Notes under the pieces: model-generated
Seen by the model: only the letters and a program-made list of their open reading frames with translations
What the model was told of the DNA's origin: nothing
The model's database searches: none
Assembly: GCA_000004695.1 (NCBI GenBank)
Contig: CM000151.3
Coordinates: forward strand, 8,160,001 to 8,224,000
Reading direction: 5' to 3'
Source: Dictyostelium discoideum
Lineage: Eukaryota
DNA length: 64,000 nucleotides
Program-made: the position numbers and the translations under genes
Shown here: positions 1-64,000 of the stretch, one piece after another
Layout of the letters: every line of letters begins with the position of its first letter
How positions within the stretch are numbered: position 1 is the first letter of the stretch

Positions 1-501
1 ACATCATATAATGGTGATCCAATTATTGGAACAAATTATAAAGGTATAAATTCTCAAAATAATAATAATAATAATAATGGTTCTCCATTTACAATGAGAG
101 AGAAAAATATTCCAAGATTAATGGGAATTGTATTTGGATGTATTGGTGCATGTCTTTTAATAATTATAATTGGTGTTTGTTGGCACCATTCTTCAAAACA
201 TGGTGGTCTAAGACATTGGCTAATATCTCGTGCTGCCTCCTCTTCAAATATTAGAAGTAGTAGTAGTAGTAGTGGTAGTCCAAAAATTAGTGAATCTGGT
301 GAAATAATATTAAATAATAGCACTAGTAGTGTAGTAAGTACTACTAGTCTTTGTAGCAGTAGCAGTACCAATAATCTTGTAAATAGTATAAGTAGTAGTA
401 ATTTAAATATTAATAATAGTACAAGTATTAATATAAATAATAATGATTATAATAATAATAATATTATTAATAACAATAGTGATGGACTAATAAAAAAGTA
501 A
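1..501 (+). CDS. 3' end of a gene (partial CDS, no start in window) encoding a single-pass membrane protein with a Ser/Asn-rich cytoplasmic tail
   Basis: Frame 1 is open from nt 1 (TSYNGDPIIGTNYKG...) through the listed ORF to TAA at 499-501. It contains a hydrophobic 23-aa segment (MGIVFGCIGACLLIIIIGVCW) followed by Ser-rich low complexity. Confidence 0.55.
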   Translation, partial: TSYNGDPIIGTNYKGINSQNNNNNNNGSPFTMREKNIPRLMGIVFGCIGACLLIIIIGVCWHHSSKHGGLRHWLISRAASSSNIRSSSSSSGSPKISESGEIILNNSTSSVVSTTSLCSSSSTNNLVNSISSSNLNINNSTSININNNDYNNNNIINNNSDGLIKK

Positions 502-719
502 AATAAATTTAAATATCTATTTTTTTTTTTCTTTTTTTTTTTTTCTTTGAATATTAAGTTGTTCAGATATTTTTTTTTTTTTTTTTGGGAAATAAAAAAA
601 CAAAAATAATTGGTTGAAATCCATACTTTCAACAAAATTTTTATAATAAAAAATTTAAATTTCAATCATTATCATAAAAATCTTTTTTTTTGATCGAGGG
701 TTTGTTTGGTGGGACCAAA

Positions 720-754
<35 letters not shown>

Positions 755-1344
755 GGAAATAATTGTTATTTTTAAATTATTTCAAAATTAGCTGCAAATT
801 TTATAGAAAAAAAAAAAAAAAGTTTTAAAAATATCTTTTCCGATTGATTTAAAAAAATTAAAAAAAAAAAAATTAAAAAAATTAATAAAATTTGATATTG
901 ATATTCAAGATGTCGACATAAATATTTTATTTTATTTTTTTATTTTTTTTTTTACTTTTTTCTTTTATTTTCATTTTTTTGAATAGCCCTGGTAATTTTT
1001 TTTTTTTTTTTTTTCATAACCATTATACCTTTGTACTATTACCTTTTAATATAAATATTTTATATATACATATATTTTACATAAAATATCATTTTCTTTT
1101 TTTTTTTGTTTTTATTTTTTTTATTATTATAAAAAGTTATAGATCAAAATAAATAAAAAATTTAAACAGAATGGTAATTATTTTTTTAAAACACCTTGTG
1201 ATTATTTTTTTTTTCTATTTTTTTTTTATTTTTTTTCATTTTTTAACATTTTCATTTTTTTATTTTTATTTTTTTTTTTATTTTTATTTTTATTTTTTTT
1301 AAAAAAAAAACCTTTTACTAATTTTTCATTTTTTTTTTTTTTTT

Positions 1345-1350
<6 letters not shown>

Positions 1351-1378
<28 letters not shown>
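1351..1378. repeat. (AT)14 dinucleotide microsatellite
   Basis: Read directly from the sequence. Confidence 0.9.
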
Positions 1379-1381
<3 letters not shown>

Positions 1382-1415
1382 TAAAAATAATTATTTTATA
1401 TAATACTTTAAAAAA

Positions 1416-2607
1416 ATGCAGTCAACTTCAGTTTCTCCAAATTATTTGGACTTGGTTCCAATTGATTTTATGATGAAATTATTACCATCAGAATATACTT
1501 TTCAAAGTTTATTTGAAGTCGATTACAGTAAATGGGATTGGAGTCAATTAATCCCATCAAAAGATTTCAAATTTATCGAGGGTGTTACACCATTCACAAA
1601 TAAAAATTTCATCTTTATGTCTATTTTCCTTTATCTTTTAACTGTTTTATCAATTAAAGTAAGTAATCCCGAATTTTTTAGATACGCAAAAAAAAAAAAA
1701 AGATATTTTTGGAATTTTTTTTTTTTTTTTTTTTAACCCTTTGTTTTTTTAAATTTAAAAAAAAAACACTTTTATTAATAGTTTTTTTTTTTTTTTTTTT
1801 TCTATTTAAAAAATTTAGGTTTTATTTAATGTTTTAAATATAAAAGGATGGAGACTTGGTATGATATCAGGTATTCATAATTTAATTTTATGTGTTTGGT
1901 CATTTGTTATGTGCGCAGGTTTATCATATGATCTTTTACTTTTATTCACTTCATCAGAACATGGTATAAACGCATTATTCTGTTCACCAGAGTCAAATCC
2001 ATTAACTGGAAGAATATTTTACTGGCATTATTTATATTTTATCAGTAAATTTTATGAATTTATTGATACTTTAATTATTGTTTTAAAAAGAGTAAATTAT
2101 TATTATTATTATTATTAAATATTTTAAAATAATTCAAACACTAAAATATATTTCTAACATTTATTTATTTTATTTGTTTAGAGAGAATTAATTTTCTTAC
2201 ATATTTGGCATCATGCAATTGTTGTTTTAATTGTTTGGACATGGTTACCAGGAGTTGCATATGCAAGTGTTGGTATGTTTGCCAATACATTAGTTCATGT
2301 ATTTATGTATTACTATTATTTTAGAACATCAATTAATCCATCAGTTAGAATTTGGTGGAAATCATATCTTACAAGTGGTCAATTATTCCAATTTTCAATG
2401 TCATTCGTATTAGCAATTCCATTCCTCTTACAAGATATTTCTTTAAATCAAACCACTGGTAAATTTAATCATTCATGTAAAGGTTGGGGTGCATTTGGTT
2501 TCACAATGGTAAACAATTTAATATTTTTAATTTTATTCATTAATTTCTATATTCAAACATATGTTAATAGAAAATCTTCAACAAAATCAAAATCAAAATC
2601 TGAATAA
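1416..2607 (+). CDS. ELO-family fatty acid elongase, 3 exons: join(1416..1658,1819..2091,2182..2607)
   Basis: Spliced product has several TM helices and the ELO histidine box LHIWHHAIVV plus MYYYYF. Donors are GTAAGT at 1659 and GTAAAT at 2092. Acceptors are AG at 1817-1818 and 2180-2181. All exons are phase 0 and the frames join without stops. Confidence 0.85.
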
Positions 2608-2743
2608 AAAAAAAATAAAAAAAGAGAATAGGCAAAAAAAATTTTTTTATTTATATATTTAACACCTCAATTGTCCAATAATTAAAAGAAATTAATAATT
2701 TTTTTTATATGTATTAATGTTTATTTTTTTTTTTTATTATTAT

Positions 2744-2779
<36 letters not shown>

Positions 2780-3218
2780 ATATAAAACACGTTTGAAATA
2801 GATTTAATTTAAATCTATAGGTGTTGATTGTACAATTATTTATAATGATATTAAAGGTATTGATATATAATGTTTGAATTTTTTTTTTTTTTTTTTTTTT
2901 TGTTGGTGAGATTTATCTTTGTTTAATTACTATTCTTTTTTTTTTTTTTTTTTTTTAATTATACTAGTATATATTTATATAAATTATTCGCGTTAAATAT
3001 TTTTTTTTTTTTCTATTTTACAAAATTATTTACAAGTTTCTTTTCTTTTTTTTTTTTTTTTTTTTGAAAACGAAAATTGGATTCCAGATATGTTGATTAA
3101 AAAATGATATTATTTATAATTAAAAATAAGATATTATATTATTAAAAAGGTAATCGCACATTATTTATATATCCTTTTTAAGTAATTAACAAATTATTCT
3201 TTGTTTATAAAATTATAT

Positions 3219-4224
3219 TTAATATGTACAATTTAAGATTAAATTTTGTTGTTGGATTTTAGTGAGTTTGGCACTATTTGGTGATGGTGGTGGATTACCA
3301 CTATTATTTTCAACAACATCTTCATCGCTATTATTATTATTGGTGTTATTATTATTATTATTATTATTTATATGTTGTTGCGCTTGTTGGTTATTATTAT
3401 TATGTTGTTGATGATGATTTAAGAAATGTTGTTGTTGAACTTGTAAATGATGATTATGAATTGAAGATTTTAACAATTCTGATGGAACTTTAACGCTACT
3501 ATTATTTGTAATTGAGAAACCTGGATTGGTTTGAGAATTAACTTTATAATTATTTCCACCAAATGGATTTGGAAGTGGAGATATCTTGAAAGGATCATCT
3601 GAACCACTGAATAATAATGGACTCTTTGAAGAGCTTGCAGATGGAGAAGTACTATTATTATTACTATTATTATTGCTGTTGTTATTGTTGTTGTTGTTGC
3701 CACTAGCACTCTTCCATGGTGAGAATGGATTGGATGGAATTGGTGGTGATGAACCATTACCAATTGTTGAATGATGATTAGCAGATAACAAGGATGGACT
3801 TGATGATGAATGATAGTTTGGAGGTGGTGGCGAGATTGTACCACCATTATTGTTGTTGTTGTTTGAATGATTGTTACCACCATCTAAAATGGTAATATGT
3901 GAAGTTGAATGTTGTGGTGGTGTATTAATTGAAGGTCCATTCAAAGTTAAATTGTTATTAAAGTTTGATAATGAAAAATGTACACCACTTGCAGTTAACA
4001 ATGGGGAATTACCAACGATGGAAGGACTGGTAGTCAATGAAGAATTTACAACATTTGATTGGCTAGTTGTCATTGATGCTGGATTGTTACCTCTTGGAGT
4101 TCTACATTTTGGTGATGGTGTATCAGAGAAAATCATTGGAGAATACTTTAATAATAACAATTCCTCTTCAGTAAAACGTTCTTCATCATGAGCTTTTCTT
4201 TTTCTATTTATATCACCTTCTTCA

Positions 4225-4262
<38 letters not shown>

Positions 4263-4979
4263 GCTGTTATTATTATTATTATTGTTATTATTATTATTAT
4301 TATTATTTACAGGTTGTTGTGGTGATGGTTGAGTTTGTACAAATGAAGTTTTTCTTTTTGGGAAATTTCTATATAATGGATCCTCTCTTGGTGACTTGGT
4401 AGTACGTGGTGATAGACCAGCTTCAGGAGTTAGGCAAATGTTATTGTTTGAGACAATGGTAGGAGTACCACCACTAGCATTTATGTTTGCCTCTTCATCA
4501 TCGTAGATTGAGTTTTCCTTATCTGGTGGTAATGACCATGGATTTAATGGTTGAATTAATCTCCAATGACCATTACAACCCATAGCATCCCAACCAGATT
4601 CGAAATGACGACAATGACTAAGAGAATCTTGAACTTGTTTTCTCCAACGATCTGATTTGGCAGTATTAATTGAAAGATGATCCCAATGCGAGTCTACATA
4701 GGTGTAGATATCTTTTTTGAGGTTGAAATATTTCTTCTCTGGATGTAATACACTAAGACAATAGAGGGCAACACGTAATTTCAATGTCCAAGTGGCTCTT
4801 CTCTTTTGGAGACAACTTGGTGTACCATTAACACAAAGCATACATCCATCATATTCATATGGTGTTGAAACCAATATCTTTGTATGTGGAGAACATGGAT
4901 TAGATGAAGATGGTGATTTACTAATATTATTTGCCAAATTGGCTAAATTTACTGTTGGAATAATAATTGAATCTTTCAT
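3219..4979 (-). CDS. Hypothetical 586-aa protein with an N-terminal Cys/His-rich globular region (about residues 1-160), then poly-Asn/Ser/Pro low complexity
   Basis: Single uninterrupted ORF with an ATG start. The N-terminal region has spaced Cys/His (CSPH...CMLCVNGTPSC...YCLSVLH...HCRHFESGWDAMGCNGHW) suggesting a zinc-binding module. I could not place it in a family. Confidence 0.6.
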
Positions 4980-5780
4980 CTTATTTAAATTATTATTATT
5001 ATTAATAATTTTATTGGTAGCTATTTTTAATTTATTATTATTATTATTATTATTGTTTTTTATTATTATTATTTTTTAAAAAATATATATAATTATTATA
5101 ATTATTATTATTATTACTATTATTATTATTATTATTATTATTATTAGTTATTTTTAAATTTTTATTATTACACGTTTATATAAATATATTTTGTTTTATT
5201 TGTTAATTATTAAAAGTTTAATTAATTTAATCTAAATATTAAAAAGAATAAATATTAGTATTGGGGTTTTTTTTTTTTTTTTTTTTTTAAATAATTTATT
5301 GAGGATGGAGGAGGAGAAATAAAAAAATAAAAAAAAAAAAAAAAAGTTAACCAAAAAAAAAAATAAAAAATAAAAAAATAAAAAAAAAAAACATAAAACA
5401 ATAAATCCTTTTTTAGTGCAAGTTTTGTTTATTATAAAAAAAATAGAATAAATTATTTTATTTTTTATCAAATTCGTATATATTTTAAAGATATAAAAAA
5501 AAAAATTTTAAAATTTTTAAAATAATGGTGGATGAAGAAGAGAAAAACGGCTATTTTTTTTTCCCTTTTTTTTTTTTTTTTTTTTAAAACTATTATATTA
5601 TGTATGTAATATTTTTTTTATTTTTTTCTTTTTTTTTTTTTTTTTGGTGGGTTTAATATTTATTATTGCAGAAACACACACCATAAAAATATTAAAAGAC
5701 ACACAAAAAAAAAAAATACGAAATGCTACTAATATTTTAAAAAGATTATTAAATTGTTTAATTATTTTTTTAGATAACTA

Positions 5781-5822
<42 letters not shown>

Positions 5823-6103
5823 GAATACAGTTAAAAATAAAATAAAATAATTTTAAAGTAATAATAAAAAAATAAAATAAAATAAAATTAAAAAAAATAT
5901 AGAGTATTAAATGGATAAATAGATATAAATATTTTATTTATTATAATATAGTTGGGGTGTTTTATTTTTTTTTTATTTTTTTATTTTTTTTTATTATTAT
6001 TATTTTTTTTTAATTTTTTTTTAATTATTTTTTAAATAAATACACGCTAATATATACATTTAAAACCAACAAATATACCAATTATTGAGAGTTTAATTGA
6101 TTG

Positions 6104-6170
<67 letters not shown>

Positions 6171-6298
6171 TTTATTATTTTATTATTATTATTATTTTTT
6201 TTTTTTTAATGTTACATGTTAAAAAAAAAAAAAAAAAATTAAAAAAATATAAATAAAAAAATTACTCAAATAAACACACTATAATTCAATGCGATTAC

Positions 6299-6316
6299 CA
6301 TACTTTTAAAAGTATG
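6299..6316. promoter_or_regulatory. Perfect 18-bp palindrome CATACTTTTAAAAGTATG in a long intergenic region
   Basis: Read directly: catactttt|aaaagtatg is self-complementary. It lies about 80 bp from a G-rich box cluster. Confidence 0.3.
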
Positions 6317-6392
6317 AGCACAACATTTGAATTTTTTGTGTCGTTAGTTAACCAAAAACATAAATAATTATAAAAATAAAAAATAACATAAT

Positions 6393-6544
6393 GGGTGTGT
6401 GAAAGTGTGTTGAAAGGATTTTTTTTTTTTCTTTTCTTTTTTTTTTTGAGTGAATAGTTAATTCCAACTATAGTATATTAAATAACGTATTGTGGGTTAT
6501 GAGTGTGGGGTGTGGTGTTTTTATACAAATAATTGGGGGGTGCG
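6393..6544. promoter_or_regulatory. Cluster of G-box/GT-rich motifs (GGGTGTGTGAAAGTGTGTTG; TGTGGGTTATGAGTGTGGGGTGTGGTG; GGGGGGTGCG), a candidate distal regulatory module
   Basis: G-rich islands unusual in >90% A+T spacer. They resemble GBF-type G-box elements and lie about 1.4 kb upstream of the minus-strand gene that starts at 4979. TTGTGGGT at 6494-6501 is also the reverse complement of a DUSE-like ACCCACAA. Confidence 0.3.
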
Positions 6545-7830
6545 TTATTTATTTAGATTACAGAATAGTTATGGATATCTTTCAAAATTACTAAACAAAT
6601 AAAATTATTATTTTATAAATTTAATAATAAAAAAAAAAAAAAAAATAAAAATAAAAAAAAACATATACATATATAAATATATAAAATATAAAATATATAT
6701 ATAAATATATTGTACCAGGGGTGGTAGTATTATTTTGTGTTTTGGTTGCATTATCTTTATAAATCATATAATTAAAATAGTGAAAATTTGCGAATGTAAA
6801 TTATGTAATGTGCTTGTTGCCTTGTTTTTACTAAATAATTATTTATAAAATAAATAATTAAAAATAATAAAATACAGAATGAAATAAAGAGAGGGGTCAT
6901 GCAAAAGACAAAACACAAGATAAACGGACTATATAATAAAATAAATAAAATAAATAAAATCATACAAAAATAATTGTGTATAATAAAATATGAATTTTCC
7001 AATTGTTTTTTTCTTTGTAATAAACTGCTAAATTGATTACAATAAAAAATTTAAAAAAAAAAAAATAAAAAAAAAAAAAAATTAATGGGATGTATATTTA
7101 CAATAAGCACAAAATAAAAATAAAAAATAAAAAAATAAAAAAAATACTTTTATATATAATATTAAAAAAAAAAAAAAAAAATTAAAAATAAATAAAAAAA
7201 AAACTTGCAATGATAAAAAAAAAAACTATTTACTTTTTTTTGATTACTTTTTTTTTTATTTTCTAATATAAATTTTTATTTTTGGATATTTTTAAAAAAA
7301 AACAATGACAAAAATTTAAATGAAAGTGCTTAGAAAAGGGAAAATAAAATTAATAAAAAAAAAAAATAGAGATAAAAAAAAAATATAAAAATAAAAAATA
7401 AAAAAATTAAAAATAATAATAAAAAAAAAAAAATGAATGAATGAAATAAAAAAAATAAATGAAAAAAGAAGAATAATTAATTAAAAGATTTAATTTTTTT
7501 ACTTTCTAATTACTTTTTATTTTTTTAATATATAATTAATAATATTGATAAAATTTTACTTTTTTGTACGTATTACAAATAAAATTTTAAATTTTTTTTA
7601 TAAAAAAAAAATAAATTACAAAATGGATAATGTAATGAAAAGAATAATTTTTTAATATAAAAAAAATAAAAATAAAAAAAAAAAATAATAAAAATTAAAA
7701 ATTAAAAAATTAAATAATAATAAAATAAAAATAATAATAATAATAATAATAAAATAAAAATAGAAAAAAAAACACAGAGGAATTATTTCGATTATCGTAA
7801 TTAATTTTGATAAAAAAAACACACTTTGTG

Positions 7831-7861
<31 letters not shown>

Positions 7862-8074
7862 TTTTGATCCTAAATTTAAACACACAAAAAGCACATTAAC
7901 ACACAAACACACTAAAAAAAAAAATTATTTTTATTTTATTTTTATTATTTTTATTAAATCAGTATCCTAAATATGTATGATTCATGTGATTAACTCCATT
8001 AAAGGAATAAAGAGTGAAAAAACATTTTTAGTTTTGTGGGCGAAATGTGTGTGTGTGATTTTCTTTAAAATACT

Positions 8075-8109
<35 letters not shown>

Positions 8110-9010
8110 AAATAATAATAATAAAATAATAAAAAAAATTAAAAGAATTGAAAGTAATTGTACAAACACACAAACACACATGAACAAAAACAAAAAATAA
8201 TTTTTTATCATAATAAGTAATTTTCATTGATTTTAAAAAAATTAATTCCTTACGTTTTTTGGCGATTTAAAAAAATTAAGTCAGTGAAAAATATTAATTA
8301 TTTTAAAAAAAAATAAAAGGAATTATTATTATTATTTAGAAATTAAAATTATTTAATTAAAAAAATTTTTTTTTTTTTTTAAAAATATAAACAATAAAAA
8401 TTAAATATATAATTATTTATATCTTTATTTTTTTTTTTTTATTATTATTGGTTATTTGGATTTTATTTGTTATTATTTTACAAAGATTCTCGATGTTTGA
8501 AGAAAAAAAAAAAAAAATAAAATTTAAAAATAAAATTTTAAATTGTTTTTTCAAAAAAAAAAAAAAATTTAACCTCTTGAAATGTTTGGAAAATTAAAAA
8601 AAATAAAAAAAAATTAAAATTTAAAAAAAAAATTAAAATAAATTGAAATTAAATACTTTCATTGGACAACTTGAATTTTTTATTCACTTTTTAGGAAATA
8701 ATTAAAAAATCTCTGAGAAAAATGTTGAAAAAAAAAAAAAACCACAAACCAAGTCAGTTAGTAAAATCAATATGAAAAAAAGTGTCTTTTGATTATTTTG
8801 AAAAACTTAAGTTTAAAAAAAAAAAAATAATAAAAAAAAAAAAAAATAAAAAATAAAAAATTATAATCGATATTTTTCAGTGTCAGTATTCATCGAGGCA
8901 ACACTTATAAAAATTTCTTTTTTTAATTTCTTTTTTTTTTTTAAATTTAATTAATTTTTAATTAATTTTTATAATTTTTTTTCTTCTCATACAAATACTT
9001 ACTTAATTTA

Positions 9011-9014
<4 letters not shown>

Positions 9015-9070
<56 letters not shown>
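9015..9070. repeat. Poly(dT) homopolymer of about 56 nt
   Basis: Read directly from the sequence. Confidence 0.9.
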
Positions 9071-9073
<3 letters not shown>

Positions 9074-9745
9074 AAAATTTTTAAAAAAAAAAGTGTCTTT
9101 TCATTTGAAGTTCAGTTACAATATTAAAATAAAAAAAAATTATTCGGAAAGACGTTTTACATGATTAAGTTGTGTTTCATTTGTTAAAATAAATTTTCCC
9201 CACAAAACCCTCTATTTCATCTGCCCCATTATTCACATAATTAATTTTTTTTAACAAAAATATGAGTTGTTGAAATATTTTTATATTATTTCTTAAAATC
9301 TCTAAAATTAATTGAAAAAAAAAAAAAATCATAATTGGACCAATTTTTTACTTGTATATTTAATCGATATTATTAATAATAAAAAAAAAAAAAAAAATCT
9401 TAAAAATAATTTCCATTTATATTAAAAAAAAATAGTTTATAAAATCACTTTATAAATTTAATAATGATACCATTTTTGATCTTTTTGTTTATTATAAAAT
9501 ATACAGTTTTAAATTTTATTAAATTTAATTTTTTTTTTTTTTTTTTTAAAAATAATTAATATGGGCCATATTTAATATTAAAAATGCACCATATTAAATA
9601 TTTAACAACTTTTTTTTTTTTTTTTTTGTTCCCCTTTTTCTTTTTTTTTATTTTATTTTATTTTTTTAAAAAAAAAAAAAAGGGAAAAAATTTGTTCTTT
9701 TTAATTTTTTATCTCTTTTTTTTTTTTTTTTTTTTTTAATGATAA

Positions 9746-10132
9746 TTAAAATTTACTTGATACACAGATTGTTACACCAGCAAGAACAAATATCATACCA
9801 AGATAAGATTTAAAATGTAATACTTTTTCACCTAAAAGCATACCCATTAATGAAGTAAATAGAAAGGTAAGGGAATTTGAGATTGGAACAACTAATGAAA
9901 TATCAACTTTACTAAGTGTATAAAAGAAAACCACTGAACCACTTAAATTGATCAACATTGGAATCGTATAACTTGGTCTAGTCCATAAATAAACAAATTC
10001 ATAAATAATTTGTGATAGGAAATTATCTTTTTTGACTTTTGAAACACCTTCACTTCCTCTTTTAATTAATGGATTTGTACCACCCCAAATAAATCCAACT
10101 AATAATAAACTAATAATATTGTAAGTATCCAT
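9746..10132 (-). CDS. Small multi-pass membrane protein, TMEM234-like (128 aa)
   Basis: Four predicted TM helices. The motif LLLVGFIWGGTNPLIKRGS resembles the conserved WGGT.P..KR motif of the TMEM234 (C1orf91) family. Single ORF, ATG start. Confidence 0.5.
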   Translation of the reverse strand: MDTYNIISLLLVGFIWGGTNPLIKRGSEGVSKVKKDNFLSQIIYEFVYLWTRPSYTIPMLINLSGSVVFFYTLSKVDISLVVPISNSLTFLFTSLMGMLLGEKVLHFKSYLGMIFVLAGVTICVSSKF

Positions 10133-10218
10133 TACTTTTTTAATTAAAATATGTTTGTGATTTGTTGGAAAAATAAAAATAAAAATAAAAATTTAAAAAA
10201 AAAAAAAAAAAAAAAACC

Positions 10219-10250
<32 letters not shown>

Positions 10251-10343
10251 TTTCGTTCGTTTTTTTTATTTTTTATTTTATTATTTTTTTTTTTGGTTTG
10301 TTTGTTATTATTATTAATATTAATAAATAATTTATTTTAAAAA

Positions 10344-11360
10344 ATGCAATTAGTGGATTGGTTATCAAGTCATGCTAAAGTTGAAGATATTAATAAAGAA
10401 AGATTTGGACTTGAATTAAAGAATGATCAAGAAATAAAAGAATGGAATAATGATATTGAAAATAGATATAAAAAGAATCAAGGTGATTTAAATGCAAAAG
10501 CATTAGATGCTTGTAGTAAAAGATTGGGTATACCATCAAGCTATATAAATAATAGAGTATTATGTGAAGCAATCAATTATTTCATTTCAGAGGGTGATAC
10601 AGATAAAGCAGATATTTTATTTGCTAAAGCAATTGGAAATGGTTCAGCTGAGGCTATTTACTTATTATCATTATTGCATACACAATCGAATGGAAACATT
10701 GAAGAATCTTTAGACTTGTATGAACAAGTTTCATCGCTACCCCCATTCATTACATTATCAGATGGTGTCACCACCATACCAAATGCCAGAGTCACCGATT
10801 CGTTATATCTCACTGCATCATTTTATTTCAATGGTATCGGCAAGGAAAGAGATTTACCAAAAGCAATCGAATTCTACAATAAAGGTATCGAATTGAAAAA
10901 TGAAAAATGTATTCGTGATTTAGGTTTACTCTATATCGAAGGTGTGGGTGTTGAAAAAGATATTGAAAAAGGACTTGACCTCTTAAAGAGTGCTTCTGAA
11001 TTGGGTGACCCTGTATCTAAATTCAATTATGGTATGTTATTATTCAATGATTCCCCAATCGAAGGTTTTAAATATATGCAAGAAGCTGCTGATTTAGGTG
11101 TTGAAGAAGCTCAAAATAAAGTTAAATTTTATAAACCAACAATTGAAAAAATCTTATTACAACCAAATATTGAAGAAGAATTATTAGAAAATCAAAAAAG
11201 AAATAATAAAAACAATAAAAATAACAATAATAATAATAATAAAAATAATAATAATAAAAATAAAAACAAATCATCTTCAAATAAAGAATCTGAAACACCA
11301 AAAAATATAATTGAAAAACCAAAGAATAAAATTATTGATGATTGTGATAATGTTGATTAA
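10344..11360 (+). CDS. Sel1-like repeat (SLR/TPR-like) protein with a Lys/Asn-rich C-terminal tail
   Basis: Repeated units of the form SLYLTASFYFNGIGKERDLPKAIEFYNKGIEL / LGLLYIEGVGVEKDIEKGLDLLKSASELGDP / FNYGMLLFND match the Sel1 repeat consensus. Single ORF. Confidence 0.7.
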   Translation: MQLVDWLSSHAKVEDINKERFGLELKNDQEIKEWNNDIENRYKKNQGDLNAKALDACSKRLGIPSSYINNRVLCEAINYFISEGDTDKADILFAKAIGNGSAEAIYLLSLLHTQSNGNIEESLDLYEQVSSLPPFITLSDGVTTIPNARVTDSLYLTASFYFNGIGKERDLPKAIEFYNKGIELKNEKCIRDLGLLYIEGVGVEKDIEKGLDLLKSASELGDPVSKFNYGMLLFNDSPIEGFKYMQEAADLGVEEAQNKVKFYKPTIEKILLQPNIEEELLENQKRNNKNNKNNNNNNNKNNNNKNKNKSSSNKESETPKNIIEKPKNKIIDDCDNVD

Positions 11361-11699
11361 AATTAAATAAAATAAATAAAACTTGAACTAAAAATTGAAA
11401 AAAAAAAAAAAAAAAAAAAAAAAAAGAATTTTAAATGCAAATTAATTATAAATAGAATTTATTTTTTTTTTTTTATTTTTATTTTTTATTTTCACTAAAT
11501 TTAGTGAAAATAATACCATCTATTTTTTTTTTTTATTTTTTTTTTATAAAAAATTAAAAAATAAAAAATAAATAAAAAATAAACAAAAAAAACAAAGTGT
11601 GTGCTTTTTTTTTTTTTTTTTTTTTTTTTTATTATTTTATTGCATTTATTATTTTATTATTTTCACATATAAACAATAAAAAAAAAAAAAAATCTCAAA

Positions 11700-12128
11700 A
11701 TGACAATTTTAAAAGGGAATCCAATAAATGAAAAAATAATAAACAATCAATATAAAATAAAAAATTTAATTAGTGAAGAACAAGAAGAAAATTATTCAAA
11801 TTATAATATAAATAATATTAAAAATAATGATAACGATAATAATAATATAATAAATACAACACCAATTATAAAAACTAGATGTAAAATTTGTTGGATTAAA
11901 TATGTAAATAATGAATTAATAAAAATGGGTGAATGTAATCATCAAATGTGTAAACATTGTTCAATTAAAACATTTGAAATGGATATTGAAAGAAATAAAA
12001 AAATTGAATGTATATGGTGTGGCAATAAAATTGATGAACCTTTAATTTCTGATTTATTGGGTATAGATTATAAATTATACTTGGAAAATAAAAAGAATGG
12101 TAATAATAATCCTAATAATAATAATAAC

Positions 12129-12186
<58 letters not shown>

Positions 12187-12988
12187 TATTTTATAGTTTT
12201 TTATCAAATAATGGTAAATCATCAAATTTAATTAATATTTATTGGGAATGTCCATCATGTCAAGATAAAACATTAATTTTAAATCAAAATGAAGAAAAAA
12301 AAGTTTTATGCAAAACTTGTAACTATATTTTTTGTTTCTCTTGTAATGAATCTCATAATAACAATCAAACATGTGAAGAATATTTAAAAAAGGATGAATC
12401 AAGTTTAAAAACTTTTATTTGGAAACAATCAAATACAAAAAGATGTCCAAATTGTTTTGTATTTATTGGTAATTATTATTATTTTTTTTATTATTTTAAT
12501 TTTGATAAATTATTTTTTTATTTTTATTTTTGTTTTTTTATATTTTCCAAAAAAAAAAATTAAATAAAATAAAATAATAATAATAATTATAATAATAATT
12601 TAATTTTTTATTTTATTTTATATAAATAATTTATTTTTTATATTTATTAATGATTTTTTTTTTTTAAAAAAATTAAATTTTGTTTTTTTTTTTAATAAAT
12701 TCAAAGAAAAAAGAGGTGGCTGTTCATTTATGAGATGTGCAAAATGTAAATATGAATTTTGTTTTGAATGTTTATCTGTATATGTACGTATTCAAATAAA
12801 AAAATATATTTTCTAAAAAAAAAAAATGTCGACACATTTATCAATTTACTAATTAATTGATTTAATTTTATTAGAAAAAATTCCATCAATGTGATAATAG
12901 CGAAATGATATTTAAGGTAATTTTTATGATCTGTGCTTTGATTGGTTCAATATATATTGTATATTTATTAAAAAAAGTTAACACTTAA
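11700..12988 (+). CDS. RBR-type (RING1-IBR-RING2/Rcat) E3 ubiquitin ligase with a C-terminal transmembrane anchor (RNF144-like architecture), 3 exons: join(11700..12468,12707..12777,12875..12988)
   Basis: RING1 is CKICWIKYV..CNHQMCKHC. IBR is YWECPSCQDK...CKTCNYIFCFSCNESH. Splicing G|GTAATT at 12469 to AG at 12705-12706 restores the Rcat signature CPNCFVFIEKRGGCSFMRCAKCKYEFCFECLS. A second intron (GTATAT at 12778, AG at 12873-12874) joins KKFHQCDNSEMIFK plus the hydrophobic tail VIFMICALIGSIYIVYLL and a stop at 12986-12988. An alternative donor GTAATT at 12916 would remove the TM tail. Confidence 0.75.
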
Positions 12989-13754
12989 AATTTTAAATGT
13001 GTGGGGTTTTATTCCAATAAAAATAAAATATAAAAAAAAAAATAAAAAAAAAGATAAAAATTATAAAATCGAGCAAATTATATTTATTTTATTTTTATTT
13101 TTATTTTTTTATTTTTATTTTTATTTTTTAATTTATACAAATTCTAATTTAAATTTATATCATATATAAATTTCAAAGTTTATTTATCATCTTACAAATA
13201 ACCACTATTTCAAAAACCCACGTCTATTATCCTTTAATTAATATATTAATTAAATACAAATTTAGTAAGTGTTGATATAATATTATTTTAAAATTATTAA
13301 ATCATAAAAGTTTTACTTGTAAAAATAAAATTATTTGAAAGCATACACATATAAAAAAAAATAAAAAAAACAACACACACACATATTTAAAATATTTTAA
13401 AATTTTAAAAATAAAATAAAATATAAAAAAAAAAAAACCCGTCATATATGATGGTGATAAAAAGGAGATATTATAATTATACACATTATAATAATACTAA
13501 TCACAACAATTTGAGTTCAACAACACATAAAAGATCCAAAATTAAAAAAATAATAATAAAAAAAAAAAAAAACTAAAAAAAAAAAAAAAAAAAATTGGAT
13601 TTGGGTTACACAACATTTGGATATTAATAGTGTTTTCAACTTTAAATCATAATCTTTGTAATCTCTGAAATGTTTTTTTTTTTTTTTTTTTCAATATTTT
13701 CCAATCACTCTAAAAAAAAATGCCGTGTAAATTTGTCAATTCACTAAAAAGATC

Positions 13755-13791
<37 letters not shown>

Positions 13792-13899
13792 TTCAAAAAA
13801 AAACATTTGAAACTTATATCGACACATGTATGTGTAGGTTATTTTTATTTTTTTTTTTATTTTATTATTTTTTTTGTTTTTTTTTTTTTTTTTTCCATC

Positions 13900-14000
13900 A
13901 ATTTTTTATGGCTGTGGTGGTGTGAGTAAGAAGAGAGAGTGTGTGTGTGAAAATGACATTATAAAATCAAATTGGGGGTTTGCAAAAATAATTATAACTA
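13900..14000. promoter_or_regulatory. GT/CA-rich and C-rich boxes (GGTGGTGTGAGTAAGAAGAGAGAGTGTGTGTGTG ... ACCCACCCCACCCAAAC) in the spacer upstream of the first GATA gene
   Basis: G/C-containing islands in an otherwise AT-only spacer. The orientation-independent G-box / CA-element resemblance is an inference. Confidence 0.25.
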
Positions 14001-14236
14001 TACCCACCCCACCCAAACTTTTATTTTATTTTATTTTTTTATTATTTTTTTAAAAAATTAAATCATGAATGATGAGTTTTGTGTTTTTTTTTTTTTTTTT
14101 GAAATGTGTTTTCATTGATAGTAAATCATATAGTAATATAAAAACACAACTCATTTTTTTTTATTTTTTTAATTTTTTTAATTATATTTTATTTTATTTT
14201 ATTTTATTTTATTTTATTTTATTTTATTTTATTTTT

Positions 14237-14269
<33 letters not shown>

Positions 14270-14700
14270 ATATAAAAAAAAAAAAAAGTGAAAATAAAAA
14301 ATAAAAATAAATTTAAAAATCTTGTACTATAAATAATTTGTAAAAAAAAAAAAAAAAATTGTAAAAATAAACAAAAAAAAAAAAATTAAAAAAAAAAGGG
14401 TTGCCCATTACTCATCATACTATCATTTAAATCAAAATTTTTTTAGAAAAAAAAAAAAAAAAAAAAAATAAAAAAATAAAATTAAAAAAAAATAAAATAA
14501 AAAAATTTAAATTAAAAATTTTTTTTTTTTTTTTTTTCAATCACAAACCATTTCACTACAAACATCTAACGCTCTTGAAGCAATCAAAATAATTTTTTAA
14601 ATATAAAATCAAACATATCAGTTTACGGTTACATCAACAAATCTTTTTTTTTTTTTTTTTTTCTCATTTTTTATTTTTTTTTAATATTATCTATATATAT

Positions 14701-14702
14701 AT

Positions 14703-14735
<33 letters not shown>
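14701..14735. repeat. (ATTT)n tetranucleotide microsatellite
   Basis: Read directly from the sequence. It is followed by an (AAT)n tract at 14741-14770. Confidence 0.85.
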
Positions 14736-14739
<4 letters not shown>

Positions 14740-14972
14740 ATAACAATAATAATAATAACAATAATAATAATAATTTATTTTTTTTATTTAAATCATTCAA
14801 TAATTTTTATTCTGTAAATTGTAGTATTTTTATTTTTTTTTTTTTTTATATATCTTATCTTTTTAAAGAAATTTTTTTATTAATATTATTTATTAAAAAA
14901 AAAAAAAAAAACAAAACAAAAAACAATTGTATTTTTATTTTTTAATTATTATAACTTCGACCTTTTTTTTTT

Positions 14973-15016
<44 letters not shown>

Positions 15017-15754
15017 ATTTATTTAATTTTTTAAAACTAGGTAGTGTTTTTTTTTTTTTTTAAAAAAAAAATTTTAAAAAAAAAAAAATTTCTTTTTTTT
15101 TTTTTTTGTCAAAATACACACTCAATAAGCAACAATACCATTTATAATAATACATTTCAACATCTCAAATTTTCACTTTTTTTTATTTAGTTAATAAATA
15201 TTATTATTTTTTATTATTATTGTTTTTTCCTTTTTCTTTTTTTTTTTTTTCTTTTTTTTTTTTTTAAATTTTTTTGTCATATTTAAACCTGTGCATCATT
15301 TATTTAAATTAATCAACTACCAAAAAGTCATAGTTTTGTTAACAAAAACAGACAAAATTCTATAAATCAAAAACAGGTAATTGGTTAACCCACCTTCTTT
15401 TTTAAGATTAATTTACAATAAATCAAAAATATACAAAAAAAAAAAATAAAAAAAAAAATTTAATTTAAAAAAAAAAAAAAAAAAAACAATATTAGTTTAC
15501 AAAAAAAAAAAAAAAAAAAAAAAATCAATAACCAACTCTCGCATTATTTTTCATTCACTATATAAATCAACAATAAATAATAATAATAATAATTAATTTT
15601 TTTTTTTGTACATAAATATAAATAAATAAATAAATAAATAAATAATTAAATAAAAAAAACTAAAAACTATAAAAAAAAAAAAAAAAAAAAGAAAAACAAC
15701 CAATCAAATAAAACAACAATAAGGAGGAGATTGTATTCTCAACGAATTTAAAGA

Positions 15755-15928
15755 ATGAATCATCAATATATACCATCTCCAATTTATAGCGACCAAAACT
15801 CTGGTGTACACAATGTAAATAAAAGTCTTCACAATTTAAATATAAATAACGGGAATAACAATTATAATTATAGCAATAATAATTATAATAATAATATAAA
15901 TAATAATAATAATATAAATAATAATATA

Positions 15929-15971
<43 letters not shown>

Positions 15972-16112
15972 TAAATCAATATCATCAAAATCACTATGAT
16001 CAATATAGTGATAACAATTGTAACAATAGTAATAGTAATAATATAAATAATAATAATAATATAAATAATAATATAAATAATAATAATATAAATAATAATA
16101 ATAATAATATAA

Positions 16113-16162
<50 letters not shown>

Positions 16163-16710
16163 TTGTTAAAGATACCTCAATTAAATATTTCACCAAATGG
16201 CGTTGGTGGTGGTAATGGAATATCAAATGGTAATGGTGTAAATAAAATATTTTCAAAGTTGGATTTATCAAAAGTACCAAACTCTTATCAGTTGGCACAT
16301 AATAGTTCAATGCCAAATTCACCAACCTCTTCCAATATATCACCATCAACACCAACTTCAATGGCTTTAAATTTGTCATCATTAAAATCGATTTTAGATT
16401 CTCCACCAGCAGCTCCTGCTCATTCAGCTTCTTCATCTCATAATAATGATCATCGTACTTTAAATATAAATGGAAATCATCATAATAATAATAATAATAT
16501 AAATAATAATATAAATAATAATGTAAATAATAATATAAACAATGGTAATGGTAATGGTAATGGTAATGGTAATAATAATAATAATAATAATATAGGTGTT
16601 AATGGTAGTGGTAGTAGTAATAGCTCATCACCATCGATTGGGTTTAGTATACCTTTATTACAATTGAAACAGATTGGTATTAATAATCAAACTTCACCAT
16701 CACAACAATC

Positions 16711-16748
<38 letters not shown>

Positions 16749-17162
16749 CTCAACATAATGGTATACCGTTAATTAATACAACTGAAATTCATCAAAGATC
16801 AAATCCATCAAGTGCAACCAATTCACCACGTGCTTTATATTATGGTAATGAATCATCTGTTGAGAATTCACCATTTACAACACCACTTTCATCACCACGT
16901 GGTCCAATTTCACCAAGAGCAACAATTAATTCATCAATGTCAAATTTACAATCAAATATTAGAGTTGAAGAACAATGGAAAAAGATTGAATACTATGTCA
17001 ATGATTTAAGTCATTTCATCTATGAATCAATTCGTAATAAAGATTATTCAAATTTATCAGAACTAAAAGAAAAAATTGATGAAGTTGTTAATACTTCAAA
17101 AGAAATTGAAATTATTCATAGTATTGCTAAATCGTATGTTGTTGTTATTTATTTTTATAATT

Positions 17163-17240
<78 letters not shown>

Positions 17241-17761
17241 TATTTATTTATTTATTTATTTTAATATAGATTACCACCACAAACAAGAGCAAGAAAGAAG
17301 AGATCAACCAAAGCAGAAAAATTACAAAAAGATCTTATTGGTATTAAAAGATCATATGTAACTACTCCAAAGAGTAAAGGAACTTATTGTATATTCTGTG
17401 GTACTATGGAAACTCCAGAATGGAGAAAAGGTCCAGGTGGCCATAAAACGTATGTATTTAATTAATTGTTTTATTTTTTTTTTATTTTTATTTTTAAATT
17501 TAAATTTATTAACAATATCAATTTTTATTTATTTATTTTCTAAAAAAAAAAAATAGATTATGTAATGCATGTGGTTTACATTATGCTAAAAATATTAAAA
17601 AAGAGAATCAAAATAATGGTGGTTCTCCAAATCCTCAACAAAACAATGTAACTACAACAACAACTACCACCACTTCAACATCTACCAATTCACCAAATTC
17701 AAATGGAAATAACTTTTCTCCTGAAAGTGCAATGAGTGTTTCAAAATTAATTAGCGATTAA
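15755..17761 (+). CDS. GATA-type zinc finger transcription factor (poly-Asn/Gln rich), 3 exons: join(15755..17133,17270..17449,17557..17761)
   Basis: C-terminal finger is [33 protein letters not shown], a C-X2-C-X18-C-X2-C GATA finger, reconstituted across the second intron. Donors are GTATGT at 17134 and 17450. Acceptors are AG at 17268-17269 and 17555-17556. Phases are consistent (2/2). A basic region KKRSTKAEK precedes the finger. Confidence 0.85.
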
Positions 17762-18400
17762 CTTTCTTTCCAACCCTTTCACCATTATTATCATCATCAT
17801 CATCAATCATTGTATCATCCAATATATATATATATATATAAAAATAATACATATATATATATATATAAAATATACTTTTTTTTTTTTTCAATTTTATTCT
17901 CTCCTAAATAAAAAGAAAAAGAAAAATAAATAAAAATAAAAATATGCATCTTAATAAATACCTAAACCCCTTTTTTTTTTTTTTACCAAAATAAAATTTA
18001 TAATAATAATCCTAATAGTCCTATATTATAATCCTAATAAAAATAATAAAAAAAATAGAATAAAAGTTTATTTGTTAGTGACTGTATTTTCAATTTTAAA
18101 AAGGTTTTTAAATTAATTGGATTTGGAAAATAAAAATAAATTGAGATTTGGGTAGTCAAATTTGCTATGTTAAAGAAAAAAAAAAATACAAAATTAAAAT
18201 AGTCTTAAAGAATCCTATATTTTTTAAAAAACAATTCTTTTTACCAGAGCCATATTTTCATTCCGAAAGATGAAAAAAAAAAATCTAAATTCTAAAAATG
18301 TAACAATTTTCGGACCTTAACACAAAATATTTTTCAAATTCGGAAATTTTCAAATAAAAATTTTTATTTTTTGCGAGTTGTTCTCAATATTGAATGAAAC

Positions 18401-18434
<34 letters not shown>

Positions 18435-18926
18435 AAAAATAAAAAAAAAAAAGAACTGTTCAAATGTATTTTTTTTTTTAGTTTTTAAATATTGCCATTA
18501 TTTTTTTTTTTTTTTTTTTTATTTATTTTATTTATTTATTTTTTTTTTTTTTTTTTTTTTTTTCAAAAACAATGAAACAAAATCAAAATTACGAAAATTA
18601 AAAGAATTTTCGATACTTTTATTGCATCATGTATGTTCCAGAAAACGATTATTGAATAGAACGAGAGTTGATTTTTTAATTTATCTTGTCAATGCCACAT
18701 TGCATTTTTTTATTATTATAAATGTGGTGCGATCCTTTCGAAACTGAAATTTATTGAGCAATCGTAATGAATTAATTTAATTTGTAATGAAAAAGGTTTT
18801 TTTAAAAAAAATTAAAAGAACAGATCTATATTAATTTGCGAGTTATCCGTTCAATTATTTTTTTTTTTTTTTTAACCAGTTTTTGTGAATCCTATACCAA
18901 AAAAAAAAAAAAATAAAATAAAAACA

Positions 18927-19000
<74 letters not shown>

Positions 19001-19156
19001 TAAAAAAAATAATAATAATAATAATTTAATAAAATAATAATAATAATAAAAAAAATAAAAAAAATTAATAAATTCCTTATATTAAAAAAAAAAATTAATT
19101 AATTTTATTATTTTTTTTTTTTTTTTTTTGATTCGAATCGAGGTGTCAAATCTTTT

Positions 19157-19209
<53 letters not shown>

Positions 19210-19446
19210 CCCCAAACCACCGTTCACCAAATTTATAAAAATAACCACTGCTTATAATAAAACTAAAAAAGATTTTTTTATTGGATATGAAATAATATCA
19301 AAGGTGTCACAAAACCAATTTTTTTTTTTTTTTTTTTTTTTTATTTATTTATTTATTTTTTAATGATTACCAATTTTTTTTTCTTTTTTTTTTTTTTTTT
19401 CTTTTTTTTTTTTCCAAACTTTTTTTTTATAAAATAAAATTAAAAA

Positions 19447-19479
<33 letters not shown>

Positions 19480-20290
19480 TCTTAATAGGGTTCCAATTTA
19501 AAACAAAATTAATTTTAAAGAAAACGATCAAAATTTATTTTTTTTTTAATTTTTTTTTTTTTAATTTTTCTTTTAAGAAAAAGTCTGCATAGATCCACAA
19601 CTCCGGATTTGGAAAGAGAATCTTTTTTTTTTTTTTTTCAGTTTTTCAACAAAAAAATTTGATTTTAAAAAAAATCAAAAAAAAAAAAAAAAAAAAAAAT
19701 TAAAAATTAAAAAAATTATTTTTTAAAAAAACCTGAAAAATTTTTTTCTTTTTTTTTTTTTTTATTATTTTTTTTTTTTGAATATCGCCCACCCCTTTTT
19801 TAAAAGAAATATTATACCACTAAAAAAAAAATATATATATACATATATATTTCACACATATAAAAATAAAAAATAGTAATCAAAAATTAATTTGATTTCA
19901 TAAATAAATAAATAACAGTAGTCACCAAAAAAAAAAAAAAAATAAAAAAAAATAAATAAAAAAAAAAATAAAATAAAATAAAATAAAAAAAAAAATAAAA
20001 TAAAAATAAAAAAAATAAAAAATAATTAAAAAAAAAAAAAAAATATTAAAAAAAGATCCCAACATAAATCGAAATTTTTTTTTTTTTTTTTTTGTGGATA
20101 CAATACAACACAACTGCAAATAATAATAATAATAATAATATAATATACGACAAAATTAAAAGCAATAATTTAAATAAAATAATAAAATAAAATAATAAAA
20201 TTAAATTATTAATAATAAATAATACACAAATAAAAAATAATTTAAATAAAATAAAATAAAAAAAATAAAAAAAAAATAAAAAAAAAAAAT

Positions 20291-20321
<31 letters not shown>

Positions 20322-20375
20322 ATAAAAAAAAAATAATAATAATAATAATAAAAAAACACCAAGGAAAAAAAAAAA

Positions 20376-22370
<1,995 letters not shown>

Positions 22371-23597
22371 TAGAGTCAGTAAGAGAGAGAGAGAGAGAAG
22401 AAAAAGAGAAATTAATTTTAATTCCTCTTTTTTTGCGTTATGTGTATATATGATATCGAATTTTAATATATATAAAAAAAAAAAAAGAAAAAAAAAACCA
22501 AGAAAAAAAAAGTGAAATTTAAGATTAAAACCCGAAGACTAGTTTTATTACCATTCTTTGTCAAATTTTAATCAAATCGATTTTTTTTTTTTTTAAAAAA
22601 AAAAAATAAAACTATTTTCTTCATTTAATTCTCCTAATTATAATATTCGGGTTTATTTGTCCCCAAAAAAAAAAAAAAAAAACAAAACAAAAATAATTAC
22701 ATTTACAAAATATAAAAATTAAATAAAAAATTGTATAAAAATTTTTTTTTTTTGGGTTAAAATAAAAATAGTAAATCAGGATTTTATTTTTACTATTTTT
22801 ATTTTTTTATTTTTGTGTTTAGGAAAAATAAATTAGCATAGTTATTAATTAGTTATCCCATTTTTTTTTTTCCCGTTATGTATTTTTTTTTTTTTTTTTT
22901 AAAATAATAGCCCATATAGATAATAGGAGTGTGGTGAGTATGTGGAAATTAAAATTTTAAAATTAATTTTAATTCATTGTTTAAAATTGGCATATATATC
23001 TAATAATTTTTAATTTTTTTTTTTTTTTTTTACAATGGGGTTAATATCTTAAAATTGTGGGTGGGTTATGTAGTTTAACACTTAAAATAAGAAATTGGAT
23101 TCTAATTTCTTAATATTGTGATCGCCATACATAATGTAATTAAGGAGGGTTTCTTTTTTTGTGTTTACTTTTAGCTTTTTTTTTTGTTTTTTATTTTTAA
23201 AATTATTTTTTTAAATTTACACTTATTCTAAAATTGTTATTTTACTCATAGTTTCATTTCCATATTTTCCCCCTACTAATATATAATTATTATATATGAA
23301 TAATTAATATACAATAAGTTTTCTAAAAAAAAAAAAAAAAAATTTGAAAAAAAAAAATAAATATAAAACTTTTTTATTTATTTCTCCCTTTTTTAATATA
23401 TAATTTATATTTTCTTAATTTATTAATTATTTTTTTAATAAAAAGAAAATTATTTAACCAAATAAAAATTTGCTTTTAACAAAAAAAAAAAAAAAAAAAA
23501 AAACAATCAACAATTGTTTAATTAAATCTATAAATAAAAAAATATTTTTAATTTAAAAAATACAATTCACCTTAATAAAAAAAAAAAAAAAAAAAAA

Positions 23598-23862
23598 ATG
23601 ACAATTATAAGTAAATATTATTAATAAATTATTTTTTTTTGTTATAATAAATTAAAATATCTAATTACATTTTTTTTTTAAAAAAAAAATAATTATAGAA
23701 TCATTAACATCAATTTCAAAAATATCAGTTAATCAAAAAGAAAAAATTAATACATCCAATAATGATAGATTAAATTTCCAAACTCAAAACGAAAATTCAA
23801 GATGGAAGATTCCTTCATACATTATATATAACGTTAAATACAGATTAATTGCATATTGTTAA
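23598..23862 (+). CDS. Candidate small 2-exon gene (58 aa): join(23598..23610,23699..23862)
   Basis: ATGACAATTATAA|GTAAAT donor and a TTATAG acceptor with an 88-nt AT-rich intron. Exon 2 is open in the correct phase with Dictyostelium-preferred codons (TCA, CAA, AGA, AAA). No homology recognised, so only weakly supported. Confidence 0.25.
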
Positions 23863-24491
23863 TAAAATTAAAAAAATGTAAAATAACGTTTAGGAAATAA
23901 ATAAATAAAATAATCTTTTTTGTACCTTAATTAACTTTTTTTTTTTTTTTTAAATAAAAAGTAAAATTTAAGATTTTTATTATTTTATTATTTTTTTTTT
24001 TTTATTTAGTTGTATATACTCTATTTACTTTCAAACCAAGATATTTTAAACTTTGAAATTTGGTTTACATTTCTAAAAGAGGAACTTCTAAAATAATTAA
24101 AATAATAATGGACAATTAGTAAAGCTTCCCCAGGGTATTAATAAAATTTTAATAAATTAGAAAACTTTTAATTTTTTACACTTTTAACAATTAGCAAGTC
24201 CAAATTAATAAAATAAAGTATTGTTCAAAATTATATCTTTATATTTTATTTTTGTTTTTTTTTTATTTTTTTTTTTTTTAAAAGGATGGGTTGGTTTGTT
24301 TTTAAAATAAAATAAAAAAAATAAAATATTTTTTAAAAGTTTATATGTTACATAATAAATATATAGATATATGTATCTCTTTTTTTTTCTTTTTTTATTA
24401 TTACTTTTTTTTTAATTTAAAAAATAAAGAAAAAAAAAAAGGATTATATATAAATTTGTTTTTTTTTTTTTTTAAATTTTTTTTTTTTTTT

Positions 24492-26149
24492 TTAGGCTTT
24501 TACTCTTGAAGAAGTTCCAGAATTTTGAGTGATAGTTTTAGTAACGATTTCAGAGGATAATTCAGAAGGAGAGGAGACATGTAAATCAACATGATATGGA
24601 TGGAATAATTGTTTAACAGTACCAGAATGAGTACCAAGTTTAGCTCTAAACATACGATTGATATCTTCACCAACGAAATCGATGAAAGCAAATTTGATGG
24701 TATCAGAGAGATCGAATCTTTCAACTTCACGAACTAAGCCATAAGCAACGATCTTTGAATTCAAATGGCCGACCAATTCATCAACACCACCATTTCCTTT
24801 AGCAATGACAGTTAAAGTGGTATCATTTTTATAACCAACTAAACACCAATTAGTGTCAGTACTATCGGATCTAACATCTTTGATTGTATCTCTAACTTGT
24901 TGTTCATCATCGAAACCAAGTGTTGAACCACTTGATTTTGGCACAGCTGATGGTGTTGTAAATTTACTACCAGCACCAGCAAATGTTTTACCGGTTGTGT
25001 TTGAACCTTGAGTTGAAGCACTTGATGAACTGTAACTTGAGGTCATACGACCACCACTACCACGTGATTGAGCATCATCACTCAATACCATTGATGCTTT
25101 ACCTGATGCTTTTGCAACGGTTTCCTCTACAATCTCTTTTGAAATTTCTGATTTAACTGTACATTTAATATCAACATGATATGGTGTAACTAACTGATTT
25201 ACAAATCCAGTATGAGTACCTAAACGTGCTCTTAACATTCTTGGAATTTCTTTAAAAAAAAAAAAAAAAAAAAAGGGTTAATAAATGTTTAGAAAAATAA
25301 TATAGTAATATTAATAATAAAATAACCACGGTTATTACCTTCACCAATCCAATTAATATAAGCAAATTTAATTGTATCACTATTATCAATTTTTTCAACG
25401 ATACGAACTAAACCATAACCAACTAAATTATCTTGTAAATTTGAGATGAGTTCATTGACACCACCATTACCTTTACCTAAGAGAATGATAGTATTTGAAT
25501 TACCACCTTCATAACCAAAGAGTACCCAATCGATATCATTTTCATCGGATCTAAATTCTTTTAAGGCTTCACGAATTGCTGGTTCATCACCTAATTTAAT
25601 TGAGTCTTTATTTGAGGATGATGGTGAAGAAACTGAACCGTATGTTGATTTTCTGAAAGAGTTGGTTGGTGAAGTGGTTGATTTTGAAGCACCAGTTTTT
25701 GCACCATTTTCATCTAAAACTTTTGAACCTGTACCAGAGATATCTTGAATTTTATTTAATACGATTTCATCAGAGATTTCATTCTTTGAGGTGATTAAGA
25801 AATCACATTGGAATGAACCCAAGAAATCTTTAACACCACCAATGGTGACAGAGATTTTACCTTTTTGAAAGATTCCAACTTTTTCTCCAATGAAATTGAT
25901 GAATGCAAATTTAACGGTTTCACTATCATCGATTTTATCAATCTTTCTAACCAATGCAAATCCAACCAAATCATCTTGTAAATGTTCAACTAATTCTGCT
26001 ACACCACCTGAACCACTTCCAACTAATTTAATCTTTTCTGATTTTGGTGATTCAAATGATAATAATACCCAATCAGTTGAGGTTGAATCATTTCTTAAAT
26101 CTGCAATTGCTGATTTACATGATGAATCGTCGACAAATTGTAAAACCAT
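24492..26149 (-). CDS. Protein with three coactosin-type ADF-H (actin-depolymerising factor homology) domains, 2 exons: complement(join(24492..25249,25339..26149))
   Basis: Each domain shows the coactosin/drebrin signature (DW/NWVLLxY...GNGGVxEL...VxYGLVR...DTIKFAFIxFxGE.IxRMxRAKLGTHxG). The intron (GTAATA...TTTAAAG, 25250..25338, phase 1) splices ...KFAYINWIGE|EIPRMLRARLGTH. This matches the third repeat, ...FVGEDINRMFRAKLGTH. Confidence 0.75.
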
Positions 26150-26376
26150 TCTTATTAATAATTATTGTCTAAAAAAAAAAAAAATAAAAAAATAAAAAAA
26201 AAATAAAAAGAAATTTTAGATAAGTAAATATTTTATAATATGATAAATATAAAAATAATAAAAAAAAAAAAATAAAAAAAATAAAAATAGAAAAAAAATG
26301 AAAAAAGAAAAAATTAAATTTAATTAAATTTAAAATAAATATAAAAATAAAAATGTTGGTTGTATGGTGATATATG

Positions 26377-26417
<41 letters not shown>

Positions 26418-26996
26418 ACTGAAATATTCAGTTTATATGAATCCAAATAAAAAAATAAAAAAAAAATAAAATGCACATTCACACAAAAATATACATTCCC
26501 CACAATTGTTTTTAATTTAATAAATTTATTATAATAATAATTTTTTTTATTTTTTTTTATTTGGAAATTTTTTTTTTTAACAAATTACACAATATAACAT
26601 ATAATATACATCTCTAAAAAATTATACTATATCTATTTTTTACCTTTTTGTAGTGTTGTGTGAATATATTAAAATAAAAAAAAAAAAAAATAAAAAAAAA
26701 AAAAAAAGCAGAAAAATAAAAAAATTAAAATCATAAAAAAAAAAAAATAAAAAAAAAAGAATAAAAATCAAAAATTTTCAAATAAAAATAAAAGCATGGG
26801 TTTGGGGTCGTTTCATATGAATTATTTTTTTATTTTTTTCAGTAATAAATTTTATTGCACTTCAACAAAGAAAAATAACCACAAACACACACACACACTA
26901 AAAATAGAATTATTTATTTTATTTTCATTTTCAATTTTCTATTTTTATTTCTATTTTTATTTTTATTTTTTATTTATTATTTTTTTATTTTTATTT

Positions 26997-28912
26997 TTAT
27001 TTTTTTTTTAAAAAATAGATATTACTTTTTTTAGATTTATTCTGCAAGTAAGTTTGTAAATCTTTATCATTAATGAAATTGTTATTTAAATTATTACAAT
27101 TTTCAATGTTAAGGTAATAGTTTATGATATGAGTTGAGTTTTGATAAAAAGCGCCAGAAATTGCATCAGTGGTGATTTTAAATTGTTTTGGATAGTATGA
27201 TAAAATTAGATCACATAGTTCAACATCACCTCTAATAAATGAACTTTTAAATAAATGATTTTTTCTTTTTGAAATTAATGAATTTAAATGTTGATCAACT
27301 AATGATTTCAAAATTTGTTGAATATTTGGTTGAATGAAAAACATCTCTAATGGTAATCTTCTAGAATCATCAATTTCCATTTCATCATCATCACTATTAT
27401 CGTCATCACCATCATAAAATTCTATATCTTCATTATTATTATCATCGTCATCATTAAATTCTATATCTTCATTATTATCATTATTATGATTATGAGCATT
27501 TTCATCTTCTTCATTATCATTATTATTATTACCATTTTTATCATCAATTTCTTCTTCTTGTTCTTCTTCTTCTTCACTATTATCAGCATACTCATTTTCT
27601 TCATTTAATACTTCTTCATGTGATCGATTAATAGTATTATAAATTCCTGGGATTAATTCTTTGAATATGTCGATTTTTGAATTAAGATTATCACCATTAA
27701 TTATTGTTGAATAAAAATGATTATATCTTGATACTTCATAAATTAAATGATTCATAAATTCAATATTGAATTTTGAATCCATAGAATGAAAAGCTAGAGT
27801 GGGTCCAAAAACGTGATTATTTGAAATTAAATCATGGTAATTTTCGTGCATGAACTTTAGATTTCTATAGTTGCTATAGATTTCTTCTCCTCGGTAAAAA
27901 CCAATAATACTATTACTGAGTTGAATATTCCCATTGAAATTATCCAATAGGTATCTTGAAATTTCAAATTTATGACAAAGTAGTGAATTTTGAAATAAGA
28001 TATCAATGAAATTGTTTGAATAATAGTTTAATTCAATTAATTTCTTAATTTCTTCAATTTTCATTATTTTACATGAATAATATAAAACATCTTTTGATAA
28101 TTTAAATTGATTAATAGTATTTAATGGTTTAAAAAATATTAATTTATTATTATCATCATCATCATTATTCCATTGAGTTGAAAATGTTGAATGAGATGGT
28201 GGTGGTGGTGATGATGAACCAAATTGATCATTTTTAGTAGGTTTCTTTAAATGAAATGGTGAATTATAAGTGAATTGTTCATTTCTAATATTTTGATAAT
28301 GTTGACAATTTAATTGTATCCATTGTAAATATTTAAAGAATGAATCAACTCTTCTAATTTCTAAAAGGAATTGTAAATCATAATTGAATTGGTCGTGGAA
28401 ATAATCAGATTTTAGAGAAGTTTTTGAATTATTTGAAAAAGCATGGTTATATAAATTAATTGAAAATGATTCAATTAATTTATTTAAAATGTCAAGGAAT
28501 GAGCCAACTTTTTCATGGTTTTCATTTTCCCCAATTACATAATCAAATGAGAAATCATTTAAATTAAAACATTTAAATAAATTAACACCAAAAACAGTGT
28601 GAGTGCTATTATTACCACTAAACTCACTACCATTTAAAACTCCACGATTAAAAATATCAATAAAAACTTTTATACCAGGTAAATTGATAATATACTTTGA
28701 AAATTTTGGAGATCTAATATTAAGATAAAAGAAAACATGACATATACCATGATCAATTGTAATTGAGTATTCACTTAATAAATTATGGACATATCTAACT
28801 TGATCAATTTTAACACCTTTGGTTTTAATTAATATTAAAAAGAAAAAATTTAAAATCCTAGTAATAACATAATCTTCAGTATCTGCATCTTCTTCAAGTG
28901 ATTCTTCAAAAC

Positions 28913-28971
<59 letters not shown>

Positions 28972-30749
28972 TTATGAAATTTCTTTAAAAACAATTCAAT
29001 AATTTCAATGAAATTATCTATATCAATAAAACCATTATCATGACAATAATATTGGATTTGTTGGTATATATCAAAGATTTCATCGGATTTCTCGGTATTG
29101 TTGTGTCGTATATTTAATTTTGTAATTGTTGAGATTGAATCCATACTATTTATAAAAAGTCTTAGTGATTTAAAACTTAATGAAAAAACATAAATTAAAA
29201 ATCTATGGTTGATATCAGTTTGTGAGAATAATTGAAGATTTAATTTGAAATTTGGTGGGATGATAATGTTTATTAAAAAATGTCTTAAAAATAGACACAA
29301 TTCACCACTAACTTCAAAACTTTTAAAACCATTATCATTTAAATAGTTTAAAACTTTCATTCCATCTTCATTTGTCATATTTGGTAAACCATTCTTTAAC
29401 AATAGACAAATGGTTTTATCTACTGAAGCTATTAAGTCCAATGAATCTATTTTTTTTAAAGTTTCAATATCACATTTTAAAATTGAATTAAAGTATAGCT
29501 CATTTCTTTGTTCATCCATATATATATCATCAACATAATATTTAAAATCGATAATTTCATTTGTAGTAGTATCTCTAATAACTTCACAATTATACATACT
29601 TTGAAATTGATTAAAAAATATTTTACTAAAATTAATTTTTAAATCTTTAATAAAAAATTCTAATAATGCCTTTTTTTCATTTCTTGCATAAATCAATTCT
29701 AATTGTTCTTGTAAATACTTGGTGTTAATTTCACTTTCTTTTTCACAACTATAAAATCTTATATATAAACTTGAAAGTGATAAAAGAGTTTCCATTGAGC
29801 AATCTGCCTTTATTTTAGAAATTATAGCATGTTTTTCATTTTCTGTATTACATATAACATTTAAATCAATTAACTTTTTAATTACTTTAAAAGAATTTAA
29901 AAACCTTGTACAATGATTTAATTCAATGAATTGGTAACCTTTTTGTTTTATAGGTTTCACTTGAGTTAATGCTTCGAAAAGTGATGGTCTGGGTGGTGGT
30001 GTAGGTGGTGGCTCTGTTGTTGGCGCTGAATAAAGAATTGGATTGTCTAATATGAATTCCATAAATTCCAATTCATTTGCAAGTGATAATGATGTAATTT
30101 TAAATTCATTTGTTATGAAATCAAAACCATAATTATCATTAATTAAAGCACGTGTTGAATTTAATAATTCTTTAACAATTGTCAAGTTTTTTGTTTTTTT
30201 AAATGCCAATTCAAAAGACGACTCTTTAACAAATAAATTGTATGGTTGATTCGTTAAAATTCTAAGTGCTTCAACATTTTCATATTCAATTGCTAATTCT
30301 GTTAAATCACAACATTCAAATTGATTTCTTTTATTTTTTAAAAGCAATTGAAATATTTCTATCAATTTTTGATTTTCAACTTTTTTTTGAACTTCAAATT
30401 GATTTTTCTTTTCAGTTTCTTTTAAATTTGATCTTTCAATAATTTTATCATCATCATATCTCTTTAAAAATAATAAAAAAAATGATTTAACTGATTCTTT
30501 TGTAATTTCAATATATTCATTTAATTTGATTTTTTCAATTAAGACTTCAAATAATTTATTTTTTATCATCAATTCAAATGAGTAGGTTTCTTTAATACTA
30601 CACTTATTGTCAATATTAATTTCAGATGGATCAATATATTGGACCCATTCTGTATTTTTAATAATATAAAAAATTTCATTAAATATATATTTATTTCTAA
30701 AAACTTTCCAAAATAAAAATTCTATTCTATCATTATTATCTTCATCCAT
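26997..30749 (-). CDS. Family copy A (divergent, inverted) of the tandem large-protein family, about 1250 aa
   Basis: Single ORF. The likely true start is MDEDNNDRIEFLFWKVFRNKYIFNEIF at 30749. The ORF-track upstream extension is translation of poly-T/A. It shares the N-terminal motif and the C-terminal block (...GDVELCDLILSYYPKQFKITTDAIS...) with the plus-strand copies. It contains a PPTPPPRP segment and a poly-Asn tract. Confidence 0.75.
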
Positions 30750-31280
30750 TTTCTTTGAGACTTGACTATTTGGTTTTTTTTTTTTTTTATTTTTTTTTTT
30801 GTTCGGCCGAATTGTAAAAAAAAAATTAAAAAAAATAAAAAATAAAACAAAATTAAAAAAAAGAAATAATTTGGAAAAAAAAAAAAAAAAAAAAAAAATT
30901 ATTTTATTTAACTTTTTAACCAAAGAAAAAAGGATAATTTATTTATTTTTTTTTTAATTTTTTTAAATTCATTTTTATACACACCCGGTGTGTTTTTTTT
31001 GCAGTCAAAAAAAAAAAAAAATTAATAAAAAAAAAAAAATCATTTATTTTTTGACTTAAAACATTTTTACTTTTTTCAGAAGTGTGCTACATCCAAAGGT
31101 TGTTTAAATCTCAAGCTAACAAATCTTTTATTGCATCTGGGTGTGTATAAAAATGTATTTATTATGCGCCATTTTTCAATAAAAATTTTGTTTTGGTAAT
31201 TTTCACCATGTTGTAAAAAAGTTAAAAAAAAAAAAATAAAAGTAAAAAAAAAAAAAAAAATAAAAAAAATAAAAAACCCA

Positions 31281-31316
<36 letters not shown>

Positions 31317-31421
31317 CCAAAATTCTTCTTAACATTACCATTTGAATTTGCTGTGTATTTTTACTGTTTTTACCTTTTTTTTTTTTTCCAACATATTTAT
31401 TATTTTTTTTTTTTTTTTAAA
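30750..31421. promoter_or_regulatory. Divergent (bidirectional) promoter region between inverted copy A and copy B, with palindromic G-box-like elements
   Basis: Contains the perfect 15-bp palindrome ACACACCCGGTGTGT (about 30979-30993) and its partner CTGGGTGTGTATA (31138-31150). Both are GT/CA-rich G-box-type motifs of the kind bound by Dictyostelium GBF. Also present are GCAGTC and CTGTGTATTTTTACTGTTTTTACC just upstream of the copy-B ATG. Confidence 0.4.
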
Positions 31422-33842
31422 ATGTGTGATAAAATAGAAATATTATTTTGGAAAGTTTTTAAAAATCAATATTTATTCAACGAGATATTTAATCAAATTC
31501 ACAACAATCAATGGATTGAATATGATGACCCAAATAAATATAATGTTTACAATAGAGGTAAATTTGGAGACACTCACTCTTTACTAATAATGTTAGAAAA
31601 TGATCTACTCCCATTAATTAAAGATAAAATCAAACATGGTGATCATATAGAAATTACTTATGATTCAATGTTGGAACTTTTCTCAAAATTATCAACAGAA
31701 CCTTCAATAAATAGTAATAAAAATAAAAATAAATATAAAGATGAAGATTATTTAAAAATTATTGAATTATTAATGAAACATAGAAGAGATGAATTTGAAG
31801 TTTTTGATTTAATAATGATGGCAGTATCCTCTCGTTCTCCAGATGTTATTAGATTATTAGTTAATGAACCATATTCAGTTATAATTTATCCAACAATGCT
31901 TGAAAATGCAATTATGTATTCAAATTTAGCAACAATCAAAGAACTAGTAAATTTAGAACCAATAAATTTTAAAAACTATGGTATTAAATTAATCAGTGAA
32001 GAATTTAAAAGAAAATCATTATCATTAGCAGCACACAGAGAAACTCTTAAAACTACAATCACTGAATACATTTTTAATAATCCATCATTATATTCAATGC
32101 CACCACCATTATCATTATTAAATATTCAAAAACAACAACATGGGCAACAAGGACGACAAACACAATCAACAAATAAAAGATTTAAAGTATCAGAAACTTT
32201 ACATTCAAATTTAAATAATAAAAAAAAAAAAAAAAATAACTATAATGATAATGATGATGATGATGAAGAAATAAAGTATGAATATATTGAATTTGAAGAA
32301 TTTATAAAATTAAAATCAACCAATTTATTAAAATCATTTATGGAATTAGATATAGTAGTTTTAAGTGAAACTAAACCAAATTTTAATTCATTTCTCAAAA
32401 TGTATCATACATATGAAAGATTACAGGTTGGTATTAAAATTATTCTAAAGTATGGAAATACAATTTCAGATATAAAAAAAAGAGAAGAAATTTTAAAAGA
32501 AATCAATAAAATTGATAGAAATAATAAAAGAGGTTTTAATAAATTAAAAGAATTGAGAAAATTAGTAGCAATAGAATTCCCAAATCAAACAAACTTTTAT
32601 TTCTATTATTGGAAAGCATATCGTGAGAATATTAAAAAACTTGGTAAAGTTCCTAAAAAATCAGGTTATCCAGGTAATATACAAATGTTTGGACACCCTC
32701 TTTTACAAGATGAATTAGTCAATAATCAAATCAATACTCAAGGAGGTGATGGAAATATAGAACAAGTAGAATTATTATCATATATTACATATTCAGATAA
32801 TGAAAGTGATAATGAAGTTGAAGAAGAAGAAGAAGAAGACATAATAAATGAAAAGGAATTATTTAATTTATCTAATAGACTTAGAAAAGCAACTATTTTT
32901 GATATATCCAATAGGTATTCAGATTTACTCAATTCATATTTAAAAGCAATTAAAGAATGTAATATTGAAAAGCTAGAAGAGATTGATACAAATAATCCAA
33001 TGTTTAAATTAGATGTTTCAAAATATCATTGTTTTCAATTACCAAATGAAAAAGAAGATATAATGAAAATTTGGTATTACTTTAATAAACACTCCTTTAA
33101 ACAAATGATACCAAATTATGATATTCTCATTGAATTCCTTTCAAGTGTAACTAATATTATTCCACCTTTTGAATTGAAAATATCTAATATTAAAGACCCA
33201 CTATTTGGAAAGCTTGGAACATTTCTAACACATCAATTATATAAAAAGAATTTTAATGTAATTGAATTATTATTAAATAGTTTTGATAATTTTAGTTTTA
33301 CACATCAACCAGAACAAATATCAGCCATTATAGATAAAGAGAGAGTTTTATTTCATATTAATGGTGAATTACCCCAAGTTGATAAAAAGTTTAGTTTTCA
33401 AATAATTAGAATAATTGAATTGATAATGGACAAGTTTAATAAACTCACTAAAGATCAAAATGGTTTTGAAAATATTTCGACAACATATCGTCTCATTTTA
33501 AATAATTTATATGATCAATTACTTAAAGTTAAAGGTTTAACAATCGATCAATTAGAATATGTTAGATCAATTATTCCTCAACAATTATTTAATAATAATA
33601 GTTTTGAAACCTATCGTATCTTTTTCTATCTTAATATCAGATCTTCAAAATTAACAAAATACATAATTGAAAGACCTGGAATTCCAGATTTTATTCAAAA
33701 TTCAACTGAACTCCTTTATAATCATTTCTACGATACTATTGGACCAATTTCAAATGAAATTATTGGTTTCGATTTAAGAAAATATTTGAATTATGATTTA
33801 TTCACATATGATTATATATTAGGTAGAGAATCAAATCAATAC

Positions 33843-33907
<65 letters not shown>

Positions 33908-35405
33908 TAGAGGTAGTGGTAGTAGTGGTGGTGATGATGATAGCAATTACAATAATAAGAAATACATAACTCAATTCGATACAATATTAAAAGAATTAAT
34001 TAAACAATTATCATTCAATATTTGTACAAACGTTAGTAATAGAGATGAAATTGTTGATGGTAAAGATTTCTTTAATCATTCATTAAATGAAGATTTAAAA
34101 TTCAGTTTAGATATTGGTAGAAAAGATTTATTTTGGGAATTATTAGATTGGATTCAACAATATATGATTAAAAATGAAAATTTAATGAAGCATCGAGTTT
34201 ATCAATTTAATTCACCATATGAATCATTATTACCAACTGGTACAATATTTTCAAATGTAAAAATAATAAAAAAAGAATTACCATCACCATCAACAACAAC
34301 AATTGAAAGCACTTTTTTAAAAATTGATAATTTTGAAAAACCAATACCAAATGAATCAACGATTAAAGTTAATTGGAATTCAGATAAATTAATTCAACCA
34401 TTCAAACCAATTTCAAAACTAATAAATTCATTTAAATATTCAGAGGAAGTTATGGATTCAATTTGTAAAGTAATGAATGTAAATGAAATTCAAAGATTTA
34501 TTCAATATAATTTCTTTGTATCGTTTTTTCAAAATGAAATTTATTCATTTTCATTATTTTATAGTAGAGAAGATTTAATATTATTCCTATTAAATAATTA
34601 TAATATTGATATTGATCTTCATTTCCCATTATTCAAACCAGATAGAGGACATTCACAATATTTAGAATGTAAATTCATCTTTGAAAATCATTTTGAAAAA
34701 GTAAAGAATATTTCAAAATTAAATTTAAAACAAAAATGGTTCGAGCTTCGTTGTTTACAATTCCCATTGGTTTTATTAAATTCTTTTTTTAAATACATTT
34801 GTAAAGAAAAGAATATCACAAGATATAATCAATTCATTCAAAATGATAATTTACAAATTAGAAAACAAGTAATTAAAAAAACAATTGAAATATTAATTGA
34901 TCAATTCTTATCAAGTACAGATAATAATGATGATGATGAAGATGAAGATGAAGATGAAGATCCTAATCAGAATTTTGCATATATATTAAAAAATCAAAAT
35001 CATAAAGTTTTACTCATTCAATCAATTATTGAACAATCAGATACTCAATTATACTTTAAATCAGCTTTAGATCAAATTTTATTGAGAATAGAAGAGAAAA
35101 GTTATGAAATTAATTCTCCATTCAATGAAAATCTTGAAAATCCATTTTTAGAATCTTTTATTTATGGGGATATTAAAACTTGTAATATCATTCTCAAGTA
35201 TTATCCAAATCAATTCAAAATCACAAAAGATTCAATCACTAAAACATTGGAAAAGGAAAAAATTAATATTATTAAATATTATTATAAAGTTGAAAATTGT
35301 AAAAATTTAATTAATAATTTTAAAAATGATAATAATTTATTAAAACATTTAAAAAATGAATTATTAAATCATCCAATGTATAAATATCATTTAACTTGGT
35401 TATAA
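31422..35405 (+). CDS. Family copy B, 1327 aa, intronless
   Basis: Starts MCDKIEILFWKVFKNQYLFNEIFNQIHNNQW and ends ...YKYHLTWL*. It carries a (AGT)n poly-Ser tract around 33843-33930 and an acidic Asp/Glu tract. Confidence 0.8.
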
Positions 35406-35589
35406 AAAAAAATAAAAAACAATTAAAAAAACAATTAAATAAAAAAAAAAAAAAAAAAAACAAAATATAACGTATATTTTGATTTGTTTCCCATTATATA
35501 ATAATACCAACAACAACCAACAATAATAATTAATAAAAATTTATATTATTGTTCACTAAAAGTTAAATTGTTTATTTTTTTTGCTTTTT

Positions 35590-36110
35590 AGTTTTTGTGA
35601 TAGATACTGTAACTGATAACTGGTAGAGTTCCGGTGTTTCATGTGTATCGGTAGTGGTAACGGATACAAAAGTGGTAGTTATTCATCGTCACTCTCATCA
35701 TTTTCTTCTTCTTTGGATTCACTTTCTCCTTCTGAATCTGTTAGCCCAGTTGTTTCAATTTCTACATCCACACCCCTTGGCACGTCACATTATCTGTACG
35801 AGTCTATTTATCTCGGGGAATCTATCCTGGTCAAATAATTTATCATCGTATAAGAAGGGGCCAAGTTTTTTAAGGTTTTCTACTGAAAAGCAGTCGTGTC
35901 CGCATCCACCCACTTTTCTCAACATGATTTTTGTGTTTGAGGTGTGTAAAAATAAAAAAATAAAAAATAAATTAAAATAAAAAATAAATTAAAAAAATAA
36001 AAAATAAATTTATCAAAAGATACCGAAGTTAAAAAGAATCTTCTGTCAGTTTTTGGGGTGGTATCTATCCAGATTCCAATGGTGATTATCATTAACCACA
36101 ATTAATTATC
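35590..36110. other. Anomalous relatively GC-rich (about 40% GC) unique island abutting the truncation point of pseudogene copy C
   Basis: The sequence GTGATAGATACTGTAACTGATAACTGGTAGAGTTCCGGTGTTTCATGTGTATCGGTAGTGGTAACGGATAC...CCGCATCCACCCACTTTTCTCAACATG is unlike the surrounding AT-rich spacer and unlike the family genes. ORFs in it have non-Dictyostelium codon usage (CTG, GGG, ACG). Confidence 0.4.
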
Positions 36111-36269
36111 GTTAAAAAAGTGATATTTTATTTTATTTTATTTTTTTCCACCCAATTAAATAACTTTTTTTTTGATCAAAGAAAAAATGATAATTTGGTT
36201 CATTTATTTTTTTATTTTTTTATTTTTTTATTTTTTCAAAAATTTTTGGGTGGCAAAAATAAAATTTCA

Positions 36270-38614
36270 ATTACCAAATGAAAAAGAAGATATAATTAAA
36301 ATTTGGGAATACTTTAATAAACACTCCTTTAAACAAATGATACCAAATTATGATATTCTCATTGAATTCCTTTCAAGTGTAACAAATATTATTCCACCTT
36401 TAGAATTGAAAATATCTAATATTAAAGAGCCACTATCTGGAAAACTTGGAACAATTCTATTAATGCAATTATATAAAAAGAATTTAAATGTAATTGAATT
36501 ATTATTAAAAAGTTTTGATAATTTTAATTTTATACATCAACCAGAACAAATGTCAGCTATTGTAGATAAAGAGAGAAATTTATTTCATATTTCTGGCGAA
36601 TTATTCCAAGTTGATAAAAAGTTTAGTTTTCAAATAATCAGAATAATTAAATTGATAATGGACAAGTTTAATAAACTCACTAAAGATCAAATCAATATTG
36701 AAAATATTTCAACAACAACATATCGCCTCTTTTTAAATTATTTATATGATCAATTACTTAGAGTTAAAGGTTTGACAATTGATCAATTAGAATATGTTAG
36801 ATCAATTATTCCTGAACAATTATTAAATAATAATTTTGAAACCTATCGTATCTTTTTCTATCTTAATATCAGATCTTCAAAATTATCAAATTACCTAATC
36901 AAAAGACCTGGAATTACATATTTTATTCGAAATTCAACTGAACTCCTTTATAATAATTTCTACAATACTGCTGAACCAATTACAGATGAAATTATTGGTT
37001 TTGATTTAAGAAAATATTTAAATTTTGAATTATTCACATATGATTATATATTAGGTAGAGAATTAAATCAATATAATAATAGTGGTTGTAGTGGTTGTAG
37101 TGGTTGTAGTAGTAGTAGTAGTAGTAGCAGTAGTAGTGGCGGTGATGATGGTAGAAAAAATAATAAAAAGTATATAACTCAATTCGATACAATATTAAAA
37201 GAATTAATTAAACAATTATCATTCAATATTTGTACCAACTTTAGTGATAGAGATGAAATTGTTTATGGTAAAGATTTCTTTAATCATTCATTAAATGCAG
37301 ATTTTAAATTCAGTTTAGATATTGGTAGAAAAGATTTATTTTGGGAATTATTGATTGGATTCAACAATATATGATTAAAAATGAAAATTTAATGAAACTT
37401 CAAGTTTATCAATTCAATTCACCATATGAATCATTATTACCAACTGGTACAATATTTTCAAATGTAAAAATAATAAAAAAAGAATTACCATCACCATCAA
37501 CAACAACAACAACAATTGAAAGAACTTTTTTAAAAATTGATAATTTTGAAAAACCAATACCTAATAAATCAACGATTAAAGTTAATTGGAATTCAGATAA
37601 ATTAATTCAACTATTCAAACCAATTTCAAAACTTATAAATTCATTTAAATATTCAGATGGTGTTATGGAATCAATTTGTAGAGTAATGAATGTAAATGAA
37701 ATTCAAAGATTTATTCAATATAATTTCTGTGAATCATTTTTTCAAAATGAAATTTATACATATTCAGTATTTTTTAGTAGAGATGATTTAATGTCATTCC
37801 TATTAAATAATTTTAATATTGATATTGATCTTCATTTCCCATCATTTGAACCAAATAGAGGATATTCACAATATTTAGAATGAAAATTCATCTTTGAAAA
37901 TCATTTTGAAAAAGTAAAGAATATTTCAAAAATTAATAACAACCAAAAACAGTTCAAAAGTCGTTGTTTACAATTCCCATTGGTTTTATTAAATTCTTTT
38001 TCTAAATACATTTGTAAAGAAAAGAATATCACAAGATATAATCAATTCATTCAAAATGATAATTTACAAATTAGAAAACAAGTAATTAAAAAAACAATTG
38101 AAATATTAATTGATCAATTCTTATTAAGTGCAGATAATAATGATTATTATGATGATTACGATGATGATGATCAGAATTTTGCATCTATATTAAAAAATAA
38201 AAAACATAAAGTTTCACTCATTCAATCAATTATTGAACAATCCGATACTCAACTATACTTTAAATCAGCTTTAGATCAAATTTTAACGATAGTAGAAGAG
38301 AAAAGAAAATTTATGAAATTAATTCTCCATTCAATGAAAATCCTAGAAATCCATTCTTACAATCTTTTATTTTTGGTGATATTAAAACTTGTAATATCAT
38401 TCTTAAATATTATCCAAATCAATTCAAAATCACTAAAGATTCAATCACTGAAACATTAAAAATGGAAAATATTAATATTATTAAATATTTTTATAAAGTT
38501 GAAAATTGTAAAAATTTAATTAATAATTTTAAAAATGATAATAATTTATTAAAACATTTAAAAAACGAATTGTCAAAACATCCAATGTATAAATATCATT
38601 TAACTTGGTTATAA
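36270..38614 (+). pseudogene. Family copy C: 5'-truncated pseudogene (homology starts at the equivalent of copy-B residue about 550) with at least two frameshifts and an in-frame TGA
   Basis: Homology to copies B/D begins abruptly at ...FQLPNEKEDII. The reading frame is broken near 37370 (one-base deletion relative to paralogs in LLDWIQQYM) and by TGA at 37881-37883 where paralogs have TGT. There is a further frameshift near 38300-38340. The ORF track shows it as 3 separate fragments, and the terminal ...HLTWL* is retained. Confidence 0.75.
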
Positions 38615-38673
38615 AAAAAAATAATAAAAACAATTAAAATAACAATTAAATAAAAATAGTCCTATTTGTTTAG

Positions 38674-38704
<31 letters not shown>

Positions 38705-38850
38705 TATATTGTAAAAACACTAGTGTTTAAAAGTTAATTTTATAGGTCAATTTTTTTTTTTTTAATTTTATTTTTTATTTTTTATTTTCATTTTTTTTTT
38801 TTTTTTTTCTAATTTTTCATTTTCATTTTTATTATTTTTTTTTTTTTAAA

Positions 38851-41800
38851 ATGAGTGATAAAACAGAAATATTATTTTGGAAAGTTTTTAAAAATCAATA
38901 TTTATTCAACAAGATATTTAATCAAATTCACAACAATGAATGGATTGAATATGATGAACCAAATAAATATAATGTTTACAATAGATGTAAATTTGGAGAC
39001 ACTCACTCTTTGGTAATAATGATAAAAAATGATCTACTCCCATTAATTAAAGATAAAATCAAACATGGTGATCATATAGAAATTAATACTTTTTCAATAA
39101 AAGATCTTTTCTCAAAATTATCAACAGACCCATTAATTGATAATAAAAATAAAAATAAAAATAAATATAAAGATGAAGATTATTTAGAAATTATTGAATT
39201 ATTAATGAAAAATAGAAGAGATGATTTTGAAATTACTGATTTAATATGTATAGCAGCAGCCACTCGTTCTCCAGATGTTATTAGATTATTAGTTAATGAA
39301 CCATATTCAGTTGTAATTTATCCAAAAATATTTGAATTTGCAATTATGTATTCAAATTTAGCAACAATCAAAGAACTAATAAATTTAGAATCAATAAATT
39401 TTAAAAACTATGGTATTAAATTAATCAGTGAAGAATTTAAAAGAAAATCATTATCATTAGCAGTACATAGAACAACTCTTAAAACTACAATCACTGAATA
39501 CATTTTTAATAACCCATCATTATATTCAATACCACCACCATTATCATTATTAAATAATCAACAAAAACAAGAGCAACAAACACAATCAACAAATAAAAAA
39601 TTAAAAACATTTGAAACTTTACATCCAAATTTAAAAAATAACAGCAATAATAATAATAATAATGATAATGAAGAAATAAAGTACGAATATATTAAATTTA
39701 AAGATTTTATAAAATTAAAATCAAGTAATTTATTAAAATCATTTATGAAATTAGATATAGTAGTTTTAAGTGAAACTAAAACAAATTTTAATTCATTTCT
39801 TAAAATGTATCATCCATATGAAAGATTACAAGTTGGTATTAAAATTATTCTAAAGTATGATAATACAATTTCAGATATAAAAAAAAGAGAAGAAATTTTA
39901 GAAGAAATCAATAAAATTGATAGAAGTAATGAAACAGGTTTTAATAAATTAAAAGAATTGAGAAAATTAGTAGCAATAGAATTCCCAAATCAAATAAACT
40001 TTTATTTCTTTTATTGGAAAGCATATCGTGAGAAAATTAAAAAACTTGGTAAAGTTCCTTATAAATCAGGTTCTCATATTAATACACAAACTTTTGGACA
40101 CCTTCTTTTACAAGATGAATTAACCAATTATCAAACCAATACTCAAAAAGGTGATAAAAATATAGAACAAGTAGAATTATTATCATATATTACATATTCA
40201 GATAGTGAAAGTGAAAATGAAGTCGAAGAAGACACAATAATTGAAAAGGAATTATCTAATTTCTCTAATAGATTTAGAAATGCAACAGTTTTTGATATAT
40301 CAAATAGGTATTCAAATTTACTCAATTCATATTTAAAAGCAATTAAAGAATGTAATATTGAAAAATTAGAAAGGATTGATACAAATAATCCAATGTTTAA
40401 ATTAGATGTTTCAAAATATCATTGTTTTCAATTACCAAATGAAAAAGAAGATATAATGAAAATTTGGGAATACTTTAATAAACACTCCTTTAAACAAATG
40501 ATACCAAATTATGATATTCTCATTGAATTCCTTTCAAGTGTAACAAATATTATTCCACCTTTTGAATTGAAAATTTCAAATATTAAAGAGCCACTATCTG
40601 GTAAACTTGGAACAATTCTATTATGGCAATTATATAAAAAGAATTTTAATATAACGGAATTATTATTAAATAGTTTTGATAATTTTAATTTTATATATCA
40701 ACCAGAACAAATGTCAGCCATGGTAGATAAAGAGAGAGTTTTATTTCTTCGTAATGGTGAATTATTCCAAATTGATAAAAAGTTTAGTTTTCAAATAATC
40801 AGAATAATTAAATTGGTAATGGACAAGTTTAATAAACTCACTAAAGATCAAATCAATATTGAAAATATTTCAACAACAACATATCGTCTCATTTTAAATA
40901 ATTTATACGATCAATTACTTAGAGTTAAAGGTTTAACAATCGATCAATTAGAATATGTTAGATCAATTATTCCTGAACAATTATTTAATAATAATAGTTT
41001 TGAAACCTATCGTATCTTTTTCTATCTTAATATCAGATCTTCAAAATTAACAAATTACATAACCAAGAGACCTGGAATTACAAGTTTTATTGATAATTCA
41101 ATTGCATTCTCTAATCATTTCTACAATAGTACTGAACCAGTTACAAATGAAATTATTGGTTTTGATTTAAGAAAATATTTAAATTTTGAATTATTCACAT
41201 ATGATTATATATTAGGTAGAGAATCAAATCGATATAGTAGTGGTTTTAGTGGTGGTGGTAGTAGTAGTGGTTATGATGATGGTAGCAAAAATAATAATAA
41301 AAAGTACATAACTCAAGTAGATACAATATTAAAAGAATTAATTAAACAATTATCATTCAATATTTGTACAAACGTTAATAATAGAGATAATATTGTTAAG
41401 GGTGATGATTTCTTTAAACATTCATTAAATGCAGATTTAAGATTCAGTTTAGATATTGGTAGAAAAGATTTATTTTGGGAATTATTAGATTGGATTCAAC
41501 AATATATGATTAAAAATGAAAACTTAATGAAACTTCAAGTTTATCAATTTAATTCACCATATGAATCATTATTACCAACTGGTACAATATTTTCAAATGT
41601 AAAAATAATAAAAAAAGAATTACCATCACCACCAAAAGCAGCAACAGAAACAATAACAACAATTGAAAGTACTTTTTTAAAAATTGATAATTTTGAAAAA
41701 CCAATACCAAATGAATCATCAGTTAAAATCGATTGGAATTCAGATAAATTAATTGAAGCATTCAAACCAGTTTCAAAACTAATAAATTCATTTAAATATT

Positions 41801-42750
41801 CAGATGAAGTTATGGGTTCAGTTTGTAAAGTAATGAATGTAAATGAAATTCAAAGATTTATTCAATATAATTTCTTTGAATCATTTTTTCAAAATGCAAT
41901 TTATAAATATTCAGTATTTTTTAGTAGAGATGATTTAATGTCATTCCTATTAAATAATTATAATATTGATGTTGATTTCCCATTATCCAAACCAGATAGA
42001 CAATATTCACAATATTTAGAATGTAAATCCATCTTTGAAAATCATTTTGAAAAAGTAAAGAATATTTCAAAATTAAAACAGTTCAACAGTCCTTATTTAC
42101 AATTCCCATTTGTTTTTTTAGATTCTTTTTTTAAATACATTTGTAAAGAAAATAATATCACAACATATAATCAATTCGTTCAAAATTATAATTTACAAAT
42201 TAGAAAACAAATAATTAAAGAAACAATTGAAATACTAATTGGTAGATTCTTATCAGATACAAATGATGATGATGATAATGATGATTATGATGATGAAGAC
42301 CCTAATCAGAATTTTGCATTTATATTAAAAAATCAAAAATATAAAGTTTTACTCATTCAATTAATTATTGAACAATCAGATACTCAATTATACTTTAAAT
42401 CAGCTTTAGATCAAGTTTTATTAAAATTAAAAGAAGATAGAAAAAATTATGAAATTAATTCTCCATTCATTGAAAATCTTGAAAATCCATTCTTACAAGC
42501 TTTTATTAATGGTGATATTAAAACTTGTAATATCATTCTTAAATATTATCCAAATCAATTCAAAATAACAAAAGATTCAATCACTGAAACATTAAAAATG
42601 GAAAAAATTCATATTATTAAATATTTTTATAAAGTTGATAATTGTAAAAATTTAATTAATAATTTTGAAAATGATAATAATTTATTAAAACATTTAAAAA
42701 ATGAATTATCAAAACATCTAGTTTATAAATATCATTTAACTTGGTTATAA
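38851..42750 (+). CDS. Family copy D, 1299 aa, intronless
   Basis: Starts MSDKTEILFWKVFKNQYLFNKIF and ends ...HLTWL*. It has short Ser/Gly and acidic tracts. Confidence 0.8.
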   Translation: MSDKTEILFWKVFKNQYLFNKIFNQIHNNEWIEYDEPNKYNVYNRCKFGDTHSLVIMIKNDLLPLIKDKIKHGDHIEINTFSIKDLFSKLSTDPLIDNKNKNKNKYKDEDYLEIIELLMKNRRDDFEITDLICIAAATRSPDVIRLLVNEPYSVVIYPKIFEFAIMYSNLATIKELINLESINFKNYGIKLISEEFKRKSLSLAVHRTTLKTTITEYIFNNPSLYSIPPPLSLLNNQQKQEQQTQSTNKKLKTFETLHPNLKNNSNNNNNNDNEEIKYEYIKFKDFIKLKSSNLLKSFMKLDIVVLSETKTNFNSFLKMYHPYERLQVGIKIILKYDNTISDIKKREEILEEINKIDRSNETGFNKLKELRKLVAIEFPNQINFYFFYWKAYREKIKKLGKVPYKSGSHINTQTFGHLLLQDELTNYQTNTQKGDKNIEQVELLSYITYSDSESENEVEEDTIIEKELSNFSNRFRNATVFDISNRYSNLLNSYLKAIKECNIEKLERIDTNNPMFKLDVSKYHCFQLPNEKEDIMKIWEYFNKHSFKQMIPNYDILIEFLSSVTNIIPPFELKISNIKEPLSGKLGTILLWQLYKKNFNITELLLNSFDNFNFIYQPEQMSAMVDKERVLFLRNGELFQIDKKFSFQIIRIIKLVMDKFNKLTKDQINIENISTTTYRLILNNLYDQLLRVKGLTIDQLEYVRSIIPEQLFNNNSFETYRIFFYLNIRSSKLTNYITKRPGITSFIDNSIAFSNHFYNSTEPVTNEIIGFDLRKYLNFELFTYDYILGRESNRYSSGFSGGGSSSGYDDGSKNNNKKYITQVDTILKELIKQLSFNICTNVNNRDNIVKGDDFFKHSLNADLRFSLDIGRKDLFWELLDWIQQYMIKNENLMKLQVYQFNSPYESLLPTGTIFSNVKIIKKELPSPPKAATETITTIESTFLKIDNFEKPIPNESSVKIDWNSDKLIEAFKPVSKLINSFKYSDEVMGSVCKVMNVNEIQRFIQYNFFESFFQNAIYKYSVFFSRDDLMSFLLNNYNIDVDFPLSKPDRQYSQYLECKSIFENHFEKVKNISKLKQFNSPYLQFPFVFLDSFFKYICKENNITTYNQFVQNYNLQIRKQIIKETIEILIGRFLSDTNDDDDNDDYDDEDPNQNFAFILKNQKYKVLLIQLIIEQSDTQLYFKSALDQVLLKLKEDRKNYEINSPFIENLENPFLQAFINGDIKTCNIILKYYPNQFKITKDSITETLKMEKIHIIKYFYKVDNCKNLINNFENDNNLLKHLKNELSKHLVYKYHLTWL

Positions 42751-42939
42751 ATAAAAATAATAAAAACAAATAAAAACAAATAAAAATAAATAAAAACAAA
42801 TAAAAAAACAAATAAAAGATTGTGATAATTTTAATCTTGAATAATCCTAAATTAGAATTTTTTAATTTTTTGAAATTATATTTTAATATGATTATATTAT
42901 TGATAGCTAAATAATTATTTTAAATTTGTTAATCTGAAG

Positions 42940-43140
42940 AACCTAAAACCGATGGTGCCATTTAACCTTGGCCAAATTCATGATTACGGAGTGCTAAAAC
43001 CTGTGCTTCACCTAATGCGCCCCCCAGTTATTTGCAATGCATGGTAACCTAATTGGAATGCCTATAACTTGATAATGCATCCACCACTTTATTAACACCA
43101 ACATAACTACATTGATTGATTATTGGATCCAATAACTGTT
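42940..43140. other. Relatively GC-rich non-coding segment in the enlarged D-to-E spacer
   Basis: GAACCTAAAACCGATGGTGCCATTTAACCTTGGCCAAATTCATGATTACGGAGTGCTAAAACCTGTGCTTCACCTAATGCGCCCCCCAGTTATTTGCAATGCATGG has stops in all frames on both strands. Other inter-copy spacers are 220-430 bp; this one is 1.3 kb. Confidence 0.3.
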
Positions 43141-43185
43141 ATAACTGATGAAGCTAAAATGAAATTAATTATTTTCCAATTAGGT

Positions 43186-43386
43186 TTAATCGTAAATAGT
43201 AACAAAGTATCTGGGGATATTGTTATCTTTTTCTTTTGAACATACTGTTACAAATGAATCCTTTTGATGCACACCACTTTCACCATCAATACCTTCGAAA
43301 TTTAAATTATTATTTTCAATTAAATAAAAAATAGCTAACCTTGGACCAAATAAATTAATTAATTGTTTTTCACAATTTTCATTATT

Positions 43387-43417
<31 letters not shown>

Positions 43418-43745
43418 TTATTTTTATTATTATTTTGATAAATTAAATTTGAAATTAATTTTAAAAATTTCTCTATATTTTTTAAAGTGAATAAAACATT
43501 TTTTTTAATTTGATTATAAATGTTGGTGCAACTCTAGTTATAATATTTGAAAATTCACAACCAATCTCTGCATTATTAATATCGTCTGTGTGATTAATTA
43601 TTTCTGTGTGATAATAATCTACAATATATTTCATTTTTTCAAAAGTATATTTGAATAATCTTTGAAGTCTTGAATCTTTACTACCACTACTACCACTACT
43701 ACTTTCAATATTGGTAATGCTATTAGTCATGATTTTCAAGTTCAA
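43186..43745 (-). pseudogene. Small minus-strand gene (about 186 aa) that appears disrupted by a single-base frameshift in a T8/A8 homopolymer (43498-43505)
   Basis: ORF 43482..43745 (MNLKIMTNSITNIESSSGS...APTFIIKLKK) continues in the +2 frame, open 43186..about 43500. That frame reads NVLFTLKNIEKFLKLISNLIYQNNN...ENCEKQLINLFGPRLAIFYLIENNNLNFEGIDGESGVHQKDSFVTVCSKEKDNNIPRYFVTIYD*. The frames meet exactly at the homopolymer. This may be a real pseudogene or an assembly indel. Confidence 0.35.
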
Positions 43746-44054
43746 ACACTGTTTTTATTAATTTCCATGCATATCTTCAATTTTTTTTTTAAATTTTACA
43801 TTTTTATTATTATTATTTTTACAAAAACAACAAGAACAAAAAACCCACAACAAAACATTTAGATTTTTTCGTCCCATATTTTTTGGCTTCTGTTTGTTGG
43901 TTTTTTTTTAGTTTTTTCATTTTTTTTAAATTTTATTGATGCATCTTTTATTTTTTTTTTTTTTTTACGCCAAAAAATAAAAAAAAATTCATGGGTGTTT
44001 ACAAACACTTTTTTACCTTTTTTAATTTTACATTTCTATATCCTTTTTTTTACT

Positions 44055-44822
44055 ATGTGTGATAAAACAGAAATATTATTTTGGAAGGTTTTTAAAAATC
44101 AATATTTATTCAGAGAGATATTTAATCAAATTCACAACAATCAATGGATTGAATATGATAAACCAAATAAATATAATGTTTACAATAGATGTAAATTTGG
44201 AGACACTCACTCTTTAAAAATAATGATAGAAAATGATCTACTCCCATTAATTAAAGATAAAATCAAACATGGTGATCATATAGAAATTACTTATCATTCA
44301 ATAAAAGATCTTTTCACAAAATTATCAACAGAAACATTTTATAAAAATTATAATGAAAATAATAAATATAAAGATGAAGATTATTTAGAAATTATTGAAT
44401 TACTAATGAAACATAGAAGAGATGAATTTGAAATTTATGATTTAATAAATTTAGCAGCAGTCACTGGTTCTCCAGATGTTATTAGATTATTAGTTAATGA
44501 ACCATATTCAGTTGTAATTTATCCACAAACATTTGAATTTGCATTTGTGGTTTCAAGTTTAGAAACAATCAAAGAACTAGTAAATTTAGAATCAACAAAT
44601 TTTAAAAATTATGGTATTAAATTAACTAGTGAACAATTTAAAAGAAGAATATTATCATTTGTAACTCAAAGATTATATCTTAAAACTTCAATCACTGAAT
44701 TCGTTTTTAATAATCCATCATTATATTCAATACCACCACCATTATCATTAGTAAATAATCAAAAACAAGGACAACAAACACAATCAACAAATAAAAGATT
44801 AAAAACTTTAGATTCAAATTTA

Positions 44823-44903
<81 letters not shown>

Positions 44904-46557
44904 GATAATGATAATGATAATGATAATGATAATGATAATGATAGTGATAGTGATAATGATGATGAAGAAATAAAGTATGGATATATTAAATTAAATGAAT
45001 TTATAAAATTAAAATCAAGCAATTTATTAAAATCATTTATGGAATTAGATATAGTAGTTCCAAGTGAAACTAAACCAAATTTTAATTCATTTCTTACAAT
45101 GTACCATACATATGAAAGATTACAAGTTGGTATTAAAATTATTCTAAAGTATGGAGATACAATTCCAGAAAAAAAAAGAGAAGAAATTTTAGAAGAAATC
45201 AATAAAATTGATAGAAATAATGAAACAGGTTTTAATAAATTAAAAGAATTGAGAAAATTAGTAGCAATAGAATTCCCAAATCAAAAAAACTTTTATTTCT
45301 ATTATTGGAAAGCGTATCGTGAGAATATCAAAAAACTTGGTAAAGTTCCTAATAAATCAGGTTCTCCAAATAATAATATGGAAACTTTCGGATTCCTTCT
45401 TTTAGAAGACGAATTAATTAATAATGAAACCAATACTCAAGAAGGTGACGAAAATATAGAACAAGTAGAATTATTATCATATATTACATATTCAAATAGT
45501 GATGATGAAAATGATCTTGGAGGAGAAGACATAATAAATGAAAAGGAATTATTTAATCCATTTAATAGATGTAAAAATGCAACATTTTTTGATATATCCA
45601 ATAAATATCCAGATTTACTCAATTCATATTTAAAAGCAATTAAAGAATGTAATATTGAAAAGTTAGAAAGGATTGATACAAATAATCCAATGTTTAAATT
45701 AGATGTTTCAAAATATCATTGTTTTCAACTACCACATGAAAAAGAAGATATAATGAAAATTTGGGAATACTTTAATAAACACTCCTTTAAACAAATGATA
45801 CCAAATTATGATATTCTCATTGAATTCCTTTCAAGTGTAACTAATATTATTCCACCTTTTGAATTGAAAATATCTAATATTAAAGAGCCACTATCTGGAA
45901 AACTTGGAACAATTCTGTTAATGCAATTATATAAAAAGAATTTTAATATAACGGAATTATTATTAAATAGTTTTGATAATTTTAATTTTATACATCAACC
46001 AGAACAAATGTCTGATATTATAGATCGAGAGAGATTTTTATTTCATATTTCTGGCGAATTATTCCAAATTGATAAAAAGTTTAGTTTTCAAATAATTAGA
46101 ATAATTGAATTGATAATGGACAAGTTTAATAAACTCACTAAAGATCAGATCAATATTGAAAATATTTCAACAACAACATATCGTCTCATTTTAAATCATT
46201 TATATGATCAATTACTTAAAGTTGAAGGTTTAACAATTGATCAATTAGAATATGTTAGATCAATTATTCCTGAACAATTATTTAATAATAATAGTTTTGA
46301 AACCTATCGTATCTTTTTCTATCTTAATATCAGATCTTCAAAATTATCAAATTACCTAATCAAAAGACCTGGAATTGAGTATTTTATTCAAAATTCAACT
46401 GGATTCTTAAATCATTTCTACAATACTATTGCACCAACCACAAATGAAATTATTGGTTTCGATTTAAGAAAATATTTAAATTTTGATTTATTCACTTATG
46501 ATTATATATTAGGTAGAGAATCAAATCAATATAGTAGTGGTAGTAGTAGTATCAGTA

Positions 46558-46588
<31 letters not shown>

Positions 46589-48116
46589 AAGTAGTGGTAG
46601 TAGAAGTGGTGGTGGTGGTAGCAGTAGTAGTAGTAGTGGTGATGATGGTAACAAAAATAATAATAAAAAGTATATAACTCATGTAGATACAATATTAAGA
46701 GAATTAATTAAACAATTATCATTCAATATTTGTACAAACCTTAGTAATAGAGATGAAATTGTTGATGGTAAAGATTTCTTTAATCATTCATTAAATGAAG
46801 ATTTAAAATTCAGTTTAGATATTGGTAGAAAAGATTTATTTTGGGAATTATTAGATTGGATTGAACAATATATGGCTAAAAATGAAAACTTAATGAAACT
46901 TCAAGTTTATCAATTTAACTCACCATATGAATCATTATTACCAACTAGTACAATATTTTTAAATGTAAAAATAATAAAAAAAGAATTACCATCACCATCA
47001 GCAACAACAACAATTGAAAGTACTTTTTTAAAAATTGATAATTTTGAAAAACCAATACCAAATGAATCAACGATTAAAGTTAATTGGAATTCAGATAAAT
47101 TAATTGAACCATTCAAACCAATTTCAAAACTTATAAATTCATTTAAATATTCAGACGATGTCTTAAAATCAATTTGTAGAGTAATGAATGTAAATGAAAT
47201 TCAAAGATTTATTCAATATAATTTCTTTGAATCATTTTTTCAAAATGAAATTTATTCATATTCATTAATTTTTAGTAGAGATGACTTATTGTCGTTCCTA
47301 TTAAATAATTATAATATTGAACCTGATTTCCCATTATTTGAACCAAGTAGAAAATATTCACAATATTTAGAATGTAAATTCATTTTTGAAAATCATTTTG
47401 AAAAAGTAAAGAATATTTCAAAATTAAAAGTCAAACAAAAATGGTTCAAAGGTGATGATTTACGATCCCCATCGGTTTTATTAGATACTTTTTTAAAATA
47501 CATTTGTCTTGAAAAGAATATCACAAGATATAATCAGTTCATTCAAAATTATAATTTACAAATTAGAAAACAAATAATTAAAGAAACAATTGAAATACTA
47601 ATTGGTCAATTCATATCAGATGATGGTGATGATGATGAAGATGAGGATGATGATGAAGATGAAGACCCTAATCAAAATTTTGCATCTATATTAAAAGATC
47701 AAAAACATAAAGTTTTACTCATTCAATCAATTATTGAACAATCAGATACTCAATTATACTTTAAATCAGCTTTAGATCAAGTTTTATTAAAATCAAAAGA
47801 AGATAGAAAAAATGATGAAATTAATAATCCATTCATTGAAAATAATAAAAATCCATTCTTACAATCTTTTATTTATGGTGATATTAAAACTTGTAATATC
47901 ATTCTTAAATATTATCCAAATCAATTCAAAATCACTAAGGATTCAATCACTGAAACATTAGAAATGGAAAATATTCATATTGTTAAATATTATTATAAAG
48001 TTGATAACTGTAAAAATTTAATTAATAATTTTAAAAATGATAATAATTTATTAAAACATTTAAAAAATGAATTATCAAAACATCCAATTTATAAATATCA
48101 TTTAACTTGGTTATAA
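44055..48116 (+). CDS. Family copy E, 1353 aa, intronless
   Basis: Starts MCDKTEILFWKVFKNQYLFREIF and ends ...HLTWL*. It contains a (GATAAT)n Asp-Asn repeat tract around 44861-44950 and a long Ser/Gly tract around 46540-46640. Confidence 0.8.
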
Positions 48117-48251
48117 AAAAAATAATAAAAGCAAATTAAATAAAAATAAATAAAAATAAATAAAAACAAATAAAAACAAAAAATAATTACCGTGAAAGGT
48201 CTAAATAAATTTTTTTTTTTGAGGTTATTTTTTAAAAAAAGTGGGTGTTGC

Positions 48252-48283
<32 letters not shown>

Positions 48284-48347
48284 AATATGTTCCAACACCA
48301 TTTTTTTTTTTAATTTTACATTTTTATTATTATTTTTTTTTTTTAAA

Positions 48348-48432
48348 AAGTGTGACAAAACATAACTATTATTTTGGAAAGTTTTTAAAAATAAATATTT
48401 ATTCAAAGAGATATTTAATCAAATTCACAACA
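48348..48432 (+). pseudogene. 5' fragment of family copy F (start codon mutated to AAG), separated from the rest of the gene by the TIR-bounded insertion
   Basis: AAGTGTGACAAAACATAACTATTATTTTGGAAAGTTTTTAAAAATAAATATTTATTCAAAGAGATATTTAATCAAATTCACAACA aligns to the first about 90 nt of copies B/E (ATGTGTGATAAAACAGAAATATTATTTTGG...). Homology stops at 48432 and resumes at 50628. Confidence 0.75.
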
Positions 48433-48652
48433 TTTGTTGTTGGGATTTTTTTTTGAATTTTCGCTTTCTAAACGGCAGTGATTTTTTACACTAAAATACA
48501 CTGTTTATACATAGGGTAAAAATTCACTAAATTTTTTTTTTTTTATAATTAAATTAAAAAACATTTTATTTAATCAGAACAATAAAAAACCATTTTTATT
48601 CAGTTATTTGCTTGTTATTTATTTTTTTATAACAAAAAAATTTAGTTTGCGC

Positions 48653-48701
<49 letters not shown>

Positions 48702-48825
48702 TTATTTTTTTCAATTTTTTTTTTATCGAAACAATTTTATTTTATTCCCCAAAAATGAAAATATCAAAAATAAATGAAATAAAAAATTATTTAATATTAC
48801 CTTATTTTTGTGTCTTCGTTACATA
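48433..48825. repeat. Left terminal inverted repeat of the insertion
   Basis: Reverse-complementary to 50042..50627 (see the mobile element feature). Confidence 0.7.
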
Positions 48826-49081
48826 AAAAAAAAAAAAAAAAAAGAAAAATGCAAAATAAAAAAAAAAATAAAAAAATTTATATTAAAATAAAAAAAAAGG
48901 AAAATAAAAAAAAAAAAAAAAAATAAAAAAAAAAAAAAAAAAATAAAAAAAAAAAAAAAAATTGGCTCAAATCTAACAATTTAAATTGTTATTTAATTCT
49001 TAAACAACAAATAATTGTTTAAAATTAGTTTTTTTATTATTTTGATTAAATAAATTGTTTTTAATTTATAAAAAAAAAAAT

Positions 49082-49121
49082 AGATGGTAAATAGTAGATG
49101 GTAAATAATAGATGGTAAATA
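49082..49121. repeat. Three tandem copies of AGATGGTAAATA inside the TIR-element core
   Basis: tagatggtaaatagtagatggtaaataatagatggtaaataaaa. Confidence 0.8.
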
Positions 49122-49823
49122 AAAAAGTTAATTTTTCAAAATTTTACCATCCAAAAACACCCCCAATTTACCATCAGCTAATACAACTCACACGTTGTTC
49201 ATTTGCTGTTCATTTCATATCAATTTAAAAAACAATAAATAATTTAATTCCCGCTATTTTTTGCGGATTTGCGGAAATGATTTTTTTTAATTTATAAAAA
49301 AATTTGATTTTTTTTATTTAAGACAGATCTTATCAGATTTATAAAATGAGAAAATATAATAGATATCTACTATTTTTGGCATTAAACAAAGATTTCTGAA
49401 TATTCAGAAATAGACAGCGAAACTATCTAATATTGTAAGTGTAACCACGGAGATCGCCACGTGGATTTGCGGCACTTCCTGCTGCTGGTCCCCAGCCATA
49501 TTGGCCGTTTATTGGACGTTGTGAGAGATTTTGGCCTGGTTGTACGATTCCGCCTGATGTCATTTGCTGGGAATAAGAATATATGAGATTTAATTAATAA
49601 ATATACATGATATGATTGATAAAAATAGAACAAATTTTAAATTTTTAAAATTGTACACATACATTAAAGTATAATAATATAATTTGTTAAAAATAATTTG
49701 AAATGTTTTTTTTGAAAAAATTTTTTTGTTAATGTTTTATCAACATTTTTTAAATTAAAAAATAAAAAAAATAAAATTAAAAAATAAAAAAAATAAAAAA
49801 TAAATTTAATTAAATTCCAACAT

Positions 49824-49938
49824 TTTTTAGGGGGGTACCCTCTTTTTTTTATTTAAATATTAATTTTCATTTTTATTATTATTATTATTATTATTAAAAT
49901 TATTATTTTTTTTAGGGGGGGGTACCCTCTTTTTTTTT
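49824..49938. repeat. Two direct copies of TTAGGGGGG(G)TACCCTCTTTTTTTT about 85 bp apart, each containing the palindrome GGGTACCC, inside the TIR-element core
   Basis: Copies lie at about 49824-49850 and about 49909-49938. Confidence 0.7.
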
Positions 49939-50041
49939 TATTTTTTTTTTATTTTTTTTATTTTTTTTTTTTATTTTTTATTTTTCTTTTTTTTTTTATT
50001 TTTCTTTTTTTTTTTTTTTTTTTTTTTTCATTTTTTTTTTT

Positions 50042-50230
50042 ATGTAACGAAGACACAAAAATAAGTTAATATTAAATAAGTGAACTAAGACACTAATTAT
50101 AGTTGACCCACATTTAAATAATAATAATAATAATAATAATTCTATTAACTCGAGTTTATAATTATAAATAATATAAATACTAAAAATAATTATATAAACA
50201 ATAATGAATACCATAATTAAAATATAAACC

Positions 50231-50270
<40 letters not shown>

Positions 50271-50360
50271 ATTTTTTTCAATTTTTTTTTATCGAACAAT
50301 TTTATTTTATTCCCAAAAATGAAAACAATCGATAAAAAAAAAAATTGAAAAAAATAATTG

Positions 50361-50406
<46 letters not shown>

Positions 50407-50627
50407 GCAAACTAAATTTTTTTGTTATAAAAAAATAAATAACAAGCAAATAACTGAATAAAATTGGTTTTTTATTTTTCTGATTAAATAAATTGTTTTT
50501 TAATTTAATTATAAAAAAAAAAAAAATTTAGTGAATTTTTACACCATGCATAAACAGTGTATTTTAGTGTAAAAATTCACTGCCGTTTAGAAAGCGAAAT
50601 TTCAAAAAAAATTGCCTACAACAACAA
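50042..50627. repeat. Right terminal inverted repeat of the insertion (longer than the left arm because of an internal about 190 bp extra segment and a local palindrome around 50265-50390)
   Basis: Reverse-complementary to 48433..48825. It has an internal hairpin-like palindrome CAATTATTTTTTTCAATTTTTTTTTATCG ... CGATAAAAAAAAAAATTGAAAAAAATAATTG. Confidence 0.65.
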
Positions 50628-53600
50628 TCAATGGATTGAATATGATAAACCAAATAAATATAATGTTTACAATAGATGTAAATTTGGAGACACTCACTCT
50701 TTAAAAATAATGATAAAAAATGATCTATAAAATCAAACATGGTGATCATATAGAAATTACTGATTCAATAAAAGATCTTTTCTCAACATTATCATCAGAT
50801 CCATTAATTAATAATAATAATAAATTTAAATATAAAGATGAAGATTATTTAGAAATTATTGAATTATTAATGAAACATAGAAGAGATGAATTTGAAGCTA
50901 CTGATTTAATAAATACAGCAGTCATTAGTTCTCCAGATATTATTAGATTATTAGTTAATGAACCATACTCAGTTATAATTTATCCAACAACATTTGAATT
51001 TGCAATTATAAATTCAAATTTAGAAACAATCAAGAACTAGTAAATTTAGAATCAATAAATTTTAAAAACTATGGTATTAGATTAATCAGTGAAGAATTTA
51101 AAAGAAAATCATTATCATTAGCAACTCAAAGAAAAACTTTTAAAACTACAATCACTGAATACATTTTTAATAATCCATCATTATATTCAATACCACCACC
51201 ATTATCATTAATAAATAAACAACAACAACAAGAACCATCAACAAATAAAAGATTAAAACTATCTGAAACTTTAGATTCAAATTTAAAAAATAATGATAAT
51301 GATAATGATAATGAAAATAATAATTATGAAGAAATAAAGTATGGATATATTAAATTAAATAAATTTATAAAATTAAAATCAAGCAATTTATTAAAATCAT
51401 TTATGGAATTAGATATAGTAGTTTTAAGTGAAACTGCAACAGATTTTAATTCATTTCTCAAAATGCACCATACATATGAAAGATTACAAGTTGGTATTAA
51501 AATTATTCTAAAGTATGATAACACAATTTCAGATATAAAAAAAAGAGAAGAAATTTTAGAAGAAATCAATAAAATTGATAGAAATAATGAAACAGGTTTT
51601 AATAAATTAAAAGAATTGAGAAAATTAGTAGCAATAGAATTCCCAAATCAAAAAAACTTTTATTTCTATTATTGGAAATCTTATCGTGAGAATATTAAAA
51701 AACTTGGTAAAATTCCTAAAAAATCAGGTTCTCATATTAATATACAAACTTTTGAACACCTTCTTTTTCAAGATGAAATAAACAATTATCAAACCAATAC
51801 CCAAGAAGGTGATGAAAATATAGAACAAGTAGAATTATTATCATATATTACAGATTCGGATAGTGAAGGTGATAATGATGTTGAACTAGAATATTTAATA
51901 ATTAGAGATGAATTATTTAATTTCTCAAATAGATTTAGAAAAATAACATCAACATTTTGTGATATATCCAATAGATATTCAGATTTACTCAATTCATATT
52001 TAAAAGCAATTAAAGAATGTAATATAGAAAAATTAGAAGAGATTGATACAAATAATCCAATGGTTTAATTAGATGTTTCAAAATATCATTGTCTTCAATT
52101 ACCAAATGAAAAAGAAGATATAATGAAAATTTGGGAATACTTTAATAAACACTCCTTTAAATCTTAATGACCCATTATTTAAAAAACTTGGAACATTTCT
52201 ATTATGGCATTATATAGAAAGAATTTAAATGTAATTGAATTATATTAAATAGTTTTGATGATTTTAATTTTATATATCAACCACAACAAATGGCAACTAT
52301 TTTAGAACGTGAGAGATTTTTATTTAATAATCGTAATGGTGAATTATTCCAAGTTGATAAAAAGTTTAGTTTTCAAATAATCAGAATAATTGAATTGGTA
52401 ATGGACAAGCTTAATAAACTCAGTAAAGATCAAAATAATTTTGGAAATATTTCAACAACTTATCGTCTCATTTTTAATAATTTATATGATCAATTACTAA
52501 GAGTTAAAGGTCTAACAATCGATCAATTAGAATATGTTAGATCAATCATTTTTGAACAATTATGTAATAATAATAGTTATGATACCTGTCGTATCTTTTT
52601 CTATCTTAATATCAGATCTCCAAAATTATCAAATTACATAATCAAAAGAATTACAAATTTTATTGAAAATTCAAATGCATTCTTTAATGATTTCTAAGAT
52701 ACTATTGGACCAACTACAAATGAAATTGTTGGTTTTGATATAAGAAAATATTTAAATTTTGAATTATTAACATATGATTATATATTAGGTAGAGAATTAA
52801 ATCAATATAGTAGTGATTTTAGTGGTGGTAGTAGTAGTAGTATTAGTAGTAGTAGTAGAAGTAGTAGTAGTAGAAGTTGTAGTAGTATTGGTAGTGTTAG
52901 TAGTAGTGGTAGTGTTAGTAGTAGTGGTAGTATTAGTGGTAGTAGTGGTGATGATGGTAGCAAAAATAATAATAAAAAATACATAACTCAATTCGATACA
53001 ATATTAAGAGAATTAATTAAACAATTATCATTCAATATTTGTACAAACCTTAGTAATAGAGATAGAATTGTTAAGGGTAAAGATTTCTTTAATCATTCAT
53101 TAAATGCAGATTTAAAATTCAGTTTAGATATTGGTAGAAAAGATTTATTTTGGGAATCATTAGATTGGATTCAACAATATATGATTAAAAATGAAAATTT
53201 AATGAGGTATCAAGTTTTTCAATTTAATTCACCATATGAATCATTATTACCAACCAGTACAATATTTTCAAATGTAAACATAATAAAAAAAGAATTACCA
53301 TCACCAGCAACGACAACAACAGAAACAACAACAATTGAAAGCACTTTTTTAAAAATTGATAATTTTGAAAAACCAATACCAAATGAATCAACGATTAAAG
53401 TTTATTGGAATTCAGATAAATTACTTGAAGTATTCAAACCAATTCCAAAACTAATAAATTCATTTAACTATTCGGATGAAGTTATGGATTCAGTTTGTAG
53501 AGTAATGAATGTAAATGAAATTCAAAGATTTATTCAATATAATTTCTTTGAACCATTTTTTCAAAATGAAATTTATTCATATTCAGTATTTATGAATAGA

Positions 53601-54398
53601 GAAGATTTAATGTCATTCCTATTAAACAATTATGATATTGATATTGATTTCCCATTATTTCAAGCAAGTACGGAATATTCACAATATTTAGAATGTAAAT
53701 TCATCTTTGAAAATCATTTTGAAAAAGTAAAGAATCTTTCAAATGTCAAACAAAAATGGATCGAAAGTCGTTATTCAGAAATTCCATCGGGTTTATTAGA
53801 TACTTTTTTTAAATACATTTGTCTTGAAAAGAATATCACAAGATATAATCAATTCATTCAAAATGATAATTTACAAATTAGAAAACAAGTAATTAAAGAA
53901 ACAATTGAAATACTAATTGGTCTACTCTTATCAGGTACAGATTACGATGATGAAGACCCTAGTCAGAATTTTTCATGTATATTAAGAAATCAAAAACATA
54001 AAGTTTCACTCATTCAATCAATTATTGAACAACCAGATACTCAATTATTCTTTAAATCAGCTTTAGATCAAGTTTTATTAAAATCAAAAGAAGACAGAAA
54101 AAATGATGAAATTAATAACCCATTCAATGAAAATCTTAAAAATCCATTCCTACTATCTTTTATTTTTGGTGATATTAAAACTTGTAATATCATTCTCAAA
54201 TATTATCCAAATCAATTTAAAATCACTAAAGATTCAATCACTGAAACATTAAAAATGGAAAAAATTAATATTATTAATAAAGTTGATAATTGTAAAAATT
54301 TAATTAATAATTTTAAAAACGATAATAATTTATTAAAACATTTAAAAAATCGATTATCAAATCATCCAATTTATAAATATCATTTAACTTGGTTATAA
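50628..54398 (+). pseudogene. Body of family copy F: multiple internal deletions, frameshifts and stops (broken into 4+ ORF fragments) but retaining ...HLTWL* at 54396-54398
   Basis: Homology resumes at TCAATGGATTGAATATGATAAACC. There is a deletion after ...NDL (50720s) and a 1-bp deletion giving ATCAAGAACTAG stop (about 51036). Further stops and frameshifts occur near 52070, 52160-52290 and 52697. Only the C-terminal about 400 codons remain as one ORF (53181..54398). Confidence 0.75.
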
Positions 54399-54541
54399 AA
54401 AATAATAGTAAAAACAAATTAAAACAAATAAAAAATTAAAAAAATAAAAAAACAAAATAAAAAATAATTTCGCAATAAAAAAAATAATAAAAATAATAAA
54501 AATAATTTCACCAATTTTTCACTGTTTTTACATTTTTTTTG

Positions 54542-54579
<38 letters not shown>

Positions 54580-54670
54580 GAAAAATCCATACATTTTTTT
54601 TTTTTTTCATTATATATTGTTCATATTTTCATTTATTATTATTTTCATTTTCATTATTATTTTTTTTACA

Positions 54671-58762
<4,092 letters not shown>

Positions 58763-59195
58763 ATAAAAAAATAAAAAAACAAATTAAAAAAATAAAAAAT
58801 AAAAAAAAATAAAAATAAAAAAAAAATAATAAAAACAAATAAAATAATTTAATTTTTTATTTTTTCCACTGTAAATTATTATTATTTTAAAACAAAATTG
58901 AAAATAAGACATATTGGTTGATAAAAAAAAAAAAAAAAAAAATATTGATGGGCAAAAAAAAAAAAAAAAATCTTATTTGACTTTTTCAAAAAAAAAACCT
59001 TTTTTTAATTCAAGCCAACAAAAAAAAATAAAAAAAAAATAAAAAAAATAAAAAAAAAATAAAAAAAATAAAAAAAATAAAAAAATAAAAATTCAAAAAA
59101 AACTATTTTTTATTTTTTCATTTTTTTTTTTTAATTCCAAAAAAAACCGTTTTTAGTTCATTTATATTTTCATTGTTATTATTATTTTTTTTAGA

Positions 59196-59996
59196 ATGAG
59201 TGATAGAACAGAAATATTATTTTGGAAAGTTTTTAAAAATCAATTTTTATTCAAAGAGATATTTAATCAAATTCACAACAATGAATGGATTGAATATGAT
59301 GAACCAAATAAATATAATGTTAACAATAGATGTAAATTTGGAGACACTCACTCTTTACTAATAATGATAAAAAATGATCAACTCCCATTAATTAAAGATA
59401 AAATCAAACATGGTGATTATGTACATTTTAATTATGATTCAATAAGATTTCTTTTCTTAAAATTATCAACAACAGAACACCTACCACCATCAATAAAAAA
59501 TAATAATAAAAATAAATATAAAGATGAAGATTATTTAGAAATTATTGAATTATTTATGAAACATAGAAGAGGTGAATTTGAAATTAATGATTTAATACAT
59601 ATAGCAGCTTCTATAAATTCCCCAGTTATCATTAGATTATTAGTTAATGAACCATATTCAGTTATAATTTATCCACAAACATTTGAATTTGCAATTAGAT
59701 TTTCAAATTTAGAAACAATCAAAGAACTAATAAATTTAGAATCACTTAATTTTAAAAACTATGGTATTAAATTAATCAGTGAAGAATTTAAAAGAAAATC
59801 ATTATCATTAGCAGCACATAGAAAAACTCTTAAAACTACAATCACTGAATACATTTTTAATAATCCATCATTATATTCAATACCACCACCATTATCATTA
59901 ATAAATAATCAAAAACAACAAGATCAACAACAAACACAATCAAAAAATAAAAGATTAAAAATATCTGAAACTTTACATTCAAATTTAAATAATAAA

Positions 59997-60045
<49 letters not shown>

Positions 60046-60046
60046 G

Positions 60047-60124
<78 letters not shown>

Positions 60125-61803
60125 CGATGATGGTGATGGTGATGATGATAGTGATAATTATACTGATAGTGATAATTATAATGATAATGAAAATGGAAAT
60201 GATAATTATAAAGAAAAAATAAGAAATGGATATATTGAATCTCATGAATTTATAGAATTAAAATCAACCAATTTATTAAAATCATTTATGGAATTAGATA
60301 TAGTAGTTTTAAGTAAAACTAAAACATATTTTAATCAATTCCTTAAAATGTATCATCCATATGAAAGATTACAAGTTGGTATTAAAATGATTCTAAAGTT
60401 TGATAATACAATTCCAGAAAAAAAAAGAGAAGAAATTTTAGAAGAAATCAATAAAATTGATAGAAATAATGAAAGAGGTTTTAATAAATTAAAAGAATTG
60501 AGAAAATTAGTGGTAATTGAATTCCCAAGGCAAATAAACTTTTGTTACTATTATTGGAAAGCTTATGGCGAGAATATTAACAAACCTGGTGAAGTTCCTA
60601 AAAAATTAGGTTCTCCAGATAGTAATATGGAAACTTTCGAAAACCTTCTTTTAGAAAATGACTTACATGTCAATAATGAAACCAATACTCAAGAAGGTGA
60701 TGAAAATATAGAACAAGTAGAATTATTATCAAATAGTTTATATTCAGATAGTGAAGATGAAAATGAAGTTGAATTTGAAAGATATGTTGGACAACATGAT
60801 CCTTTTTTAGAAGAGTATTTTAATTACTCAAATAGATTAAGAAAAGAACCATTTTTTGATATATCCAATAGATATCCAGATTTACTCAATTCATATTTAA
60901 AAGCAATTAAAGAATGTAATATTGAAAAATTAGAAGATATTGATACAAATAATCCAATGTTTAAATTGGATGTTTCAAAATTTCATTGTTTTCAATTACC
61001 AAATGAAAAAGAAGATATATTGAAAATTTGGGAATACTTTAATAAACACTCATTTAAACAAATGATACCAATTGATATTCTTATTGAATTCCTTTCAAGT
61101 GTAACAAATATTATTCCACCTTTTGAATTGAAAATTTCAAATCTTAAAGAGCCATTATTTAAAAAACTTGGAACATTTCTATTATGGCAATTGTTTAAAA
61201 AGAATTATAATATATTTGAATTATTATTAAATAGTTTTGATGATTTTAATTTTATATTTCAACCACAAGAACTATCAGCTATGATAGATCAAGAGAAAGT
61301 TTTATTTGATGGTGATGGTGAATTATTCCAAATTGATAAAGAGTTTGGTTTTCAAATAATCAGGATAATTAAATTGGTAATGGACAAGTTTAAAAAACTC
61401 AGTAAAGATCAAATCAATATTAAAAATATGTCAACAACATATCGTCTCATTATAAATCATTTATATGATCAATTACTTAGAGTTAAAGGTTTAACAATCG
61501 ATCAATTAGAATATGTTAAATCAATTATTCCTGAAAAATTATTTTTTAATTATTTTAAAGCCTATCGTATCTTTTTCTATCTCAATATCAGATCTCCAAA
61601 ATTAACAAAATACATAACCAAAAGACCTGGAGTTGCAAATTTTATTGAAAATTCAGAAGTAGAGGATTACTATAATACTATTGGACCAACTACAAATCTA
61701 ATTACTGGTGATGAAATTATTGGTTTTGATTTAAGAAAATATTTAAATCTTGATTTATTCACATATGATTATATATTAGGTAGAGAATTAAATCAATATA
61801 ATT

Positions 61804-61864
<61 letters not shown>

Positions 61865-63353
61865 TGGTAGTGGTAGTAGTAGTGGTAGTAGTAGTGATGG
61901 AAGCAAAAATAATAAAAAGTACATAACTCAATTCGATACAATATTAAGAGAATTAATTAAACAATTGTCATTCAATATTTGCACAAACCTTAGTAATAGA
62001 GATGAAATTGTTGGTGGTAAAGATTTCTTTAATCATTCATTAAATGAAGATTTAAAATATAGTTTAGATATTGGTAGAAAAGATTTATTTTGGGAATTAT
62101 TAGATTGGATTGAACAATATATGATTAAAAATGAAAATTTAATGAAGCATCAAGTTTATCAATTCAATTCACCATATGAATCATTATTACCAACTAGTAC
62201 AATATTTTCAAATGTAAAAATAATAAAAAAAGAGGTACCATCACCATCGTCAACAACAACAATTGAAAGCACTTTTTTAAAAATTGATAATTTTGAAAAA
62301 CCAATACCAAATGAACCATCGATTAAAGTTTATTGGAATTCAGATAAATTAATTGAACCATTCAAACCAATTTCAAAACTTATAAATTCATTTAAATATT
62401 CAGACGATGTCTTAAAATCAATTTGTAAAGTAATGAATGTAAATGAAATTCAAAGATTTATTCAATATAATTTCTTTGTATCATTTTTTCAAAATGAAAT
62501 TTATACATATTCATCATTAATCAATAGAGAAGATTTAATGTCATTCCTATTAAACAATTATGATATTGATATTGATTTTCCAAACAAAGGATATTCAAAA
62601 TATTTAGGACGTAAATTCATCTTTGAAAATCATTTTGAAAAAGTCAATATTTTAAAATTAGATTTCAATCAAAAATGGTACGAAAGTCGTTATTTACACT
62701 TCCCATCGGTTTTATTAAACTATTTTTCTGAATACATTTGTCTTCAAAATAATATCACAACATATAATCAATTCATTCAAAATGATAATTTACAAATTAG
62801 AAAACGAGTAATTAAAGAAACAATTGAAATATTAATTGATCAATTCTTATCAGGTACAGATAATAATTATGATGATAATGATGAAGATGAGTATGGTGAA
62901 GACACTAATCAGAATTTTGCATCTATAATAAAAAATCAAAATCATAAAGTTTTACTCATTCAATCAATTATTGAACAATCAGATACTCAATTATACTTTA
63001 AATCAGCTTTAGATCAAGTTTTATTAAAATCAAAAGAAGATAGAAAAAATGATGAAATTAATGATCCATTCATTGAAAATCTTAAAAATCCATTCTTAGA
63101 ATCTTTTATAAATGGTGATATTAAAACTTGTAATCTCATTCTTGAATACTATCCAAATCAATTTAAAATGACTAAAGATTCAATCACTAAAACCTTAAAA
63201 ATGCAAAATATTCATATTATTAAATATTATTATAAAGTTGATAATTGTAAAAATTTAATTAATAATTTTAAAAATGATAATAATTTATTAAAACATTTAA
63301 AAAATGAATTACCAAAACATCCAATTTATAAATATCATTTAACTTGGTTATAA
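59196..63353 (+). CDS. Family copy H, 1385 aa, intronless
   Basis: Starts MSDRTEILFWKVFKNQFLFKEIF and ends ...HLTWL*. Poly-Asn (59995-60045) is followed by a (GAT)n poly-Asp tract of about 33 codons (60047-60150), with a poly-Ser tract at 61804-61895. Confidence 0.8.
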
Positions 63354-63687
63354 AACAAAATAAAAAAAATAAATAAATAAAAACACAGATTAAAAATATC
63401 TGTGTTTTATTTTTTTTTTTATTTAATTTTTTGTGAATTTTAAAACCAAACAATTAAAATTTTATTTTTCAAAATTAAATAAAACATATTAATAAAAACA
63501 ATATATATATATATATTAAATAAGATAATTAAATTTTTTAGAAATAAAATTGGCAATAAATTTCTAATTATATATTTTTTAATTCCAAATTATTTTTTCA
63601 ATCTGGTAGTAACAAATAATTATTTTTTTTTTTTTTGAAAAAAATAAAAGAATGCCAATATTTTTTAATAAAAAGTAATTGGTGTGG

Positions 63688-63735
<48 letters not shown>

Positions 63736-63808
63736 AAGTTCAAAACACACATATTTTCATTTTTTTTTATTTTTCATTTACGTTTTTATTATTTTTTTTC
63801 CAAGTTAG

Positions 63809-63996
63809 ACGAAAACCGCCAAACGAGCCGAATGATTCTCATATTTTTATCGAGTAAAATTAATAGATAGAAAGTATGTTACTATTGATAAAAGTTGTTA
63901 AATGACATTTTCTACCCATTTCAAATGAATTATATGTTTTCCACTAAGTTATAAGAAAACCGCCAAACGAGCAAAATGATTCTCACACATTTTTAT
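63809..63996. repeat. Two about 42-bp direct repeats (GAAAACCGCCAAACGAGC[CG/AA]AATGATTCTCA[TA/CACA]TTTTTAT) 147 bp apart at the window edge
   Basis: Copies lie at 63809-63850 and 63954-63996. They are GC-containing and unlike surrounding DNA, possibly the edge of a repetitive element extending beyond the window. Confidence 0.5.
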
Positions 63997-64000
63997 GAAG

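Follow-up and report, generated by a model that had tools for sequence, protein, structure and literature searches.

Copy F of a tandem gene family on chromosome 2 of Dictyostelium discoideum is a dead gene copy that contains a non-autonomous cut-and-paste DNA transposon of ~2.19 kb. The complete account that we favour, and hold to be highly probable, is that a 2189-bp class II element, which encodes no transposase of its own and belongs to a multicopy family, inserted into copy F in the laboratory lineage with duplication of the 5-bp target ACAAT, most likely mobilised in trans by a Tdd-type transposase. As such, the insertion is an ordinary event of a known kind in a genome whose repeats are well catalogued. 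All coordinates refer to the window, which is the entire stretch of 64,000 nucleotides that was analysed.

The insertion in copy F and its boundaries

The host gene family encodes products of ~1300 aa, and the insertion is located at codon ~29 of copy F. The proposal in the initial annotation that copy F is split by an insertion of ~2.2 kb was confirmed, with the break ~85 nt after the gene start. The two gene halves are indeed contiguous with respect to the intact paralogs: the alignments stop at ~48432-48434 and resume at ~50624-50629, and all intact paralogs (5/5) are uninterrupted, reading ...AATCAAATTCACAACAAT(G/C)AATGGATTG... at the insertion point in the paralog alignment. The locus was compared with a near-identical long-read assembly (L001; 99.62% identity to the window over 24 kb), which probably derives from strain AX2, and with assemblies of two wild isolates (L002 and L004). 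The insertion and its flanks are made up as follows.

48348-48429, plus strand: 5' fragment of copy F, from the start-codon position to just 5' of the target-site duplication (TSD); alignable with the initial ~82 nt of paralogs B, C, D, G and H
48430-48434, no strand: left copy of the TSD, 5 bp; ACATT in the window, ACAAT in L001
48435-50623, no strand: whole element, 2189 bp, TGTTG...CAACA; delimited by symmetric tips of the terminal inverted repeats (TIRs) and the TSD; missing at the orthologous sites in L002 and L004
50624-50628, no strand: right copy of the TSD, 5 bp, ACAAT, as read in the window
50629-54398, plus strand: rest of copy F; pseudogene, in-frame stops and at least 3 frameshifts

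The junctions in L001 read CACA[ACAAT]TGTTGTAGGG...GCCTACAACA[ACAAT]CAATGG, which gives TGTTGTAGG and CCTACAACA as the tips of the element and a 5-bp TSD, ACAAT. Given the (ACA)n context, the TSD could formally be 2, 5 or 8 bp long, but symmetric TIR tips are obtained only with 5 bp. In both wild isolates the orthologous empty site reads CACAACAATGAATGG, with a single ACAAT. The right end of the element as read in the window also fits the tip pattern TGTNR...YNACA. By contrast, the previously suggested tips TTGTTGTTG and a TSD of the sequence ACAACA find no support in the L001 junctions, and both suggestions rested on left-arm sequence that is probably erroneous.

Terminal inverted repeats and the quality of the left-arm sequence

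The two arms of the element are reverse complements of each other, as had been noted from the sequence, but the lengths then given (~390 and ~585 bp) did not hold, since the continuous TIR is ~295 bp on each side. Within the window, blastn aligned 48434-48729 with 50624-50329 over 298 columns (94.6% identity, E = 9e-130). In the global alignment, the arms continue after an interruption with a second inverted block (48787-48960 versus 50079-49930, 82.8%), made up of a unique stretch of 37 bp and poly-A/T. With this block they measure ~526 and ~694 bp, the right arm containing ~250 bp of surplus sequence. When the inner poly-A/T blocks are included, the arms account for as much as ~56% of the element.

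48435-48729, plus strand: left TIR, outer continuous block (blastn and global alignment)
48787-48960, plus strand: left inner inverted block, a unique 37-mer with TGTGTCTTCGTTACAT followed by an A-rich tract; pairs with 50079-49930
49930-50079, minus strand: right inner inverted block, partner of 48787-48960 (blastn and global alignment)
50080-50328, no strand: surplus sequence found in the right arm only (blastn and alignment)
50329-50623, minus strand: right TIR, outer block; window and L001 are identical here

The window has just two copies of the 16-mer TGTGTCTTCGTTACAT, one in each orientation. The right arm also includes a local palindrome of 155 nt (50236-50390), which pairs with itself at 85% in blastn and reaches 62 nt into the right TIR, and 50236-50362 is a direct-orientation copy of the inner end of the left arm (48667-48794; 87%, blastn). 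This odd palindrome, together with the fact that one full copy of the element was examined, could be taken to speak against a mobile element and for an assembly artefact or a local rearrangement, for example an inverted duplication or a palindrome inserted during replication or repair. We consider this extremely improbable, as the same insert structure recurs in L001, an independent assembly, the 5-bp duplication is clean with a target that is single-copy at the empty orthologous sites, and an identical internal open reading frame (ORF) is present at other annotated loci on 3 contigs. The original view of a transposon hit into a family member is thus backed by the TIRs, the TSD, the empty sites in two wild isolates and the multicopy internal ORF.

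The window and L001 differ by 30 substitutions, 19 of which fall within 560 bp at 48349-48909, while the remaining 11 are spread over 23 kb. Most of the changes at 48349-48909 resemble a smearing of the neighbouring base (AAT to ATT and similar), and we conclude that this stretch is probably poor reference sequence with ~19 base-calling errors. Such errors are likely to account for three spurious features: the 'mutated start codon', a stop codon and a mismatch between the TSD copies. Specifically, the start codon that was reported as mutated to AAG has this sequence in the window only, L001 and the L002 ortholog, from a wild isolate, both having ATG; a TAA at 48362-48364 is likewise restricted to the window; and the left junction reads ACATT in the window instead of ACAAT. 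If raw reads confirm the errors at 48349-48909, a correction of the reference would be worthwhile.

Alternatively, these left-arm differences might reflect real biology, namely strain-specific hypermutation of a single arm in the window strain or arm-to-arm gene conversion in the L001 strain, in which case the AAG start codon and the imperfect TSD would be genuine. The concentration of 19 of the 30 substitutions in 560 bp would fit this idea, and intramolecular conversion and repair are known to act on long inverted repeats. We nevertheless judge it unlikely. L001 equals the right arm at every TIR site, and at 48349 and 48363 it agrees with all paralogs and the wild-isolate ortholog, with the F-specific variants being kept. 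Because both of these positions lie outside the TIR and L001 there matches the paralogs, arm-to-arm conversion fails to account for them. Moreover, the copying of adjacent bases that is seen in most changes is a pattern typical of base-calling error, elsewhere there are only 11 substitutions in 23 kb, and the source paper gives AX2 and AX4 as ~99.5% identical at another locus.

Strain distribution, age and the state of copy F

The assignment of the empty sites to copy F is based on several observations. The first 87 nt of the L002 copy match F of L001 at 87/87 positions, compared to 81-82/87 for the paralogs. L004 has an F-like copy followed by a G-like copy, so that the order of the window is kept, and its F-like site is empty. 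In addition, a cofilin-domain gene borders the array in the window, L002 and L003 (synteny). The wild isolates are ~5-7% diverged within the array, and orthology could be obscured by gene conversion between paralogs. Since the window and L001 carry the insertion and two wild isolates lack it at the orthologous site, it arose on the lineage that gave rise to the NC4-derived laboratory strains, and it provides a clean presence/absence marker that distinguishes this lineage from wild isolates.

The copy number and content of the gene family vary between isolates. In L005, another transposon with a DDE_1 gene lies within a family member.

The initial annotation regarded the insertion as fresh and datable. 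The former is not supported: the insertion is younger than the split from the isolates whose F orthologs are ~5-7% diverged, and the sequence of F itself has at least 3 frameshifts. Nor is the latter, as the divergence between the arms is not a clock, because the TIRs of a cut-and-paste element come from the donor and need not be identical at insertion. In the window, 13 sites distinguish one arm from the other, compared with only 4 substitutions in L001. The age of the insertion is therefore bounded only by presence and absence in strains.

Copy F is dead independently of the insertion. When paralog proteins were used in tblastn searches, the matching segments of F followed the frame order 1, 2, 1, (2), 3, with stops inside aligned segments. 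Compared with paralogs C and D, F in the window thus has in-frame stops and a change of frame at 3 or more places as disabling lesions beyond the insertion, and a deletion of 17 bp near 50728 is one of the frameshifts. L001 extends over no more than the first ~2.2 kb of F and shows the first two of the frame changes as well as in-frame stops there, and the L002 ortholog of F is open for 803 codons. The biological weight of the event is small: it is one more insertion, located in a gene copy that is dead in any case, in a genome whose repeats were catalogued in 2001.

Coding content and relation to known elements

The claim that the element has no transposase and is non-autonomous was borne out. 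The longest stop-free stretch in the element is 115 codons and of low complexity, and none of the element ORFs in any frame has a Pfam match at the curated cut-off, the weak sub-threshold matches being confined to one low-complexity ORF. Likewise, no rve or integrase remnant was found in any frame of the element. Three internal features stand out.

49083-49175, plus strand: cluster of the GATGGTAAA motif, three direct and two inverted copies (motif scan)
49423-49563, minus strand: 46-aa ORF, MTSGGIVQPGQNLSQRPINGQYGWGPAAGSAANPRGDLRGYTYNIR, within an island of ~50% GC (GC peak)
49830-49927, no strand: two copies of GGGGGGTACCC, 87 bp apart, 5' of the minus-strand ORF (motif scan)

The GATGGTAAA repeats are possibly protein-binding or promoter sites, and GGGGGGTACCC contains a palindromic KpnI site, its two copies being the sole occurrences in the window. 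The 46-aa ORF, a single 141-nt exon, is 100% identical to DDB_G0269070, DDB_G0294605 and Q54ZF4, and is recorded on 3 contigs under the protein accessions EAL68615.1, EAL70122.1, EAL73124.1 and EDR41073.1, with 'hypothetical protein' as its only name at NCBI. As the ORF is thus identical under four D. discoideum protein accessions, the element family is multicopy, judging from identical annotated proteins rather than from aligned element copies. The GC content at codon positions 1, 2 and 3 of the ORF (0.61/0.59/0.30) shows a coding-like periodicity, and a plausible 3' splice site, ttattcccag, lies immediately before the ORF. Beyond the identical copies, the peptide has no homolog among 5.8 billion proteins, and the ORF region in the GC island gave neither an Rfam match nor an RNA-folding signal. 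Nucleotide scans of metagenome and prokaryote collections yielded no matches.

Like miniature inverted-repeat transposable elements (MITEs), the element is non-autonomous, has TIRs flanked by a TSD and depends on mobilisation in trans. However, MITEs are typically under ~0.8 kb, and at 2189 bp, with TIRs of ~295 bp and a unique core of ~1 kb that carries the 46-aa ORF, the element is well above their size, so that the label 'MITE-like' does not apply. The comparison with Foldback (FB-type) elements fares no better: long inverted arms are common to both, but instead of arrays of tandem subrepeats, the arms of the element have unique sequence (a block of ~295 bp and a stretch of 37 bp) together with poly-A/T, and enclose a non-repeated core of ~1 kb.

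A catalogue by Glockner et al. from 2001 reportedly includes the thug-S and thug-T elements of D. discoideum. It is quite conceivable, though we would put it somewhat below an even chance, that the element is a copy of this thug family (thug-S), with Tdd transposase dependence either way. This idea concerns the name of the element and is compatible with our main explanation. Like the element, thug-S and thug-T are low-copy, yet multicopy, DNA-transposon-like repeats without a recognisable transposase, with small annotated ORFs that are labelled as transposable-element genes in dictyBase. Thug is one of three named DNA-transposon groups in the D. discoideum genome and makes up ~0.1% of it (PMC5633606), which would fit a handful of 2-kb copies (cf. 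the at least 4 identical ORFs). Furthermore, dictyBase has 'thugS element' genes that are small and expressed, for instance DDB_G0271154_TE (PMC12405889), and thug-S is multicopy and a source of small RNAs (PMC4894637, PMC6161686). On the other hand, neither of the two strands of miRNA_can_D3 (PMC4894637, Table 2), which is possibly the thug-S-derived 'miRNA-like_D3', was found in the window with 3 mismatches allowed, the thug-S gene model is said to have an intron whereas the ORF of the element has none, and NCBI does not call the ORF anything but a hypothetical protein.

Lastly, the element can be compared with Tdd-4 and Tdd-5, which occur in the same host species, D. discoideum. [quoted passage not shown] Given these features, the element might be an internal-deletion derivative of Tdd-5 (or Tdd-4) that kept the parental TIRs and an internal remnant including the last exon of the parental gene. 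The TIR of ~295 bp, close to that of TDD-5, the 5-bp TSD and TGTNR termini, and the coding-like periodicity of the 46-aa ORF with its candidate 3' splice site speak for such a derivation. We nonetheless find it doubtful, since an rve or integrase remnant was seen in no frame, the peptide matched only itself among 5.8 billion proteins, where Tdd ORFs should be present, and the literature contains only two occurrences of Tdd-5 versus at least 4 loci for the ORF.

It also seems improbable that the element represents a non-autonomous family which is mobilised by Tdd/Ginger2 and not included in the 2001 catalogue, with the GC-rich 46-aa ORF being a functional passenger and not a relic. If this were true, the recent insertion would have knocked out, in a strain-specific manner, one member of a tandem family that evolves rapidly.

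We return to mobilisation by another element. As the element encodes no transposase, it must have been mobilised in trans by the transposase of a different element, integrating at its site in F and duplicating ACAAT. The most likely source would be an integrase-like DDE transposase of the Tdd-4/Tdd-5 (Ginger2/TDD) type, because elements of this type share three structural features with the present one, and the proposed link relies on these three features only: the termini (TGTTG...CAACA, which fit TGTNR...YNACA), the TSD length (5 bp, with ACAAT at both ends in L001 and once in the empty sites) and the TIR size (~295 bp versus 260 and 297 bp). The element differs from Tdd-4 and Tdd-5 in its length (2.19 kb versus ~3.8 kb) and in having no integrase-like transposase (H2C2 zinc finger plus DDE) or remnant of one, so that it would be at most a non-autonomous relative of them. 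Should the Tdd-like termini and the 5-bp TSD hold in other copies, the family would represent a non-autonomous Dictyostelium element linked to the Ginger2/TDD transposase.

The insertion in copy F and its boundaries

Copy F, a broken member of the tandem family of genes of about 1300 amino acids (48348-54398), had been described in the initial annotation as split by an insertion with inverted ends, and this description was borne out. When the 5' ends of the family copies were multiply aligned, the five intact paralogs (copies B, C, D, G and H) were each found to run without interruption through ...AATCAAATTCACAACAAT(G/C)AATGGATTG..., and it is exactly at this point that the left part of copy F ends and its right part restarts. 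The two halves of the gene are thus contiguous in 5/5 paralogs. A repeat search paired 48299-48432 with 54622-54755, and 50621-50727 with 54750-54856. The ends of the insertion were aligned with blastn in inverted orientation (48434-48729 against 50624-50329), giving 298 aligned columns with an identity of 94.6% and an E-value of 9e-130 that is far beyond chance, so that the arms are indeed reverse complements over hundreds of base pairs. The previously proposed arm lengths of 390 and 585 bp, however, match no natural boundary in a global arm-to-arm alignment, which instead delimits an outer continuous terminal inverted repeat (TIR), a second inverted block and a sequence that is present in the right arm only.

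Features of the element and its target-site duplication (TSD)
48435-50623, the element, 2189 bp
48430-48434 and 50624-50628, the two TSD copies
Outer continuous TIR at both ends, about 295 bp
48787-48960 against 50079-49930, second inverted block: 37 bp of unique sequence with TGTGTCTTCGTTACAT, then poly-A/T
50080-50328, right-arm-only sequence, about 250 bp; the local palindrome 50236-50390 starts here and runs into the right TIR
49423-49563, minus strand, 46-aa ORF within an island of about 150 bp and about 50% GC, amid a 20% GC genome

The palindrome at 50236-50390 spans 155 nt, is 85% self-complementary and lies at the inner boundary of the right TIR. It results from a copy, in direct orientation, of the stretch next to the left TIR on its inner side.

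A second assembly of the array locus and the quality of the reference

A near-identical second assembly of the array locus (L001; GCA_054883475.1), which was found via DDB_G0277643, aligns to 28836-52793 of the window at 99.62% identity and also contains the element. It probably represents strain AX2, since the paper behind these assemblies covers the sequencing of AX2-214 and nine wild isolates, and the identity reported there for AX2 and AX4 at a different locus is 99.5%. The window and L001 differ by 30 substitutions, of which 19 are located within 560 bp (48349-48909) that cover the 5' fragment of copy F and the left arm of the element. L001 agrees with the right arm at every TIR position where it differs from the window and, at 48349 and 48363 outside the TIR, it agrees with all paralogs and with the ortholog of a wild isolate, while the F-specific variants are still kept. 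Most of the window variants in this stretch repeat the adjacent base (AAT to ATT, AGT to GGT), and they are mostly A-to-T changes. It is therefore highly probable that the window's assembly is of low quality over 48349-48909. This would account for three apparent peculiarities of copy F, namely the AAG start codon (ATG in L001), the TAA stop at 48362-48364 (GAA in L001) and the mismatch between the TSD copies. Accordingly, the AAG that had been read as a mutated start codon is probably an assembly error. The two arms differ at 4 sites in L001 versus 13 in the window.

The junctions in L001 read CACA[ACAAT]TGTTGTAGGG...GCCTACAACA[ACAAT]CAATGG. The TSD is therefore ACAAT, of 5 bp, with perfectly matched tips TGTTGTAGG, and replaces the ACAACA duplication and the tips proposed initially. 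The (ACA)n context would formally also allow a TSD of 2 or 8 bp, yet the ends are symmetric only with 5 bp. Look-ups of the 71-aa ORF across the left junction, as an independent check on the left-arm sequence, and of the 221-aa ORF of copy F, aimed at contigs that cross the right junction or an unoccupied site, found none on record.

Compared with L001, the window has several longer tracts, at 48687 (+12, T), 50361 (+27, A), 31284 (+7, T) and 35455 (+7, A-rich, AAAAAAC). These differences in homopolymers and low-complexity sequence could reflect long-read collapse or genuine tract instability.

Empty sites, copy F and the surrounding gene array

The array of genes of about 1300 amino acids without a Pfam domain is located downstream of a gene with a cofilin domain, in a window with a GC content of 20.1%. 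Copy C exactly encodes DDB_G0277643 of Dictyostelium discoideum AX4 (1299/1299 residues), which identifies the window as chromosome 2 of this species or a near-identical sequence from a laboratory strain. For the protein of copy G (54671-58759), no Pfam domain scored above threshold, the best match being a sub-threshold DDHD domain (21.9 bits versus a cut-off of 28.3), and its homologs were found only in D. discoideum and D. cf. discoideum assemblies. A look-up of the copy D protein for the orthologous locus in other assemblies found none on record.

Other family copies in the window
26997-30923, minus strand, copy A
31422-35405, copy B
36172-38459, broken copy between B and C
38851-42750, copy C
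44055-48116, copy D
54671-58762, copy G
59196-63353, copy H

Three more loci were retrieved from other isolates. In one of them (L002; GCA_054859385.1), the array is flanked by the cofilin gene and contains copies A, B and C, as in the window. Tiles of the copy that follows C match copy F best (92.5-94.6%, versus 86-90% for other paralogs), and its first 87 nt are identical to those of copy F in L001 (87/87, versus 81-82/87 for the paralogs). This ortholog of copy F runs uninterrupted through the target, reading CACAACAATGAATGG. In a second such locus (L004; GCA_054859355.1), an F-like copy is followed by a G-like copy, as in the window, and the target site is likewise empty. The empty orthologous sites in L002 and L004 show that the element truly integrated here, at a site whose earlier state is defined. 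No part of the element was found in any of the further loci compared (L002-L006). Among the genomes covered, the insertion is thus confined to the laboratory-strain lineage.

Copy F is also damaged independently of the element. Paralog proteins compared by tblastn with copy F minus the element followed the frame path 1, 2, 1, (2), 3, with additional in-frame stops. Of these frame changes, the first two recur in L001, where copy F is covered only over its initial ~2.2 kb. A 17-bp deletion near 50728 in copy F is missing from L002 and L004. The ortholog in L002 is open for 803 codons, and that in L004 is frameshifted independently. Downstream of the ortholog in L002, which is truncated after its 803 codons, about 6.5 kb (17405-23921) show no similarity to the window and contain ORFs of 159, 247 and 247 aa. 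No Pfam match above threshold and no usable TIRs were found in this region, the sole Pfam match being a weak zinc-finger RING match (zf-RING_UBOX); it may represent a further mobile element or an exchanged segment.

The broken copy between B and C is a second broken family member, which lacks the 5' part and comprises ORFs at 36172-37374, 37341-37883 and 37980-38459. No counterpart was found in L002, which indicates that the copy number of the array varies among isolates. In another locus of a wild isolate (L005, 12944-14338, minus strand; GCA_054859385.1), a DDE_1 (pogo/Tigger-type) transposase domain is encoded by a gene directly after a truncated family member of 771 aa, in a second array located ~100 kb away from the first one. 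Transposons thus insert repeatedly in this gene family.

The TIRs of a cut-and-paste element come from the donor copy. The divergence between the arms is therefore no clock, and the initial description of the insertion as datable needs correction. Its age is bounded by its presence in two laboratory-lineage assemblies and its absence from orthologous sites where copy F is ~5-7% diverged. Altogether, the transposon insertion is real yet of an ordinary kind, in a model genome that is already well catalogued. The most useful by-products of the analysis are the presence/absence polymorphism and the probable errors in the reference sequence over 48349-48909.

Content of the element and its likely mobiliser

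In agreement with the initial annotation of a non-autonomous element lacking a transposase ORF, no ORF in the element exceeds 115 codons, the long ones being poly-F/K translated from homopolymers, and no Pfam family was matched at the curated cut-off. A chimeric six-frame protein query with all non-low-complexity ORFs of the element gave no match at E <= 10. The 46-aa ORF shows 100% identity with a D. discoideum protein listed under four accessions on three contigs (including DDB_G0269070, DDB_G0294605 and Q54ZF4), which makes the element a member of a multicopy family. The identity of this internal ORF in at least four copies suggests recent activity of the family. In the window no further copy of the element was found, an exact look-up of contigs encoding the 46-aa protein found none on record, and exact-pattern scans of metagenome contigs (core and TIR) and prokaryotic genome contigs (TIR) gave no match.

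The 46-aa ORF shows coding-type periodicity (GC of 0.61/0.59/0.30 at codon positions 1/2/3), and a protein search found no homologs except itself. It may be what is left of a larger gene's last exon. Directly in front of it is a plausible 3' splice site (ttattcccag); on the minus strand, a GT...AG interval runs from 49661 to 49568, without an open upstream exon. The GC island was rejected as a structured RNA (folding z-scores of -1.05 and -0.44 for the two strands), an Rfam scan of 48000-51000 gave no match at E <= 1, and no tRNA genes were found in the entire window. The element also contains five GATGGTAAA motifs (49083-49175) and two GGGGGGTACCC motifs.

The element may correspond to the catalogued Dictyostelium thug-S, a low-copy family (PMC5633606) for which small 'thugS element' genes are labelled in dictyBase (PMC12405889). 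However, the candidate thug-S small RNA miRNA_can_D3 (PMC4894637), whose sequence is linked to thug-S with some uncertainty, has no match in the window. The gene identifiers and the term 'thug' were absent from the paper supplements searched for the family name, and a full-text literature search for 'thugS' returned nothing relevant. If transcribed, the palindrome at 50236-50390 could form a hairpin, which is of interest as thug-S reportedly yields small RNAs.

The label MITE/foldback-like cannot be maintained, as the element is too long for a MITE and its arms are not of the foldback type. Its TIRs, TSD, lack of a transposase and multicopy status instead point to a non-autonomous cut-and-paste element that would be mobilised in trans. 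Judged by the termini, TSD length and TIR size, the most likely mobiliser would be a Tdd-type integrase-like transposase. Ginger2/TDD termini follow TGTNR, and the D. discoideum elements TDD-4 and TDD-5 generate TSDs of 5 bp and have TIRs of 260 and 297 bp, respectively (PMC2836005). With a TGTTG end, a 5-bp TSD and a TIR of ~295 bp, the element resembles these transposons in 3/3 features.
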